Assembly: GCA_021781455.1 (NCBI GenBank)
Contig: JAJXWV010000033.1
Location: forward strand, 201,169 to 265,168
Reading direction: 5' to 3'
DNA: 64,000 nt
Source of the DNA: Acidobacteriota bacterium
GTDB taxonomy: Bacteria > Acidobacteriota > Thermoanaerobaculia > Gp7-AA8
Shown: piece after piece, positions 1 through 64,000 of the stretch
Layout: each line of letters starts with the position of its first letter
Numbering within the stretch: the first letter of the stretch is position 1
Translations under genes and position numbers: made by a program
The notes under the pieces: generated by a model
The model's database searches: none
Told to the model about the DNA's origin: nothing
The model's input: only the letters and a program-made list of their open reading frames with translations

Positions 1-252
1 GACGTTGATGGACTGGAAGCCGGTGCCGATCGGCGTCGTCACCGGGCCCTTCAGGGCGAGCTTGTTGCGCAGGATGGAGTCGAGCACTTCCTGAGGCAGC
101 GGATCGCCGAACAGGGACAGGGCCTCGGAGCCGACGGAGTACTTCTCCCACTCGATGTCGACGCCCGAGCAGTCCAGGATGGCCACGACCGAGGCCGTGA
201 CCTCCGGCCCGATTCCGTCACCGGGGAGGAGCGTGATCTTGTGCGTTGCCAT
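1..252 (-). CDS. Isocitrate/isopropylmalate dehydrogenase family protein, N-terminal fragment; gene continues beyond the window start
   Basis: Reverse translation from ATG at 252 gives MATHKITLLPGDGIGPEV..., the classic N-terminus of NAD-IDH/LeuB-type beta-decarboxylating dehydrogenases. High GC3. Confidence 0.6.
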   Translation of the reverse strand, partial: MATHKITLLPGDGIGPEVTASVVAILDCSGVDIEWEKYSVGSEALSLFGDPLPQEVLDSILRNKLALKGPVTTPIGTGFQSINV

Positions 253-1327
253 TGCTGTAAATCCTTTCCGCGCGCTGGCGCGCCGCGTCGGCCGAGAAGT
301 CCATGGGCAGCAGCTCGCCGATGGGCCCGTACTCCGGCAGCTCGTGGAGACAGCGCCGGACGCTCTCGAGCGTCGGCGGGATGAACTCCAGATACCACAT
401 CCGGCCGCGGGTGATGGGCTGCTTGGAGAACGTTCCGAGAATCTTCAGAGAGCGCTGCAGGAGAGTTTCGAAATAGCGGCGTCGGATGGAGCGGCGCTCG
501 CCATGAGGGAGCTCGCTGCGGCCGGGCATGCCGACGGACCGCCATTCCGCGTAGTAGTCGACGAGCTCGAGCTCGGTGTCCTCACCGAGGAGGCGGGCCA
601 CTCCGCGGTCGCGGAGCAGGGAGGCCACGTCGTACGTGTCGGGGCCCATCCTCAGATCCTGAAAATCGATCACATACAATTTATCATTTACTATATGAAT
701 ATTCTGGCCATGATAATCACGATGACAAAGCACGTACGGATGTCGTGAAATGTTCAGGGCCAGCCGCCGGAACAGCGGATTCAGCTCCAGCGACTTCTCC
801 CCCTCCACTCCCATGAGCTGATGCACGTAGAACTCCCGCGACATCTCCAGCTCGTTGGCGAAGAAGTCGGCCGTGAATGGAGGGTTGATGTCCACCGCTC
901 CGCCGCGCTGGAAGTAGACCAGCAGGGTGACGGCCTTGCGGTACCACTTCACCCCCTCCTCGCGGCTCTGGTGCAGGAGGTCGAAAAGGGTCTGGTTGCC
1001 GATGTCCTGCTGCAGTGCCGCGCACTCATTGAACTCGAGCACCTTCGGCACGTATGCGTACTTCGACACCGCATCGTAGGCGGCCAGGTAACGCTGCAGC
1101 TCGGAGCGGACCTCGTCGGGATACCAGGCCATGACGTAGCTCTGCCCGTCGCCCGTGGTGACGCGATAGTAGACGCGCACGGAGGCGTCGCCGGTCAGTT
1201 GCGCGGCGTTCCATGCGTCGCCGAGCCATTTGCGAAGTGACGCGGTCGCGGTGTCGGGGAGTGCACTGCCAGGAGTCACAGAAAGGCGTCCAGCAAAGCG
1301 GCTGCCGGGGGGCTGGCCCGGCGCCAC
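218..1327 (-). CDS. Phosphotransferase-family kinase (APH/choline-kinase-like fold)
   Basis: 369 aa ORF with an HRDYHGQNIHI (HxDxxxxN) catalytic loop, a downstream DFQD motif and an N-terminal V..YYRV nucleotide-binding region. Overlaps the downstream dehydrogenase start by about 35 nt. Confidence 0.65.
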   Translation of the reverse strand: MAPGQPPGSRFAGRLSVTPGSALPDTATASLRKWLGDAWNAAQLTGDASVRVYYRVTTGDGQSYVMAWYPDEVRSELQRYLAAYDAVSKYAYVPKVLEFNECAALQQDIGNQTLFDLLHQSREEGVKWYRKAVTLLVYFQRGGAVDINPPFTADFFANELEMSREFYVHQLMGVEGEKSLELNPLFRRLALNISRHPYVLCHRDYHGQNIHIVNDKLYVIDFQDLRMGPDTYDVASLLRDRGVARLLGEDTELELVDYYAEWRSVGMPGRSELPHGERRSIRRRYFETLLQRSLKILGTFSKQPITRGRMWYLEFIPPTLESVRRCLHELPEYGPIGELLPMDFSADAARQRAERIYSNGNAQDHAPPR

Positions 1328-1411
1328 GCGGGGTTTCTCGGTTTCAAATGCGAATGCGAAGCGAGCCAGGCAGGCGGGCAGGTCGTGGCCTGCCCGCTGC
1401 TCGCGGTGAGC

Positions 1412-2137
1412 TCACTTCGGCGCCGGGCCCTTTTCGTCGGCCGTGGCGTCGCGGATGGTGATCGACTCGATCGTGGTCGGCTTGTTCGGCCGGTCGTTCT
1501 CGCCACGCGGCGCGTTCACGATCTTGTCGGCCACGTCCATTCCCTTCGTAACCTGGCCGAAGGCGGTGTACTGGCCGTCCAGCGACGGGTAGTCCGCCAC
1601 CATGATGAAAAACTGCGACGACGCACTGTCCGGATCAGAGGAGCGCGCCATCGAGACGATGCCTCTCTTGTGCTTGACGCTGTTGAACTCGGCCTTCAGG
1701 TACTTGCCTGAGCCGCCCCGGCCCCACGAGCTCACGTCGGCGGTTTTCGTGTTCGGGTCGCCGCCCTGGATCATGAATCCCGGGATCACGCGGTGGAACT
1801 TCGTGCCGTTGTAGAAGCCCTGCCGGGCCAGGTCGAGGAAGTTCTTCACGTGATTCGGCGCGACGTCGGGAAAGAAGCGGATGTCGATCTCGCCGGCGGT
1901 CGTATGCAGCACCGCGACTTTGTCCTTGTAATCACTCATCGGTTTCTCCTCCTGGTCCGCGCTCGTCGTCGCCGCCGCGGTGTTCGTGCTCTCCGTCGCG
2001 GCGGCCGTCGTGGCCGTCGTCTCGGTGACGGTCGTGGCCGTCGTCGAGCTCTCGGTGGTGGTGGTCTGCGTCTGGGCCTGCTTCTCGCCGCAGGCGATCA
2101 CTGCGAGCGCCAGAGCGGCAAAGATCATGTTCTTCAC
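1412..2137 (-). CDS. Cyclophilin-type peptidyl-prolyl cis-trans isomerase; lipoprotein with Thr-rich linker
   Basis: Signal peptide with lipobox LAVIAC, then a T/A-rich low-complexity linker, then the cyclophilin core (FHRVIPGFMIQGGDP...). RBS AAGGAGG upstream of the ATG. Confidence 0.85.
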   Translation of the reverse strand: MKNMIFAALALAVIACGEKQAQTQTTTTESSTTATTVTETTATTAAATESTNTAAATTSADQEEKPMSDYKDKVAVLHTTAGEIDIRFFPDVAPNHVKNFLDLARQGFYNGTKFHRVIPGFMIQGGDPNTKTADVSSWGRGGSGKYLKAEFNSVKHKRGIVSMARSSDPDSASSQFFIMVADYPSLDGQYTAFGQVTKGMDVADKIVNAPRGENDRPNKPTTIESITIRDATADEKGPAPK

Positions 2138-2253
2138 GGTGTCCTCCTTGGAGGCGCGATCCTATCAGCGGGTAGCGGGTAGCGGCTAGGAAGAGCGAGG
2201 AGAGACGAGCGAGCATCGGGCACCAGAACGGCTGCCGCCTTCCTGCCCGCTCC

Positions 2254-3813
2254 TCAGGGCATCATGGGCGAGACCAGCGGGTTGCGCACTTCGCCCGTGA
2301 TCAGGATGTCGCCGTCGGTGGCGTAGAGCTCGACGCGGTCGCCGCCGCCGTTCACCTTGCCGGTGGCGCGAATGCGGGTCTTGCCGCTGCCGGCCGGCTC
2401 GCGCCGGATCGAAAGGCCGTTGAAATCGCTGCGGATCGAGTTGGCATCCGCGTCGGAGGTGAGGATCGTCGCGTCGATGTCGGCCGCGAAGTGCGGCGTC
2501 ACGTTGAGGACCACGTTCCCCTCCAGCGACTTGGCGACGACGGTCTGCGTCCTCACGCCGGGGTCGAGGCTGATCGTCACGTCGCCCGATCGCGTGTCGG
2601 CGTAGACCGGGCCGCTCGTGGAACGGACCGTGATGTCCCCGCCGCCGGAGTGCAGCGTCAGGCCCCCTGCGGCGTAGATGACCCGGATCATCCCCCCGTC
2701 GGTCCAGAGCGTCCCTCCGGAACGGGCGGTGTTGACCACGATGTCGCCGGCGCCGGTGCGCGCGTTCATCGGTCCGAACATGTCTCCGAAGGTGAGCGGG
2801 CCGCCCCGAGTGGAGACGATGCACTGCCCGGTCACCATGCCGAGCTGGACCAGGCCGGCCCGCGTGGTGATCTTGACGTTGCCGTGGACCTGTCCGATCT
2901 GAACGTCGCCCAGGCCGCTGGTAAATTCGAAGTTGCCGTCCACGACCTGCCTCTGAACCGCTCGTGGCACCACCGGCCCGATCGAGTCAGCGGCACCCTG
3001 CGGGACCAGCAGCGTGCGCACCGATTGCGCCTGCGCGATCGGCGTCCCCTTCCGAAAAATCACCACGTTCCCCATCATGGCGATGGTAGTGAGGACCGGG
3101 CCGCGCGGCGAGTTGACGAAGCCGCGGAAGTTCGCGCCGTCGTAGCTGCCGCGGACCATCAGGTTCGACCTGAATTCGCCGCGGAGGGTCTGCGCGTTCC
3201 AGCGGAAGGCCGCATCAGGAGCAACCGCCACCTGAATCTCGCCGTTCACCGTCTGCAGTTGCGTGTTGGCGGCCAGCCGTCCGTTGGGATCGAAGTAGAT
3301 GCTTCCATTGGCCGTGTCCACGCTGGCTGCGCCGGTGACGTTGTCGAGTACAACCGCACCGTTGATGTTCTTCACCGAGACCGCACCGGTGGTGCCGGTG
3401 ATGTGAATGCGATCGCTGAGCTGCGACAGGATTCTCACCTGCATCGTCCGCGGCACGCGGGCGGTGAAGGCCACCGAGGCGAACCAGCGCGGGTTGTGGA
3501 CGAGCGGAGTGGCCGTCTTGACCACCAGCGTCTGGCGGTTGATGGTCGTGTAGATCTGGGTCTGGTCGCGGGCTTCCTTCACGGCAGCCGAATCGGCGCC
3601 CCTCAAAGCGATTTCCGCGCTGAGCGTGATCACCGGCGAGTCAGTGCCGATGATCTCGATGTTGCCGAAGGGATTGTCGATCCAGAGCGTGCCGTCCGGC
3701 TCGATTTGAAAATCCTTGCTGTACCGCTCCGTTTTGGAGAAGGTCGCAGGCCATGCTGCGACTGCGCAGAAAAGCACCGCGGCCGCGAAGAGGAATGGTT
3801 TCGGGGATCTCAT
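2254..3813 (-). CDS. DUF4097 / putative adhesin family all-beta exported protein
   Basis: 519 aa with a signal peptide and repetitive G/T/V-rich beta-strand repeats typical of DUF4097. 4-nt overlap with the upstream anti-sigma gene, consistent with a sigma/anti-sigma/DUF4097 operon. Confidence 0.7.
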   Translation of the reverse strand: MRSPKPFLFAAAVLFCAVAAWPATFSKTERYSKDFQIEPDGTLWIDNPFGNIEIIGTDSPVITLSAEIALRGADSAAVKEARDQTQIYTTINRQTLVVKTATPLVHNPRWFASVAFTARVPRTMQVRILSQLSDRIHITGTTGAVSVKNINGAVVLDNVTGAASVDTANGSIYFDPNGRLAANTQLQTVNGEIQVAVAPDAAFRWNAQTLRGEFRSNLMVRGSYDGANFRGFVNSPRGPVLTTIAMMGNVVIFRKGTPIAQAQSVRTLLVPQGAADSIGPVVPRAVQRQVVDGNFEFTSGLGDVQIGQVHGNVKITTRAGLVQLGMVTGQCIVSTRGGPLTFGDMFGPMNARTGAGDIVVNTARSGGTLWTDGGMIRVIYAAGGLTLHSGGGDITVRSTSGPVYADTRSGDVTISLDPGVRTQTVVAKSLEGNVVLNVTPHFAADIDATILTSDADANSIRSDFNGLSIRREPAGSGKTRIRATGKVNGGGDRVELYATDGDILITGEVRNPLVSPMMP

Positions 3814-4835
3814 TGCTGGTGGATCTTGCTCAGGGCCTCTGCTGCTTTGACGCGCACGTACAGGTTTTCGTCACCCTGGGCCACTTTCTGGCGCAGCGAG
3901 TCGACGGCCTCCGCGTCGAGAGCCTGACCGCTGCCGGCCATCTTCGAGAGAGCCTCCACGGCCTTGATGCGGACCGACGGATTGGGATCGTTCTTCAGCG
4001 CATCGATGAGCGCGTCGCGGGTCACTTCACCATTGGAGGTGACGCGGGCGGGCAGCTTCTGGAGCGTGTCGACGGCGCGGATGCGCACGCCTTCGCGCTG
4101 CTCGTTGCGCAGAATCCCCGCCAGCGCCTGCGCGATCTCCGTATTCGCATACTGCGGCTGCGAGTAGGTCTGACGGACCCAGTCGATCGCCTGCGAGCGC
4201 GCCGGAGACGTCTTTTCTTCGTTCTGCAGCACGTAGGACAGCAGGCGGACCATGCTCTTGTCGGTCGGGCTGCCCGTCACGGTCACATGCGAGGTGAGGT
4301 CGAAAGCCACCCCGATCTGACCGTCGCTCGGATCGGCATCGACGAACTGGACATGCTGGATGTCCGGACGACCTTCGATGTTGGGACTGACCGCGGTCGC
4401 CGGAAGCACACGGGTCTCGGCAATCGAGTAGACCGGCTGCGCGCCGACCAGCGGGCGCAGCGCGGCCACGGTGGCCGGCTGCGAAAAGAGGCGCAGCGGT
4501 GCGGCGCGATGCCCGGTGAAATACGCCGCCCCGGCCACGAGCACCACTCCCGCAGCCTGCGCCACCCACCTCACCACAGGACGCCGGTGGAAGGGGACGA
4601 CCACAGCCTGCTGCCGGGGCATGACCTCGTCGAGGAAGCGCTCACGGGCGCGCGCCGGCACTGCCACGGCGGGCAGGGCGCCGAGGATCTGCCAGGTATC
4701 CTTGAACGAAAGCCACTCTTCACCGCACGCTGCACAGGTCTCGATGTGCCGGTGCGCGGTCTCGCGGCTGGCCGGGTCGAGCGACTCGGCCAACAGAAGC
4801 GGCAGGCTCTCTCTCACGACATGGCATTCAGACAT
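3810..4835 (-). CDS. Zinc-finger anti-sigma factor with C-terminal HEAT (PBS-lyase-like) repeats
   Basis: N-terminal HRHIETCAAC (HxxxCxxC) zinc-binding anti-sigma motif, a central TM segment and C-terminal repeats of (V/I)R..A..AL. Lies immediately downstream of the ECF sigma gene and overlaps it. Confidence 0.7.
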   Translation of the reverse strand: MSECHVVRESLPLLLAESLDPASRETAHRHIETCAACGEEWLSFKDTWQILGALPAVAVPARARERFLDEVMPRQQAVVVPFHRRPVVRWVAQAAGVVLVAGAAYFTGHRAAPLRLFSQPATVAALRPLVGAQPVYSIAETRVLPATAVSPNIEGRPDIQHVQFVDADPSDGQIGVAFDLTSHVTVTGSPTDKSMVRLLSYVLQNEEKTSPARSQAIDWVRQTYSQPQYANTEIAQALAGILRNEQREGVRIRAVDTLQKLPARVTSNGEVTRDALIDALKNDPNPSVRIKAVEALSKMAGSGQALDAEAVDSLRQKVAQGDENLYVRVKAAEALSKIHQQ

Positions 4836-5394
4836 CGGTCACCTCCGCGCGCGTCCACGGACAGCAGCTTCTTGAGCGTCTCCATGGCCCGGAACACGCG
4901 CGTCTTGACGGCACCCTCGCTGCAGCCGGCGATCTGGGCGATCTCCGCATACGACAGCCCCTGGTAGCGCGACAGCAGAATGGCCTCGCGCTGCTCGGCC
5001 GTGAGCTCCTGCAGCGCACGCTGGATGCGCAGCGCGTTCTCCCGCTGCTCGAGCGTCCGGTCGGGGCTCTGGTCGGCCGGCGCGGGGAGCGTCACCAGGA
5101 CGTCCTCGCTCTCCTTGACCTTGTTGTCGGCCTTGCGGAGATAGTCCCGGCACCAGTTGGCGGTAATCGAAAACAGCCAGGTCGACAGCTTGGCGTCTCC
5201 CTGAAACTGATTCGCGTGCTTGATCATCTTCACGAACACTTCCTGCGTGGCATCCTCGGCCGCCTCGGCGCTCTTCAGAAAACGGAGGGCGAAGTTGTAG
5301 ATCCGGCCGCTGTAGCGGTCGTAAATCTCGGATGCCGGGGAGAAGTCACCCCCCTGAACGATCCTCATCAACTCCTGATCGCTCAGGTGTTTCA
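4814..5394 (-). CDS. ECF-type RNA polymerase sigma-70 factor
   Basis: Sigma-70 region 2 (ATQEVFVKM...WLFSITANWCRDYLR) and region 4 (LSYAEIAQIAGCSEGAVKTRVFRA). Start chosen at MKHLSDQEL, which has a GGGGAG RBS. The track ORF extends to 5464. Confidence 0.85.
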
Positions 5395-5515
5395 TCTCCC
5401 CTGGTTCTCTCCCCTTCGACGGCGGCATGGCAGAAAGGTTACGGACGATCCCGATGCGCAACAACGCGGATGGACGTTTGATTCGTTCCGGATGAGCCCG
5501 GACGCGGTTACGTGG

Positions 5516-6766
5516 TTACGTGGTGGCTGGAGTGGGCCCACCAGTCGGCTCACTCGCCGCGGAACCGCGTGACTGCGCGACCGCGTAACCCCCCGCTGCT
5601 GGATCCTCTACCTCGATACTAGCAATGACGAGCGCGAAAACGTCCAGCATCAGGTAGAACACCTCCGTATCCCCGAAGTTGAACTCGAACAACCCGGCGC
5701 AGGCGAGCGCGACCGCCACCGCCGCTCCGGCCTGCGCCCAGCGGCGTGCCGGCCCCGACCAGGCTCGTGCACATTCGCGGAGGAAGAAGAACAACAGCAG
5801 AACGTACGCGACAAGGGCCACGATGCCGCGCTCAGCCCAGATCTGGACCACGTTGTTGTGGAGGTGCGGCACGCGGTAGCGGGGCGCGTCGTGCATGCGG
5901 TAGAGCGGATAGAGCTGCTTGATGTTCGCCGGGCCGACGCCGAACAGCGGGTAATCGCGGATGATCTCGACGCCCGCCTGGACCATGCGGATCCGGTCGA
6001 AGTTCGACTCCTGCTTCGTGCTGAAGACCGAGGCGAAGCGCGCAAAAATCGGCAGCGGAGCAAAGGTGAGGAACAGGATCGCCACCGGTACGGCGTAGGC
6101 GATCCAGCGCGGCCGCGTGAACAGGAGCACCACCGCCATTGCCAGGACCCACGCCAGCCACGCGCTCCGCGTATACGTCAACAGCAACGCCACCGTGGAG
6201 AGCGCGGCCGGAACCAACATCCAGTGCCTGCGCGTGTGAATCCAGAGGATGGCAAAGAGAATGGCCAGCGGCATCAGCTCGCCCGAGAAGGTCATGACGT
6301 GGGGGGCCGTCCCTGTGATGCGATGCTCCAGATCGTGCCGCCCCTCGAAGACGTACTGGACGAGGCCGTCGCTCGCGGCCCACGTGACGAAAACCGCGTG
6401 GGCATACAACGCCAGTCCGCGCATCCGCGGGAGCTCGCGGAAGAGGATCAGCGCCGTCGGGAAGATCAGCATCTTGACCCAGAGCATGTTCTCGCCGAAG
6501 GAATGGATGTGCCTTGGCGCGACGAACGAGGAGATCGTCGAAGCGATGCCGTAGAGCGCCAGCGGATAGTAGAGGACGTGAACGGAGGGGCGGATCTGAC
6601 GTCTGGCAAGCGCCCACGCCAGAAGCAACAGCGCCAGCCCGCCTGTGATCTCGGAGAGCGCGATCTTCCCCTGGAAAACGAGGTGAGCGAGGTAGAAGAA
6701 AGCCGACCAGCGCACCAGCGGCGGCAGGTTCTCGGGAAGGCGAAGCAGTCTCTTGGGGCCGAGCAC
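5516..6766 (-). CDS. O-antigen ligase family (Wzy_C/WaaL-like) polytopic membrane protein
   Basis: About 10 TM helices and the characteristic LLTYTRSAWLAWVLA segment of O-antigen polymerase/ligase domains. Confidence 0.75.
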   Translation of the reverse strand: MLGPKRLLRLPENLPPLVRWSAFFYLAHLVFQGKIALSEITGGLALLLLAWALARRQIRPSVHVLYYPLALYGIASTISSFVAPRHIHSFGENMLWVKMLIFPTALILFRELPRMRGLALYAHAVFVTWAASDGLVQYVFEGRHDLEHRITGTAPHVMTFSGELMPLAILFAILWIHTRRHWMLVPAALSTVALLLTYTRSAWLAWVLAMAVVLLFTRPRWIAYAVPVAILFLTFAPLPIFARFASVFSTKQESNFDRIRMVQAGVEIIRDYPLFGVGPANIKQLYPLYRMHDAPRYRVPHLHNNVVQIWAERGIVALVAYVLLLFFFLRECARAWSGPARRWAQAGAAVAVALACAGLFEFNFGDTEVFYLMLDVFALVIASIEVEDPAAGGYAVAQSRGSAASEPTGGPTPATT

Positions 6767-6792
6767 GCGCCTGGGCGCCTACGCCGCGCCTT

Positions 6793-7032
6793 TCATGCTT
6801 CGTCGAACGCTTCTTCGACGAGCATCACCGGGATGTCGCTGACGATCGGGTAAACCCGGTGGCATTTGACACACTGCAGCCCCTGCTCGACGACCGGTTC
6901 TTCGCCGCGGAACTTGTCGCGGTACTTGTCGCGAACGGCCGTCCGCTTCGCCTCGGAAAGAGGCACGAGCTTGACTTCCTGCTTGCAGAGCGGGCAGGCG
7001 AGGATTTCGAGCAGTTCGTTGTCGATCGCCAT
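6793..7032 (-). CDS. Trm112-family (DUF343) small zinc-ribbon-like protein
   Basis: MAIDNELLEILACPLCKQEV...LQCVKCHRVYPIVSDIPVMLVEEA matches the Trm112p-like fold. The longer track ORF 6793..7206 is an artefact of read-through into the GGGTAGC repeat, which translates as PATRYPL. Confidence 0.7.
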   Translation of the reverse strand: MAIDNELLEILACPLCKQEVKLVPLSEAKRTAVRDKYRDKFRGEEPVVEQGLQCVKCHRVYPIVSDIPVMLVEEAFDEA

Positions 7033-7077
7033 TTCGCGCGAACTATACAGATCGAATACGCGACTGGCCAGTCCGAG

Positions 7078-7470
7078 CGGGTAGCGGGTAGCGGGTAGCG
7101 GGTAGCGGGTAGCGGGTAGCGGGTAGCGGGTAGCGGGTAGCGGCCAAAGATAGGCGTTCGCACATGAGTCAGCTGAATTGTTCGAGATGCAGCTAATCGC
7201 TCGCATGTTTTCTGACCACAGAGCACACAGAGAGCACTGAGTTCATCGCGCAGGCGTCTCCGTGTTCTCTGTGCTCTCTGTGGTTAAGAAAACCCGTCCC
7301 CGGCGCCGACACTCGAACAGCCTACCCGCTGAAGTTCCGGAAGAGCCCTGAATTCAGAACGCAGAATTCAGAATGAAGATCGAAGGCCAGAGCGCCGGAT
7401 CGTCCTGCCTCTGCCCGCTCGTCTCCTCAGACGTCCTGCTCCCTACCCGCTACCCGCTACCCGCTACCCG
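7078..7470. repeat. Inverted arrays of tandem GGGTAGC heptamers (7078-7144 forward, 7441-7470 reverse) bracketing a roughly 300-bp lower-GC loop; the loop contains a second hairpin (ccacagagcacacagagagcac / gtgttctctgtgctctctgtgg)
   Basis: Direct reading: about 9 heptamer units on the left, 4 reverse-complement units on the right. The same heptamer occurs at 2165-2190 and 34166-34266. Confidence 0.8.
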
Positions 7471-7491
7471 CTCGTCTATCATTCGCCGCAC

Positions 7492-8556
7492 GTGAGAATC
7501 CTCCATCTCGCCGCCGGCAACCGATGGACAGGAGCGGCTGCTCCCGCCTTTGCGGAAGTGGATGCGCTCCGCGCCGCGGGCGTCGACGCGCACTACGCGT
7601 ACGTCGGCGGCTACAAGCTCGAGCGAAAGCTGGCCGACGTCGCCTTCGCCCATCCATTCATCGAGAAGGCGCAGAACCCCGCCTCGTTTCTGCGAACGCT
7701 GCGCGCGCTGGCGTCGCTGGGGAAGTTCGACATCGTTCACGCGCATCTGACCTGGGACCATTGGGTGGGACGTTTTCTGGCCCGCCGCAGCGGCGCGCTC
7801 CTGGCGCGCACGTTCCACTCGCGGCGGGTGCTGCGCTCCGATCCATTCACGCGCTCTCTCATCGCCCGGACGGCGGTCCTCTGTGCCGTAAACGCCACAT
7901 TCATCGATGCACCGCCGGTCCGACGGCGCGGAGCGCTCTTTACGCCACCGCCCGTCGACCACCGCCAGTTCACCCCGGACGGCGGCGACGTCCGCTCCGC
8001 ATACGGAATCGAACGTTCCGCGCCGCTGGTCGCCGCCATCGGCAAGCTGTCGGCCGGGCGCGGCTTCGAGACCGCGTTGCGAACGTTCCAGCGGATCCGG
8101 ACGCAGATCCCCGCGGCGCGAATGATGATCATCGGACACGGCGAGCACCGCCCCCGTCTGGAGGCGCTCGCGGCAGAGCTCGGCATCGCCGCCGACCTCG
8201 TGTGGGCCGGCTACCACGAAGACGATCTCGCGGCGCACTATCGGGCCGCCAACGTTCTGCTGTTCACCGAGCGCGGCTCCGACGAGGGGCACCGCGCCGT
8301 GCTCGAGGCCATGGCCTGCGGCGTGCCTCCGGTGGCGGCGCCGATCACAGGAATCGAGGCGCTGCTCCGTCCGTTCGAGAGGCAACTGGTTGCCGCGGAA
8401 CGCGTGCCCGAATCGATCGCCAGGACGGCCATCGCGGTCCTGCTCGGCAACAGCCCCGCTGGCGCCGAGCTTGCTGCAGCCACACAGCAGTTCGGTTACG
8501 GCGCATCCGCGGAGCGCCTCTCGAGCGCCTATGAACGTGCAATGGCGCGTTCATAA
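7492..8556 (+). CDS. Glycosyltransferase family 4 (GT-B, group 1)
   Basis: GTG start. C-terminal EAMACGVPPVA-type nucleotide-sugar binding motif and the overall GT4 layout. Confidence 0.75.
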   Translation: MRILHLAAGNRWTGAAAPAFAEVDALRAAGVDAHYAYVGGYKLERKLADVAFAHPFIEKAQNPASFLRTLRALASLGKFDIVHAHLTWDHWVGRFLARRSGALLARTFHSRRVLRSDPFTRSLIARTAVLCAVNATFIDAPPVRRRGALFTPPPVDHRQFTPDGGDVRSAYGIERSAPLVAAIGKLSAGRGFETALRTFQRIRTQIPAARMMIIGHGEHRPRLEALAAELGIAADLVWAGYHEDDLAAHYRAANVLLFTERGSDEGHRAVLEAMACGVPPVAAPITGIEALLRPFERQLVAAERVPESIARTAIAVLLGNSPAGAELAAATQQFGYGASAERLSSAYERAMARS

Positions 8557-8643
8557 ATCGCAAAACAATCGCAAAAGGCGTGAACCCTGATTGCGCGCCC
8601 TCTGCTCCGGGCGGAAAATGAGACCGGGTCCCAACATTCTCCG

Positions 8644-10680
8644 ATGCCGGCATTCGACTTCATGACCGTGGTCACGTTCGCGGCGCAGATCATCAGCGCC
8701 TCAGTGGTCGCGCTCCTGCTCTTCGGTTTCCAGCGGCAATACCGGAAGTCGTATCTCAAGCACTGGACCGCCGGCTGGACGGCCCTGGCGGTATACCACC
8801 TGGCCTCGTTCGCCGGACTTGTGCTGAGCTCCCAATACGGTGCATCGGCCGTCGATCCGAGACGGATCACCGCCGCCGTTCTTGCGGCCGTGGCCGGATA
8901 CGCGCAGATCGGATGGTTTCTCTTCGCGCCGTACGAGCTCGTGCGGCGTCGCCCCATCAGGATGATCGCGGCGCGGCGCATCCTGGCCGGCCTGGTCGTC
9001 TTCTCCCTGATCACGACCGTCCTCTTTCTCGACCGCAGCTCGTTCTCGATCACCCGGAACGTGGCCCGGGTCGGCGTTCACGCGTTCCTCGGTGGAATCG
9101 GATTCCTGATCGCTTCCATCGCCTTGTGGCGAGCGCGCAAGCGAAGCACCGGTATCGGCTTCACGGTGCTGAGCACCGCCTATTTCTTCTACGCCCTCGA
9201 GCAGCTGCAGTACGCGTTCCTGACGGTCTCCTGGGCTGTGGCCGGCGAAATTCCGCGCTACCTGAACGCGCTCGGCTATGCGGATTTCCTTCTGCAGTCG
9301 GTACTGGCCGTGGGCGTGATCGCCTGCCTGCTGGAAGACGAGCGTGAGGCCGCCGAGCTGGCCGGCGCGGAGATCGAGCACCTGGCCTATCACGACGCGC
9401 TGACCGGGCTGCCGAACCGGCCGCTGTTCATCGACCGGCTCATCGTCTCGATCGCTCAGTCGCAACGCTCCGGCCACAAGATCGCGGTGATGTTCGTCGA
9501 CCTCGACCGGCTGAAAGACGTCAACGATTCCCTCGGCCACTCCGTCGGCGACCAGCTCATCAAAATTGCGGCCGAGCGGGTACGCCGCTGTGTCCGCGAG
9601 GGAGACACGGTGGCCCGCTTCGGGGGCGACGAGTTCACGCTTCTCGTGCCGAAGATCGACTCCATCGAGGACGCTGCCAAGATCGCCAACAAGATCCTGG
9701 AAACGGTGAAGATCCCGATGATCGTCAACGACCGCGAGCTCGTGGCCACGGCCAGCATCGGCGTGAGCATCTACCCGAACGATGGACTCGATGCCGAGAC
9801 CCTGGTGCGCAACGCCGACACGGCCATGTACCGCGCCAAGGATTCAGGGCGGGACAACTACCACCTCTACGCCCCGGCCATGAACGCCCGCGCCCTCGAG
9901 CGCCTGGCGCTCGAAAACATGCTGCGCAAGGCCATCAGCAACGACGAGCTCGTCCTGCACTATCAACCGCTGATCGACACGAACAGCCGCTCGATGATCG
10001 GCACCGAAGCGCTGGTGCGCTGGAATCATCCGGAGCTGGGGCTGCTCTCGCCGGCACACTTCATCTCCGTGGCCGAGATTTCGGGACTGATCATCCCCAT
10101 CGGCGACTGGATCATCGACACGGCCATGCGCCAGTTGAAAGCCTGGCACCGGCGCGTGGGACCGGAGCTGCGCATGTCCATCAATCTTTCGGCGCGCCAG
10201 TTCCAGCAGCAGGACCTCGTCGAGCAGATCCGCGCCGCCCTCAACCGGCACGGCCTTCCCGCGCCCAGCATCGAGCTCGAGATCACCGAAAGCAACGCCA
10301 TGCAGAACGCGGAGAACACGATCCGCACCCTTCGGGAGCTGAAGAATCTCGGCGTCCGCATCGCCATGGACGACTTCGGTACCGGCTACTCCTCGCTCAA
10401 CTACCTCAAGCGCTTCCCGATCGACACGCTCAAGCTCGACCAGTCCTTCGTGCAGGGTGTTCTGACCGATTCGTCGGATGCGGCCATCGTCAGTGCGGTG
10501 ATCTCGATGGCCCACAGCCTCGACCTCGAGGTCGTCGCCGAAGGGGTGGAGACCGAGGAGCAGCTGGCCTTCCTGCATAAGCAGCGCTGCGACCGAATTC
10601 AGGGCTTCTACTTCAGCGCTCCCCTGGCGTCGGAGGACATGGAGCGCTTCCTCGTCGCCAGGAACGCCGCGGCCATGTAG
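8644..10680 (+). CDS. Membrane-anchored bifunctional GGDEF/EAL protein (diguanylate cyclase/phosphodiesterase) with N-terminal multi-TM sensor domain
   Basis: About 8 TM helices, a GGDEF domain (RFGGDEFTLL) and an EAL domain (EALVRW...DDFGTGYSSL...QGFYF). Confidence 0.85.
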   Translation: MPAFDFMTVVTFAAQIISASVVALLLFGFQRQYRKSYLKHWTAGWTALAVYHLASFAGLVLSSQYGASAVDPRRITAAVLAAVAGYAQIGWFLFAPYELVRRRPIRMIAARRILAGLVVFSLITTVLFLDRSSFSITRNVARVGVHAFLGGIGFLIASIALWRARKRSTGIGFTVLSTAYFFYALEQLQYAFLTVSWAVAGEIPRYLNALGYADFLLQSVLAVGVIACLLEDEREAAELAGAEIEHLAYHDALTGLPNRPLFIDRLIVSIAQSQRSGHKIAVMFVDLDRLKDVNDSLGHSVGDQLIKIAAERVRRCVREGDTVARFGGDEFTLLVPKIDSIEDAAKIANKILETVKIPMIVNDRELVATASIGVSIYPNDGLDAETLVRNADTAMYRAKDSGRDNYHLYAPAMNARALERLALENMLRKAISNDELVLHYQPLIDTNSRSMIGTEALVRWNHPELGLLSPAHFISVAEISGLIIPIGDWIIDTAMRQLKAWHRRVGPELRMSINLSARQFQQQDLVEQIRAALNRHGLPAPSIELEITESNAMQNAENTIRTLRELKNLGVRIAMDDFGTGYSSLNYLKRFPIDTLKLDQSFVQGVLTDSSDAAIVSAVISMAHSLDLEVVAEGVETEEQLAFLHKQRCDRIQGFYFSAPLASEDMERFLVARNAAAM

Positions 10681-10800
10681 GGACGCCGGGATGTAGGGAC
10701 GCGCAGCAGCGCGTCCGCGACTCCCGTTCCGAAAAGGCGGATCGGTCGGCGCACGACGACCAGAGCTGCGGACGCGCTGCTGCGCGTCCCTACAGTGTTC
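10681..10800. repeat. Family-C palindromic element: tagggacgcgcagcagcgcgtccgc ... gcggacgcgctgctgcgcgtcccta, with each arm itself palindromic
   Basis: Lies between convergent gene ends. Copies also at 29183-29268 and 60521-60632. Confidence 0.8.
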
Positions 10801-11428
10801 GCAGCACGGCACGGACGGGGCTGGCATCGCCTCCCCGGATCCGCAGCGGAAGCGCGATCAGCTCGTAGGAACCCTCTTCGACGCCGTCGAGCACCAACCC
10901 TTCCAGATTCGCCATGTCGTGGCGGGCCAGCGCCTGGTGCGCCTCGAGCGCCTTCGACTCGAAAGGATCGACCGAAGGCGTATCGATACCGACGAGGATC
11001 ACGCCGCGTCCGTGAAGCTCGTCGACGAGCTCCGGCGAGAGGCTGGCGAAGTCGTCGTTCCAGCGACGCGGATCGGGAAACGTGCCGGTATGGAACAGCA
11101 CACGCGGAGCATCGATCCTCTTTCCAGCGACGTGCCGCGGCATGATGCGCGCGGAACGGGCCACGTCGACACGGAAGACGTTGCAGCGCCCGACGAAAAA
11201 ATCGAGAGGCCTGGCCGCGACGTCCTCGCCGCCGGCGAGGTAGTGGCTCGGCGCGTCGGTATGCGCGCCGACGTGCAGGGTGGTGCGAATGTCCGACAGC
11301 GTGAGGTTCGCGCCGGCGCTCATGTCCAGATTCACGTTGCGCTCGAAGGGGGTATCGCCCGGCCAGACGCCGATCGAAGAGTCGACGACGGGCGAGATGT
11401 CGATCAACCGTGCGCTGTCGTCGCTCAT
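10790..11428 (-). CDS. Cyclase-family protein (kynurenine formamidase / arylformamidase-like)
   Basis: HVGAHTDAPSHY metal-binding motif of the KynB/cyclase family, about 213 aa. ATGA overlap with the upstream gene's stop indicates translational coupling. The track ORF's N-terminal extension is an artefact. Confidence 0.75.
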   Translation of the reverse strand: MSDDSARLIDISPVVDSSIGVWPGDTPFERNVNLDMSAGANLTLSDIRTTLHVGAHTDAPSHYLAGGEDVAARPLDFFVGRCNVFRVDVARSARIMPRHVAGKRIDAPRVLFHTGTFPDPRRWNDDFASLSPELVDELHGRGVILVGIDTPSVDPFESKALEAHQALARHDMANLEGLVLDGVEEGSYELIALPLRIRGGDASPVRAVLRTL

Positions 11429-12897
11429 GCCGAAGCGATCACCTTGAGCTCGACGGCGATGGGAGTCGGCAGCGAATCGACTCCCACGGTCGTGCGCGTC
11501 GGCTGGATGGCGCCGAGGAGCTCGCCGTAGGCGCGGTTGAAGCGGTCGAAGTCGCGCTTCATGTCGGTCAGGTAGACCGTCACGTCGAGGATCTTGTCGA
11601 GCGAGCTTCCGGCATCCTCCAGGATGACGCGTACGTTCTCGATGGCCGCCCGCGTCTGCACCTCGATGTCGTGGTCGATGATGCTGCCGGCGCCGTCGCG
11701 AACCACGCCGGGAATCTCGCCGCGGCCGGGCTGCCGCGGCCCGATGCCGGAGAGGAACAGGAATTCGCCGACTCTTCGCGCGTGCGGATAGGGACCGACC
11801 GGCTTCGCGGCGCGCGGCGTGACGAGGACATTCGAGTGTTGGGGCACAGACACTCTGGCCGGTGCTGTCTCCGGGTCCGGCACGGCACGGAGCGCCGGCG
11901 CGACGCGTCCGACGAGCCATTCCGGCTCGGGCGGATGTTCGTCATGCGAGTCCAGGGCGCCGGAGGCGGGAACGCGTTGCGATTCGGCGAGCACGTTGTG
12001 CGTCTCGAGGCCGCCCCCCTGCTCCATCGCGCCCACCGGGGCTTCGTCGAACTCCTTCTCCCAGGCGATCTCCTTGCGCGGATTCGGCGTCAGCTCGACG
12101 AGGGCACATCCGGTGCCCCAGACGGGCTGGTAGTCGACCACGCGCCCGTCGTAGAGGTTGTTTTCGCCGGCCAGTGCGGCCAGCCACCAGATGCCCTTGA
12201 ATCCCATGTCCGCGTTCGCTTCGCGGCCGAACTCGCGCGCCACCTGGGCCACGTCCTCGAGCCGTCCCTCGCCTAACATTTCCAGGATCTTGCGGTTCCA
12301 CTCGTCGTCTTTCTGCGATGAGATATGGTCGCAGGCCGGATCGATCTCGGCGACCTCGTAACGGTTGGACAGATTCGAGACCAGGACCACGGCGGTCCTG
12401 CGGCCGTAGCGCTCGATCGCTTCGCGCCCGAGCCGCCCTAACAGGCGCGTCTCGTCCCGTTCCGCGTAGATGTTGCAGGAGACGACCGAGGCGGGGATGG
12501 CGTTGCCCGGATTGAGCAGCTTCAGCGCGGTCACCGTGCCGGTGTCGATGGGAAATCCGTGGTAGTCGACCGTGGCCGCCTGCAGGCCGGCCTCTCTGGC
12601 GATCTCGCAGTAAAGCTTTCCGAACTGCGGGTCGATGCGGAAATCGTACGGGATCTCGCCGAACTCGTACCAGTTCTGGTCGACGAGCAGCCACCTGGGA
12701 TTCGGGTCGACCTGAAACAGGTGCCCGATCACGGAGAACCACTGCGTCGAGTACAGCAGCAGCAGTTCTGCGCCGCTGGCGGCGATCTCGCGGCCGATGG
12801 CTTCGTAGCTGGCTTTCAACGACGCCCAGCCAGAGTTGCGCTCGGGCGCAAGCAGGATGTGCGGCTGGCCCGCGGCAATGTAGAGCGTTTCGATCAC
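11425..12897 (-). CDS. Fusion protein: N-terminal LigB-type (class III extradiol dioxygenase-like) domain plus C-terminal RidA/YjgF (2-aminomuconate-deaminase-like) domain
   Basis: The N-terminal roughly 280 aa resemble MhpB/AmnA/AmnB-family subunits, but several canonical His ligands look substituted. The C-terminal roughly 125 aa are a textbook RidA fold (AKPVGPYPHARRVGEFLFLSGIGP...TTVGVDSLPTPIAVELKVIA). Confidence 0.6.
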   Translation of the reverse strand: MIETLYIAAGQPHILLAPERNSGWASLKASYEAIGREIAASGAELLLLYSTQWFSVIGHLFQVDPNPRWLLVDQNWYEFGEIPYDFRIDPQFGKLYCEIAREAGLQAATVDYHGFPIDTGTVTALKLLNPGNAIPASVVSCNIYAERDETRLLGRLGREAIERYGRRTAVVLVSNLSNRYEVAEIDPACDHISSQKDDEWNRKILEMLGEGRLEDVAQVAREFGREANADMGFKGIWWLAALAGENNLYDGRVVDYQPVWGTGCALVELTPNPRKEIAWEKEFDEAPVGAMEQGGGLETHNVLAESQRVPASGALDSHDEHPPEPEWLVGRVAPALRAVPDPETAPARVSVPQHSNVLVTPRAAKPVGPYPHARRVGEFLFLSGIGPRQPGRGEIPGVVRDGAGSIIDHDIEVQTRAAIENVRVILEDAGSSLDKILDVTVYLTDMKRDFDRFNRAYGELLGAIQPTRTTVGVDSLPTPIAVELKVIASA

Positions 12898-12907
12898 GTC
12901 TCGCCCT

Positions 12908-13365
12908 CTTTGAATTGAAAATTGAAAATTGAAAATTGAAAACGAAAAAAAACGAGAAATCAGTTTCGGCTGCGTCGAACGATCGTCGTCAGAATGGCAA
13001 TCAATTCGCTTGACTCTTCGATCAGCGGCTCAATCTTCTTGTGCTGCTCAGACAGCGATCGGTTCAAAATTCTGAGCCAGTACCTCGCCTCACGCGCTTC
13101 CTTGAGAGCGATTGTGCATTTAGAGATGAAATCCGCGCGACTTTGCGCCGCGTCAGCTTCCTCGAGATTTGCTCCCACAGAGCTCGCCGCATTGCTCCCC
13201 TGCGCACTGGTTCCGCGTAAAGCGGGTTCAGAGTGGTAGATGGAGCGGTGCAAGTCGACGACCGCACAGGCGAATTCAAACACACGTTCGCGCAGCTCCG
13301 AGCCCTTTCCGTCTTCGCGGTCTCGCACTCTCATGTCTTTTCAATTTTTCAATTTTCAATTTCGT
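12908..13365. mobile_element. Low-GC insertion carrying a four-helix-bundle protein gene, bounded by inverted arrays of GAAAATT heptamers (12908-12955 and 13338-13365)
   Basis: ttgaaaattgaaaattgaaaattgaaaa on the left and ttttcaatttttcaattttcaattt on the right. Composition is much more AT-rich than the flanking operon. Confidence 0.45.
12960..13334 (-). CDS. Four-helix-bundle protein (23S rRNA intervening-sequence protein family, TIGR02436-like)
   Basis: 124 aa helical protein with the conserved (F/Y)xL..Q..RA..S motif context typical of IVS/four-helix-bundle proteins. Atypical codon usage. Confidence 0.65.
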   Translation of the reverse strand: MRVRDREDGKGSELRERVFEFACAVVDLHRSIYHSEPALRGTSAQGSNAASSVGANLEEADAAQSRADFISKCTIALKEAREARYWLRILNRSLSEQHKKIEPLIEESSELIAILTTIVRRSRN

Positions 13366-13507
13366 TCGAGCCCCATCCTGAGGCTCTGCGCCAGATGGCA
13401 GAGCATCGCGCCGGCGGACATCCTTCCCCATTTCGGAACCATGTCATCGCGGATGCTTTTTACGCGATTGAGGATCTCGAGGCGGGCCGCGTCTTCCCAG
13501 AGGGTCT

Positions 13508-14989
13508 TCATAGTTTCACGCAGACGTTTTTCGGTTCCGTGAAGAAGTTCAGCGACTCGAATCCGCCCTCGCGGCCGACGCCGCTTTCTTTCATGCCGCC
13601 GAACGGGACGCGCAGGTCGCGCAGGAGCCAGCAGTTGATCCAGACCGTTCCGCTGTCGAGGGCGGCGGCGACGCGATGGGCGCGCCGCAGGTCGCGCGTC
13701 CACACCGTGGCGGAGAGTCCATAGCGCGTACCGTTGGCGAGCGCCAGCGCCTCCTCTTCGCTGTCGAACGGCGTCACCGTCACCACGGGCCCGAAAATCT
13801 CGTCCTGCAGGACGTCGGAGTCGCACGACAGGCCGGTGATGACGGTCGGCTCGACGAAGAATCCCGGGCGGTCGACCCTCTTTCCGCCCGTGTGGATCGT
13901 GCCGCCTTCCTTCTGCGCGATCTCCAAGTACCCGGAGACCTTCTGCAGGTGGGCTTCGCTGATCAACGCGCCGACGTCGGTCGTCTCGTCGAGCGGGTCG
14001 CCGACGCGAAGCCGCTTCGTCGCTTCGACAAAGCCGTCGAGGAAGGCATCGAAGACTGCCCTCTCCACGAAGATGCGCGATCCGCAAAGGCAGATCTCGC
14101 CCTGGTTCCAGAAGCTGGAGCGGATGGAGGTGGCGATCGCCTCCTCGAGATCGGCATCGGCGAAGAGGATGTTCGGGTTCTTTCCGCCGAGCTCCAGCGA
14201 AAGCTTCTTGAACATGGGGGCAGCGTTCGCGGCCACGCCCGCACCGGTCACCGTCCCGCCGGTGAACGAGAGCAGCGGCACATCGGGATGCCTGACCAGC
14301 GCACGGCCTGCCTTCTGGCCGTGTCCGTGGACGATGTTGATCACGCCCGGCGGGATTTCCGCCTCGAGCGAAAGCTCCGCGAGGCGATGGGCCGTGAGCG
14401 GAGTGAACTCGCTCGGTTTGGCGACGCACGTGTTTCCCGCGGCGATGGCCGGTGCGATCTTCCAGGAGAGCAGGTAGAGCGGCAGGTTCCACGGCGAGAT
14501 CAGGCCGGCCACGCCGACCGGCTGGCGCAGCGTGTAATTGAGCGCCGTTCCATCCGTGGAATGCGCCTCGGTGGACTGATGCAGGATCGCCGTGGCGAAG
14601 AAGCGGAAGTTCGCTGCGGCGCGCGGGATGTCGAGGCGCCGCGCCAGCGAAATCGGTTTCCCGCCGTCGCGCGCCTCCAGTCGCGCCAGCTCCTCGAGAT
14701 TGCCTTCGATCAGATCGCCGAGGCGGAGCAGCATCGCCGACCGTTCCGCGGCGGGCGTGTTGCTCCACGCCCTGAACGCCTGGCGGGCGGCGCTGACGGC
14801 GTTCTCGATGTCGCGCTCGTCGCTGTCCGGAACGGAGGCCATGACCTCGCCCGTGCCCGGCTCGATGTCCGGAATCGTCGTGCCCGAGGCAGCCGCTGTG
14901 AAACGACCGCCGATGAAGTTGCGAACGGCGACCGAAGACTGCGACCTGTTTCTCTTCGCTGCTTTGCTGCTCTCGTCCACATCAGTCAT
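13508..14989 (-). CDS. NAD(P)-dependent aldehyde dehydrogenase (2-hydroxy/2-aminomuconic semialdehyde dehydrogenase-like)
   Basis: ALDH catalytic motifs LELGGKNP and the catalytic Cys (EICLCGSR), plus an FTGGTVTG-type cofactor motif. 493 aa. Confidence 0.85.
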   Translation of the reverse strand: MTDVDESSKAAKRNRSQSSVAVRNFIGGRFTAAASGTTIPDIEPGTGEVMASVPDSDERDIENAVSAARQAFRAWSNTPAAERSAMLLRLGDLIEGNLEELARLEARDGGKPISLARRLDIPRAAANFRFFATAILHQSTEAHSTDGTALNYTLRQPVGVAGLISPWNLPLYLLSWKIAPAIAAGNTCVAKPSEFTPLTAHRLAELSLEAEIPPGVINIVHGHGQKAGRALVRHPDVPLLSFTGGTVTGAGVAANAAPMFKKLSLELGGKNPNILFADADLEEAIATSIRSSFWNQGEICLCGSRIFVERAVFDAFLDGFVEATKRLRVGDPLDETTDVGALISEAHLQKVSGYLEIAQKEGGTIHTGGKRVDRPGFFVEPTVITGLSCDSDVLQDEIFGPVVTVTPFDSEEEALALANGTRYGLSATVWTRDLRRAHRVAAALDSGTVWINCWLLRDLRVPFGGMKESGVGREGGFESLNFFTEPKNVCVKL

Positions 14990-14995
14990 GACAGA

Positions 14996-16073
14996 TCATC
15001 CTTGCTTCGCTTCGCCCGGAATGAACTCGGAAGGATCGAACTCCCATCGGTCGATATCCGGATCCCAGGAGTCCCACGGCATGATGGCGGCCATTCGGCC
15101 GCGCAACGCCGGCGGGATTGCCTCCGGGACGATGAACGCTTTCTGGCGGCGGAGCTTGTAAGGATTGCGAAACTCGAAACCGAGAACGCCGAGAATGTAA
15201 CGGGCCACGTACCAGGTGGCCTGCGGGTTCCAGCCGTGGGCGATCTTGACGACCACGCCCAGACCGTCGGGATAATCGGGATGCTGGACGGCCAGGCCGA
15301 GCAGGCCGTCGGCGCCTTCCTTGGCGATGACGCGGCCGCCACAGGCCTTGAGGATCGTCGAGTCGAGGCGGTTGAAGCCGCCAATCAGGTCGGGATGCGC
15401 GACCATCGCCTCCCAGATCCAATCGTCATCGTTTTCAATGACTAAATTTGCGAACAATTTAGCAAGATCCGTTACTGTCATCGAAATGGTCGGCAGGCCG
15501 CAGCCGTCCTTGGCCACCGTGCCCATCGGCCACTCGGCGCCGAGCACCCGGCGCAGGTAATCGACGTAGGCGAGGAAGAACGGGTGGTGCGGCCAGACGT
15601 ACCCGACGCGCGACCAGCCCTTGAGCATGCAGCCGCGCAGGATCGCGGCGTGCTCTCCGGAGCAGGTGTGGTACCAGCGCCGCGGCCGGCGCACCTGGCG
15701 GCCGAACTGCACGAGCGGCACGTCGTGGGGCGTCTGCATGAGCCCCCATTCGCCTTCCAGAAGGATCGAGCGGGCCACGCGCACGTGTTCCGTATCGCCG
15801 TTGTGCGAGGCGACGGCAATGGCCTTCTGCTCACTGTTGAGCGCGTTCGCGAGCTCGCCGGCGAATACCTTCATCATGACCGGCTTGACCATGGAGCGGC
15901 CGTAGACCTCGACATTGCCGCCGAACGAATGGAGAACGCTCCGTCCCGATACCCACGAGACGGCGCCGTGAATGGTGTTCTCGGCGATGCCGTTGCGCCG
16001 GTACTCGACGAGCGGCTGCCAGTTGGGCATCGGCCGCGCGAAGTTCGGCGGAAGGGACTCGTCAAAAGGCATG
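14996..16073 (-). CDS. Asparaginase-II family (PF06089-like) protein
   Basis: Motif series matching Rhizobium-type asparaginase II: GIAENTIHG, RSMVKP, ASHNGDTEHV, CSGEHAA, KDGCGLPT, KEGADG. Start chosen at MPFDESL; the upstream extension in the track ORF reads into a REP element. Confidence 0.6.
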
Positions 16074-16084
16074 TGCCGCAATTC

Positions 16085-16330
16085 TAGGACGATTGCGAAT
16101 TGCGAATTGCCCAACCCGTCACTCTGAGCCGGCGAAGCCGCGGGGGTGGGCGGCTGGGCGGAGCGGCGGAGCGCGGCGAAGAGTCTCTTACCGGGACGAT
16201 TGTTGGGCTGCAACTCGCGTGTGACAGCACCGGCTCAGAGTGACGGGCGCGCCCAGGACAGGCCGGAAAGCCTGTCCCACACGAAGGGCAGGCTCCCGGC
16301 TCTCACCGAAGAAAGTTCGGGGCCACGTCG
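16085..16330. repeat. Family-A composite REP/MITE-like element (modules gtcactctgagccggcg, gagtctcttaccgggacgattg, ggacaggc..gcctgtcc)
   Basis: Highly similar copies at 17371-17640, 29790-29945, 37073-37335, 40685-40805, 49100-49345 and 59925-60115. Fragments at 22385-22430 and 43885-43945. Confidence 0.8.
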
Positions 16331-16647
16331 CGCATGAAGGCCTCCATGTTCCGCATGACCCGCCTGGAATCGTGATTGTTGAAGTCGAACCAGAGCATGA
16401 GCCGGTCCTCGGGGTGAAATCGCTCGCGTACCTGCGCCGCCACGGCCGCGGCATCACCGATCAGCGCGTTGTTGGTGGCCCGCCGGACTTTCTCCTCGTC
16501 GAGCGTCCCCGAATTCCATGTTGTTTGAGTTTATCCCTTCGTGTAGGGCAGGCTTTCCAGCCTGCCCCGCACAAGTGGCGGGCCGGAAAAACCGCCCCAC
16601 ACGAGAAAATGCCCACCATGAACTGCAGAACCGAGAGAACCGAGAAA

Positions 16648-17382
16648 ATGCGACGAACCACACACGTCCTCGCGCTCTTCCTCCTTGCCGCCTGCGCGAC
16701 TGCGCCGGTCATCGTTCCGAACCAGTACGGATTGCGGGTCGTGCCGGACTATGCGACCTACCAGCGCCTGGTGCGGCTCGATCCATCGATGCGGCTTGTG
16801 GACGTCGAGCACGCCGTTCCCGGAATCGGCATCGACGTCCGCTACGCCACGTCGAACAACTTCATGCACCGGCCGCTGTACCCGATCGCGAAGGTGTTCC
16901 TCCGCGCGCCGGCCGCCCAGGCCCTCGCCGACGTCGAGCGCGAGCTCGCGCCGCAGGGCCTCGGTCTGAAGGTGTTCGACGGTTACCGTCCTTACCGGAT
17001 CACCGAAGCGATGTGGGAGCCCATCAAGGATCCGGATTTCGTCGCCGATCCGTCGAAAGGCTCACGCCACAACCGCGGAGCGGCCGTCGACCTCACGCTC
17101 GTCGATCTCCACACCGGCGACGAGATCGCCATGCCCACGCCGTATGACGACTTCACGCCGCGTGCGCGCCAGGACTTCAACGACCTGCCCGCGGACGTGA
17201 TCGCCAACCGCGCGAAGCTGCGCGAGGTCATGGTGCGCCACGGCTTCGACCCCCTGCCGTCCGAGTGGTGGCACTTCGACTACCACAGCTGGCAGAAGTT
17301 CGAGCTGATGGACGTGACGCTCGAGGAGCTGGCCGCGCACCAGATCGCAGAGGGCAGAGCGCAGGCCAACCCGTCATTCTGA
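16648..17382 (+). CDS. ddpX: D-alanyl-D-alanine dipeptidase (VanX/DdpX, peptidase M15D) lipoprotein
   Basis: Signal peptide with lipobox (LLAACATAP). Motifs SRHNRGAAVDLTLVD and EWWHFDY typical of VanX-family zinc dipeptidases. The last codons run into a REP element. Confidence 0.8.
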   Translation: MRRTTHVLALFLLAACATAPVIVPNQYGLRVVPDYATYQRLVRLDPSMRLVDVEHAVPGIGIDVRYATSNNFMHRPLYPIAKVFLRAPAAQALADVERELAPQGLGLKVFDGYRPYRITEAMWEPIKDPDFVADPSKGSRHNRGAAVDLTLVDLHTGDEIAMPTPYDDFTPRARQDFNDLPADVIANRAKLREVMVRHGFDPLPSEWWHFDYHSWQKFELMDVTLEELAAHQIAEGRAQANPSF

Positions 17383-17640
17383 GCCACGCGGTGTGGGACA
17401 GGCTTCCCAGCCTGTCCTCTTTCGGGTGCTGGAAAACCCTCGCCGCACGAGCGGTTGGGTGGAGCGGCGTTGCGCGGCGAAGAGTCTCCAGATTGCATGA
17501 TCGCGGTGAGCCTCCTCACCTGCGCAATCTTTTCCGACCTAACAATCGTCCCGGTAAGAGACTCTTCGCCGCGCTACGCCGCCGGGGGCGGCTCCGCCGG
17601 CTCAGAGTGACGGGTTAGCCCGCGATCTGCGATCTGCCCT
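17371..17640. repeat. Family-A composite REP element copy
   Basis: Shares gtcattctgagcc, ggacaggcttcccagcctgtcc and gagtctcttaccgggacgattg modules with the other copies. Confidence 0.8.
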
Positions 17641-17651
17641 CTGCGATCTCG

Positions 17652-19043
17652 TCAGTACCGCGCCACCACCGAGATCGACCCCACCTTGTAATTCGGCGAG
17701 CTGTCATAGGCGGCGTCGATTGCGAATCGCGGCCAGGCCAGGCCTGCGCCGATCGACTTGTGGTTCTGACTCCGCCCCTGCGGGAACAGCATGGCCGCGG
17801 CCACGCGGTCGGGCTGGTCGAGAGGTCCGACGTACTGGGTCGCATGCGCCGGATCGCGCCAGAATCCGGCGCGCAGGGCGAACGGGATCTTCGTCGAGAA
17901 GAAGTATTCGGTACCCAGGTGCAGCTCCGTGACGTCCCTGGCGGCGAACGGCTTCGACAGCTGCCGCACGGTGTCGTTGATGGAGACGAAGTCATCGACC
18001 AGGTTGGAGTACTTCACGTGCACGGCGTCGAGGTTCACCGTCCAAACGGGGATGGGGCGGACGGACACGCCGAGGCCTGCCACGTCCGGCATGTGGAACG
18101 TAGTGTCGGCGAGCGGCACATAGTCGAAGTTCGTGGCGAACGTGGCCACGAAAGTCGGGGCCGTGAACTTCGGTCCTTTCTTGTAGACGCCGCCGAGGCT
18201 CACCTTGTCGGTCGCGTCGAACTTGAATCCGACCGTGAAGGTCACGTCGTGCTGTGCCTGGACCTGGACAACGCCGGCGGAGTTGACCTTGCCGGTGGCC
18301 TGCACGACCTGGCTGAGCGTCTCCAGCTGGCTGCTGAGCCGCAGCGTCTGCGCATACTCCTTGAACTGCTGGTAGCGCGCGGTGGCGCCGAGCGAGAGCT
18401 TCCCGAACTGCCAGGCCCCGGCGAGACCGTAGGTCCGCTCCTCGAGATCGAGGCTGCTGATGAACGGGATGGTGGTGTACTCGAGGCAGGCAAAAGGATC
18501 ATTGGCCTGCTGACGGATGGCCTCGCACTGGGCCTGGCTTACCGGGCCAGTGCCGTCTCTCGGGAGGAAGAAGTTCGGAACGTCGGCTTCAACCGCGCCA
18601 GTGAACGTGTTTCGCTGCGGCGCCACGAACCCCACTCCGGCGTTCTTCAGCGGCTGGTGGTAATAGGCGCCGATGCGGAAGTTCTTGATGGGGACGATCA
18701 CGCTGGCGAAGGTGGGATCGACGCGCGGGCTGAAGTGCTGAAAGGCGGTCCGGGTGACGTCGGGGAAGGTCCCGGTCGTCGAGAAGATCTGCGACTCTTC
18801 GTAATTCCGCGCCTCGATCGAGAACTCGGTCTTGCGCAGGATGGTCAGGCCGGCTGGATTGGCTTCGGCTGCCGATGCATCGTCGGCGAGGCCGAGAAAT
18901 GCGCCGCCCATGCCCAGCGAGCGGGCGCCCGGATTGCCGAAATTGAACTGCAGGCCCGAGAGCGACTCGATGTCTGTGTTCTGCGCCGCCAGCGGCAGCG
19001 CGATGATCGTGCAGAGGACGACCAGAAAGATCAGTCTGCGCAT
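17652..19043 (-). CDS. Outer-membrane beta-barrel protein (FadL/TodX-like transport family)
   Basis: Signal peptide (MRRLIFLVVLCTIIALPLAAQ), alternating amphipathic beta-strand pattern, C-terminal aromatic residue (..VVARY). Confidence 0.6.
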   Translation of the reverse strand: MRRLIFLVVLCTIIALPLAAQNTDIESLSGLQFNFGNPGARSLGMGGAFLGLADDASAAEANPAGLTILRKTEFSIEARNYEESQIFSTTGTFPDVTRTAFQHFSPRVDPTFASVIVPIKNFRIGAYYHQPLKNAGVGFVAPQRNTFTGAVEADVPNFFLPRDGTGPVSQAQCEAIRQQANDPFACLEYTTIPFISSLDLEERTYGLAGAWQFGKLSLGATARYQQFKEYAQTLRLSSQLETLSQVVQATGKVNSAGVVQVQAQHDVTFTVGFKFDATDKVSLGGVYKKGPKFTAPTFVATFATNFDYVPLADTTFHMPDVAGLGVSVRPIPVWTVNLDAVHVKYSNLVDDFVSINDTVRQLSKPFAARDVTELHLGTEYFFSTKIPFALRAGFWRDPAHATQYVGPLDQPDRVAAAMLFPQGRSQNHKSIGAGLAWPRFAIDAAYDSSPNYKVGSISVVARY

Positions 19044-19146
19044 GCAAATCCTCCGGTTTGGATGACTTGCACGAAGGATAACGCGAAACGCGGTCGCGGC
19101 AGAACCCTCGACAGCGGGACCGGCGACGAGTGCCGGCCCGGACATA

Positions 19147-19374
19147 TCACGAATGCATCGTCGGCAGGCGCAGATCGGCTATGCAGCCCGGATCCTCGGC
19201 ACAGTCCGTCGAGACATTTCCGCACACCCGCGGCGTACAGGCCGTGGCGACCCGGATCGTCCATCCCGACGGGCTGAGCCGCTCGGCGAGCCGGAGGGCC
19301 TGAGCCATCGACGTGAAGTGAATCGGCACCGGACGTTCCGAAACGACGACCATGTAACGCAGGCTGCGCATCAT
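19147..19374 (-). CDS. Hypothetical small protein
   Basis: ORF only (MMRSLRYMVVVSERPVPIHF...), no recognised domain. Confidence 0.3.
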   Translation of the reverse strand: MMRSLRYMVVVSERPVPIHFTSMAQALRLAERLSPSGWTIRVATACTPRVCGNVSTDCAEDPGCIADLRLPTMHS

Positions 19375-19424
19375 TGTCTCTCTCCCTAATTGCGGAGTGA
19401 CGGCGTACACCCAATCCCTACCAA

Positions 19425-19850
19425 TCTTTATGGCTCTTCAGGATATTCAGTGGGTCCGGCGAGGTTTCGAAGGGCACTCCAGCCGTGGAGGCGTGAGGTT
19501 TAAGGCGGCTTAGCCGCCGTAAGAATTTAGCGGCGGCCGTCAGGCCGCCGGAACAAGCGATCGCATCAGCGTACGAGGGCACGAAGTGCCCGACAGAAGG
19601 CCGGGAAACAGACCGACGATCTGTCGCGCGCTGCGCGCGCTCGGACGCTGGGTCGGGCCGATCGGACGGCGGCCTGACGGCCGCCGCTAAATGATGTCGG
19701 CGGCTCCGCCGCCTCGACAAAGCCTTACTGGCAACTTCGACGTCTGACGGCCAGGGGTGAGGGCTTCTCCGTAAACGATTGACTCAGTAGCCATGAACCC
19801 AGCTGTCAGTTTCTGATCTCACCCACGGAAATCCCCGTAGAGCCATCTTT
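19425..19850. repeat. Family-B palindromic MITE-like element (core aatttagcggcggccgtcaggccgccg ... cggcggcctgacggccgccgctaaat)
   Basis: Copies in inverse orientation at 26855-27240, and a shorter copy at 51120-51335. Confidence 0.8.
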
Positions 19851-19929
19851 ATCGAATGGCAGAGATCCGCCGGGAGCGAGACTTCGCGCGCCGGGATACC
19901 GCCCCGGCGACCTCGAGCGACCAGGGCAG

Positions 19930-21651
<1,722 letters not shown>

Positions 21652-21654
21652 AGA

Positions 21655-21905
21655 AGGGGGCGAATTCTAGCAAACCAGTCGAGGGACTGCGCGATTGCCG
21701 GTTGCGCGGTTGCGCGGTGTGTCTCTCGGGTCGATCTTTCATTTGTCGTTCGAGCCAGCATGCGGCTCGAACATTTGTGTGGGACAGCTCAGGGATCGCA
21801 CCAAGCAACCGCGGAACCGCGCAACCTCGTAACCGCGCAACCTCGTAACCGCGCAACCTCGTAACCTCGCAACCGCGTGAAGCAACCTCGTAACCTCGCG
21901 GCCTT
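21655..21905. repeat. Inverted tandem arrays of GGTTGCGC/CGCGCAACC-type short units flanking a short spacer
   Basis: ggttgcgcggttgcgcgg ... (ccgcgcaacctcgtaa)n. Related copies at 33226-33325 and 61541-61570. Confidence 0.7.
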
Positions 21906-21930
21906 CCCCATTTCTGCTAGTTTGGGATCG

Positions 21931-22383
21931 GTGACCAAAGAGATTCTCGTCTTCGACCGCTCCCCCGTAGCGCGGCTGGTCAGCTGTGCCGCCGTGTTCG
22001 CGTCCGCGGCGCTGGTCTTCAACTATCTGGCCAAGAGCGGCAACGACATCGACGTCCTCTCGTTTGGTTTTTTCATCGTGCTCTTTCTCGGCACGCTGGC
22101 CGCCGCGATCGCGCAGTACGGCGATCACATCTATCTCAGCGACGACGGCGTGATGTACGAGAACCGGCTGCTCAAGCTCCTCGGAAGGCGCGGCCGGTGG
22201 ATGCGCTGGGAGGACATCATCGAGATCCGGGAGCTGCGCAGGAGCGTGCTGGTGCTGCTCTCGCGCGACGGGCAACGCATGCTCATCGACGCCATCCTCG
22301 GCTACGCGATTGCAAAACATGAGGTCCTCAGGCGGGCTCCGCAGGCCATTCTCAGCGGAACGCTCGCGCCTGAGGATCGTTGA
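21931..22383 (+). CDS. Hypothetical membrane protein (two TM helices plus a bacterial PH-like domain)
   Basis: ORF with good GC3. Start uncertain (GTG 21931 or TTG 21922); the N-terminus of the track ORF is repeat-derived. Confidence 0.4.
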   Translation: MTKEILVFDRSPVARLVSCAAVFASAALVFNYLAKSGNDIDVLSFGFFIVLFLGTLAAAIAQYGDHIYLSDDGVMYENRLLKLLGRRGRWMRWEDIIEIRELRRSVLVLLSRDGQRMLIDAILGYAIAKHEVLRRAPQAILSGTLAPEDR

Positions 22384-22428
22384 GCAGACGTTTCGCGGCC
22401 CCCCGTCACTCTGAGCCGGCGGAACCGG

Positions 22429-23568
22429 TTACTTCGTCCCCACCGGCTGCCCTGCAATCGCGCGCTCGTACACTTCGCGGTATCTCGGCACGACGCGCAC
22501 GACGTCGAATTTCTCGATGGCGATGGCGCGACCGGCGGCACCCATCCGGCGCTGCAGCCGCTCGTCGCCGAGGATCTCGATGGCCCGCGCGGCCATCGAT
22601 TCGACGTCGCCGACCGGCAGGAGGAACCCCGACTCGCCGTCGGTGACGACCTCGGGCACGCCGCCTGTCGAGGTGCTGATGACCGGCACTTCACAGGCCA
22701 TCGCTTCCAGTGCGGCCATGCCGAACGACTCCGACTCGGAAGGCAACAGGAAGAGGTCTGCGGCGCCGAGGATCTCCTCGAGGTTCGGGACATTGCCGAC
22801 GAAGAACACGCGGCTGGCAATTCCCTCCTGCCGGCAGAAGGCCTCGGCACGCGACCGGTCCGGGCCGTCGCCGATCATCACCATGCGGCTTGGGATGACG
22901 CGCGCCACTCGCGCGAAAACTTCCAGCACGTCGATCACGCGCTTGACCGGCCGGAAGTTCGAGACGTGACAGACCAGCTTCTCGCCGGTCCAGCCGAAGA
23001 GGTGCTGAAAGGCTTCGCCATGACGGCGAAACCGCTGCGTGTCGACGAAGTTCGGGATCACTTCGATCGCCTTGTCCGTGGAAAAGTTCTCCACGGTCTG
23101 CTCCTTCAGCCATTGCGAGACCGCCGTCACGCCGTCCGAGACCTCGATGCCGAATTTCGTGATCGGGAGATAGCTGGCATCACGGCCGACCAGCGTGATG
23201 TCGGTGCCGTGCAGTGTGGTGATGAGCTTCAGCGTGCTCGAATGGAGGATCTGCTGCGCCAGGTGCGCGCTGATGGCGTGCGGAATCGCATAGTGGACGT
23301 GCAGCACGTCCAGCTGCTCGTACGCCGCCACCTCGGCCTGCTTCGTGGCCAGCGCCAGTGTGTAAGGCGGATAAGGATCAAACAGCGGATATGACGTGAC
23401 CGTGACCTCGTGAAAGTGGACACGCTCGTGGAACATGTCCAGACGCGAGGGCATGGCGTAGCTGATGAAGTGCACATCGTCACCGAGCCTCGCCAGCGCG
23501 ATGCCGAGCTCGGTGGCCACGACTCCCGAGCCGCCGAAAGTGGGATAGCAGGTGATGCCGATCTTCAT
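22429..23568 (-). CDS. bshA: N-acetyl-alpha-D-glucosaminyl L-malate synthase BshA (GT4)
   Basis: Hallmark N-terminus MKIGITCYPTFGGSGVVATELG, and a C-terminal GT4 motif (EAMACEVPVISTSTGG). Confidence 0.85.
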   Translation of the reverse strand: MKIGITCYPTFGGSGVVATELGIALARLGDDVHFISYAMPSRLDMFHERVHFHEVTVTSYPLFDPYPPYTLALATKQAEVAAYEQLDVLHVHYAIPHAISAHLAQQILHSSTLKLITTLHGTDITLVGRDASYLPITKFGIEVSDGVTAVSQWLKEQTVENFSTDKAIEVIPNFVDTQRFRRHGEAFQHLFGWTGEKLVCHVSNFRPVKRVIDVLEVFARVARVIPSRMVMIGDGPDRSRAEAFCRQEGIASRVFFVGNVPNLEEILGAADLFLLPSESESFGMAALEAMACEVPVISTSTGGVPEVVTDGESGFLLPVGDVESMAARAIEILGDERLQRRMGAAGRAIAIEKFDVVRVVPRYREVYERAIAGQPVGTK

Positions 23569-23582
23569 GCTTACCTCAGATG

Positions 23583-23650
23583 GCAGATGGCAGATGGCAG
23601 ATCGCAGGTTTGAATCCGCCTGCGATCCGCGATCTGCCATCTGCGATCTT
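23583..23650. repeat. Inverted tandem array of GCAGATG/GCAGATC heptamers forming a hairpin
   Basis: tggcagatggcagatggcagatcgcagg..cctgcgatccgcgatctgccatctgcgatc between bshB1 and bshA. Confidence 0.75.
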
Positions 23651-23652
23651 CA

Positions 23653-24372
23653 TCAGAGTTCCCTTCCCTTGTAGGCCGCCACGATGTCGTCGAGGCGCGG
23701 AGGCTGGCGCGTGACGAACGGCTCGCCGTAGCGGGCGCCGATCTGCGCGCCGAAATGGCGGCCGCGCGCTTCGATCATCTCCATGAAATCGGGCCTCGAG
23801 AGCACCGTCAGCGGCTCTTTCGACTTCGGATCGTAGAACTGCGACTTGAATGCGGCGATGGCGCGCATCTTCGTCTTCCAGCTCGCCGTGACGTCGACGA
23901 TGAACGTCGGCATGTGCACGTGATGCTGGAAGAAGTACACCACTGCCTGGGGTCGATGCGCGCGCCGGCCCGTGTCGATGGCCTTCAGCCCGGCGTAGAA
24001 CGCGGCATCGCCGACGACGCGGCCGGCGCGCTCGTGGTCGGGATGGCGGTCCTGCGGGTACGGCGCGAAGACGACCGACGGCCGAGCACGGCGGATGACG
24101 TCGATGAGCGCCATCTCCTGTTCGCGGCCGGTCTGGAGGCCGCCATCATGGAAATCGAGCTGCTCGCGGAACGAGGCGCCGAGGATCTTCGCGGAGGCCC
24201 GAGCCTCGCGTTTGCGGATCTGCGGCGTCCCGCGCGTGCCCATCTCCCCGCGGGTGAGGTCGACGATGCCCACGCGCAGCCCGTCCTTCACGCTTTTCGC
24301 GACGGTCGCTCCGCACGAGAGCTCCACGTCGTCCGGATGAGCGCCGATGAACAGAAGATCAACTTTTTCCAT
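23653..24372 (-). CDS. bshB1: Bacillithiol biosynthesis deacetylase BshB1 (LmbE/PIG-L family)
   Basis: LFIGAHPDDVELSCGAT (PIG-L zinc motif HPDDE) and conserved HPDH. Confidence 0.85.
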   Translation of the reverse strand: MEKVDLLFIGAHPDDVELSCGATVAKSVKDGLRVGIVDLTRGEMGTRGTPQIRKREARASAKILGASFREQLDFHDGGLQTGREQEMALIDVIRRARPSVVFAPYPQDRHPDHERAGRVVGDAAFYAGLKAIDTGRRAHRPQAVVYFFQHHVHMPTFIVDVTASWKTKMRAIAAFKSQFYDPKSKEPLTVLSRPDFMEMIEARGRHFGAQIGARYGEPFVTRQPPRLDDIVAAYKGREL

Positions 24373-24394
24373 GATCACATGTGAAGTGCTGAGT

Positions 24395-24465
24395 ACTGAG
24401 TGCTGAGTACTGAGTGCCGAGAACTCACGGGTCTTACTCAGTACTCAGCACTCAGTACTCAGCAC
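24395..24465. repeat. Inverted tandem array of CTGAGTA/CTGAGTG heptamers (hairpin)
   Basis: gtgctgagtactgagtgctgagtactgag ... ctcagtactcagcactcagtactcagcac. Confidence 0.8.
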
Positions 24466-24469
24466 TTCC

Positions 24470-25981
24470 TTACAGTCCGAGAATCTTGAAGACGTCCGCG
24501 TCGGGCTCGATCTCCTCGACGAGCGTATCGACGAGATGCTGGCCGAAGCGGACCCAGTATGCAAACCACGCGACAACACGGTCCTGGACGTGGCCGTCGG
24601 GATAGAAGGTCGACACGAGCTCCCGCGCCGCGGCGTAGCGGTCGCGATCCTTGCGCACCAGGCCGCGGATGGCGCGTTCGGTCAGCTTGTCGAAGTGATA
24701 TTCGATGTGCCCGATGGAGCGGTTGATGGCGCGCGCCAGCGCGTGCTCGGCGGGGAGGGCGATCTCGCCGATCTGCGTGATCCGGGCGGCGAGGTCGCGC
24801 CGCGCCGCTCGAGCCAGCGACTTCACCTCTTCCACGCCTGCCGCTTCGTGCGAGGCCAGGATCTCGTCCGGAGCGGCGAAGACGCTTTCCGGATCGATGC
24901 CGAACCGTGAGAAGAGCCGCACCACGCGCTTCGGCGCCACGAGGGCATGGCCGCGCAGAGCGACGCGCGGCAGCGGTACGCCGAGGAGCTCGTGCAGGGG
25001 AGCGATCTGCGCGTAGTAAGCCACCTCCGAAGGACCGCCGATGAAGACGTCCGGGTGGAGGATCGCGTCCTGCAGAAGCGGCCGCGTATTCGCTGAAGTG
25101 GAGATCGTGGTCGGGTCGTCGACCTCGGCCGCGTTGTCGATGATGTGCCGCACTCCGTTGGCGTCGAGGCGGAACAGAAGGGTGTATCGATTGCCTTCGC
25201 GCGGCAGGATCTGCGGCTGATAGCCGGAGAGCTCCAGCGCCCGCGACCTGCCCGCCAGAGCCTCCTGCATGACGTCACACTTCGCGAGCATCTGCTCGAA
25301 CAGCCGCGCGCCGGCCCGCCGGAGCTCGGGCAGGAGCGCGTCGACGAAAACGATCTTCTCGCTCACGGCCGTGGCCACGAGCTCCGCGAACGAGTCGGCG
25401 AACGAGATCCCTTCGCGCAGCCACTTCGGACGCGGCAGGTCGTACAGCGCGAGCAGCGCGGTGGTGAGCGCCTCCGGAATCACGGCCGGGCCGACCACCT
25501 GCTTCGAGGCCACAGGACGGGTCGCCTTCAGAGTCACGAGATCGACCTGCCGGTTGACGCCGCTGCGTTCTGACGGAACGGAGGCGACCGGCAGTCCGAG
25601 AGTGGCCGCCTCGTCGTAGTCGTGATCTTCGGTCGCCAGCCAGAAGAAGATCGTGGCGCGCATGCCGCGGGACTCGAAGTCGCGCTTCATGCGGATCATC
25701 GAGGCGATCTTGGCCATCGTGTACAACGGGCCGCCGGCGAAGCCGACCTGCTGGCCGGCCACGATGGTGGCTGTCCGACCCTCATTCCAGCTCCGCAGCT
25801 CATCGTCGACGAACGAGCCCCAGCGCCGGTTCGACTCGACGAGCGCGTCGATGAGGGCCTCATCGAGCCCGCGCCGTCGCGGGCGAAGCGTGGCATCGGC
25901 GTCGGGTCCCCGCTCGCCACGCGGGAGGAACTGCGTGGCCCGCTCCGATGACGCCAACCAGTCGAGGACGAAGGGATTCAT
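24470..25981 (-). CDS. bshC: Bacillithiol biosynthesis cysteine-adding enzyme BshC
   Basis: Signature TIVAGQQVGFAGGPLYTMAKI (GQQ motif) near the N-terminus, about 504 aa. The track ORF is over-extended at its 5' end. Confidence 0.8.
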   Translation of the reverse strand: MNPFVLDWLASSERATQFLPRGERGPDADATLRPRRRGLDEALIDALVESNRRWGSFVDDELRSWNEGRTATIVAGQQVGFAGGPLYTMAKIASMIRMKRDFESRGMRATIFFWLATEDHDYDEAATLGLPVASVPSERSGVNRQVDLVTLKATRPVASKQVVGPAVIPEALTTALLALYDLPRPKWLREGISFADSFAELVATAVSEKIVFVDALLPELRRAGARLFEQMLAKCDVMQEALAGRSRALELSGYQPQILPREGNRYTLLFRLDANGVRHIIDNAAEVDDPTTISTSANTRPLLQDAILHPDVFIGGPSEVAYYAQIAPLHELLGVPLPRVALRGHALVAPKRVVRLFSRFGIDPESVFAAPDEILASHEAAGVEEVKSLARAARRDLAARITQIGEIALPAEHALARAINRSIGHIEYHFDKLTERAIRGLVRKDRDRYAAARELVSTFYPDGHVQDRVVAWFAYWVRFGQHLVDTLVEEIEPDADVFKILGL

Positions 25982-26025
25982 CCCCGGATACCGCGCCAGC
26001 GGAACGCGCAGACAGCCTGCTTCGC

Positions 26026-26739
26026 TCACAGTCCCTTGCTCCCCACCAGGATGAGGCGCGGCGAATCGCCGTTCCACGGCTCTCCGTCGAAGTCGCCGAA
26101 TGCCGCGCGGATGGACAGATCGCAAGCCGTGAACATCGCAGAAATCTCGCCGAGTTCGTAGCCTCGCACGCGCTCCAGGTAATGTTTTTGACCGATCGTT
26201 ATCCGTTTGTTGAACGATCGGTCTGATTTGTCGAACCAGCGCTCGATCATCACCGGCCCCCTGGGAGTCTCCCGCGTCTCCTTCCTGACCAGGTGCTCGA
26301 GCTCGCGGTGCACGTTCAGGTAGTCGAACAGAAACGGTGCGCGATGCGCGAGAACGCGCGACATCTCCCGGACCACCTGCATGTTCTCCTCTTCGCTCGC
26401 AAAATACCCGAAGCTGGTGAAGAAGTTGACCAGCCCGGCGATGCTGGCGGTGCAGAACGGGAGCTGGCGCATGTCGGCCCGGGCCACGCGGATGGGGCCG
26501 TGCTCGCTGCGACCGGTCTGCAGCAGGAGGAACGACAGGTCGCATCCGGCGGAGCGGTAGCCGCACTCCTCGAGCTCGTAGAGATGCCGCCCCGTTCCGC
26601 AGGCGACATCGAGCAGCGGTCCGGCGATGGGGCCGCACTGGTCTCGAAAGAACTCCACCTGCCGTCGCGCCTCCTCCTCGTCGCGATAGGAGTAGAGCTC
26701 GAGGTATTCCTCGCCGAACCACTCGCGGTACCAGGTCAT
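26026..26739 (-). CDS. Class I SAM-dependent methyltransferase
   Basis: Motif I LLDVACGTGRH. Start chosen at MTWYREWF. First gene of the bsh operon. Confidence 0.75.
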   Translation of the reverse strand: MTWYREWFGEEYLELYSYRDEEEARRQVEFFRDQCGPIAGPLLDVACGTGRHLYELEECGYRSAGCDLSFLLLQTGRSEHGPIRVARADMRQLPFCTASIAGLVNFFTSFGYFASEEENMQVVREMSRVLAHRAPFLFDYLNVHRELEHLVRKETRETPRGPVMIERWFDKSDRSFNKRITIGQKHYLERVRGYELGEISAMFTACDLSIRAAFGDFDGEPWNGDSPRLILVGSKGL

Positions 26740-26807
26740 CACGCGGCAGTTTATGCGAGGGACGGCGAGGCTCCGGAAGCAGCCGGGACCGAGGGGTTCA
26801 TGCAACC

Positions 26808-27330
26808 CAAAAAGAAAATGTTGAATGTTGAATGTTGGCCCTACAGGGATTTCCGTGGGTGAGATGAAAATTGGCATTGACAGCTGGGTTCATTGCTACC
26901 GATGGTTTGCGGAGAAGCCCTCACCCCTGGACGTCTGACGTCGAATTTGCCATTGGAGCTTTGTCGAGGCGGCGGAGCCGTCGACATCATTTAGCGGCGG
27001 CCGTCAGGCCGCCGTCCGATCGGCCCGACCCAGCGTCCGAGCGCGCGCAGCGTGCGACAGATCCTCGGTCTGTTTCCCGGCCTTCTGTCGGGCACTTCGT
27101 GCCCTCGTACGCTGATGCGATCGCTTGCTCCGGCGGCCTGACGGCCGCCGCTAAATTCTTGCGGCGGCTAGGCCGCCTTGAAAGTCGCTGCTCCGCGGCG
27201 CGAGTGCACTCTTCGAAATTTCGCCGGACCCACTGAATATCCTGAAGCGCCTGAATATTCAATGTTGTCAGAGTCTCCGGTTCGCCTCTTCATCCAACAC
27301 TCAATATTCAACATTCAACACTTCGCTTTC
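26808..27330. repeat. Family-B MITE copy (26855-27240) sitting between inverted arrays of GAATGTT/GAATATT heptamers (26808-26835 and 27245-27330)
   Basis: aatgttgaatgttgaatgttgg on the left, caacactcaatattcaacattcaacac on the right. The internal 385 bp are the reverse complement of the 19425-19850 copy. Confidence 0.75.
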
Positions 27331-27331
27331 A

Positions 27332-28363
27332 TCACAGTTCGCTCAGGCGCTGCCGCAGGGCGCGCTCGTTCTCTCTGGCGTGTTCCAGCGCCGATTCCAG
27401 CGCGGCGACGATGGCGCGCGTGTTGGCGAGCAGCGACTCGATGCCGGCGCGCTCGGCCGCGGTATCGGCCGGCGCAGCGGCCGCGAACGGCTCCGCAACC
27501 GCAACGGGAGGATCGATCACCGGCGCCGCGCCGAACGGGTCTTCCTCGAGCGGCGGCGCCGCCGGCGCGAAGACGCTTTCGAACGCAGCAACGGGCACCG
27601 GGGCCGGCTGTGCGAATGCCGCCGGCGGCACCTCGACTGCCGGACGCCCCGCCGGTGAAGGTCTCGGCGCACCCTCGCGCATGGAAAGCTTCGGCGTGCC
27701 GGCCGAGGCGGAGGTCGCTCCCGCCTTCGCCGACATGTCGGGGGCGGTCAGCTCCGGCTCTTCGGCCAGTGTCGTGTCGACGTGGTTCTTGAGGTTGTCG
27801 AGAATTCGTCCCACGGCCGCACGCAGCGTCGCCGTGACTCCCACGCCGTTGATCGCGGCCGCCTCGATCACCGGCGCCGGGCCCGGCTCCAGATAGGCGG
27901 TCATGTCGTCGACGCTGTCGGTGTTGGGCAGATCGCGCTTGTTGTACTGGAACACCAGCGCCACTTTCTCCGGATCGATCCGGTTGAGGCGCAGGTTGGT
28001 CTTGAGGTTCTGCAGGCTGTCGACGTTCGACTCGCGCATCGACGCCTGCGAATCGGCGACGAAGACCACGCCGTCGGCGCCGCGAAGCACCAGCTTGCGC
28101 GTGGCGTCGTAGAACACCTGGCCGGGAACCGTGTACAGCTGCACGCGGACCTTCTGGCCGCCGATCGTGCCGAGCTCCATCGGCATGAAGTCGAAGAAGA
28201 GGGTGCGGTCCGTCTCCGTCGACATCGAGATCATCTTGCCCTTGTTCTCAAGCTTCGGATTGGCGTAGACCTTTTCCAGGTTCGTCGTCTTCCCGCACAG
28301 GCCGGGCCCGTAGTACACGAGCTTGACCGTGACTTCGTTGATCGCCTTGTTGATCAGGACCAT
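27332..28363 (-). CDS. MglA-family Ras-like small GTPase with a long Ala/Pro-rich C-terminal extension ending in a coiled coil
   Basis: N-terminus VKLVYYGPGLCGKTTNL plus G3/G4 motifs (TVPGQ, QYNKRD) closely match MglA. The protein is 343 aa versus about 195 aa for MglA. Confidence 0.8.
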   Translation of the reverse strand: MVLINKAINEVTVKLVYYGPGLCGKTTNLEKVYANPKLENKGKMISMSTETDRTLFFDFMPMELGTIGGQKVRVQLYTVPGQVFYDATRKLVLRGADGVVFVADSQASMRESNVDSLQNLKTNLRLNRIDPEKVALVFQYNKRDLPNTDSVDDMTAYLEPGPAPVIEAAAINGVGVTATLRAAVGRILDNLKNHVDTTLAEEPELTAPDMSAKAGATSASAGTPKLSMREGAPRPSPAGRPAVEVPPAAFAQPAPVPVAAFESVFAPAAPPLEEDPFGAAPVIDPPVAVAEPFAAAAPADTAAERAGIESLLANTRAIVAALESALEHARENERALRQRLSEL

Positions 28364-28500
28364 TGGGGTTCCTCCGATGGAGTGAGAGCCGATAGATTAG
28401 CAGGGAGAGCGAGCGGGCAGCGAGCAGCGGACAGGCTGGCCCTTTGTGTGACCTGACCGCCGCCCGAGGCCTGCGGAAACTTGATACCCTTCGGTCCGCC

Positions 28501-29181
28501 ATGTCTCGCAAAGAAATCCTGACCAAGGTGTGTACCGAGCAGATCGTCGGAGTCGTCCGCGAAGAGACCCTCGAGGCCGCAGCCGCGGTCGCCGAGGCCT
28601 ATGCCGCCAACGGCGTGAAGATCATCGAGATCACGATGACCACTCCCGACGCCATCGAGTTGATCGGCACACTCGCCAAGCGCCATGCCGAGCACAACAT
28701 CATCATCGCCGCCGGAACGGTTCGCAGCACGAACGACGCCGCGCGGGCCCGGCGCGCCGGAGCCCAGATGATCGTTTCGCCGCACACTGACCTCGCCGTC
28801 ATCGACTACGCCGCGGAAAACGACCTGCTCGTCGTGGCAGGAGCCGTGACCTCCACCGAGATCATTCACGCCTGGGATGCCGGCTGCGACATCGTCAAAA
28901 TCTTCCCCGCCCAGTTCTTCGGTGGTCCCGACTACATCCGCGCCGTTCGCGGCCCGATCCGCGACATCCCCATGCTCGCCGGCGGTCCCGTTCCGCTGGA
29001 CATGATCGACTCCTATCTCGATGCCGGCTGCGTGGCCGTCAACCTCGGCGCTTCACTTGCCGTCCCCGAGCTCGTGACGACGCGCCAATGGGAAGAGATC
29101 GGCCGGCGGGCCATGCTGGCCACCTCCATCATCCAGTCGCGCAAGAGCGTGGCTCGCCCCGACTCGCCGTACGTGCACTGA
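28501..29181 (+). CDS. eda: KDPG/KHG aldolase (Eda family)
   Basis: Eda-type TIM-barrel motifs (IIEITMTTPDA, catalytic-region KIFPA), 226 aa. Start at MSRKEIL. Confidence 0.8.
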   Translation: MSRKEILTKVCTEQIVGVVREETLEAAAAVAEAYAANGVKIIEITMTTPDAIELIGTLAKRHAEHNIIIAAGTVRSTNDAARARRAGAQMIVSPHTDLAVIDYAAENDLLVVAGAVTSTEIIHAWDAGCDIVKIFPAQFFGGPDYIRAVRGPIRDIPMLAGGPVPLDMIDSYLDAGCVAVNLGASLAVPELVTTRQWEEIGRRAMLATSIIQSRKSVARPDSPYVH

Positions 29182-29182
29182 G

Positions 29183-29268
29183 GCGTGCAGGGACGCGCTG
29201 CTGCGCGTCCGCAGCCCTCGTTTCGGGGCAGATGAACGGAGTTGCGGACGCGCTGCTGCGCGTCCCTC
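29183..29268. repeat. Family-C palindromic element copy
   Basis: cagggacgcgctgctgcgcgtccgc ... gcggacgcgctgctgcgcgtccct. Confidence 0.8.
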
Positions 29269-29278
29269 CTTGGCGCCC

Positions 29279-29770
29279 ATGGCACAATTGCCGGCGATGC
29301 TGACGTTGCTCGCGCTGTTCCTCGCCACGGCCTTTCCGTCCAATTCACAGACTTCATGGATGCGTCCCGAGTCGTTCCACCTGGTCATCGGCATGAGCCG
29401 TGACGAGACGGTGCAGACGCTGCAGAAAGCCGGATGGAAGCCGCAGAAGGGTGACGACGCCGCACACCTCATCGTCGACTACACGACCACCCGGTCGCTG
29501 ACGCTCGAGTTCCACAACAACCGGCTGCGTTCCGTTCGCTTCGAGCTCTTCACCGTTCTTCACGAGATCGGCGGCGCCTTCGAGGAAGAGAAGGCCTATC
29601 TCCGGAAGACCTTCGGCGAGCCGAAGCACGTGAAATCGAAATCGGTGCTGATCTACGAATCGACCCTGCCGAACGTGATGGCCGTGGTCAACGACGATCC
29701 GAAGTCGTCCAACGGCAGGAAAGGACTCGGCGTGCTGGTGGTCCGTTACTACGACCCCGTGGCGAAGTGA
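29279..29770 (+). CDS. Hypothetical exported protein
   Basis: Signal peptide (MAQLPAMLTLLALFLATAFPS), good GC3, no recognised domain. Confidence 0.5.
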   Translation: MAQLPAMLTLLALFLATAFPSNSQTSWMRPESFHLVIGMSRDETVQTLQKAGWKPQKGDDAAHLIVDYTTTRSLTLEFHNNRLRSVRFELFTVLHEIGGAFEEEKAYLRKTFGEPKHVKSKSVLIYESTLPNVMAVVNDDPKSSNGRKGLGVLVVRYYDPVAK

Positions 29771-29789
29771 CGCCGCGCCCGACCGCTAC

Positions 29790-29945
29790 GTCATCCTGAG
29801 GCCGCGCAACCGCGCCCCCCGTCACTTCAGAGTGACGGAGCTCGCCGTTCCACCCAACCGCACTTGCGGGGCGGGCTTTTGTGCCCGCCAGGGAGGGCAG
29901 GCTGGAAAGCCTGCCCCACACCGACCGGCTCAGAGTGACGGGCGG
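29790..29945. repeat. Family-A REP element copy
   Basis: gtcacttcagagtgacgg / ggcaggctggaaagcctgcc / ggctcagagtgacggg modules. Confidence 0.75.
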
Positions 29946-29951
29946 GTCACG

Positions 29952-31892
29952 TTACTGCGCACCGCCGCTGATCGTCGCGGTTGCGCCCGTCTCGACGGCA
30001 GGCTTCCTGGCGATGTACTTCGCCGTCGGCCCCTCGTACACGTACACGCCTTCGCCAAGGGTCCCGACGTAGGTGCGGTCGGGGACGAAAGGATCAGGCG
30101 CGATCGCAGTCACTTCGGTGCTGCGACCGGGGAGCGGGAGAGTCACCCAGTCCGGCTCGTGCGGGTTGGCGACGAGCAGGTCGCGCTGGCCGCGCGAGGT
30201 CAGGTAGAGCAGATGTTCCGAGCTTCGGGCCACGCCGAACACCGAGGCGTACTGGGCGTCGGGCGCTTCGACGGGAATCCACCGCCGCTCATGGTTGATC
30301 CTGCCGGCCTTCACGCCCTGAGCTCCGGCCACGAACAGCACCTGGCCTCCATCGCCGTCGCGGATGGCCAGAGTGCGCCCGCGGGCAGGAGCATCGGCGA
30401 TGGTCAGCCACTCCCGGCCGTCGAAGACGGTCAGTCCGCTGTCCGTCAGCGCGTAAAGAGCCGGGCCGCGACCTAACATCCCGACGGCCAGGTCCACCGT
30501 TCGGTCGTCTTCCCCCGCAAGCCGGTACCACGTCTTTCCCGAGTCACGGGAGGTGAAGACGCCCTCCGACGTCGCCGCGAAAGATCGCACGGCCGAAAAC
30601 CGCAGGATCTTGTCCACGCGCAGTGGAAGATTGAACGGAGCGCTCTGGGCCCAGGTCACGTCGTCGCTGCTCGTGAAGAATCCGCGTTCCGTGCCGGCCA
30701 CGAACTTCACGTCGCTGTGGGGGTCGGGCTCGATCGAAAGGGAGAGCACCTCGGGCAGCTTGGTCGAGTTCGTCTTCTCCCAGGTCCGGCCGCCGTCGTC
30801 CGAGCGGTAGATGCCGGACGCTGCTCCGCCATACGCGACCGCGGCATACGCCCGGCCCTTCACCACCGGGTCCGCGACGACCGTCGTGATCTTCAGGTCG
30901 TACAAACCCGTCGAGGAGCGCGTAAAGGTCTTCGCGTTGTCCTCGGAGACGTAAACGCCGTCGCCCTCGGTTCCGATGACGATCCGGTTCGGCCGCTGCG
31001 GTTGCAGCGCGATCTCGTTGATCACGAGGCCCGGATCCGACACCGCGTACCACGACTTGCCCCGATCGTCGGAGCGATACAGCCCGGCTACCGATCCCGC
31101 GTACAGCTCGTCGGGGTTGCAGGGATTCACTTCGATCGCGTGGATGCGCCGGTTGTCGAATCCGTCGCGATAGCGCGTCCACTTATCGCCGCCGTTGGTG
31201 CTGTTGTAAACCCAGCCGCACGTGGCCACCCAGACGCTGTCCGGCTCATTGGGCTCGATCAGAATCGAGAACATGTCCGTGTCGAGGACCATCCCGTTGT
31301 TGATCAGCTTCCACGTCTTGCCGCCGTCGAGCGTGCGCTGCCCCTGGCGCCATGTGCCGACGTAAATCCGGTTGTTCGTGCGAGGGTCGATGGCCACCGA
31401 CTCGACGTTGATCTGGTTCGAGATCTTCTGCCACGAATCGCCGCCGTCGCGACTGCGATAGACACCCGTCAACCCACCCGCAACCACGAAATTCGCGTCA
31501 TGCGGATCGACAGCCAGGGCACGCACAGAAAAATCCTCGAGCCCCGAGTCGCGGCGCGTCCACGTCTTCCCCTGATCGTCGGAGACTGCGATGACGCCAC
31601 CGCCCCACAAACCCCAGCACGCCGCCCACAGCCGGTGCGTCCGATCGACAGCGAGGCTGTCCACGACGTAACCGGGAAATGGAATACTGCCGAACGGATT
31701 GCGCCAGCTCTTCGCGCCGTCGGTCGAGACATAGAGCTCGCCGCTGCTCGTGCCGAGGTAGTAGGTGTCGGGTTCGACCGGGTCGATGATCAGCGCGCGG
31801 ACGTCGGCGCCATAGAGCGCGGCCCGCCGCCACTGTGCGAACACAGGAGCCGAGATGAGGAGAATCGCGAGAAGAATGAGGACTTTACGCAT
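29952..31892 (-). CDS. Exported BNR/Asp-box repeat beta-propeller protein (Sortilin/Ycf48/sialidase-like)
   Basis: Signal peptide and many S-x-D-x-G-x-T-W Asp-box repeats (SDDQGKTW, SRDGGDSW, TLDGGKTW, STNGGDKW, SDDRGKSW, SDDGGRTW, SRDSGKTW). Confidence 0.7.
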   Translation of the reverse strand: MRKVLILLAILLISAPVFAQWRRAALYGADVRALIIDPVEPDTYYLGTSSGELYVSTDGAKSWRNPFGSIPFPGYVVDSLAVDRTHRLWAACWGLWGGGVIAVSDDQGKTWTRRDSGLEDFSVRALAVDPHDANFVVAGGLTGVYRSRDGGDSWQKISNQINVESVAIDPRTNNRIYVGTWRQGQRTLDGGKTWKLINNGMVLDTDMFSILIEPNEPDSVWVATCGWVYNSTNGGDKWTRYRDGFDNRRIHAIEVNPCNPDELYAGSVAGLYRSDDRGKSWYAVSDPGLVINEIALQPQRPNRIVIGTEGDGVYVSEDNAKTFTRSSTGLYDLKITTVVADPVVKGRAYAAVAYGGAASGIYRSDDGGRTWEKTNSTKLPEVLSLSIEPDPHSDVKFVAGTERGFFTSSDDVTWAQSAPFNLPLRVDKILRFSAVRSFAATSEGVFTSRDSGKTWYRLAGEDDRTVDLAVGMLGRGPALYALTDSGLTVFDGREWLTIADAPARGRTLAIRDGDGGQVLFVAGAQGVKAGRINHERRWIPVEAPDAQYASVFGVARSSEHLLYLTSRGQRDLLVANPHEPDWVTLPLPGRSTEVTAIAPDPFVPDRTYVGTLGEGVYVYEGPTAKYIARKPAVETGATATISGGAQ

Positions 31893-31940
31893 GCCCGACC
31901 AATCACAGGAGAATGTACCACGCCAACTGAAGCAAACGGG

Positions 31941-32010
31941 CCGCCAGCGCTGAGTCCTGAGTGCTGAGTAGAACGCGACTCAGGACTCAGGACTCAGGAC
32001 TCAGGACTTC
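31941..32010. repeat. Inverted tandem array of CTGAGTC/CTGAGTG heptamers
   Basis: gctgagtcctgagtgctgagta ... gactcaggactcaggactcaggactcaggac. Confidence 0.75.
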
Positions 32011-32044
32011 CCGCTGCCCGCTCGCCTGCTATCCTACAAACGAG

Positions 32045-32962
32045 ATGAACGAACTCCGTACCTGCGTCTTTCCTTGTGCCGGCTTCGGCACACGCTTCTT
32101 TCCGGCGACGAAAGTGATCCCGAAGGAGATGCTTCCGCTCGTCGACAAACCGATCCTCCAGTACGGGATCGAAGAGGCGGTCGCTTCGGGGCTCGACAAG
32201 CTCGTCATCGTCACTTCGAAGGGAAAGGACTCGATTCTCGACCACTTCGACCGGACGGCCGAGCTCGAGCGGTCGCTGCAGGAGCGGAAGAAGACCGACC
32301 TGCTCGAGGAAGTCGAAGCGGTCAGCACGATGGTCGACCTCATCTCGGTGCGCCAGAAGGAAGCGCTGGGGCTCGGTCACGCAGTGCTGATGGCACGGGA
32401 TGCGGTGGGGCCGAACCCGTTCGCCGTGATCCTTCCGGATGACGTGATCCTCGCCGATGAGCCATGCCTTCTGCAGATGCGCCACGTCTTCGAGGAGACA
32501 GGACGTCCCGTCGTGGCGTTGATGGAGGTTCCGCCCGAGGAGACCTCGCGCTACGGAATCGTCGGCGGCGACCAACTCGGCAACCGCCGCTTCCGCATCC
32601 GCGACATGGTCGAGAAGCCGAAGATCAATCCCCCGTCACGCTACGCGATCATCGGCCGCTACATCCTTCCGCCGGAGATCTTTCCCGTGCTCGAAAAGAC
32701 CGAACGCGGTTCGGGCGGCGAGATCCAGCTCACCGATGCTCTGCGCGAGCTGGTGCGCACCGGCGACTTCTACGGTTATGTCTTCGACGGGAAGCGCTAC
32801 GACGCCGGCGAAAAGCTCGGCTATCTCAAGGCCACGGTCGACTACGCCCTCAAGCACCCGCAGATCGGGCCGGAATTCCGCGCCTATCTGAAAGCGGTTT
32901 TCGGCGGCAACGGGAAAGCGGATGAAGCCGCGCCGCGATCCACGCCGCGCGCACGAACGTGA
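32045..32962 (+). CDS. galU: UTP--glucose-1-phosphate uridylyltransferase
   Basis: N-terminus LRTCVFPCAGFGTRFFPATKVIPKEMLP, and motifs VEKP and GRYIL. Confidence 0.9.
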   Translation: MNELRTCVFPCAGFGTRFFPATKVIPKEMLPLVDKPILQYGIEEAVASGLDKLVIVTSKGKDSILDHFDRTAELERSLQERKKTDLLEEVEAVSTMVDLISVRQKEALGLGHAVLMARDAVGPNPFAVILPDDVILADEPCLLQMRHVFEETGRPVVALMEVPPEETSRYGIVGGDQLGNRRFRIRDMVEKPKINPPSRYAIIGRYILPPEIFPVLEKTERGSGGEIQLTDALRELVRTGDFYGYVFDGKRYDAGEKLGYLKATVDYALKHPQIGPEFRAYLKAVFGGNGKADEAAPRSTPRART

Positions 32963-33225
32963 GCGGCGAGAAGGAGCTGGAGATCCTCGATCTGCCCGGT
33001 GACATCCGGGCTCTGATCGCAGAATGCGAGGTGACCGGCACCCGCACGCGCTTTCTGCGGAACGGCCGTCCCGTCGCGGTGCTGGTCTCGCATGACGAAT
33101 ATCTGGCGTTGCGCGAGACGGTCGAGATCGTGAGAGACGGACAGCTCCTGATGAAAGTCACGGCGGCCGAGGAACAGGTCAAGCGGGGCGCGATGCTGTT
33201 GGTGGAGGACCTGTTCGAGACTTGA
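32959..33225 (+). CDS. Type II antitoxin, Phd/YefM family
   Basis: GTG start overlapping the galU stop. Core RPVAVLVSHDEYLALRETVEI. Confidence 0.65.
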   Translation: MSGEKELEILDLPGDIRALIAECEVTGTRTRFLRNGRPVAVLVSHDEYLALRETVEIVRDGQLLMKVTAAEEQVKRGAMLLVEDLFET

Positions 33226-33325
33226 TGGATGGTTGCGCGGTTCCGGGGTTGCGCGGATCCGCGGTTTCCTCGTCGTCAGAAAGTTCACACGCGCAACCTG
33301 GTCATCACCGCGCAACCGCGCCACC
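33226..33325. repeat. GGTTGCGCGG-type inverted repeat element inserted between the antitoxin and toxin genes
   Basis: ggttgcgcggttccggggttgcgcgg ... ccgcgcaacc ... ccgcgcaaccgcg. Confidence 0.7.
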
Positions 33326-33329
33326 TGTC

Positions 33330-33590
33330 ATGTGGAACGACCGTCTTCGAATCGCAGAGTCCGTGGAAGCGGAGTGGAAGGCCCTGGCTGCCGATGAGCG
33401 GGACGTGGTACGAAACGCGCTGCGCACCATCGACGATGATCCGATTGCCGGTGCGCCGCTGTTCGATCCGCTGGCCGGCCTGTGGAGCTATCGCGCCGGA
33501 GGTCTGCGGATTCTCTACCGCATCATGGCGGAGGCGCGCTTCGTGGTGATCCTTTCGATTTCGCGGGTCGAGGAAGGGAAGAAGAGTTGA
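33330..33590 (+). CDS. Type II toxin, RelE/ParE family
   Basis: 86 aa with the C-terminal pattern WSYRAGGLRILYRI...FVVILSISRV typical of RelE/ParE toxins. Confidence 0.65.
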   Translation: MWNDRLRIAESVEAEWKALAADERDVVRNALRTIDDDPIAGAPLFDPLAGLWSYRAGGLRILYRIMAEARFVVILSISRVEEGKKS

Positions 33591-34165
33591 AATTCATCCT
33601 GGCCTCAGCCTCGCCGCGACGGCGCGAGCTGCTCGAGGCGATCCGGCTGCCGTTCGACGTGCTCCCCAGCGCGATTCCCGAGGTCCGGGCCGAAGGCGAA
33701 TCGCCGGAGGAGTACGTGGCCCGCCTCTCGCGCGAGAAGGCTGCCGCCATCGGCCAGCAGCATCCGGCGCGCTGGGTCATCGCAGCGGACACGACCGTTC
33801 TGCTCGAGGACCAGCTTCTCGAGAAACCGCTCGACAAAGTGGATGCGGCGAGGATGCTCGGCGCGATCGCCGGCCGCACCCACGTCGTCTACACCGGCGT
33901 GACCCTGCTCAACGTGGAGCTCTCGTACCACGACACGCGTGTGGCCGAATCCGAAGTTCGCATGCTGCCGTTGAGCGACCGCGACATCGAGTGGTACGTC
34001 GCCACCAGCGAGCCGCTGGACAAGGCTGGGGCCTACGCCGTGCAGGGCATCGGGGCCATGTTCATCGAATCGATCCACGGCAGCTATACCAACGTGGTCG
34101 GCTTGCCGCTGGCGCTGCTTTTTCAGATGCTGCGCAAAGCGGGGCTCGATCCGCTGTCGCAGTAG
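33587..34165 (+). CDS. maf: Maf-like nucleoside triphosphate pyrophosphatase
   Basis: LKFILASASPRRRELL N-terminus (TTG start overlapping the toxin TGA) and the full Maf/Ham1 fold. Confidence 0.8.
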   Translation: MKFILASASPRRRELLEAIRLPFDVLPSAIPEVRAEGESPEEYVARLSREKAAAIGQQHPARWVIAADTTVLLEDQLLEKPLDKVDAARMLGAIAGRTHVVYTGVTLLNVELSYHDTRVAESEVRMLPLSDRDIEWYVATSEPLDKAGAYAVQGIGAMFIESIHGSYTNVVGLPLALLFQMLRKAGLDPLSQ

Positions 34166-34266
34166 AATCGAGACGGGTAGCGGGTAGCGGGTAGCGGGTA
34201 GCGGGTAGGAAACACGGCCTACCCGGTACACGCTACCCGCTACACGCTACCCGCTACCCGCTACCC
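34166..34266. repeat. Inverted tandem arrays of GGGTAGC heptamers (hairpin)
   Basis: gggtagc x4 ... ctacccggtacacgctacccgctacacgctacccgctacccgctacccgc. Confidence 0.8.
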
Positions 34267-34286
34267 GCTGTCTTCTTGGGGGGCAC

Positions 34287-35822
34287 ATGTCGTCTGCAGC
34301 AAAAGTGGGCGTGTTCATGCTGGTGATCCTGGCGATCCTCGCCTACCTGATCCTCAGGATCGAGGACATCCGCTTCGGCGGAGGACCACCGCGCAAGGTC
34401 ACCGTCGTGTTCGACAACGCCGCGGGCCTGGACAAGCAGTCCGCCGTCCGCGTTGCGGGCGTGCGCGTCGGCAAGGTCGAGAAGATCGCCATCCGCCCCT
34501 CGGACGGGAAAGCCGTGGCCACCCTCGACATCGAAGACCCCAACGTGCTGCTTCATCAGAACGCCAGCGCCAAGGTCGCGAACCTCGGCATGCTCGGCGA
34601 GAAATACGTCGAGCTCGATCCCGGAACGCCTGACACACCTCTGGTCACACGGCAAAGCATCGTCCTGCGCGGGACCCAGCCGGCCACCATCGACGACGTC
34701 ACCAACCAGATCTCGGCGATCGCCACCGACGTCAAAGCCATCACCGCATCGCTGCGCCACGTCATGGGCGGTCCGGCGGGACAGCAGCGGCTCGACGACA
34801 TCGTGGAGAACGTCCGCACGATCACCGCGGAGGTGCGCGACCTGGTCGCCGCCAACCGCACCAACGTCGACGCCACGCTCGCTAATGCGCGTGACATCAC
34901 CGCCCAGCTCAAGGTCGAGATCCCGCGGCTGGCCGCCTCGCTCGACAAGGTGGCCAACACCGTCGGCGGAACGGTCGGCGAAAATCGCACCGACGTCCGG
35001 CAGATCGTCGAGAACCTGCGAGGGCTCTCCGGTGAGCTCCGCACGACTGCCGACAACCTCAACTCCATCACCGGACAGGTCAAGAGCGGCGAGGGCACCG
35101 TCGGCAAGCTGATCTACAGCAACGACGTTCACGACAAGCTCACCGACGCGCTCACTTCGGTGGAGAGCGGCGTCAACGAGCTGCGCAACACCCTCGGGCG
35201 GGCCAACCGGATCCAGCTCGATCTCGGCATGAAGGACGACTACTACGGCAATTTCCACAGCAACACGCCGCTGGTCTCCGAGAGCAACAGCCACTCGCGC
35301 GCCGAAGTCATGGTGCGCGTCAACCCCAACCCGGAGCGAAACCGCTTCTACAACCTCACCCTCGCCGACGATCCGCGTGGCAAGCGCCAGGACCAGACCT
35401 ACGAACGGACGTTCACCGATCCGGCCACCGGCAAGTCGACCACGATCATCGACCAGCAGACGAAGTTCAGCCACGACTTCGTCCTCTCCGCGCAGGCCGG
35501 CTGGATGCTCGGCGACTTCGACCTGCGGCTCGGCATCATCGACAACACCGGAGGAGGCGGTCTCGATTACCGCTGGAACGACCGCCTGCGGTTCACCGGC
35601 GAAGCCTTCGACTTCGGCGGCCGCGTCGACCCCAAGCCGCATCTGCGGCTCTTCGGCGAGTACGTCCTGAGGAAGGAAAAACCCCGCACGCCGCAGATCT
35701 TCCTCTCCACCGGCTACGACAACCCGCTGAATCACAGCCGCTCGGTCACGTTCGGCGGCGGCATCCGCTGGCGCGACGACGACCTCAAATACCTGATCGG
35801 GAGCGTGCCGATCGGAAAGTAG
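34287..35822 (+). CDS. MCE/MlaD-family protein with N-terminal TM anchor and extended C-terminal region
   Basis: TM helix, then an MlaD domain (KVTVVFDNAAGLDKQSAVRVAGVRVGKVEKI), then helical repeats. Confidence 0.75.
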   Translation: MSSAAKVGVFMLVILAILAYLILRIEDIRFGGGPPRKVTVVFDNAAGLDKQSAVRVAGVRVGKVEKIAIRPSDGKAVATLDIEDPNVLLHQNASAKVANLGMLGEKYVELDPGTPDTPLVTRQSIVLRGTQPATIDDVTNQISAIATDVKAITASLRHVMGGPAGQQRLDDIVENVRTITAEVRDLVAANRTNVDATLANARDITAQLKVEIPRLAASLDKVANTVGGTVGENRTDVRQIVENLRGLSGELRTTADNLNSITGQVKSGEGTVGKLIYSNDVHDKLTDALTSVESGVNELRNTLGRANRIQLDLGMKDDYYGNFHSNTPLVSESNSHSRAEVMVRVNPNPERNRFYNLTLADDPRGKRQDQTYERTFTDPATGKSTTIIDQQTKFSHDFVLSAQAGWMLGDFDLRLGIIDNTGGGGLDYRWNDRLRFTGEAFDFGGRVDPKPHLRLFGEYVLRKEKPRTPQIFLSTGYDNPLNHSRSVTFGGGIRWRDDDLKYLIGSVPIGK

Positions 35823-35824
35823 AC

Positions 35825-35960
35825 GAGTGCTGAGTACTGAGTGCTGAGTACTGAGTGCTGAGTACTGAGTGCTGAGTACTGAGTGCTGAGTACTGAGTGG
35901 TCAGTACTGAAGCCTCGGTTTTTCCCACTCAGTACTCAGCACTCAGTACTCAGCACTTCG
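35825..35960. repeat. Inverted tandem arrays of CTGAGTA/CTGAGTG heptamers (about 9 units per arm)
   Basis: Direct reading. The longest example of this hairpin class in the window. Confidence 0.85.
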
Positions 35961-35977
35961 GAACAGGACTGTTGGAC

Positions 35978-37072
35978 ATGCCTAATGGAGTCATTCGTAC
36001 GATTTTGATCTTCGGCGGCCGCTCGGCCGAGCACGACGTGTCGATTCTGTCGGCGCGATCGGTCGCAGGGGCGGCGGCGAAGGACCGCATCGAGATCATC
36101 CCTCTCTGCATGGCCCGCGACGGCCGCTTCGTCGCTCCGGAACGCAGCGCGCGGATTCTGGCCGGAGAGGAAAAGAGCGGGCGTGGAGACGACGAATTCT
36201 CGTTCGAGATCTGGCTGCGGACGGCAAAGATCGACATCGTCTTTCCGCTGATCCACGGAACCGGTGGAGAAGACGGAGCGCTGCAGGGATATCTCGAAAC
36301 CCTTGGCGTCGCCTACGTCGGCAGCGGCGTCACGGCCTCTGCCGTGGGCATGGACAAGGTGCACATGAAGCAGGCCTTCGCCGCGGCGAAGCTGCCGATG
36401 GTCGACTACGTCGCGCTGCTGGAGAGCGAGTGGCGCAACGAGCGCGAGCGGGTCACGCGCGCAGTGGTGAACACGCTGCGCCTGCCGTATTTCGTGAAGC
36501 CCGCCAACAGCGGATCGTCCGTCGGCGTGACCAAGGTCAAGAGCGATTCCGACCTCACCGCTGCCATCGAGTTCGCGCTGCGTTTCGACGAGAAGGTGCT
36601 CGTGGAGCGCGGCATCGACGCGCGCGAGATCGAAGTGTCCGTCCTGGGCAATGAGCAGCCGCAGGCCAGCGTACCCGGCGAGATCATGGCCGGCCACGAG
36701 TTCTACGACTACGAGGACAAGTACATCGACGAGAAATCGCAGCTGGTCATCCCGGCTAAGCTTCCGAAGGACAAAAGCGACGAGTTCCGCAGGCTGGCCG
36801 TGACTGCCTTCAAGGCCATCGGCGCATCCGGTTACGTGCGCGCCGACTTCTTCCTCGAGCGGGGCACGAACCGCGTCTTCGTGAACGAGGTCAATACGAT
36901 TCCGGGCTTCACCAGGATCTCGATGTACCCGAAGCTGTGGGAGGCGACCGAGATCAAGTACGCACGGCTGATCGAGCGCCTGATCGAGCTCGGCCTCGAG
37001 CACTCCCGCCAGCGAGCCGCCCGCCGTCAGGACGCCATGGCCTGGCTGGAGAGCGCGAAACCACTGGGGTGA
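35978..37072 (+). CDS. ddl: D-alanine--D-alanine ligase
   Basis: ATP-grasp Ddl motifs (IFGGRSAEHDVS, HGTGGEDGALQG, FVKPANSGSSVG, VNEVNTIPGFT). Confidence 0.9.
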   Translation: MPNGVIRTILIFGGRSAEHDVSILSARSVAGAAAKDRIEIIPLCMARDGRFVAPERSARILAGEEKSGRGDDEFSFEIWLRTAKIDIVFPLIHGTGGEDGALQGYLETLGVAYVGSGVTASAVGMDKVHMKQAFAAAKLPMVDYVALLESEWRNERERVTRAVVNTLRLPYFVKPANSGSSVGVTKVKSDSDLTAAIEFALRFDEKVLVERGIDAREIEVSVLGNEQPQASVPGEIMAGHEFYDYEDKYIDEKSQLVIPAKLPKDKSDEFRRLAVTAFKAIGASGYVRADFFLERGTNRVFVNEVNTIPGFTRISMYPKLWEATEIKYARLIERLIELGLEHSRQRAARRQDAMAWLESAKPLG

Positions 37073-37335
37073 GACTCCCGTCACTCTGATTCTGAGCCGG
37101 CGAAGCCGCGGTTCCCGTCACTCTGACTCTGAGCCCGCGAAGCCGCGGGGAAGGGTGGGCGGATGGAGCGGCGTAGCGCGGCGAAGAGTCTCAAACCGAC
37201 GAATCGTCCCGGTAAGAGACTCTTCGCCGCGCTCCACCGCTCCCACCCATCCACCACCCCCGCGTTTCCCCCGGCTCAGAGTGACGGGGCCGCTGGGCCC
37301 GCCGGCTCAGAGTGACGGGAGGCCGCGGCTCCGGC
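37073..37335. repeat. Family-A composite REP element (two tandem gtcactctga-type units plus a gagtctcttaccgggacgattcg inverted pair)
   Basis: Direct sequence comparison with the other copies. Confidence 0.8.
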
Positions 37336-37348
37336 TTAGACTGCACCC

Positions 37349-39007
37349 ATGTGGTCGCTCCGCATCACCCTCTCCAAGCTCCGGCCGTTCAATGCGACCA
37401 ACACGGCGCGGGCGCTCATCGTGGCGGCGGTGCTGGCAGCTTTTCTCTACGGCGACTTCGCCCTGTTTCGGCGCCTGTTCGCCGCCACCGCCACCATCGA
37501 GAGCGCCACTCCGTTCTTCGCTCTGGGGCTGCTGCGCAACCTCTTGGCGATGGTCTTTCTCGTGGCCACGGTTGTTCTTTTTTCCTCGGCCCTGACCGCC
37601 GCCATCGGCGCGTTCTTCTCGGATCTCGACCTCGACATCTATCACGCCGCCCCGCGATCGAAGCTCCGCCTGGCGATGGCGCGATGGGGCAAGACGCTGA
37701 TCCAGAGCGGCGCCATCGTCTTCGCCTTTCTCATTCCGCTGTTCGTGGCCTTCGCCAGGCAGTACTCGATCGGTCCGTGGTTCTACGTCGAGGCGTGCGC
37801 GAACCTGCTGCTGCTGCTCACCATCCCGGTGAGCCTGGCCAGCGCGCTGATCATCGTGCTGGTGCGCTGGTTTCCGGTGCGTCACGTCCACCAGATCGTG
37901 GCCACGATCGCCATGATCGTGCTGACGCTGGCGGTAGTGGCCTTCCGCATGAGCCGGCCGGAGCGGTTCTTCGCCAACATCAGGACCGATGACGTGGTGA
38001 AGGTGCTGCGCACCGTCGAGCTGCCGTCGATGGAGTCGTACCCGAGCTCGTCGATCGCGTCCCTCATGGTGGCGCGGGCCAGCCGTTCGCCGCTGCCCGC
38101 GATTGCGCCGCGCATCGCCGTTCCGGCCATCGCTCTTTTTCTCCTCTTCGTAGCCGTGGCTCGCGGCTTCTACTTCGCTGCATTCGTGCGGGCCCGCGAG
38201 ACGATGGCGCCTGTGGCGCTCGGATCGGATCTGGCCACCCGGCTCATCGATCGCGCCCTGGCGCCCTTCGACCTGCAGACGCGCGCCCTCGTGGCCAAGG
38301 AGGTCCGGACGCTGGCCCGCGACGTCGCCCAGTGGTCGCAGGTCTTCCTCATGGCAGCCCTGCTGTTCATCTACCTCTACAACATCCGCATGCTGCCCCT
38401 GGGCGGCGACGCCCGGGCCACGATCCTGGCCTACTTCAACGTGGGAATGGCCGGATTCGTGGTCACGGCAATCTGCCTTCGTTTCGCGTACCCGTCGGTA
38501 TCGGCGGAGGGGAAATCGTTCTGGATGGTGCAGAGCGCCCCCGTCTCTTATCGGCAGTTCCTGCGCGTGAAGGTCGTCGTCTACGCAGCGCCGCTGACGC
38601 TCCTCTCGGTCCTGCTGACGGCGTTCGCAAACGCCATCCTTCATGCCGGCCCGGCTGTCTGGATCTTCACGCTCGTCGGCTCGTCGCTCCTGGCGGTGAC
38701 GCTGGTGAGCCTCGGGGTCGGACTGGGGGCCTTCTCCCCTGACTTCTCGGCCGAGAACCCGTTGCAGGTCGGGCTATCACTCGGCGGATTCGCGTACATG
38801 GCCGTGGCCCTCAGCTACGTGGCCGTGATCATGCTGCTCATGGCCCGGCCGATCATCGCCTACTTCTTCTGGCGTGTTTTCGGGATCGGGCACAACCACG
38901 GTTGGATCTCCATCGCCGTACCCATCGTGATTGCGGTCACGCTGTCCCTGATTCTCATGGTGTTTCCTCTGCTCATTGCGGAGCGACGCTTGGCGCGTCG
39001 CATCTGA
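37349..39007 (+). CDS. Polytopic membrane protein (about 14 TM; possible exporter/permease-like)
   Basis: Long hydrophobic helices throughout, good GC3, no soluble domain recognised. Confidence 0.55.
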   Translation: MWSLRITLSKLRPFNATNTARALIVAAVLAAFLYGDFALFRRLFAATATIESATPFFALGLLRNLLAMVFLVATVVLFSSALTAAIGAFFSDLDLDIYHAAPRSKLRLAMARWGKTLIQSGAIVFAFLIPLFVAFARQYSIGPWFYVEACANLLLLLTIPVSLASALIIVLVRWFPVRHVHQIVATIAMIVLTLAVVAFRMSRPERFFANIRTDDVVKVLRTVELPSMESYPSSSIASLMVARASRSPLPAIAPRIAVPAIALFLLFVAVARGFYFAAFVRARETMAPVALGSDLATRLIDRALAPFDLQTRALVAKEVRTLARDVAQWSQVFLMAALLFIYLYNIRMLPLGGDARATILAYFNVGMAGFVVTAICLRFAYPSVSAEGKSFWMVQSAPVSYRQFLRVKVVVYAAPLTLLSVLLTAFANAILHAGPAVWIFTLVGSSLLAVTLVSLGVGLGAFSPDFSAENPLQVGLSLGGFAYMAVALSYVAVIMLLMARPIIAYFFWRVFGIGHNHGWISIAVPIVIAVTLSLILMVFPLLIAERRLARRI

Positions 39008-39065
39008 ATCGGCTCTGGTAGAATCGAAGTACCAATCAATTGCCAGCAGTCATGAAGGAGAGGAA

Positions 39066-39497
39066 ATGAGCGAGATTCCCCCGCCCACGGTTCCGCCTAC
39101 CGGTGGTTCTTACACGCCCCCGGGTGGTTCGTATACGCCGCCTCCGCCTCCACCTCCGGGCTCCGTTCCGCCGTCAGGGAGCTCCGACCGGACGCTCATG
39201 GTGGTCTTGTCGTATCTGTGGATCCTCTGCCTCATCCCTCTTCTGACGAAGAAGGACGATTCCGAAGTGCAGTGGCACGCGAAGAACGGCACGGCGCTGC
39301 TCGGAGTCGAGATCATCGTCTGGATCGCGTTCTTCGTACTGCGCATGTTCCTGAAGTTCATGGCCTGCGGCTTCGCTACGATCGAGTGCGTTGTCTGGAT
39401 CGCTTTCCTCGTGGTGCGCATCATGTGCATCGTCAAGGGCGCAGGCGGGCAGCGTTTCCGCATCCCGATCGTCACCGATTTCGCGGAAAAAATGTAA
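39066..39497 (+). CDS. DUF4870-family small membrane protein with Pro-rich N-terminus
   Basis: GAAGGAGAGG RBS. MVVLSYLWILCLIPLLTKKDDSEVQWHAKNGTALLGV matches the DUF4870 core. N-terminal GGSYTPPGGSYTPPPPPPP repeats. Confidence 0.65.
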   Translation: MSEIPPPTVPPTGGSYTPPGGSYTPPPPPPPGSVPPSGSSDRTLMVVLSYLWILCLIPLLTKKDDSEVQWHAKNGTALLGVEIIVWIAFFVLRMFLKFMACGFATIECVVWIAFLVVRIMCIVKGAGGQRFRIPIVTDFAEKM

Positions 39498-39508
39498 GGA
39501 GGCCCTGA

Positions 39509-39847
39509 ATGTCATCGAGTACTCCGGGCAGTTCGTACACTCCTCCCCCACCGGCGGGCGGTGGCGCGGGCGGCGGCGATCTCGTCTATCCGACGCAGCC
39601 GCCGAAAGACCCGATTCTCGTGCTGGTGCTGAACCTGCTGCTGCTGGGCGGCGTCGGTTACATCATCATCGGCCAGAAGACCAAGGGCATCGTGGCCATC
39701 GTGGTCTGGGTCCTCGGCCTGGCCACCTGCGGCGTGGTCAGCGGTCTGGTTGGCATCTTCGGCGCGATCGACGGCTACATGCAGGCCCAGCAACTGCAGC
39801 AGGGCCATCCAGTCGGGCAGTGGACCTGGTTCAGCGACCACCGCTGA
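39509..39847 (+). CDS. TM2-domain-like small membrane protein with Pro-rich N-terminus
   Basis: Two TM helices with a GxxxG pattern (NLLLLGGVGYIIIGQKTKGIVAI). N-terminus SSYTPPPPAGGG echoes the upstream paralog. Confidence 0.55.
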   Translation: MSSSTPGSSYTPPPPAGGGAGGGDLVYPTQPPKDPILVLVLNLLLLGGVGYIIIGQKTKGIVAIVVWVLGLATCGVVSGLVGIFGAIDGYMQAQQLQQGHPVGQWTWFSDHR

Positions 39848-39894
39848 TCGTCTGTTCTCATCAAGGATTGAGAAAGGGCGCCGGCAACGGCGCC

Positions 39895-40135
39895 CTTTTG
39901 TTACTTTCGGAGTTCCTCGGTTCCTCGGGGTTCCTCGGGGTTCCTCGGGGTTCCTCGGGGTTCCTCGGGGTTCCTCGGAGTTCCTCGGGGACCACTTTTG
40001 ATGATGATACCGAGGAACCGAGGAACCGAGGAACCGAGGAACCGAGGAACCGAGGAACCGAGGAACCGAGGAACCGAGGAACCGAGGAACCGAGGAACCG
40101 AGGAACCGAGGAACCGAGGAACCGAGGAACTTCTA
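39895..40135. repeat. Inverted tandem arrays: (ttcctcgggg)n on the left and (ccgaggaa)n on the right (about 9 plus 15 units)
   Basis: Direct reading. Overlaps the 3' end of sufT by a few nt. Confidence 0.85.
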
Positions 40136-40681
40136 CCAGATCCCCAGCTGAAGCTTCGCGGCATCCGACATCATGCTGCGGTCCCACACTGGGTCGAACA
40201 CCACCTCGACCTCGGCCTCGCGCACGGTCGGCAGCGTCTCCACCTTCATCTTCACGTCGCTCGCCAGGACCGGTCCCATGCCGCAGCCGGGAGCGGTCAA
40301 TGTCATTTTGATCCTGACGTCGAACGCGCCGTTGTCGGTATGGTGAACGTCGCAGAGATAGACAAGTCCGAGGTCGACGATGTTGACCGGGATCTCGGGG
40401 TCGTAACACGTGCGGAGCTGCTCCCACACGAGCTGCTCGACCGTCTCGGCCGTCACTTCCTGCGACTCGGCCGTCTGCGGCACTTCCTGCGGCGTCTTGC
40501 CGATGGCCTCGACGTCGTTGCCGGAGATGCGGACCATGAGGCCACGGTCGGTGATCAGGGTGTAGGCGCCGCCGAGCGACTGCGTGATCGTCGCGTGCGC
40601 CCCTTCCGGTACGAGCACGCGCTCGCCGCTCGGGATCATGATCGCTTCTGCGTTGCGGCTGAAGGTGATTTCTTCTCGCAT
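40133..40681 (-). CDS. sufT: SufT-like Fe-S cluster assembly protein (DUF59/MIP18 family with N-terminal extension)
   Basis: C-terminal DUF59 motif (CYDPEIPVNIVDLGLVY). Last gene of the suf operon. Confidence 0.7.
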   Translation of the reverse strand: MREEITFSRNAEAIMIPSGERVLVPEGAHATITQSLGGAYTLITDRGLMVRISGNDVEAIGKTPQEVPQTAESQEVTAETVEQLVWEQLRTCYDPEIPVNIVDLGLVYLCDVHHTDNGAFDVRIKMTLTAPGCGMGPVLASDVKMKVETLPTVREAEVEVVFDPVWDRSMMSDAAKLQLGIW

Positions 40682-40684
40682 TGT

Positions 40685-40805
40685 TTCCTCGTGTCATCCT
40701 GAGCCGGCGAAGCGCGGCGAAGGACCCCGGAACAGGAATCGAAATGATCGGGGTCCTTCGCCGCGCTACGCGCCTTTGGCGCTCCGCCGGCTCAGGATGA
40801 CACCT
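40685..40805. repeat. Family-A REP element copy (tcatcctgagccggcg ... cgccggctcaggatga inverted pair)
   Basis: Between sufU and sufT. Confidence 0.75.
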
Positions 40806-40809
40806 GTGT

Positions 40810-41253
40810 TTACTCGGTGCTCACCGCCTGTTTTTCTCCCTCGAGCGCGCTCCGCAGCGTATGCCAGGCGAGGATGGCGCATTTGACGCGGGTCGGGAAC
40901 TCGGCCACACCGGCGAAGGGAGCAAAACGGCCGAGGTCGTCCGATACATGGGTTTCTCCGGTGACCAGTTTGTGAAACGTGTCGAAGAGGACTTCTGCTT
41001 CCTGCCGCGTTTTCCCTTTGACCGTTGCGCTCATCACCGACGCGGAGGCCTTGGAGATCGCGCAGCCGCTTCCGATGAAGCTCACGTCACGGATGACGTC
41101 GCCGTCGATCTTCAGGAAGACGGTGTAGTGATCGCCGCAGAGCGGGTTGAAGCCCTCGACCTTCGTCGTTGCGTCCGGCAGCTCGCGGAAATTCCGCGGG
41201 TTCTTGTTGTGGTCGAGGATGACCTGCTGGTAGAGCTCGCGAAGGTCAGACAT
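40810..41253 (-). CDS. sufU: SufU/IscU-like Fe-S cluster scaffold / sulfur acceptor
   Basis: NPLCGDHYTVFLKIDGDVIRDVSFIGSGCAIS with conserved Cys ligands. Confidence 0.85.
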   Translation of the reverse strand: MSDLRELYQQVILDHNKNPRNFRELPDATTKVEGFNPLCGDHYTVFLKIDGDVIRDVSFIGSGCAISKASASVMSATVKGKTRQEAEVLFDTFHKLVTGETHVSDDLGRFAPFAGVAEFPTRVKCAILAWHTLRSALEGEKQAVSTE

Positions 41254-41264
41254 TACACGCCCTC

Positions 41265-41430
41265 CCCGCCCGGACCGCAGTTCGCAGACCGCAGACCGCA
41301 GATCGCGCGTCAGACACGCGCAGCATCCACTGCGGCGCGATCCACGCCAGAAAATCCCGAGGAACCCGAGGAACCAGGAACCCGAGGAACCAGGAACCCG
41401 GTCTGCGGTCTGTCGTCTGCGGTCTCGCGA
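41265..41430. repeat. Inverted arrays of gaccgcag and cccgaggaacc-type 8-11 nt units
   Basis: cggaccgcagttcgcagaccgcagaccgcagatcgcg ... cccgaggaacccgaggaaccaggaacccgaggaacc ... ggtctgcggtctgtcgtctgcggtctcg. Confidence 0.8.
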
Positions 41431-42758
41431 TCACCGGAACACCTCGATCACCCGCTTCAGACCGGCGATCAGCGCATCGACTTCTTCACGAGTGTTGTAC
41501 ATGCCGAACGACGCCCGGCTCGTCGCCGGAACGTTGAAGCGCATCATGAGCGGTTGCGCGCAGTGATGCCCGGTGCGGATGGCCACACCTTCCTGGTCGA
41601 GGATCGTGCCGATGTCGTGCGGATGAACGCCTTCCAGCGTGAAGGAGATGACACTGGCCTTCTCGGCCGCCGTGCCGATGATGCGCAATCCGGGAATCTC
41701 CACGAGCCTCCCGGTCGCGTAGACGAGCAGGTCGTGCTCGTGAGCGCCGATTTTCTCGATTCCGGCCGTGCTCACGTAGTCGAGTGCCGCAGCCAGGCCG
41801 AGCACCCCGGAGATATTCGGCGTTCCCGCTTCGAACTTGTACGGCAGCGCGTTGTAGGTGGTCTTCTCGAAGGTGACCGACAGGATCATGTCGCCGCCGC
41901 CCTGCCAGGGAGGCATCGCGTCGAGGATCGGCTGCTTGCCGTAGAGGACGCCGATGCCGGTCGGCCCGTAGACCTTGTGTCCTGAGAATGCGTAGAAATC
42001 GCAGTCGAGCTCCTGCACGTCGATGGGCAGATGAGGCACTCCCTGGGCGCCGTCGATCAGGATCAGCGATCCGTTGGCGTGGGCCAGGGCGATCATCTGC
42101 CGGATCGGGTTGATCGTGCCGAGGGCGTTGGAGGCGTGGCCGACGGCCACGATCTTCGTGCGCGGAGTGAGGAGGTTGGCGAATTGATCGAGCATGACCT
42201 CGCCAGCGTCGTTGACCGGCGCGATGCGCAGCTGGGCGTGCTTCTCGCCGCACAGCAGCTGCCACGGGACGATGTTCGAGTGATGCTCGATGGCCGTGAT
42301 CAGGACCTCGTCGCCCTCACCCACATTGGCGCGGCCCCAGGCCTGGGAGACGAGGTTGATCGACTCGGTCGTGCCGCGCGTGAAGACGATCTCCTTCTCG
42401 TCGCGGGCATTGAGGAAGCGCTTCACGGTCGTGCGCGCCGCCTCGTACTCGCTGGTGGCGACTTCGCTCAGGTAGTGCACGCCGCGATGAACGTTCGAGT
42501 TTTCTTCGCTGTAGTAGCGAACCAGGCGGTCGATCACCGCCTGCGGTTTCTGGGTGGTGGCTGCGTTGTCGAGATAGACGAGCTTCCGCCCGTGGACGCT
42601 GCGCGCCAGGATCGGGAAGTCGCGGCGGATGCTCTCGACGTCGTAGTCGGACCGCAGACCGCGGACCGCAGACCGCAGCGGCTGTGCTTCCGAGAGGCGG
42701 TCGGTGGTCGGCGATCGGTGCGCTGTGGTCTGCGGTCCGCGGTCTGCGGTCCGGGTGG

Positions 42759-42761
<3 letters not shown>
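41431..42761 (-). CDS. sufS: Cysteine desulfurase SufS (PLP-dependent), with a repeat-encoded N-terminal extension
   Basis: Group II desulfurase motifs (YLDNAATTQKP, SGHKVYGPTGIGVLYG, HHCAQPL). The only in-frame ATG/GTG/TTG is at 42761, giving an ATGA overlap with the sufD stop. The first roughly 40 codons are the gaccgcag octamer hairpin. Confidence 0.85.
42648..42760. repeat. Inverted arrays of GACCGCAG octamers lying inside the annotated 5' coding region of sufS
   Basis: gaccgcagaccgcggaccgcagaccgcag ... ctgtggtctgcggtccgcggtctgcggtcc. Confidence 0.85.
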
Positions 42762-44878
<2,117 letters not shown>

Positions 44879-44880
44879 TG

Positions 44881-44965
44881 ATCTGAAGTGCTGAGTACTG
44901 AGTGCTGAGTACTGAGTGTCCGACTTGCCCACTCAGTACTCAGCACTCAGCACTCAGTACTGCCT
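44881..44965. repeat. Inverted arrays of CTGAGTA/CTGAGTG heptamers between sufB and sufC
   Basis: The track ORF for sufC reads through this as MGKSDTQYSALSTQHF. Confidence 0.85.
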
Positions 44966-44969
44966 TTCT

Positions 44970-46403
<1,434 letters not shown>

Positions 46404-46427
46404 GGTCTTCTCAGCGCGTGCAGTGCT

Positions 46428-46904
46428 TCATCGCGACGCCTCTTCCGGGCGCGCTTCCAGTTTTCTCTTGTCAACGACGGTGACAGGCATGATGCCGTGC
46501 GCGAGATCGTCGAGCGTGACCTGCTCGAAGGCACCCTTGATGGCGCGATTGATCCCGAACATGAAGCGGCGCGACGGGCAGGCGACGCGGATGGCGCAGA
46601 CGGCGTGCCCCGCCGGGTCGGTGGTCTCGCACTCGACGAGATCCCAGGGACCCTCCAGCACTTCGATCAGGTCGCCAAGGGTGACGCGGTTCGCGTCATC
46701 GTCGAACGAATACCCACCGCCGATCCCCCGGTGGGAATGGATGAGCCCGCCCTGATTGAGCGCCTTCAGGACTTTCGTGACCATCGGAATCGGCAGGTGG
46801 TAGAACTCCGCGATTTCGCGTGCAGCCACGACCTGCCCGCGGTGCCGCGAGAGGTAAACGGTGGCAAGAAGGCCGTAATCGGTGAGGCGGGAGATCTTGA
46901 GCAT
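46428..46904 (-). CDS. Rrf2-family transcriptional regulator (IscR/SufR-like)
   Basis: N-terminal wHTH (MLKISRLTDYGLLATVYL) and a Cys cluster (C..C.....C) for Fe-S sensing. First gene of the suf operon. Confidence 0.85.
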   Translation of the reverse strand: MLKISRLTDYGLLATVYLSRHRGQVVAAREIAEFYHLPIPMVTKVLKALNQGGLIHSHRGIGGGYSFDDDANRVTLGDLIEVLEGPWDLVECETTDPAGHAVCAIRVACPSRRFMFGINRAIKGAFEQVTLDDLAHGIMPVTVVDKRKLEARPEEASR

Positions 46905-47180
46905 CGGGCGTCACCCAGTCGAGGGGTCAAAACAGTACCACTGCGGTACGGTTTATACAACCGCGCGGGCGGGCGGGTTTGTTCCTCGTGGTCGGAGCGT
47001 TCCGTACGGGGCGCGGAGGGGCTGTGGGGTACGCGGTCACCGGGTCACCAGGTCGCCGGGTCTCGAGGTCGCGAGGTCGGATCCACCCGGTGACCTGGTG
47101 ACCCGGTGACCCGATGTCCCGCCGCTGGAACATGCGACCCTCCCTCCCCGTTCTACACCCGCGAAAAGGAGAGTTGCCGA

Positions 47181-47660
47181 ATGCGAAATCTCGCTGCAGT
47201 GGCGATCGCGTCGATGCTCTTCGGGAGCGTGGCAAGCGCTCAGATGAAGGTTCCACAGGCGCCGCAGAGCGGCTCGCCGGTGGTCATACAGCCTGCCCTG
47301 CAGACGCAGACTGAACCTTCACTCGAGTCCGCACGCCGCATCCCGCGAGCCGAAGCGATCAAGCTGGTCAAGGAGAAGAAAGCCATTTTCGTCGACGTCC
47401 GGCCCAAAGAGTCTTACGACGCCGGGCACATCAAGGGAGCGATCAGTATCCCGTTGAGCGAGCTCATCGCGCGGTTGCGTGAACTGCCGCCGAAGAAGTT
47501 CATCATCACCTACTGTGCCTGACTGCAGGAACACACGAGCGCCCGTGCGGTGCTCGACCTCAACGCTCATGGAATCAAGAACACGGCCGCCCTGCTCGGC
47601 GGGTGGAACGGCTGGGTGGAAGCCAAAGAGCCGATCGAAACGACCCCGGCCAAAAAGTAA
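47181..47660 (+). CDS. Periplasmic single-domain rhodanese-like sulfurtransferase interrupted by an in-frame TGA at 47520-47522 (pseudogene, or selenocysteine/readthrough candidate)
   Basis: Signal peptide, then a rhodanese fold (AIFVDVRPKESYDAGHIKGAISIP...KFIITYCA-TGA-LQEHTSARAVLDLNAHGIKNTAALLGGWNGW). Homology continues in the same frame after the TGA up to a TAA at 47658-47660, which is followed by a canonical terminator. Confidence 0.5.
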
Positions 47661-47685
47661 AGAATTCGAACTTCAATTTCCTCTG

Positions 47686-47713
47686 AAGCCCGGCGCAAGC
47701 CGGGCTTTTTCTT
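47686..47713 (+). terminator. Rho-independent terminator
   Basis: gcccggc-gcaa-gccgggc stem-loop followed by tttttctt, about 25 nt after the TAA of the rhodanese reading frame. Confidence 0.65.
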
Positions 47714-47778
47714 CAGTCCTGAGTGCTGAGTCCTGAGTCCTGAATGGATTGGACCTGGCTCGGCATCAACTGAAGTGA

Positions 47779-49345
<1,567 letters not shown>

Positions 49346-49378
49346 ACATGGACTACCAATCGTCAATACATTGACGAC

Positions 49379-49813
49379 ATGCCCGAGCGCGATCTGGTGG
49401 CCGGCGTGGTTCAGCTGGCGAACCTTCTGACCCGGAAGCTCGCCCCGGTGTTCGAGCGGGCGGGCGTCACTCCTCAGCAGTGGGCGGTGCTCTCGGTGAT
49501 CGGTGAATCGGCGGCGCCGATGTCGCTGGCCGGCGTGGCGCGGGTGATGCTGGTCTCGAAACAGAACATGACCGGAATGATCGCCCGGCTGGAGCAGCTG
49601 GGACTGACCGAACGCGGCGGCGATCCGAACGACCTCCGCTCCTCGCGCGTGCAGCTGACCCGGCGCGGACGGTCGGTCGTCGAAAAACTGCTCCCTGCTT
49701 ACGAGCAATGGCTGGAGTCGATCGGTCGCGGCGAGCTCTCGCATCGCGATCTGCAGAGCCTGGCCCGCAGCGTCAATCGGCTCATCGACGCCATCGAAGC
49801 AGACGAGGATTGA
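49379..49813 (+). CDS. MarR-family transcriptional regulator
   Basis: wHTH region QQWAVLSVIGESAAPMSLAGVARVMLVSKQNMTGMIARLEQLGLTER. Confidence 0.75.
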   Translation: MPERDLVAGVVQLANLLTRKLAPVFERAGVTPQQWAVLSVIGESAAPMSLAGVARVMLVSKQNMTGMIARLEQLGLTERGGDPNDLRSSRVQLTRRGRSVVEKLLPAYEQWLESIGRGELSHRDLQSLARSVNRLIDAIEADED

Positions 49814-49814
49814 C

Positions 49815-51002
49815 TCACGCGGTCGCCGCGCTCTCGCTCCTCCCGACCACCACGCGGTTTCTCCCCTCGTGTTTCGCCGTGTAAAGCCTCTCGTCTGCGG
49901 CGTGGAAGAGCGCATCCGGATTCCGTCCGTCTTCCGGGAACATGGCCGCGCCGATGCTCACGGTCACGAACGATCCGTCCGGCGGCGCCGGCAGCGACTC
50001 GATGCCGGCGCGGACGCGCTCGGCAACCGCGGCCGCTGAGACGGCGTCGGCCTCCGGAAGAATGACGGCAAACTCCTCGCCGCCGTAGCGGGCCGCGAAA
50101 TCGGGCGTGCGGATGTTCTCCCGGATCGCGGCCGCCACCCGCTGCAGGGCGTCGTTTCCGGCGAGGTGACCGAAGGTGTCGTTGTATTTCTTGAAGTGAT
50201 CGAGATCGAGCACCAGCACGCCGAAGGGCGCCGGATAGCGTGCCCCGCGGCTGATCTCCCCGTCGATGCGCTCGCGGAAGGCGCGAAAGTTCGGCAGGCC
50301 GGTGAGGTCGTCGGTGCGGGCGTGGTCGCGGAGCTTGTCGCGCATCTCCGCAACCGCTTTGCCGAGGTTCGAGATCTCCAGATCCCCACGCACCGGCACC
50401 TCGGCGTTGACGTCACCCCTGGCAATGCGGTCAGCCGCTCGCGAAAGCTCCTCGATCGGTTGCACCACCTTCCGCAACGTGGTCTGCACTGCCGCAAAAC
50501 TGAGAATGACGACGATCCAGGCCACGGCCAACCCGATCACCATCATGTCCGGCGCGTCGCGCTCGAGCTCCGGGATGGTCTGCGCGACGATCGCCTTCCG
50601 CTGCCCGGACAGTGCCGCAGCCTCGAGCACGACGGCGTTGGAAGTCGCGTCGACATCCTCGGTGCGAGGATGCGGCTCGGCGACCACCTCCGCGAAGGCG
50701 CGTATCTTCGCCCGCAGCGGCCCCGTGTCAAGCGACGCGAGCGCCTTGTCGTCGACCACCTGCTCGACCACCCGGTAATCGCCGGCGCTCTTGTGCGGAA
50801 GCTGCGCACGAAACGCGTTCTGCTGCTCGATGAGCTTGTCCAGCGAGGCGGTGGCGTTCGTCTCCACCCCGATCAGCCGGCTCCACCGGTCCTGCGAGCG
50901 TCCAGCCCACCAGCTGAGGCCAAGAGTGATGGCGAACAGCACGAGTGCGAAGGCGCCCGTCAGCAGGAGCACGCGGGTGCGGAGATGCGTGCGACGCGGC
51001 AT
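49815..51002 (-). CDS. Membrane-anchored diguanylate cyclase (TM-HAMP-GGDEF; GGEEF variant)
   Basis: N-terminal TM, periplasmic region, second TM and HAMP, then a GGDEF domain with RYGGEEFAVIL. Confidence 0.8.
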   Translation of the reverse strand: MPRRTHLRTRVLLLTGAFALVLFAITLGLSWWAGRSQDRWSRLIGVETNATASLDKLIEQQNAFRAQLPHKSAGDYRVVEQVVDDKALASLDTGPLRAKIRAFAEVVAEPHPRTEDVDATSNAVVLEAAALSGQRKAIVAQTIPELERDAPDMMVIGLAVAWIVVILSFAAVQTTLRKVVQPIEELSRAADRIARGDVNAEVPVRGDLEISNLGKAVAEMRDKLRDHARTDDLTGLPNFRAFRERIDGEISRGARYPAPFGVLVLDLDHFKKYNDTFGHLAGNDALQRVAAAIRENIRTPDFAARYGGEEFAVILPEADAVSAAAVAERVRAGIESLPAPPDGSFVTVSIGAAMFPEDGRNPDALFHAADERLYTAKHEGRNRVVVGRSESAATA

Positions 51003-51020
51003 GCAGACAGGATAAGACAA

Positions 51021-51370
51021 GTGCTGAGTCCTGAGTGCTGAGTCCTGAGTGCTGAGTCCTGAGTGCTGAGTCCTGAGTGCTGAGTCCTGAGTGCTGAGTG
51101 CTGAGTGCTGAGCGCTGAGCGCCGAGGCGGCGGAGCCGCCGAAAGAATTTAGCGGCGGCCGTCAGGCCGCCGGAGGGTCGGTCGTGTGAGCGTAAGAGGG
51201 CGCGAAGCGCCCGGCAGAAAACTGGGGAGAAACACAAGGATCTGTCGCACGCTTTGCGCGCTCGGACGCTGCGTCGGCTGATCCGACGGCGGCCTGACGG
51301 CCGCCGCTAAATTCTTTCGGCGGCTCCGCCGCCTCAGCACTCGCCCACTCAGGACTCAGGACTCAGCACT
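51021..51370. repeat. Family-B MITE copy (51120-51335) nested between inverted arrays of CTGAGTC/CTGAGTG heptamers (51021-51115 and 51335-51370)
   Basis: About 13 heptamers on the left and 4 reverse-complement units on the right; the MITE core is in between. Confidence 0.8.
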
Positions 51371-51382
51371 AGAATCGCGACG

Positions 51383-52573
51383 ATGGTCGACCTCCGTTCG
51401 ATCTATCTCGAGACGCTCGAGCGCTGCGCCTCGCAGCGCCTGGTCCGATCGGTCATCAGGCCGGGCATGCCGCGCAACGTGGTGGCGATCGGCAAATGCG
51501 CCGGATCGCTTCTCGACGGTGTTGCCGCGGTTCACGAGATCGCCGACGCTTTCGTCGCCGTTCCGCACGGCTATCGGGAACCGACCACGAAATGCGAGCT
51601 CGCCGTCGGCGGGCATCCCGACTTCACCCCGGCAAGCTTCGCCGCGGGCCGGAAGCTGACCGAGTTCGTCGAAGCGCGCGAAGATCTGCTCTGCCTCGTC
51701 TCCGGCGGCGGGTCGGCCTGCGTCGAGGTTCCCCTTCAGCCGTGTTTCAAGGAATCCGATCTCGTGGCGACGAACGCGCGGCTGACCGCCAGCGGGATTC
51801 CGATCGGTCAGATCAACATCGTCCGCAAGCACCTTTCGGCGATCAAGGGAGGCCGGCTTGCTGCAGGCGCACGCGGCCGCGTCGTCACGCTCGTCTATTC
51901 CGACGTTTCGGTCGGAGCGATGCGTGACGTCGCTTCGGGTCCGACTCTCGCCGACCCCAGCACGAACGGCGACGCGGCCGCGATTCTCGACCGCGTTGGC
52001 GGATGCGATGCGGTCGCCGCGATCCTGCGACAGAAGGACGTGCCCGAAACGATCAAGCGGCACGTCAGCGCGGAGACGATCCTCATCGCCGACAACGACA
52101 CGCTCACCGCGGCGGCAGCCGACATCGCCACCGAACGCGGTCTGCGCGCCATCCGCTGGCCGAGCCAGATCGAGTCGGACGTCTCAGAGGCCGCCACCGC
52201 CCTGGTCCGGCGCGCCGCCGATCTGCGGGAGACGGAGTTGCTCATAGCCGGCGGCGAACCGACCGTCGTCCGCCTCGGCCGGGGACGGGGCGGACGCTGC
52301 AGCGAGCTGGCCCTGCGGTTCGCAGCCGCCGCCGCGGCCGCACACCTGTCCGGTCTGTCGGCGCTGTTCGGCAGCAGCGACGGAGCGGACGGCAACAGCG
52401 GTGCTGCCGGCATCGAATTCGACGCCATTCCCGAGGAGGTCGACCGGGCGGCGGTCGAAAAGGCTCTGCGGGATTCCGACTCGTTCCCGCTCGCAGCCGG
52501 ACTCGGCCGAGCGATTATGATTCCCCCCGCCGGCAACAATCTGCGTGATCTGTTTCTGCTGGCTCGTAGTTAG
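51383..52573 (+). CDS. Glycerate kinase, MOFRL family (DUF4147 plus MOFRL)
   Basis: Conserved LLIAGGEPTV and GRGGRCSE-type motifs of GckA/TtuD-like glycerate 2-kinases. Confidence 0.7.
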   Translation: MVDLRSIYLETLERCASQRLVRSVIRPGMPRNVVAIGKCAGSLLDGVAAVHEIADAFVAVPHGYREPTTKCELAVGGHPDFTPASFAAGRKLTEFVEAREDLLCLVSGGGSACVEVPLQPCFKESDLVATNARLTASGIPIGQINIVRKHLSAIKGGRLAAGARGRVVTLVYSDVSVGAMRDVASGPTLADPSTNGDAAAILDRVGGCDAVAAILRQKDVPETIKRHVSAETILIADNDTLTAAAADIATERGLRAIRWPSQIESDVSEAATALVRRAADLRETELLIAGGEPTVVRLGRGRGGRCSELALRFAAAAAAAHLSGLSALFGSSDGADGNSGAAGIEFDAIPEEVDRAAVEKALRDSDSFPLAAGLGRAIMIPPAGNNLRDLFLLARS

Positions 52574-52596
52574 CACGCGGGAACAGCGCAGTTCGC

Positions 52597-52680
52597 CATC
52601 ACGGGCTCTTGGTTGTTGGCTCTTGGCTCTTGGGATGGCCGGGGTTGCCCAAGAGCCAAGAGCCAACAGCCAGGAGCCAA
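52597..52680. repeat. Inverted arrays of GCTCTTG/GTTGTTG heptamers upstream of the giant ORF
   Basis: ggctcttggttgttggctcttggctcttgg ... cccaagagccaagagccaacagccaggagccaac. Confidence 0.75.
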
Positions 52681-52690
52681 CTTCGAGGAA

Positions 52691-55600
52691 ATGGACGAAA
52701 GGCCGATCGACAGTGCGCCGGAGCATCCGCACGAGGGGCATCATCGCTCCGCGCGCGAGCGGCAGCGCCGTGGCCCGATGTGGGGCTGCCTGAGGACCAT
52801 CGTCATCGGCAGCATCGCCCTCTTCGCGCTGCTGATCGTCATCATCGGCGGCGGTTACGTCTATCTCGGATCGGCCAGTTTTGCCGATCTGGTCCGGCTG
52901 CGGATCCAGAAGACCCTGGAGAGCCGGCTGGGGCGGGCGGTGTCGATCGGCAGCGTGCAGATCGTCACCTCGCGGCCGCAGCACGTGATCATCAACGACC
53001 TGCGCATCGCCAATGCACCGGGTGCAGTGAACCGGTATTTCGCGACGGTGCGGCAGGTGGAGATCACCGGCGGGGTGGAGTCGTTCTGGGGACGCAACAT
53101 CACCGTCAGCCGCGTCGACATCCGCGACCCGCGCCTGAATTTCGAGATCTATCCGGCGGGCTCGAAGCTCGTGCACAACTTCCCGCACTGGAACCCCGGC
53201 CCGAAGAGCCGCTTCGAGATGGTCCACCTCACCATCGGCCGCCTCTTCGTCACGAGCGGGACGATGGACTTCCTCGACCGTCGTCACGACATTGCCGCGA
53301 CGGCGATGGACCTGGCCTCGGAGATCGACGTCGCGGCGAAAGGCGAAGTGTACGAAGGCATCGCCAACAGCCCGCGCATGACCGTGCGCATCCAGGACTA
53401 CGTGCCGTTCGATGTCGACCTGCGCGGCGGCTTCCGCTACATGCCCGGTGCGCTGGCGCTCAAGTCCATCGCCATGCACGGCCGGGGCATCGAAGCCTAT
53501 GTGGCGGGGAGGGTCGCGCCTCTCAGCGAAGGCATCTACACGCTGAACGTGCGCTCGAACGTCGCGTTGGACCGCGTCCGCGAGATTTTCCGGGTCAACC
53601 GCGTCCTGCAGGGCAATTTCATTCTCGACTCCGTTCTGCACGGAAACGGCGGCGCGTTCTCGCTCACCGGGGCATGGGCGTCGCCGAAGATCAGAGCCGA
53701 CGTCTACGACCTGACCGCGGCAAAGGGAAGGCTCGACGTCAACGGCGACCGCACCATCGTCGAGGTGAACACCGCCAGATACGGCGGAGGCACGATCTCC
53801 GCGCACTACGTCCTGCCGCAGTACTCCGAGCCCTATCCGATGTCGGTGGACCTCAGGTACAACGGCGTCTCGCTCGAGAAGCTATTCACCGACTGGGGCG
53901 TCAAGGACACTGGGCTGCGCGGCGGAGCCACGGGGCGGCTGGCCTATCACTGGAGCAAGGACAAGATCCTCGAAGGTGCCGGACGTGGGAGCGCCACGCT
54001 TTCGCGGACGACGACGGCGTTCTCCAATGCGAAGTACCCGATTCCGCTCGGAGGATCGGCGGACTTCGCTCTCGACAACGGCGTGGTCAGGTTCAGCCGG
54101 GCGTCGTTGACGACGGCGGCAACGTCCGTCGACTTCACCGGTTCGCTGCGCATCGAGGACGTCTACACCGACCTGGCCCTCCGCATTCACAGCGGCGATT
54201 TTTCCGAGCTCGACCGCCTCGGATTCAACTTCGCGCGGTCTGCGGGAAAGAACAAGTACGAGCTGCTCGGGTTAGGCGGGGCAGGCGACATCACCGGCAC
54301 GGTGAAGGGAAAGCTCAAGACGCCGCAGGTCGCCGCGCACATCGCAGGCACAGCCACGAAATACAACGACGCCCTGCTGGGCGACTCCGACATCGACCTC
54401 CGCTACGATGGTGTCAGGGGCCTGCTGACGTTCGATCGCGCGCTCTTCCGCGAGAGCGGCGGCCATCTGACCATGACCGGCACGATCGAGTTCCCGGACC
54501 GGGGGCCCTCGCCTCGATTCGACCTGGCGGTGGATGCAACCGGCTATCCTGTCGATCGCGCCGTCGCCGTGGTGACACTCCCGTTCAAAGGCATCCGCGG
54601 AGCGGGCACCGGACACATGGTCATCACCGGCACGCCCGATCAGGGGCGGGTCACGTTCGGGGGACTGACGATCGCGCAGGGGGCCTCCCAGCTCAAGCTC
54701 AACGGCGACATCTCCTGGTTCCCGGGGAAAGGCACCTCGCGGTTCAATCTCGACATCGCCGCGCGCGATTTTCCCGTCGCCGACATCGTCACCTTCCTCG
54801 ACCTCGGCACGGTGCCGGTGACCGGCCAGCTCACCGGCACGCTCCATCTCGAAGGGACGAAGACGAACCCCCAGGGCGCCGGCGCGATCACCGTTCGCAA
54901 CGGCACGATCTACGGCGAGCCGGTCACGCAGGCCACGGCGGACATCGCCTTCACGCAGGGCAAGCTTCGGGCGACGAACGTGAAGGTCACGGCACCGGCG
55001 GGGAACATCACCGGTGAGGCGGAGCTGGACCTCAACCAGAACAACTTCAGCTACACGATCCAGTCGAGCTCGATCGACCTGTCGAAGGTCAAGCTCCTGC
55101 AGTCGCTGGCCGGCCTGTTAGGCGGCAAAGTCACCATCACGTCGAGCGGCGCCGGGACGTTCAACCAGCCGGAGCTCGTCCTCTCCGCGACGCTCACGGA
55201 CGCCACGCTTCGCGGCCTCGCTCTTCCGGCCGGCACTCCACCACCTCAGCTCTACGTCGCCATCCGCAACGGACAGCTGATCGTCCGCGGTTCCATCGCA
55301 GACATCGTGACGGTCGACGGCAACGGTACGATCGGCGCGAATCTCTCGGTCAATGGCCTGGTCAGGATCGTCGTCGGCGACGTGGCGCGTTTCGCGGCCC
55401 TCTTCCCCTCCACGGCGACGCTGTCGGTTTCCGGGAAGCTCGAAACCGACCTTCAGCTCGGCGGCACGCTGTCCTCCATCGAAGGGATTCGCATCGACGG
55501 CACGGTTCCGGTCCTCGACATCTACCTCTCCGACCACGAGTTCACGCCCGCCCGCTCCATTCGCTTCGGCCTGCGCGGCGGCCGCCTCACCATCGACGAT

Positions 55601-58600
55601 TTCCAGCTGCAGCATCCCGGCGCCTCGTTTTCGCTGGCCGGCTCCGCGGACCTCGTCGGCGCGAAACAGCTGAACCTCACCCTGAAGGGCAACGTGGAAG
55701 CAGCGCTGGCGCAGCTGTTCGTGACCGGGCTGCGTGCCGACGGCCAGGTCGACGTGGCGGCCGCTCTCGGCGGGACCCTGGCTGCGCCGCGGATCACCGG
55801 CACGGCGGAAATCGAGAACGCTCAGTTCCGCTTCCCCGGATTCCCACAGATCATCGACCAGGTCACCGGCACGATCCGTTTCGAGGGCGAGCGCATAAGG
55901 ATCGAGGCTCTTCACGCCACGGTCGGCGGCGGCGAAGTCACCGCCGGGGGCGAGATCGCAGTCAACGGCATCAAGCCGCAGAACGTGAATCTCCGTCTCG
56001 AGGGAAAGGACGTGACTCTGCGGTATTTCGAAGGGCTGTCCATTGCCGGCACCTTCGGCCTGACCCTGCAGGGCGACCTCGAGCGCATGCGCCTCCAGGG
56101 CAGCGTGACCGTGAACCGTGCCCTGTACAGCCGCGATTTCGACTTCGGAACGGCGCTGCTCAACGTCGTCCTGGCACGCCGGACCATCATTCCCGTGGTC
56201 GGCGCGAGCTGGCAGGACAAGGTCAGCCTCCAGGTCCACATCGACGCTCGGGACACCCTGGCCATCCGAAACAACATCGCCGACGTCACCGGCTCCGGAA
56301 ACCTGGACGTGCGGGGAACTCTGGCCAACCCGACGGTCATCGGCACGGTGACACTCGACGAAGGCGGCCGCGTGCGCCTGCAGAGTGTCGACTACCACGT
56401 CATCAGCGGCTCGATCAGTTTTCAGAATCCGTTCCGCATCGATCCGTATTTCGACATCACCCTGGAAGGACGCGTGTCGAGCGTCGGGTATTCGGAATTC
56501 GACCGGGGCGGCCCGATCGACGTGACCATCAACCTCACCGGCACGATCGACCGCTTCACTCCCTCGATCACCAGTGATCCGCCGGCCAGCGACATCACCC
56601 TCTTTTCGCTTCTCGGCCTCGGCGCTCTGGCCGGCCGCACCACCGGCGGCACCGTTCAGGCAACGCCCAATACCGGGGTCCTCGGTGTCGGCCAGTCCAT
56701 CCTGGCTCAGAGCCTTCTGCGCGCGATCCCGTTCGCCAGCGCGTTCAGCTACGACCCTGGCTATCTCGATGTCACCGACGATCCCGGGCCTAAGGTCACG
56801 TTCCAGCGCCAGATCTCGAGCAACCTCCGCGTTCTGGTGATCTACAACCTCAAGACCTCGCTCACCCGGAGCCTTCTGGAGTGGCAGGTAAGTCCCGACT
56901 GGACGCTGCAGTTCACCCAGGACGAGATTCGCAAGGAGTACCGCGTCGAGGCGCGCTTCCGCAGGCGTTACGAAGGACACTGGACCTGGGGTGGCCACGG
57001 GCGGCCCGTGACCATGTCGGCTTCGATCGGCAGGCTGGCCGGCGCCAGAGCCACCCAGCAGTCGCCGGCGGCGACGCCCGCGCCGATGGGCACCGGGCCG
57101 ATGGTCACGCGCATTGCCTACCGCGCCGACGCGGCGTTCGACACGTCGGTACTCAAGCAGTACATCGCCGTGAAAATCGGGCAACCGCTTTCCAGACGCG
57201 CGGTGCAGGCCTCGATCAAGAGCATCTTCGCCACCGGCGACTTCCGCGACATCCAGGTTGAGACCACTCCCGACGGGCCCGGTGTGGCAGTCACGTTCGT
57301 GCTGTCGCTCAATTACCGCATCGCGGAGATCCACTTCGACGGCATCTCCGGCTCACTGAAGGACCGTGCCGATCACGACCTGACCGTGCACATCGGCGAC
57401 GTCCTCTCCCTCAACGCCATCGACCGCAGTGCCACGGCCGTGCAGCAGGGACTCAACGACATCGGCTACCTGGAAGCCTCGGTCGACCCGGAGACACAGT
57501 TCGAGCGCGCGCACAGCCGGGCCGTCATCATCTTCCACGTCACCGCCGGGCCGCAGGCGAAGATCGGGACGGTCCTCGTCGCCGGCAATGTCGCGCCATT
57601 CACTCCCGCCACGCTGATCCAGCAGATGCGCCGCGGTCCCGGCAAGACGTTCAACCGACAGCAGGCGCGCGCGGATGCTTACCTGATGCGGCGTTTCATG
57701 CTCCGCCGCGATTACCGGAAGGCCGAAGTTCGCTACCTCGGCGACACGTACGAGAAAGCCACTGCCACCGTGGCCCTCCGCTACAGCGCGATCTCCGGAC
57801 CGAAGGTGCGTGTCGAGGTCGTCGGTGTGCCGCGGCACGCCGTCCGCGGCGTTCTGCCGTTCTCGCGCAACCAGGCCTACAGCGAGGACGCCATCGAAGC
57901 GGCTGCGCAGAACATCATCACGCTCTATCAACAGCGCGGTTACTACAACGTGGCCGTCGACACCGAAGGACGACTCCAGCCGGACGACACCTGGGTGACC
58001 ACTTTCAACGTCAAGCCGGGGGAACACTTCCGGCTGACCGCGGTCAACTTCACGGGGAACACGAAGATTGCAGCCAGGAAACTGCGCCAGGTCGTCACCA
58101 CCGCACCGCAGGGAGGTATCCGCTCGTTCTTCGCGGGGTTGTTCCACCGCGGCGGGGTCACGCAGGCCCAACTGACCAGCGATCAGGATGCCATCCAGTC
58201 GCTGTACCGGCTCGAGGGGTTCTCCGAGGCCACCGTCGCCACGTCGGTGGTGAGCACGAACGCCGCGGCCGGCACCATGACGGTGACCTTCCCGATCACC
58301 GAAGGGCCGCAGACGATGGTCGCCAGCCTGAAGATCGAAGGGAATGAACAGGTCCCGGCGCGCGACCTTCCGGCGCTGCAGCTCGAGGCCGGCCATCCGT
58401 TCAATCCGCAACTGCTGCGGACGGACATCGTCAACCTGCAGAGCTACTACGCAGACCGCGGCAATGCCGAGGTTCAGATCACGCCGCGCATGGACATCTC
58501 GGACGACAAGACGAACGCAAACGTAACGTACGTCATCGCCGAGGGGCCGAAGATCAAGATCGATGACGTCATCGTTCGCGGCAATACCTACACGAAATCG

Positions 58601-59899
58601 AGCGTGGTGCTGCGCGAGGCAGAGCTGAAGAAAGGGAAGCCGTTCTCCTACTCCTCGCTGCTCGAAGCGCAGCGGAATCTCTACGGGCTCGGCATCTTCC
58701 AGCGAGCGGAGGTGCAGCCCGAGCAGGCCGGCACGGCCGTGGACGAGCGCAATGTGGTCCTGCAGGTGGAGGAAGGAAAAGACCTCACTGTCTCCGGTTC
58801 CCTCGGTGCCGCCAAACAGACGGGAGTCGGCAATGCGCTCGTAGGCTCCGTATCTCTGGCCAACCGCAACCTCTTCGGCACCGGACGCTTCCTCGGAATG
58901 GATCTCGTGGGAAGCAACAACGGCCAGCGGCGAGAGGCCTTCCTCACCTATCGCGAACCGTTCATCGGTCCTTACAACGTGCCGGTTCAGATTTCGATCT
59001 TCAAGAGCGACGAGCAGCGGACGAGTGCGCACATCGTCCAGCGCGGCCTTTCCATCGAGGCGACCAAGATCACCCGCTTCGAGACCCGATGGTCGCTCCG
59101 ATACGAATACCGCATCGCCGACTGCAAGATCGAAAATCCCGGTGACCTTTGTTCGCAGGTCGCCCAGGCGCTCATCCCCGGGATCGATCGCAGTATCTCC
59201 GACGTCAGCATCGCCGACATCACGCCGACGTTCTTCTGGGACAAGCGCGACGATCCCATCGATCCGCACCGCGGCTTCTTCACCAGCGCCTCGGTCGAAT
59301 ACGCGTTCCACGCGTTCGCCGCGCATGCCCAGTTCTTCAAGGAATACGCGCAGGCGTCGTACTACCTGCCCCTCAGCGCGCGCACGGTTTTCGCAGTCTC
59401 GTCGCGCCTCGGGCTGATCCAGGCACTCGGATCGACCGCCTCGGACAACTGCGGCGAGTCCTGCATACCCCTCACCGAGCGTTTCACCGGAGGGGGCGAG
59501 TCTTCGCACCGCGCCTACTCGCTCGACCTCCTCGGCGATCTCTGCTCAGAGGAAAACAATCCCGGACCGGGATGCCGGTCGACTCTCGTGCGTTTGGTCA
59601 ACCCGGACGGCTCGCCCGGCAACGTCGCCGCGATCGGCGGACGCGGCCTGTTCATCACGAATCTCGAGCTGCGCTTCCCGATCTTTGCCAGCGTGGGCGG
59701 CGCGCTGTTCACCGACATTGGAAACGTGTTCGCCGACAGCACCATCCAGTTGAACAACCTGCGCTATGGCGTCGGCGCCGGCATCCGCTATCTGTCACCG
59801 GTCGGCCCGCTGCGCTTCGACATCGGCTACAAGCTTCATCGGGAACCCCAGTACGAGAAGCCCTTCGCGTACTTCATCACGCTGGGTTACGCGTTCTGA
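52691..59899 (+). CDS. Giant fusion protein: TamB/AsmA-like translocation-assembly module (N-terminal signal-anchor plus DUF490) covalently fused to a complete Omp85/BamA-TamA-like module (POTRA repeats plus 16-strand beta-barrel)
   Basis: Single uninterrupted frame of about 2400 codons. N-terminal TM anchor (LRTIVIGSIALFALLIVIIGG), TamB-type repetitive beta-rich body and DUF490 C-terminal region (..DITLFSLLGLG.., LEWQVSPDWTLQFTQD). A roughly 40 aa non-hydrophobic linker follows, then POTRA-like repeats (e.g. IRGNTYTKSSVVLREAELKKGKPFSYSSLLEAQRNLYGLGIF). The Omp85 barrel has the RFTGGGESSHRAYS (RGF/GG) motif and the terminal ...FITLGYAF. The Omp85 part has no signal peptide of its own. Confidence 0.8.
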   Translation: MDERPIDSAPEHPHEGHHRSARERQRRGPMWGCLRTIVIGSIALFALLIVIIGGGYVYLGSASFADLVRLRIQKTLESRLGRAVSIGSVQIVTSRPQHVIINDLRIANAPGAVNRYFATVRQVEITGGVESFWGRNITVSRVDIRDPRLNFEIYPAGSKLVHNFPHWNPGPKSRFEMVHLTIGRLFVTSGTMDFLDRRHDIAATAMDLASEIDVAAKGEVYEGIANSPRMTVRIQDYVPFDVDLRGGFRYMPGALALKSIAMHGRGIEAYVAGRVAPLSEGIYTLNVRSNVALDRVREIFRVNRVLQGNFILDSVLHGNGGAFSLTGAWASPKIRADVYDLTAAKGRLDVNGDRTIVEVNTARYGGGTISAHYVLPQYSEPYPMSVDLRYNGVSLEKLFTDWGVKDTGLRGGATGRLAYHWSKDKILEGAGRGSATLSRTTTAFSNAKYPIPLGGSADFALDNGVVRFSRASLTTAATSVDFTGSLRIEDVYTDLALRIHSGDFSELDRLGFNFARSAGKNKYELLGLGGAGDITGTVKGKLKTPQVAAHIAGTATKYNDALLGDSDIDLRYDGVRGLLTFDRALFRESGGHLTMTGTIEFPDRGPSPRFDLAVDATGYPVDRAVAVVTLPFKGIRGAGTGHMVITGTPDQGRVTFGGLTIAQGASQLKLNGDISWFPGKGTSRFNLDIAARDFPVADIVTFLDLGTVPVTGQLTGTLHLEGTKTNPQGAGAITVRNGTIYGEPVTQATADIAFTQGKLRATNVKVTAPAGNITGEAELDLNQNNFSYTIQSSSIDLSKVKLLQSLAGLLGGKVTITSSGAGTFNQPELVLSATLTDATLRGLALPAGTPPPQLYVAIRNGQLIVRGSIADIVTVDGNGTIGANLSVNGLVRIVVGDVARFAALFPSTATLSVSGKLETDLQLGGTLSSIEGIRIDGTVPVLDIYLSDHEFTPARSIRFGLRGGRLTIDDFQLQHPGASFSLAGSADLVGAKQLNLTLKGNVEAALAQLFVTGLRADGQVDVAAALGGTLAAPRITGTAEIENAQFRFPGFPQIIDQVTGTIRFEGERIRIEALHATVGGGEVTAGGEIAVNGIKPQNVNLRLEGKDVTLRYFEGLSIAGTFGLTLQGDLERMRLQGSVTVNRALYSRDFDFGTALLNVVLARRTIIPVVGASWQDKVSLQVHIDARDTLAIRNNIADVTGSGNLDVRGTLANPTVIGTVTLDEGGRVRLQSVDYHVISGSISFQNPFRIDPYFDITLEGRVSSVGYSEFDRGGPIDVTINLTGTIDRFTPSITSDPPASDITLFSLLGLGALAGRTTGGTVQATPNTGVLGVGQSILAQSLLRAIPFASAFSYDPGYLDVTDDPGPKVTFQRQISSNLRVLVIYNLKTSLTRSLLEWQVSPDWTLQFTQDEIRKEYRVEARFRRRYEGHWTWGGHGRPVTMSASIGRLAGARATQQSPAATPAPMGTGPMVTRIAYRADAAFDTSVLKQYIAVKIGQPLSRRAVQASIKSIFATGDFRDIQVETTPDGPGVAVTFVLSLNYRIAEIHFDGISGSLKDRADHDLTVHIGDVLSLNAIDRSATAVQQGLNDIGYLEASVDPETQFERAHSRAVIIFHVTAGPQAKIGTVLVAGNVAPFTPATLIQQMRRGPGKTFNRQQARADAYLMRRFMLRRDYRKAEVRYLGDTYEKATATVALRYSAISGPKVRVEVVGVPRHAVRGVLPFSRNQAYSEDAIEAAAQNIITLYQQRGYYNVAVDTEGRLQPDDTWVTTFNVKPGEHFRLTAVNFTGNTKIAARKLRQVVTTAPQGGIRSFFAGLFHRGGVTQAQLTSDQDAIQSLYRLEGFSEATVATSVVSTNAAAGTMTVTFPITEGPQTMVASLKIEGNEQVPARDLPALQLEAGHPFNPQLLRTDIVNLQSYYADRGNAEVQITPRMDISDDKTNANVTYVIAEGPKIKIDDVIVRGNTYTKSSVVLREAELKKGKPFSYSSLLEAQRNLYGLGIFQRAEVQPEQAGTAVDERNVVLQVEEGKDLTVSGSLGAAKQTGVGNALVGSVSLANRNLFGTGRFLGMDLVGSNNGQRREAFLTYREPFIGPYNVPVQISIFKSDEQRTSAHIVQRGLSIEATKITRFETRWSLRYEYRIADCKIENPGDLCSQVAQALIPGIDRSISDVSIADITPTFFWDKRDDPIDPHRGFFTSASVEYAFHAFAAHAQFFKEYAQASYYLPLSARTVFAVSSRLGLIQALGSTASDNCGESCIPLTERFTGGGESSHRAYSLDLLGDLCSEENNPGPGCRSTLVRLVNPDGSPGNVAAIGGRGLFITNLELRFPIFASVGGALFTDIGNVFADSTIQLNNLRYGVGAGIRYLSPVGPLRFDIGYKLHREPQYEKPFAYFITLGYAF

Positions 59900-59924
59900 C
59901 CTGGCCCAACATCATCTTGAACCG

Positions 59925-60115
59925 CGAAGCGCGCCCCCGTCACTCTGAGCCGGCGGAACCGCGGGTGCGGTGGATGGGCGGGAGCGGTGGAGCGCGGCGA
60001 AGAGTCTCTTACCGGGACGATTGACAGGTGTGAGACTCTTCGCCGCGCTACGCCGCTCCACCACCCGCCCTTCCCCGCGGCTACGCCGGCTCAGAGTGAC
60101 GGAGCCGCGATCATT
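59925..60115. repeat. Family-A composite REP element copy
   Basis: gtcactctgagccggcg / gagtctcttaccgggacgattg / caatcg..gagactcttcgccgcg / ggctcagagtgacgg modules. Confidence 0.8.
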
Positions 60116-60167
60116 CGATCAATTGAAGTGCCACGAAAACGTGTGGGAGAATCGCCGGCACACAACC

Positions 60168-60521
60168 ATGGCAAGCGGAAGGTTCGCTGACTTCTGGCCA
60201 GACTATGTGCGGGCCCACTCCCGCCCGAAGACGCGTGCGCTCCACGCCACTGGCTCGACGCTGGCCGTGCTGTCGCTGATCCTGGCACTGTCGATCAATC
60301 TCTGGGTCCTCGTGCTCGTCCCCATCACCGGCTACGGCTTCGCCTGGTACTCGCACTTCTTCGTCGAGCACAACAGGCCCGCCACGTTCGGCCATCCCTT
60401 CTATTCACTCTTCGCTGACTACCGCATGGTGTTCCTGATGATGGCCGGGAGGATGAGCGAAGAAGTGGCAAGATACATTCCCGCCGATTCGGCTCCGGTC
60501 GCGTTAGGCACCCATGCGTAG
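60168..60521 (+). CDS. DUF962 (Mpo1-like) membrane protein
   Basis: RFADFWPDYVRAHSRPKTRALHATGSTL...YGFAWYSHFFVEHNRPATFGHPFYSL matches the DUF962 family. Confidence 0.65.
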   Translation: MASGRFADFWPDYVRAHSRPKTRALHATGSTLAVLSLILALSINLWVLVLVPITGYGFAWYSHFFVEHNRPATFGHPFYSLFADYRMVFLMMAGRMSEEVARYIPADSAPVALGTHA

Positions 60522-60632
60522 GGACGCGCAGCAGCGCGTCCGCAACCACGCGGTGGTGGTGGTGGCGGCAGAGAATACCCCTCAGTCATGAACGAGAGCG
60601 GCGGAGGCGCTGCTGCGCGTCCCTACATCCCG
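60521..60632. repeat. Family-C palindromic element copy
   Basis: tagggacgcgcagcagcgcgtccgc ... gcgctgctgcgcgtcccta. Confidence 0.8.
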
Positions 60633-60751
60633 TGGGGCTTCAGCCGGCAGCGGGTAGCTGGAGACATCAGGACCTGATCCTGCATCCAGACCCCTGCCCG
60701 CTGCACGCCACCCGCTTCTGGTTATCATGCGCGGCCAAAAGGAGTCCTGCG

Positions 60752-61525
60752 ATGGGGATGCTCGAGGGAAAGACCGGAATCGTGTTCGGGGTGGCGAACA
60801 AGCGCTCCATCGCCTGGGCCATCGCGCAGGCCCTGGCGCGGGAAGGGATGCGCCTGGCCTTCACCTTCCAGGGCGAACGGCTGAAGGGGAGCGTGGAGGA
60901 GCTGTCGTCGACGATTCCCGGCTCACTTCTCCTCCCGTGCGACGTGAGCAGCGATGCGGAGGTGGAGTCCGTGTTCGCCATGGTGGGCGAGAAGCTCGGA
61001 CGGCTCGACGCCATGCTCCACTCGGTCGCCTTCGCGCCGCGCGAGGACCTCGAGAACGAGTTCGTGAAGACCTCCCGCGAAGGGTTCAAGACCGCCCACG
61101 ACATTTCCGCCTACTCCCTGGTGGCGGTCACGCGCGCGGCGATGCCGCTGTTCCAGAAATCGGGCGGAGGCTCCGTCCTGGCTCTTACCTACTACGGAGC
61201 CGACAAAGCCGTCGAAGGCTACAACGTGATGGGGGTGGCCAAGGCCTCGCTCCAGGCGTCCGTTCGTTACCTCGCCGCCAACCTCGGGCCGAAGAACATC
61301 CGGGTGAACGCCCTCTCCGCGGGCCCGGTCAACACGCTCGCTGCGCGCGGGATCTCCGGCTTCACCAGCATGCTCAAACATCACGCCGAGAAGGCGCCGT
61401 TGCGCAGGAACATCACCCTCGAGGAGGTCGGCAACGCCGGCCTGTTCCTTCTTTCCCCGATGTCGTCGGGCATCACCGGCGAGATCATGTTCGTCGACTG
61501 CGGCTACAACATCGTGGGACTGTGA
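60752..61525 (+). CDS. fabI: Enoyl-[acyl-carrier-protein] reductase (NADH) FabI
   Basis: GKTGIVFGVANKRSIAW N-terminus, catalytic Y..K (YNVMGVAKASLQ) and an AAAGGAG RBS. Confidence 0.9.
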   Translation: MGMLEGKTGIVFGVANKRSIAWAIAQALAREGMRLAFTFQGERLKGSVEELSSTIPGSLLLPCDVSSDAEVESVFAMVGEKLGRLDAMLHSVAFAPREDLENEFVKTSREGFKTAHDISAYSLVAVTRAAMPLFQKSGGGSVLALTYYGADKAVEGYNVMGVAKASLQASVRYLAANLGPKNIRVNALSAGPVNTLAARGISGFTSMLKHHAEKAPLRRNITLEEVGNAGLFLLSPMSSGITGEIMFVDCGYNIVGL

Positions 61526-61578
61526 ACTGAGCCAGCGCACAACGGGTTACGAGGTTGCGCGGTTACGCGGTGAGCGCA

Positions 61579-62232
61579 TTACGGCCGGCCTGACAGGACG
61601 ACATTCGGGCCGGGCTGCGGGCTGCCGCCGTTCTTCTCCAGGGTCACGACTACGTTCGTGATCGCCTTCGGCATGGTCGGCACGTTCACCGTCGCGTGTC
61701 CGTTCGTCACGCCGAACAGACCTCCGCTGGACGGTGAGCCGTCCGGGCCGTACAGCCACAGCTCGTAGTCGGCCTCTTTGCCGGTCGTTGGAAGCCCCGT
61801 GGTCACGAGCACGGCGTGCTCGACCGAAGGATCGACGAAGAGCCTGCCGCGCGCGGCACCCGCGGCCGGTGCGACCAGTGCGATCGTCTGCACATCGGGA
61901 GCGGAGATGACAGAGAGCTCGTCGGCGAGTTTCTCCTTCTGCTCCTTCAAGACGCTATTGGCGTTGGTGAGCTCCTTGATTTCGGCGCGCTCGCTTCGCG
62001 TCTGCTCACGCGCGACACGCATTCCTGCCTCGCGCCAGATCCACAACGCCAGGAAAAGAATGGCCAGGATGCCGAACCACCAGCCGAAGCCGCGGCCATC
62101 CGCAGCGGCTGGTTGCACTGCCGCGCTCAGACACTCGGGACAGCTCTCGACGTGCTCGCGAACCACCGCCTCCTCTTCGGGAGTCGCCGGTCCGCCTGCG
62201 GCGGCGATCGTCTGAAACTCGTCGTGGGTCAT
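61579..62232 (-). CDS. Anti-sigma factor with N-terminal zinc finger and C-terminal RskA-like (anti-sigma-K) domain
   Basis: HVESCPECLS (HxxxCxxC), a single TM, and a C-terminal RskA-type domain. No ECF sigma gene immediately upstream. Confidence 0.65.
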   Translation of the reverse strand: MTHDEFQTIAAAGGPATPEEEAVVREHVESCPECLSAAVQPAAADGRGFGWWFGILAILFLALWIWREAGMRVAREQTRSERAEIKELTNANSVLKEQKEKLADELSVISAPDVQTIALVAPAAGAARGRLFVDPSVEHAVLVTTGLPTTGKEADYELWLYGPDGSPSSGGLFGVTNGHATVNVPTMPKAITNVVVTLEKNGGSPQPGPNVVLSGRP

Positions 62233-62545
62233 CGCTCGCGCCTAACGCTTCCGGGATTCGTCCTCGGATTCGGTGCGATCCGAAGGAAACTCGATGTCCG
62301 TCCTGACACCCAGCCGCGTCTTCGTGCGCCGTCCGGGAAAGCCGCTCGGCCGTCCCGCCGATTGCGAGTTGACCGAATGTCCGTTCACACCCCCGTCCCA
62401 GAAACCCTTGCCTCTTACGTTCTCTCGTGGATTGCCTGCCATGCTCTTGTCCCGCTCGCTGAAGTGTGGCGATTCTAGTGGCAACGGCCGCGCCGGCCAA
62501 GTGGCATCGGAATGGCACTTTCAGGACTGCGCAGGGGGAGACCCG

Positions 62546-62828
62546 AATGGTCGACAACGTCGTACCGATCAGCAACTTTCACCCGTATCAGCCGCCCGGT
62601 GTCACACCGCACGCTGAGCAACCCGAGCGGGGGTTGCCGGGAGTGCTCGAAAGACTCGGCGTGGAGCCGGCGCGCTTCCGCAATTTCAAGGAACGAGTCG
62701 GCAGCATGAACGGCCGCGACTGGCTCGCTCAGCTGAGGTCGTTCGCTCGCAGCAGGCCGGCCGTGATCCTGACCGGCATCGCCGTCGCCGTCATCGGTGC
62801 GCGCCTGATCCGCCGGCGGGTCATGTAG
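62546..62828 (+). CDS. Hypothetical small protein with C-terminal TM helix
   Basis: GGGGGAG RBS 6 nt upstream of the ATG, GC3 about 83%, C-terminal hydrophobic helix (AVILTGIAVAVIGARLI). Confidence 0.4.
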
Positions 62829-62902
62829 AGGAGATGTGGCACCGACAGCCCGTTCCTGTCTCTTCTCGGGGCCCGGCACAGACCAGAGCGTCTGCGCCAC
62901 AT

Positions 62903-63313
62903 CTATTGCGAGTGCGTCGAGTAGTCGATCGTCACCCGATTGCCCACGATCCTGCCCTGCAGCCTCACCCGCGCAGAGGCAGGCGGAACACCCTTGCTCG
63001 TGCTCTGTCCGCTCAACTGGAAACTGCAGCAGCCATTCCGCACGTATGTCCCGGTCATGGTCCCCTGCGCGTCCTCGCTCTGCACCTCACCGCCGGGTTT
63101 GGTGACCATGCCGGCGGCGGCGAGCTCGGCGGCGCTCTCGGCGAGAGTGGCCGCCACGATGCGAGAGCGAAAACGCTGGGCCTCCTGCAACGACAGGGTC
63201 GAGTCGAGCAGCAGCAGCTCCATGAGCGCGAAATACAGCACGGCCAGCAGCAGCGCTGCGCCGAGCACGAATCCGCGCTGCCTACTGGTGCGCCCGCGGC
63301 TGGAGAATCTCAT
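62903..63313 (-). CDS. Putative pseudopilin-like protein (N-terminal TM; T2SS/T4P minor pilin cluster)
   Basis: N-terminal hydrophobic helix with Glu (FVLGAALLLAVLYFALMELLLLD). Adjacent to a prepilin-type gene. Confidence 0.4.
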   Translation of the reverse strand: MRFSSRGRTSRQRGFVLGAALLLAVLYFALMELLLLDSTLSLQEAQRFRSRIVAATLAESAAELAAAGMVTKPGGEVQSEDAQGTMTGTYVRNGCCSFQLSGQSTSKGVPPASARVRLQGRIVGNRVTIDYSTHSQ

Positions 63314-63788
63314 CGATGGCAAGCAGTCCTTTGGCGTCCGTCGCCTGCAGGCGGACCGAATCGGGGTGATCTTCGATCGGAAAGTCGGTGACCTGGAACT
63401 GCGGAACGCCACGGGCGGTCCATTCCGAAGTCTGCGCGCCGACGCTGAAGGCCCGGCGGTGCGCTTCGCCCTTGATGCTGAAGTCCCAGACGATGGTCTC
63501 GGCGAATCCGCTCTCCTGGAGCGAGTAGAGAATGAGGACCGTCGGCGATTGCGAGTACTTGTCGTAGGACTCGAGATAGTACGGGCTGGTGGCGTCCATG
63601 ACGTCCCTGCGCACCCTCGCCACCACCGCGCTGCTCTCCGGACGCGAGAGAAAGTCGACCGGCAGGCGCGCTTCGTAGCCGTTCATCTGCGCCGTCATCA
63701 GCGCCATGATGTAGAGAAACACGCCGAAGAGCGTCAGCGACACGAGCACTTCCATCAGCGTGAAACCCGCCGCGCGCCGGCTCACCAC
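63282..63788 (-). CDS. Prepilin-type N-terminal cleavage/methylation domain protein (pseudopilin)
   Basis: GFTLMEVLVSLTLFGVFL is the canonical class III signal / N-methylation motif (G-F-T-L-x-E). Confidence 0.65.
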   Translation of the reverse strand: MVSRRAAGFTLMEVLVSLTLFGVFLYIMALMTAQMNGYEARLPVDFLSRPESSAVVARVRRDVMDATSPYYLESYDKYSQSPTVLILYSLQESGFAETIVWDFSIKGEAHRRAFSVGAQTSEWTARGVPQFQVTDFPIEDHPDSVRLQATDAKGLLAIDEILQPRAHQ

Positions 63789-64000
63789 AGGTTCGTTCCT
63801 CCCGTGTCCACACGCTTGATGGCCAGCGTGGCCACGCGCCGTCCGCCGCGCCAGCGCACCGTCATCACCACGTTCTTGACCGCCGGCGAGGCGGTCGTCA
63901 CCGTCACCGACGTCGAGTACGGCAATAGAGGCTCGAGGATCGTGGTCTGGCTCATGAAGGAGGTCGGCGACGACTCCAGGTTCGCGAAGTCGATCCGCCG
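63782..64000 (-). CDS. Hypothetical protein, C-terminal fragment (gene starts beyond the window end); probably part of the pseudopilin cluster
   Basis: In-frame translation ...TILEPLLPYSTSVTVTTASPAVKNVVMTVRWRGGRRVATLAIKRVDTGGTNLW-stop. 4-nt overlap with the downstream prepilin start. Confidence 0.35.
   Translation of the reverse strand, partial: RRIDFANLESSPTSFMSQTTILEPLLPYSTSVTVTTASPAVKNVVMTVRWRGGRRVATLAIKRVDTGGTNLW

Follow-up and report, generated by a model that had tools for sequence, protein, structure and literature searches.

Probably two nested elements at three loci

The repeat that recurs at three loci of the window (the whole 64-kb stretch of DNA that was analysed) most probably represents two nested non-autonomous mobile elements, a Y1-type REPIN-like core and an ISL3-type MITE shell, rather than the single element of ~220-385 bp described in an earlier note on this DNA. 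The recurrence itself was confirmed. A 25-mer, TTTAGCGGCGGCCGTCAGGCCGCCG, has six exact matches in the window, at 19526, 19667(-), 26990, 27131(-), 51148 and 51287(-), against none expected by chance (100 shuffles of the window), and these six pair up as three inverted pairs, one for each of three element copies, whose coordinates were refined by three-way alignment and direct reading of the sequence. In the alignment, copies 1 and 2 extend beyond copy 3 by ~70 and 129 bp of flanking sequence common to the two, indicating that copy 3 consists of the 212-bp core only. Of the element as first described, the recurring core therefore stands (212-214 bp), and its unity does not, the core being nested in two copies within a shell of 413-415 bp:

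19432..19844, + strand, composite copy 1: ISL3-type MITE shell, 413 bp, with REPIN-like core (alignment with copy 2; TIRs 18/24; perfect 8-bp direct repeat)
19502..19715, no strand, REPIN-like core of copy 1, 214 bp (nhmmer units 19497-19599(+) and 19618-19719(-); fold; Acido-Lenti-1 match)
26837..27251, - strand, composite copy 2, 415 bp, in the opposite orientation to copy 1 (alignment, TIRs, TSD), within the 3′ arm of a terminator-like GAATGTT hairpin
26966..27179, no strand, REPIN-like core of copy 2, 214 bp (alignment, unit HMM matches), 97.2% identical to core 1
51124..51335, no strand, REPIN-like core of copy 3, 212 bp, without MITE shell (units 51122-51221(+) and 51238-51340(-); fold; unit HMM; Acido-Lenti-1 matches)

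Copy 1 lies in the interval that separates the proS stop from the next gene's start, and copy 3 in that between divergent GGDEF and glycerate-kinase-like genes. As the earlier note had stated, there is no heptamer array near copy 1, copy 2 is inverted relative to it with GAATGTT arrays on either side, and copy 3 is flanked by CTGAGTC-type arrays, which take the form (CTGAGTS)n.

A free-standing doublet of the same subfamily as the core was found at L012, with flanks unrelated to the MITE wings; together with the shell-less copy 3, it indicates that shell and core are separable elements. The idea that the L012 flanks are diverged MITE wings was ruled out, local alignments being no better than those of shuffles.

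The ISL3-type shell and the sites of insertion

The shell has 24-bp imperfect TIRs beginning GGCTCTTC and AT-rich 8-bp target duplications:

19432..19455, + strand, left TIR of copy 1, GGCTCTTCAGGATATTCAGTGGGT (TIR comparison)
19821..19844, - strand, right TIR of copy 1, GGCTCTACGGGGATTTCCGTGGGT in the minus-strand reading (TIR comparison)
19424..19431, no strand, left TSD of copy 1, ATCTTTAT (identical 8-mers abut both element ends)
19845..19852, no strand, right TSD of copy 1, ATCTTTAT, 8/8 identical to the left
26829..26836, no strand, TSD of copy 2, TGAATGTT (partner TGAATATT, 7/8 identical)
27252..27259, no strand, second TSD of copy 2, TGAATATT, 7/8 identical to TGAATGTT

The two TIRs, GGCTCTTCAGGATATTCAGTGGGT and GGCTCTACGGGGATTTCCGTGGGT, match at 18 of 24 positions in both copies 1 and 2, as ISL3-type TIRs. 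An analysis of target-site duplications had been proposed with the original description, and it identified 8-bp duplications at copy 1 (8/8) and copy 2 (7/8), copy 3 being duplication-free. Octamers as AT-rich as both TSDs make up only 1.8% of the window's 8-mers, and removal of the element and one TSD copy from copy 2 brings the heptamer array back in phase. In ISL3 elements and an ISL3-attributed MITE, the inverted repeats begin GGCTCTTCG and are accompanied by 8-bp direct repeats (PMC6305408 Table 3; PMC11448079). The TIRs and AT-rich duplications of the shell are the signature of ISL3-family DDE transposition. Since the shell bears this signature, the core, which lies in mid-MITE in copies 1 and 2, would have been carried passively to both sites, and the GAATGTT array was probably hit as one of the few AT-rich stretches in a genome of 65% G+C.

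No ISL3 gene was found within the 64-kb window; the scans of the relatives' collection used the core. Since neither an ISL3 transposase with matching TIRs nor a MITE copy without the core was found, we only infer the order of nesting, in which the core would have entered the MITE and the MITE hosting it in copies 1 and 2 would be the older element. A third ISL3-like end is present at 7324-7347, and no second TIR or TSD matching it was found.

Copies 1 and 2 are, as previously noted, inverted relative to each other and bracket ~7 kb, which holds proS, bshA, bshB, bshC and a methyltransferase gene. A composite transposon around proS/bsh was ruled out, each MITE copy having its own TSD, and relatives without the MITE between the 350-aa and methyltransferase genes keep the order 350-aa gene, methyltransferase, bshC, bshB, bshA. 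This comparison of gene order runs to bshA, the relatives' contigs stopping short of the copy-1 site. The 7-kb proS/bsh segment is native. The suggestion of a composite element thus survives in a sense other than the one first intended, that of an ISL3-type MITE carrying a REPIN-like palindrome.

Both array-flanked copies had been described as nested in hairpin loops. The hairpins concerned were mapped as follows:

26806..26828, - strand, distal part of the interrupted 3′ arm, (AACATTC)n, with the T-run TTTTCTTTTT (sequence reading, fold)
27260..27321, - strand, rest of the GAATGTT hairpin (proximal 3′ arm, 26-nt loop and 5′ arm), downstream of a 343-aa gene ending at 27332
51020..51123, no strand, left arm of the (CTGAGTS)n hairpin hosting copy 3 (TRF: period 7, 14.3 copies)
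51336..51370, no strand, right arm of the same hairpin (sequence reading, TRF)

Copy 2 lies between (GAATGTT)n at 26815-26836 and (AACATTC)n at 27291-27320. It does not occupy the loop; it interrupts an arm of this AT-rich, terminator-like hairpin, and an arm piece at 27252-27267 separates it from the true 26-nt loop. Reconstruction of the empty site gave a fold of -42.9 kcal/mol (z = -5.4), with UUUUCUUUUU after it. For copy 3 the description was correct. It is situated at the apex of the (CTGAGTS)n hairpin, and since the orthologous region in L031 holds this hairpin intact and empty, with a 9-10-nt loop and without the core, copy 3 was inserted at the tip of a pre-existing hairpin, probably as a separate insertion of a lone core.

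Insertion polymorphism, also put forward as a check, was examined in relatives' contigs. Empty sites were identified for copy 3 (L031) and for copy 2 (L034 and L036), the GAATGTT hairpin also being absent from the orthologous intergenic region in the latter two, and a different 8-mer hairpin occupies the copy-3 position in L032. The comparison covers copies 2 and 3, the relatives' contigs ending within proS, before the copy-1 site. At the copy-3 locus the heptamer hairpin is thus older than its insert, and the intergenic sequences turn over across relatives (L031, L032, L034, L036), both of which bear on the nature of the heptamer hairpins themselves. A literature search on heptamer hairpins in Acidobacteria gave nothing relevant.

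The placement of these copies had suggested a single, length-variable MITE family with a transposase that favours hairpin loops, those of heptamer hairpins especially. This reading, which we consider unlikely, draws on the position of copy 3 exactly at a hairpin apex and on the result of removing the core in silico, which leaves the junction in the loop of a 9-bp local hairpin in MITE copy 1 and in the apical part of one in copy 2. The flanks of eight doublets also pair better with their cognates than with non-cognates (-11.35 vs -9.50 kcal/mol, permutation p = 0.011); however, p is 0.067 without copy 3 and ~0.06 in a simpler similarity test, and the complementarity of REPIN flanks is a weak trend (p 0.01-0.07) that is suggestive. 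Against a single loop-seeking family, shell and core are separable, copy 2 entered an AT-rich arm by a DDE-type insertion that left an 8-bp duplication, and copy 3 entered an apex without any duplication. Short-unit arrays, moreover, occur in at least 16 of the window's 39 intergenic regions and make up ~15% of its intergenic bases, and because they are so common their co-occurrence with the elements is unsurprising: two array-associated cases in three events are unremarkable (~p = 0.1). At 25 other loci no enrichment of heptamer arrays beside the units was seen with a detector that missed some imperfect arrays, an array lying within ~80 bp of about half of those outer ends that had sufficient flank, vs ~40-50% of the window's intergenic regions. 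The arrays at these loci lie mostly 18-80 bp from the units and on one side only; L007/L010 alone abut an array. Given two transposition mechanisms, arrays in ~15% of intergenic DNA and flank complementarity that is only suggestive, a preference for hairpin loops is not established, and the single-family proposal is not supported as it was worded; a structural (hairpin) preference of the Y1 element is possible. The apparent MITE that likes hairpins resolves into two ordinary stacked elements, an ordinary kind of bacterial selfish DNA, and should not be taken further as a novel mechanism of targeting.

The REPIN-like core and the Y1 transposase genes of relatives

The core is a near-perfect palindrome made of two inverted ~100-nt units with three hairpins each. 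Every unit runs from hairpin A through the linker AGAAT-TTAGC to hairpin B, which is invariant (GGCGGCC-GTCA-GGCCGCC), and then through a ~20-nt spacer and CAGCGTNNAG to hairpin C and GACAG. Folding of copy 1 gave -153 kcal/mol (z = -11.6) and of copy 3 -192 kcal/mol (z = -18.9), and all three doublets have a REPIN fold within these limits. A three-hairpin model of 29 units left 98.4% of cells paired, with 23 cells changed on both sides and none of 500 shuffles as good; hairpins A and C covary. Units of the family were present as doublets and as singlets in a Thermoanaerobaculia MAG and in metagenomes, at a density of three doublets in the 64-kb window and nine loci in the fragmented MAG.

In three related Thermoanaerobaculia contigs (L025, L029 and L037) the same units, inverted, enclose a gene for a 149-aa Y1 (HUH) transposase. 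The L025 ORF (632-1081), bracketed by inverted units at 534-632 and 1144-1244, matches Pfam Y1_Tnp (PF01797) at 2.1e-22 and NCBIfam transpos_IS200 (NF033573) at 65.8 bits (cutoff 55); the L029 homologue (64% identical) and the L037 homologue are bracketed by the same unit family. The HUH motif DHVHLL and the catalytic Tyr (GYGAFSVS) align to ISDra2 TnpA (PDB 2xm3), placing the protein in the IS200/IS605 Y1 superfamily by domain, HUH motif and catalytic tyrosine. Since the same inverted units enclose a Y1 gene in relatives, the core appears to be a gene-less, REPIN-like derivative of this unit-gene-unit element, the architecture matching RAYT or 'TIRYT'. No Y1 gene was found within the 64-kb window by tblastn of the Y1 protein, and the nearest Y1 candidates for the window's cores (L029, L037) belong to other assemblies.

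The same genes could instead belong to an ordinary multi-copy IS200-type IS, with the units as its ends and the core as a recent internal deletion (a PATE/MITE of an active IS) rather than part of a long-lived, single-copy RAYT-REPIN partnership. The Y1 protein passes transpos_IS200 and falls below the RAYT equivalog model REP_Tyr_transpos (NF047646; 21.7 bits vs cutoff 80), resembles IS200/IS605 TnpA more than E. coli RAYT in sequence, has ISDra2 and IS608 TnpA as its nearest solved relatives, and lies in a unit-gene-unit element of ~700 bp, the size of IS200. However, each Y1 cluster was found on only 1-5 contigs with gene neighbours constant across the assemblies of the related contigs, the element terminates in inverted repeats, which canonical IS200/IS605 ends are not, units without the gene far outnumber gene-bearing ones in the related contigs (~30 units vs three genes), and many homologues are named RayT in their sources. 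An ordinary IS200 origin is accordingly improbable.

On the preferred reading, in which the core is the unit-gene-unit element minus its Y1 gene, a Y1 transposase supplied in trans would bind the hairpins on single-stranded DNA, excise the core and re-insert it into single-stranded DNA without target duplication, by analogy with IS608/ISDra2 and E. coli TnpA-REP; the same chemistry and mobilisation in trans would apply in the present genome. The singlets, or half-units, may be decayed remnants of doublets.

One point against the two-element explanation is the conservation of the core, which is far higher than that of the surrounding MITE shell. Cores 1 and 2 are 97.2% identical and the wings 81-84% (Fisher p = 3e-7), with identity between the two MITE copies dropping sharply at the left boundary of the core. 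Simple hitch-hiking in the MITE does not predict a core better conserved than its shell. A doubtful but conceivable account is that the Y1 (RAYT/TIRYT-type) element favours the single-stranded tips of extruded hairpins for integration and is re-installed or homogenised as a discrete unit. If true, this would explain the apical position of copy 3, the local-hairpin apices in both MITE copies and the contrast of core (97%) with shell (81-84%), and as a by-product would identify Acido-Lenti-1 as these transposons' terminal repeat rather than an RNA gene.

The last point concerns the Rfam family RF01687. An Rfam scan of the window at gathering thresholds gave no matches. Below the 37-bit gathering threshold, the two outer hairpins of the core align full-length (model 1-46) to Acido-Lenti-1, at 28.9 bits in copy 1 (19503-19550(-)) and 32.1 bits on each arm of copy 3 (best E 7.7e-6), with the two-hairpin layout, CUNACG loop and GCUA linker present in these sub-threshold window copies; the RF01687 seed sequences (supplement of PMC2864571) share the two-hairpin layout. 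At E-value thresholds the palindrome also matched MIR1437, MIR5534 and other miRNA-precursor models from plants and animals, which were rejected as generic long-hairpin matches, far below threshold. More distant Y1 homologues are also flanked by inverted Acido-Lenti-1 motifs, which exceed the Rfam gathering score in L042 and L045.

Weinberg et al. (2010) classed the Acido-Lenti-1 motif as a likely RNA (PMC2864571). With this classification, the full-length alignments and the covariation of hairpins A and C, the core might be a structured small RNA gene of this class, selected for RNA function, and the repeats paralogous sRNA genes rather than mobile DNA. We regard this as very unlikely. The main objection is that the motif consistently bounds Y1 transposase genes as inverted repeats; in addition, the RF01687 scores are under threshold, the core is a near-perfect palindrome with 100-bp arms whose strands fold alike (-152.9 vs -154.3 kcal/mol), it is present or absent at orthologous sites, and it is found in unrelated contexts and orientations. 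The core may nonetheless be transcribed, as REPs often are. Acido-Lenti-1, an 'sRNA' of unknown function since 2010, is now linked to the inverted ends of Y1 transposase genes.

Relation to known systems

Like the core, the Acido-Lenti-1 motif (PMC2864571) has an 8-bp hairpin with a CUNACG loop, then GCUA and ~8 nt, then a short hairpin ending in U; it is multi-copy and often clustered, and its bona fide matches (39-56 bits) are found on either side of Y1 genes that are homologues of the present one. The window copies differ in their lower scores (28.9-32.1 bits) and in an extra inner module (spacer, CAGCGT box and hairpin C), and whereas the Rfam entry is an sRNA gene, the evidence presented here points to the terminal repeat of a Y1 transposon.

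The shell resembles ISL3-family MITEs, such as the Microcystis MITE with GGCTCTTCG ITRs (PMC11448079), and ISArsp7 and ISPst2 (PMC6305408), in its ~24-bp TIRs beginning GGCTCTTC, its 8-bp direct repeats at AT-rich targets and its small, non-coding character. It differs in that no cognate ISL3 transposase was found for it and in that its interior is an unrelated Y1-type palindrome.

The core has most in common with REPIN-RAYT systems (Bertels and Rainey 2011, PMC3116915, PMC3337134; Nunvar 2010, PMC2817692; Ton-Hoang 2012, PMC3333891), whose repeats are highly abundant extragenically, at tens to hundreds per genome. In both, a long hairpin arises from two inverted palindromic repeats, decayed singlets occur, no target duplication is seen, and a Y1/HUH gene is bounded on either side by inverted copies of those repeats. 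The RAYT gene is single-copy and vertically inherited; the Y1 genes described here, with conserved neighbours across assemblies and 1-5 contigs per cluster, may likewise occupy a single locus. The units described here, however, are ~100 nt long with three hairpins, in place of the 20-40-nt imperfect palindrome of a classical REP, and the doublet is 212-214 bp vs ~90-110 bp; the tag beside hairpin B reads TTAGC where a classical REP has GTAG; the Y1 protein scores below the cutoff of the NCBIfam RAYT model and is nearer in sequence to IS200/IS605 TnpA; and the host is an acidobacterium. A REPIN/RAYT-type system with unusually long three-hairpin units is thereby documented in Thermoanaerobaculia, a poorly studied acidobacterial class.

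Within Acidobacteria, Di Nocera et al. (2013) described a sharply defined group among TIRYT (PMC3733652). These TIRYT, or 'TIRtrons', likewise combine RAYT-like tyrosine transposase genes with long, partly double-palindromic TIRs, which form moderately abundant families of single, dimeric or grouped copies. The published members belong to Terriglobia-type isolates (Koribacter, Terriglobus, Granulicella, Acidobacterium), and the likeness drawn here is one of architecture; that paper describes no nesting within ISL3 MITEs or heptamer hairpins (PMC3733652). A mobile element within a palindromic repeat or hairpin does have a counterpart in the IS that insert into REP palindromes (IS1397, ISKpn1, ISPpu9/10; Tobes and Pareja 2006, PMC1525189). 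In those cases the REP is the target. Here, by contrast, a heptamer tandem array forms the target hairpin, and the REP-like element either is what inserted (copy 3) or rode along as a passenger (copies 1 and 2).

Three copies of a palindromic core, two of them in a shell

Six matches to TTTAGCGGCGGCCGTCAGGCCGCCG, a 25-mer, are present in the window against a chance expectation of none. They pair up in inverted orientation at 19.5, 27.0 and 51.2 kb. Together with reading of the sequence and alignment of the three loci, these three pairs bear out the three copies of a palindromic element described in the earlier note, with refined coordinates:

Copy 1: 19432-19844, + strand
Copy 2: 26837-27251, inverted relative to copy 1
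Copy 3: 51124-51335

The window has a G+C content of 64.7% and matches contigs from an ENA assembly and from MAG GCA_027388875.1 (DAHYCD010000025.1) at 99.93-99.96% identity; the proteins that match it best carry the name Thermoanaerobaculia, phylum Acidobacteriota. Copies 1 and 2 are homologous along ∼413-415 bp, and copy 3 aligns only with their central 212-214 bp. This core folds as a near-continuous hairpin with arms of ∼100 nt (-153 to -192 kcal/mol, z = -11.6 to -18.9), both strands folding equally well. Scans of public collections located the repeat at nine loci in a Thermoanaerobaculia MAG and in metagenome contigs, where it forms doublets of two inverted units, but single ∼100-nt units are commoner. 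An alignment of 29 units revealed three hairpins per unit, of which B (GGCGGCC-GTCA-GGCCGCC) is almost invariant and A and C keep their pairing despite two-sided changes; overall, 98.4% of the cells are paired and 23 show double changes, a result equalled in 0 of 500 shuffles. In contig L012 there is a doublet that belongs to one subfamily with the MITE-borne cores and shares their asymmetric linkers. Because the sequence on either side of it shows no relation to the MITE wings, the core extends from hairpin A to hairpin A′ and is separable from the shell.

Imperfect terminal inverted repeats, GGCTCTTCAGGATATTCAGTGGGT and GGCTCTACGGGGATTTCCGTGGGT, close the shell of copies 1 and 2; in either copy, 18 of their 24 positions agree. 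Target-site duplications, whose analysis the earlier note had proposed, bound both copies as 8-bp direct repeats (ATCTTTAT at both ends of copy 1, TGAATGTT and TGAATATT at copy 2), and in silico excision of copy 2 with one repeat restores the phase of the surrounding heptamer array. Elements of the ISL3 family, for example ISArsp7, have inverted repeats of ∼24 bp starting GGCTCTTCG and 8-bp direct repeats, which are AT-rich in ISPst2 (PMC6305408, Table 3), and a MITE from Microcystis that shares these features was assigned to ISL3 (PMC11448079). The shell shares both the GGCTCTTCG start and the 8-bp repeats with these elements and, by these termini, is classified as an ISL3-type MITE.

Passive hitch-hiking of the core in the MITE predicts equal divergence of core and wings, yet between copies 1 and 2 the core is identical at 208 of 214 positions (97.2%) and the wings at 58 of 72 (81%) and 108 of 129 (84%; Fisher p = 3e-7 versus the core). 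Identity falls sharply at the left core boundary, and the terminal inverted repeats are conserved while the inner wings are not. Three candidate explanations are that the copies derive from MITE lineages that parted long ago and need both terminal repeats and core to propagate, that gene conversion homogenised the core, or that one master core entered two old shells independently, each time at the same apical site.

Insertion sites and heptamer hairpins

The earlier note reported that copy 1 lacks flanking heptamers, and no tandem array is found near it. Copy 3 is, as also reported, flanked by inverted arrays, here (CTGAGTS)n. Copy 2 does lie between (GAATGTT)n and (AACATTC)n arrays, but was placed in the loop of their hairpin, whereas the MITE breaks the 3′ arm of the stem. 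The reconstructed empty site, read on the minus (coding) strand directly downstream of a 343-aa gene, has a 27-bp heptamer stem and a 26-nt loop followed by UUUUCUUUUU; with a predicted fold of -42.9 kcal/mol (z = -5.4), it looks like a terminator. The target octamers of copies 1 and 2 each contain at most two G/C, as do 1.8% of all 8-mers in the window, so the GAATGTT array was probably chosen for its AT-richness and not for its hairpin structure.

Insertion polymorphism, a comparison the note had also suggested, was examined among relatives. The GGDEF/glycerate-kinase intergenic region orthologous to the copy 3 site measures 146 bp in L031, a related contig whose flanking protein is 76% identical; in it the (CTGAGTS)n hairpin recurs with a loop of 9-10 nt and no core (9895-9970). 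Since the hairpin is present there and the core absent, the hairpin predates the insertion, which placed the core at the apex; the ends of copy 3 show no target duplication. A more distant relative (L032/L033) has another 8-mer hairpin, GTCACGAG, in this position (L032 9900-9985). At the copy 2 site, both the MITE and the GAATGTT hairpin are absent from two relatives, L034 (3015-3148) and L036 (3131-3218), with intergenic regions of 86-132 bp and BshC 85-87% identical; L036 has a short (GATGACCCCT)x2 repeat there. Across orthologous intergenic sites, the hairpin arrays thus turn over, with the same heptamer, a different 8-mer or none. A composite transposon built from copies 1 and 2 is ruled out because the order 350-aa gene, methyltransferase, bshC, bshB, bshA is kept in the L034/L036 relatives and each copy has its own target-site duplication.

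Of the two copies behind the preference for hairpin loops proposed in the earlier note, copy 3 lies at an apex and copy 2 in an arm, and arrays are common. In a corrected, crude gene map of ∼39 intergenic regions of at least 30 bp (∼8.0 kb in total), short-unit arrays occupy at least 16 of the 39 regions and ∼15% of intergenic DNA. Counting MITE copies 1 and 2 and core copy 3, the window records no more than three choices of site, and two of three falling in an array gives p ∼0.1. Units at other loci often have arrays within 80 bp, seldom abutting and mostly on one side. With the core taken out, the MITE junction lies in the loop of a local 9-bp hairpin in copy 1 and in the apical part of a local hairpin in copy 2. 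Cognate flanks of eight doublets pair more strongly than non-cognate flanks (p = 0.011; 0.067 if copy 3 is left out, and ∼0.06 in a simpler similarity test). The local junctions and flank pairing are suggestive of hairpin choice, and targeting of hairpin apices is no more than possible. Tolerance is an equally simple explanation, in that a terminator-like hairpin keeps its stem whole when DNA is inserted at its tip, and other cargo in the window is likewise found between inverted arrays.

Several further arrays were observed in the window. At 12913-13362, inverted AT-rich arrays (AATTGAA)n and (TTTTCAA)n, 395 bp apart, enclose a 124-aa ORF (12960-13334, - strand; TIGR02436 'four helix bundle protein', 73 bits), so that an entire small gene is nested within the hairpin arms. 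Arrays (AGCGGGT)9.7 and (CTACCCG)4.3, spaced 300 bp, lie at 7076-7472; the interval contains an ISL3-like end, GGCTCTTCCGGAACTTCAGCGGGT (7324-7347, - strand), for which no partner terminal repeat or target duplication was recognisable, and a 'CACAGAG' hairpin repeat at ∼7216-7290 resembles repeats at Chersky MAG loci. Array hairpins are not solely intergenic, since sufD (42759-44120, - strand) carries an inverted array (CGGTTCCT)3.6/(CCCGAGGAA)4.4 within its coding sequence (43723-43807); the array coincides with an in-frame insertion of 25 aa, SVPRVPRGSSGRAVPETEEPEEPRN, that orthologues of 85% and 73% identity lack. Around the AGTCCTG array (47710-47743; region ∼47188-47824), two assemblies of the same population, L026 and L027, differ by exactly 7 bp, which fits a one-heptamer copy-number polymorphism. 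A dispersed ∼167-bp repeat (59931-60097 and 37126-37293, the latter on the - strand; 91% identity) overlaps, in its second copy, a 37-bp tandem duplication at 37076-37148.

Y1 transposase genes and Acido-Lenti-1

In the related contig L025, a 149-aa ORF lies between two inverted units and matches Pfam Y1_Tnp (2.1e-22) and NCBIfam transpos_IS200 (65.8 bits, cutoff 55), and REP_Tyr_transpos at only 21.7 bits (cutoff 80). A homologue 64% identical (L029) and its close relative (L037) likewise have inverted units of this family on both sides, with extra units and unit-derived tandem arrays adjoining. The HUH motif and catalytic tyrosine of the Y1 protein align to ISDra2 TnpA, which with IS608 TnpA is the closest solved structure. 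Homologue clusters comprise 1-5 contigs each, with the same neighbours wherever several assemblies exist, so a single-locus, RAYT-like gene fits better than a multi-copy IS. In L037 (4570-4665), a 22-bp tandem array from the unit outer end (gtcgagccgcatgaRggcgcag) separates the right unit of the Y1 locus from the next unit, and the orthologous interval of L029 (1400-1480) holds an unrelated 15-bp array; arrays adjoining unit ends seem to arise fast. No Y1 gene was found in the 64-kb window. Since inverted units surround Y1 genes in these relatives, the core is thus a unit-gene-unit element minus its gene, in line with the presumed nature of REPINs (PMC3116915, PMC3337134).

In each arm, the outer hairpin pair (B, linker GCUAAAU, A) aligns along the full Acido-Lenti-1 model RF01687, classed as an sRNA since 2010 (PMC2864571). 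Units in the window reach 28.9-32.1 bits, short of the 37-bit gathering score; the RF01687 seed sequences share this layout and are multi-copy and clustered. More distant Y1 homologues, in other Acidobacteriota, are flanked by inverted matches:

Acido-Lenti-1 matches around Y1 genes
L030, 2748-3581: inverted matches, 23-30 bits (range shared with L039)
L039, 1406-2046: inverted matches, 23-30 bits (range shared with L030)
L042, 1410-2046: inverted matches, 48.2 and 39.1 bits, above threshold
L045, 1290-2197: two doublets, with 41.5, 55.9 and 47.5 bits above threshold

Because of these inverted matches, Acido-Lenti-1 appears to be a transposon end rather than an sRNA gene, serving as terminal repeat of this Y1 transposon clade, and the window units are read as a divergent subfamily with an additional inner module.

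Taken together, the feature is real, was seen correctly and is largely explained by known kinds of element: a REPIN/TIRYT-type Y1 palindrome lies twice in an ISL3-type MITE and once at a heptamer-hairpin apex. Its significance is modest, raised somewhat by the re-reading of Acido-Lenti-1 and by conservation of the core beyond the wings. Di Nocera et al. give the nearest published description of core and Y1 gene, the 'TIRYT/TIRtron' class, made up of RAYT-like genes with flanking long TIRs that can form repeat families, among which there is a distinct Acidobacteria group (PMC3733652).

Follow-up and report, generated by a model that had tools for sequence, protein, structure and literature searches.

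Inverted tandem-heptamer hairpins of an Acidobacteriota genome as probable foldback insertion elements related to intervening-sequence cassettes

What kind of object is a hairpin that is built almost wholly of short tandem units and that fills the space between two genes? The question is raised by the junction of the MlaD and Ddl genes in the stretch of DNA analyzed here (the window, 64 kb, GC content ca. 65%), whose nearest relatives are Thermoanaerobaculia (Acidobacteriota) MAGs. The flagged feature is as follows.

35825-35957, no strand assigned: hairpin of CTGAGTA/CTGAGTG units, delimited by TRF arrays, stem, and fold

Its left arm (35825-35910) comprises 12.3 copies of a 7-nt unit, equivalent to 6.1 copies of the 14-nt GAGTGCTGAGTACT, with 97% matches by TRF, and its right arm (35926-35957), which TRF places 15 nt after the left, comprises 4.6 reverse-complement copies; positions 35868-35900 and 35925-35957 form a perfect 33-bp stem. 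Taken as RNA, the region has a minimum free energy of -97.3 kcal/mol (z = -11.8), and none of 200 shuffles was as stable. The hairpin begins 3 nt past the MlaD stop (35822), and 20 nt separate its end from the Ddl start (35978); both genes are on the plus strand. An independent assembly (L002) contains it identical base for base, and two other contigs (L003 and L004) stop inside the array, which is unsurprising because repeats are expected to break assembly.

The flagged hairpin belongs to a class. With a detector in which TRF arrays were called and neighbors with reverse-complement units were paired by script, 18 inverted array pairs were found in the window and none in 30 dinucleotide shuffles. 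Short-period arrays numbered 66 in the window against a shuffle mean of 13.5, with periods of 7 nt in 37 arrays and 8 nt in 13. Together with the element at 39907-40130, which was added outside the detector and whose arms have periods of 10 and 8, this gives 19 complete hairpins, besides three half or decayed ones. Arms in the window cluster at 31 to 33 nt with a dominant period of 7, and the typical arm consists of about 4.4 tandem 7-nt units (sometimes of 8- to 10-nt units). The original prediction had been that such arrays are real and over-represented, that they form a class defined by architecture rather than by sequence, and that they are not one REP family. All of this holds, since many different units share a period of 7 and an arm length of about 31 nt. 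The loci that it listed all exist, but those at 2165, 47711, and 61541 are half or decayed elements, those at 42648-42753 and 43723-43807 lie inside coding sequence and not between genes, and five of the presumed loops are 220 to 450 nt long and hold cargo; moreover, the hairpins at 17341-17649 and 47035-47121 had been overlooked. Genes were placed by means of a third-position-GC filter, gene calls on fetched contigs, and Pfam scans. The other features of the window are listed below; a strand is given where one was assigned.

2167-2255: decayed GGGTAGC hairpin, 3.3 units and a degenerate right arm
7076-7472: GGGTAGC hairpin, 9.7/4.3 units, 299-nt center, in the divergent Trm112/glycosyltransferase spacer
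12913-13362, minus strand: cargo-bearing hairpin, (AATTGAA)4.3 and (TTTTCAA)3.4 arms around a four-helix-bundle gene
12960-13334, minus strand: the four-helix-bundle gene, 124 aa, TIGR02436 and PF05635
17341-17649: CAGATCG/CAGAGCG hairpin with a MITE-like element (17370-17614) exactly central
21688-21899: GGTTGCGC 8-mer hairpin, 4/9 units
23577-23649: GCAGATG hairpin occupying the BshB-BshA spacer
24383-24468: CTGAGTA/G hairpin with a perfect 33-bp stem, occupying the BshC-BshB spacer
26817-27320: GAATGTT hairpin whose arms are separated by 453 nt that include a MITE-like element (26964-27181)
31950-32008: CTGAGTC/G hairpin in a divergent spacer, missing in L170
33231-33325: GGTTGCGC hairpin between PhdYeFM antitoxin and ParE toxin genes
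34174-34269: GGGTAGC hairpin, 5/7.3 units, in the Maf-MlaD spacer, missing in L170
39907-40130: largest hairpin, (TCGGGGTTCC)8.6 versus (GGAACCGA)15.2, missing in L170
41273-41425: GACCGCA hairpin whose center contains a nested (CCCGAGGAA)n array
42648-42753, minus strand: GACCGCA/G hairpin within the first ca. 45 codons of SufS
43723-43807, minus strand: GGTTCCTCG 9-mer hairpin in frame within SufD, missing in the L170 SufD
44887-44961: CTGAGTA/G hairpin in the SufB-SufC spacer, orthologous in L170
47035-47121: GGTCACCG 8-mer hairpin
47715-47743: half hairpin of which only the CTGAGTC/G left arm is present; the L170 counterpart is complete, with CTGAGTA/G units
51020-51370: CTGAGTG/C hairpin, 14.3/3.4 units, its center occupied by a MITE-like element (51117-51342)
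52604-52680: GGCTCTT hairpin upstream of the giant TamB-Omp85 gene
61545-61571: half element, a single GGTTACGC array

Of the five centers with cargo, that of 12913-13362 contains a gene (12960-13334), three contain the MITE-like elements, and one (7143-7443, in the hairpin at 7076-7472, whose fold has z = -11.5) contains nested hairpins; hairpin centers are landing sites of other small elements. Rfam at the gathering threshold returned no matches in the whole window, rRNA included, and ARAGORN found no tRNA in it. In 1.6 Mb of related loci that were fetched there were 122 inverted array pairs (period 7 in 112), with an arm-length peak at 30 to 35 nt, or 4.3 to 5.0 units. The arm-to-arm gap was bimodal, at 0 to 50 nt in gene-less and 350 to 420 nt in gene-bearing elements. 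Heptamer hairpins were found in Thermoanaerobaculia, Terriglobia, Holophagae, and Blastocatellia and in one Anaerolineales MAG; most other sampled loci were without them.

Gene cargo is present in only 1 of the 22 window hairpins. The product of that gene scored 73.1 bits against TIGR02436 (cut-off, 24) and also matched PF05635, and the profile of an alignment that includes it (A1) matched PDB 2RLD, a structure with five chains. The cassette (12913-13362) is co-directional with the flanking Aldedh and LigB/Rid genes. In protein family and in having a stem around the ORF it is an IVS-type element, with the PF05635 ORF at 12960-13334 only; it lies between the Aldedh and LigB genes and not within a 23S/16S rRNA helix. 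The unit sequences of the gene-less window copies differ from those of the cassette, and a tblastn search for a decayed four-helix-bundle gene in the other centers (7143-7443, 26838-27290, and others) found none at an E value of ≤1.

The association of gene and arms recurs far beyond the window. In a sample of 80 metagenome loci encoding relatives at 41 to 70% identity, a first pass found the gene enclosed by inverted repeats of ≥14 nt in 64 of the 76 loci with enough flank and period-7 arms (e.g., GAATTGA, GAATTGAG, GGATTGA, and GAATTTA) in 58 of the 76. When all gene copies with enough flank were considered, an inverted repeat of ≥14 nt enclosed 89 of 101; the non-redundant bracketed cassettes number 83 and have a stem-length mode of 31 nt. 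Another member of the Thermoanaerobaculia (L029) has the gene between AAGAGTG arms, and the same cassette recurs upstream of the LigB/Rid gene in one relative (L176). Of the relatives fetched for the LigB junction, L176 has the cassette there, L178 has an ORF-less 8-mer hairpin, and L177 has neither; an empty site for the cassette was sought in the sister species, where no LigB homologue was closer than 75%. In a further contig (L095), a cassette with AATTGAA arms has an ORF-less neighbor 1 kb away whose arms are likewise built of AATTGAA. In cyanobacteria, plasmid pNPUN02 of Nostoc punctiforme carries the gene between (CAATTCG)4.7 and (AATTGCG)4.7, and in Anabaena and Nostoc plasmids it is flanked by (AAAAGTA)n arms and situated between cas2 and cas1. 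A scan for relatives in viral contigs found none. PF05635 genes have been noted earlier in rRNA insertions of CPR bacteria and inside cas loci (PMC3936711).

The behavior of the hairpins as insertions is evident from the comparison of filled and empty sites that the original prediction had proposed, and orthologous sites of both kinds were indeed found. Two related contigs, L007 and L005, are syntenic at 80 to 85% identity, and their alignment is interrupted at the L007 hairpins. One of these follows a stop codon, where L005 has nothing; another occupies a stop-to-ATG spacer that measures 14 nt in L005. A third, 87 nt long, sits in frame in the gene for the HflX GTPase between the NKAD and SAL motifs, its 29 codons replacing 11 in L005 with the frame kept open. 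The second comparison is with L170, a sister species with 83 to 90% identity over 29.9 to 49.1 kb of the window. Hairpins are orthologous there at MlaD-Ddl (4.7/4.6 units, compared with 12.3 in the window left arm), in the SufB-SufC spacer, and at the SufS start, and they are missing at the positions of the window hairpins at Maf-MlaD, 31950, 39907, and SufD. At the antitoxin-ParE junction, L170 has an AGGGATG hairpin against GGTTGCGC in the window. Relative to L170, the window SufD has two in-frame insertions (43723-43807 and an unrelated palindrome, 43883-43946) with a net gain of 37 codons, and the SufS start ATG overlaps the SufD stop in both. As for the MlaD-Ddl junction itself, four relatives have an overlapping ATGA stop/start, and three genomes carry three different hairpins. 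These comparisons show insertion at gene junctions inside operons, occasionally in frame in tolerant parts of genes, and persistence of hairpins through speciation.

Dispersal within genomes is apparent as well. Identical 32-nt arms, AGTGCTGAGTACTGAGTGCTGAGTACTGAGTG, occur at 24383, 35825, and 44887, with centers that differ and that resemble decayed units; several families have two to four copies, and CTGAGTN arrays are also present in L010, L012, L065, and L170. Like MITEs, the hairpins have terminal inverted repeats and multiple dispersed copies. The one candidate target-site duplication, an imperfect 6-nt case (TGAGAG/TGACAG) at L007 J1, is unconvincing, and neither L007 J3 and J4 nor the sites in the window showed an evident one. 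The TnpA-REP partner that had been proposed does not appear: the 64-kb window contains no transposase, Y1 transposase, RT, or RAYT gene, and the fetched flanks contain no RAYT. No autonomous transposase partner, such as a MITE would have, is in evidence either, the only cargo being the four-helix-bundle protein, which is no known transposase. Copying of the unit from similar local sequence, or its targeting to such sequence, was considered and dropped as unsupported; with every 40-nt window of these loci as background, the likeness of the empty sites to the unit was unexceptional (p = 0.14, 0.09, 0.82, 0.045, and 0.77).

The arms themselves change after insertion. Copy number is unequal within hairpins (12.3/4.6, 9.7/4.3, and 14.3/3.4), and the arms of 39907 have fixed different unit variants (TCGGGGTTCC versus TCGGTTCC); such differences fit slippage. 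The SufS hairpin is especially instructive. Between the window and L170, stem positions 9, 16, 23, and 30 have changed on both sides, which is the same position in every heptamer (A-T or G-C to C-G, giving GACCGCC units in L170), and yet 30 of 31 positions pair in each species. Eight independent matching substitutions are not credible, and the arms must therefore be homogenized. It is clear, then, that arms change copy number and that a change in one unit spreads to every unit of both arms, and the original prediction of a generating process beyond point mutation is upheld both by this hairpin and by the copy numbers of the MlaD-Ddl orthologues (12.3 versus 4.7). Copy-number change may proceed via replication slippage, and the arms may regain complementarity through template switching inside the palindrome or through conversion of one copy by another. 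Template switching in quasi-palindromes is an established mutational route (Ripley; Lovett). In addition, long SSRs of prokaryotes most often have heptamer units according to Mrazek 2007, as cited in PMC4679880 and PMC4692102; heptamer slippage is, on the same authority, a general bias of bacteria, and some of the pattern can therefore arise without any element.

What becomes of the hairpins at the RNA level? They fill whole co-directional spacers in bshC-bshB-bshA, among the suf genes, in the antitoxin-toxin pair, and at MlaD-Ddl, and therefore must be transcribed. A terminator role, which had also been suggested, is not supported. No U-tract follows the heptamer hairpins, and a terminator scan of 31 to 48 kb called none of them, picking out instead ordinary terminator-like hairpins that adjoin them (e.g., 39872-39899, which precedes 39907-40130). 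With many copies inside operons or ORFs as well, we rejected the reading of the hairpins as intrinsic terminators. Pairing gives a hint at the RNA level. Mismatches of the G:U type, counted as sense versus antisense, stand at 38:22 in cassettes (p = 0.05) and at 11:4 in ORF-less hairpins between co-directional genes, the latter test being small since the GC3-based caller of gene orientation left 24 of 46 hairpins unassigned. This bias toward the sense strand is marginal and no more than suggestive. Transcribed copies would form duplexes of at least 30 bp that RNase III would cut, and such a cut would split polycistronic RNAs and leave the stem halves at the new ends, so that an insertion would do little harm. 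By analogy with the rRNA intervening sequence of Coxiella, the hairpins are probably cut by RNase III. Cutting cannot be obligatory, given the 33-bp stems inside the frames of the essential SufS and SufD.

Among known systems, the closest to the gene-bearing form is the intervening sequence (IVS) of 23S rRNA. In Coxiella burnetii, a PF05635-family ORF lies inside a 28-bp stem that is cut by RNase III, and the 5′ side of the stem consists of three tandem GACAGAT units and one degenerate copy, in strain-variable number (PMC4990558). As in the IVSs of Coxiella, Leptospira, and others, an S23p/four-helix-bundle ORF here lies between inverted arms; unlike them, the window elements lie between or inside protein-coding genes and not in rRNA helices, nearly all are without an ORF, their unit families are many, and their cleavage is presumed by analogy. 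In Xanthomonas, 70 to 75 convergent pairs of GGGAATC heptamer arrays per genome have been discussed as G-quadruplex motifs (Rehm et al. 2015, PMC4692102). These, too, are intergenic convergent heptamer pairs of variable length between related species, but that report concerns one unit and contains no link to a gene family, no insertion dynamics, and no in-frame copies (PMC4692102). The original prediction mentioned neither the Xanthomonas GGGAATC arrays nor the heptamers of the Coxiella IVS stem as precedents (PMC4692102 and PMC4990558), and it was also without the four-helix-bundle/23S rRNA IVS link, the dynamics of insertion and loss, and the in-frame copies.

Small palindromic multicopy elements at gene junctions of operons, with a species-specific consensus, are familiar from REP/BIME/REPIN sequences and MITEs; the window arms differ in being made of short tandem units of fixed period and number, and the window offers neither a transposase/RAYT partner nor a clear target duplication. 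The STRR heptanucleotide repeats of heterocystous cyanobacteria, reportedly described by Mazel and colleagues in 1990, are said to be of several types, dispersed, and intergenic. Likewise, the window arrays are tandem near-perfect heptamers of several types, mostly intergenic and variable in copy number, and the Nostoc and Anabaena four-helix-bundle genes are bracketed by just such arrays. The SSR/STRR description nevertheless leaves out the inverted pairing and fixed arm length of the window hairpins; in the open-access literature STRRs are described as direct arrays, with neither the inverted pairing nor the gene link. The palindromic elements of Rickettsia reportedly insert in frame in protein-coding genes without destroying them (a finding ascribed to Ogata and colleagues in 2000), as do the in-frame palindromes seen here, but they share neither sequence nor tandem-unit arms with the window hairpins. 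Finally, the Foldback (FB) transposons of Drosophila have long inverted arms of short tandem repeats and a center that is either empty or coding. Their arm length also varies between copies, although the likeness is architectural only, FB elements being eukaryotic and far larger than the window hairpins.

On balance, we favor, as rather likely, the view that the hairpins are mostly cargo-less foldback insertion elements related to the IVS/four-helix-bundle cassettes, that their arms evolve by slippage and homogenization, and that they probably serve as RNase III substrates. The full-size form would be a gene of about 120 codons for a four-helix-bundle protein (PF05635; S23p/Avd-like) between arms, and the gene-less copies would relate to it as MITEs do to full transposons. 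Because the cassette has heptamer arms like those of the Coxiella IVS, the cargo-bearing hairpin can be regarded as an object of the rRNA-IVS type that has been placed in an operon; and since the design is shared here, in cyanobacteria, and in the Coxiella IVS, one family of insertion elements is probably involved.

Other accounts deserve consideration. The simplest dispenses with any element: slippage would amplify a local heptamer in situ, and a fold-back template switch would copy it inverted. The known heptamer bias of long SSRs (as cited in PMC4679880 and PMC4692102), the copy numbers that vary between arms and between orthologues, and the extreme diversity of units all sit well with such growth, and two of the empty sites do look unit-like by eye. 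That resemblance, however, is not above background (the p values given above), and growth from local sequence accounts poorly for identical 32-nt arms at three unlinked window loci and again in L170, for a sharp arm-length peak at 31 to 33 nt regardless of unit, and for the association of a single gene family across phyla; we regard this explanation as improbable. Selection of each hairpin at its site as a regulatory RNA structure of the host, processing or stabilizing transcripts like the REP/BIME of the mal operon or the RNase III sites of T7, would explain the exact stop-to-start placement in the suf, bsh, mla-ddl, and toxin-antitoxin operons, the three hairpins kept orthologously in the sister species with compensatory change, and the wobble mismatches that favor the sense strand. 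Yet the same junctions exist in related genomes without any spacer, unit families swap at one junction, and there are copies inside reading frames as well as half and decayed ones, so that we think it unlikely that host selection is the general answer.

Mobilization of REPs or REPINs by a RAYT (an IS200/IS605-like Y1 transposase) encoded elsewhere in the genome appears very unlikely. The hairpins are indeed palindromic, intergenic, and multicopy, and the genome does contain GTAG-containing palindromes (10692-10794 and 43883-43946). Against this, the arms are tandem arrays of 7- to 10-nt units and not single imperfect palindromes of 20 to 40 nt; many unrelated unit families stand side by side; the GTAG/CGTC tag of REPs, as given in PMC3733652, is missing from most units (GTAG being present only in GGGTAGC); and, as noted, neither the window nor the fetched flanks contain a RAYT. 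There is, lastly, almost no likelihood of an assembly artifact of a short-read MAG. Contigs often break within the arrays, as L003 and L004 do, but the independent assembly L002 is identical, orthologous copies are present in another species, and the same design recurs in finished Nostoc and Anabaena plasmids.

Beyond the reading as insertion elements related to IVS cassettes lies a bolder and rather doubtful one, namely, that four-helix-bundle proteins and heptamer foldback arms constitute one unrecognized mobile system that spans phyla. In such a system, a pentameric protein might recognize about five tandem heptamers in single-stranded form, the gene-carrying cassettes would be autonomous and the gene-less hairpins their dependants, and a dedicated process would rewrite whole arms from one unit. 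The rewriting could conceivably use RNase III-excised RNA and an RT acting in trans, as with Avd in diversity-generating retroelements. If true, this would unite rRNA IVSs, cyanobacterial STRRs, and the inverted heptamer arrays of Xanthomonas, and it would give PF05635 a function; we know of no role for this very large family outside diversity-generating retroelements.

Where rRNA IVSs and bacterial heptamer repeats come from is a question more than 30 years old, and the arm of about 4.4 heptamers now links the cassettes of Acidobacteriota and Cyanobacteria, the Coxiella IVS, and the abundant gene-less hairpins. In the open-access full-text literature, neither the class nor the link between gene and heptamers was found described, partial precedents aside, and no paper there connects these observations with one another or reports multi-family heptamer foldback hairpins. 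The hairpins are best seen as small palindromic insertion elements tied to the IVS/four-helix-bundle cassette. There are practical consequences, too. The hairpins break short-read assemblies, they add 29 to 45 codons to annotated genes such as those for SufS, SufD, and HflX, and they generate spurious small ORF calls. One such call, of 51 aa, overlies an arm of the cassette.

MITE-like elements of two families were found, some of their copies in the centres of heptamer hairpins (foldback structures whose arms are tandem units of about 7 nt). The first is about 215 nt long, is bounded by terminal inverted repeats (GGCGGCGGAGCCGCC...TTTAGCGGCGGCCGTCAGGCCGCCG), and is present in 3 copies in the window; the second is recognized by its termini, CCCGTCAYTCTGAGCC and GGCTCAGRGTGACGGG.

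19503-19714, first MITE-like element
26964-27181, first MITE-like element
51117-51342, first MITE-like element
17370-17614, second MITE-like family
37076-37282, second MITE-like family
40691-40806, second MITE-like family
49094-49340, second MITE-like family
59930-60109, second MITE-like family
L170 (sister species) 7473-7646, second MITE-like family, further copy

Two of the three copies of the first element are placed exactly in the centre of a heptamer hairpin, which suggests that insertion into hairpin centres is favoured. One copy of the second family also lies within a hairpin centre, and the copy at 37076 carries a tandem duplication (37 nt) of its own end.

Hairpins themselves were found within and between genes. 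The HflX GTPase gene of L007 carries an 87-nt (CGGGGGT)4.4 hairpin in frame, in the interval between the G4 and G5 motifs (L007 14899-14976), where the orthologue in its syntenic partner L005 has 11 ordinary codons; 280 nt further downstream, immediately after the stop codon, L007 has a second hairpin built from these units. In each of the two sister species a hairpin separates the genes of a PhdYeFM-ParE toxin-antitoxin pair (window 33231-33325; L170 3738-3815). The two hairpins belong to different unit families, and in L170 the last codons and the stop codon of the antitoxin come from the first unit of the hairpin.

L177, compared with window 11425-14989, has a 302-amino-acid LigB-family gene flanked by Aldedh on one side and the LigB/Rid fusion gene on the other. 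Both the window and L176 lack this gene there and have the hairpin-enclosed four-helix-bundle cassette in its place. Elsewhere, in Anabaena cylindrica pANACY.01 (L173) and a Nostoc sp. TCL26-01 plasmid (L175), cas2 and cas1 are separated by an inserted four-helix-bundle gene that has (AAAAGTA)n arms and is encoded on the other strand, in agreement with a published observation of this family inside cas loci (PMC3936711).

The arrays also bear on gene calls. The longest ORF of a Trm112-like gene (6793-7206) passes through a GGGTAGC array, and its domain begins only at Met59. One publicly annotated gene, which shares sequence with the cassette's upstream arm, is probably spurious:

13356-13511, minus strand, 51-amino-acid gene

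Distinct in kind from the heptamer hairpins are two GTAG-containing perfect palindromes, which are possibly classical REP-type repeats; comparison with the sister species shows the one at 43883-43946 to be an in-frame insertion in SufD.

43883-43946, CCGTGTAGGACAGGCTTTCCAGCCTGTCCT...
10692-10794, TGTAGGGACGCGCAGCAGCGCGTCC...

The window also contains one reading frame that, over about 2400 codons, combines the following regions:

52700-59899, plus strand, TamB/DUF748/YhdP-like regions, four POTRA repeats and an Omp85 barrel

Since TamB and TamA are usually two separate proteins in Proteobacteria, this looks like a fusion.

Extreme array expansions were seen in two metagenome-assembled genomes: AGGACTT/CTCAGTC reaches 38 and 12 units in a member of the Thermoanaerobaculia (L012 997-1414), and ATAAGAA reaches 20.6 units in a member of the Anaerolineales (L075 12033-12226).
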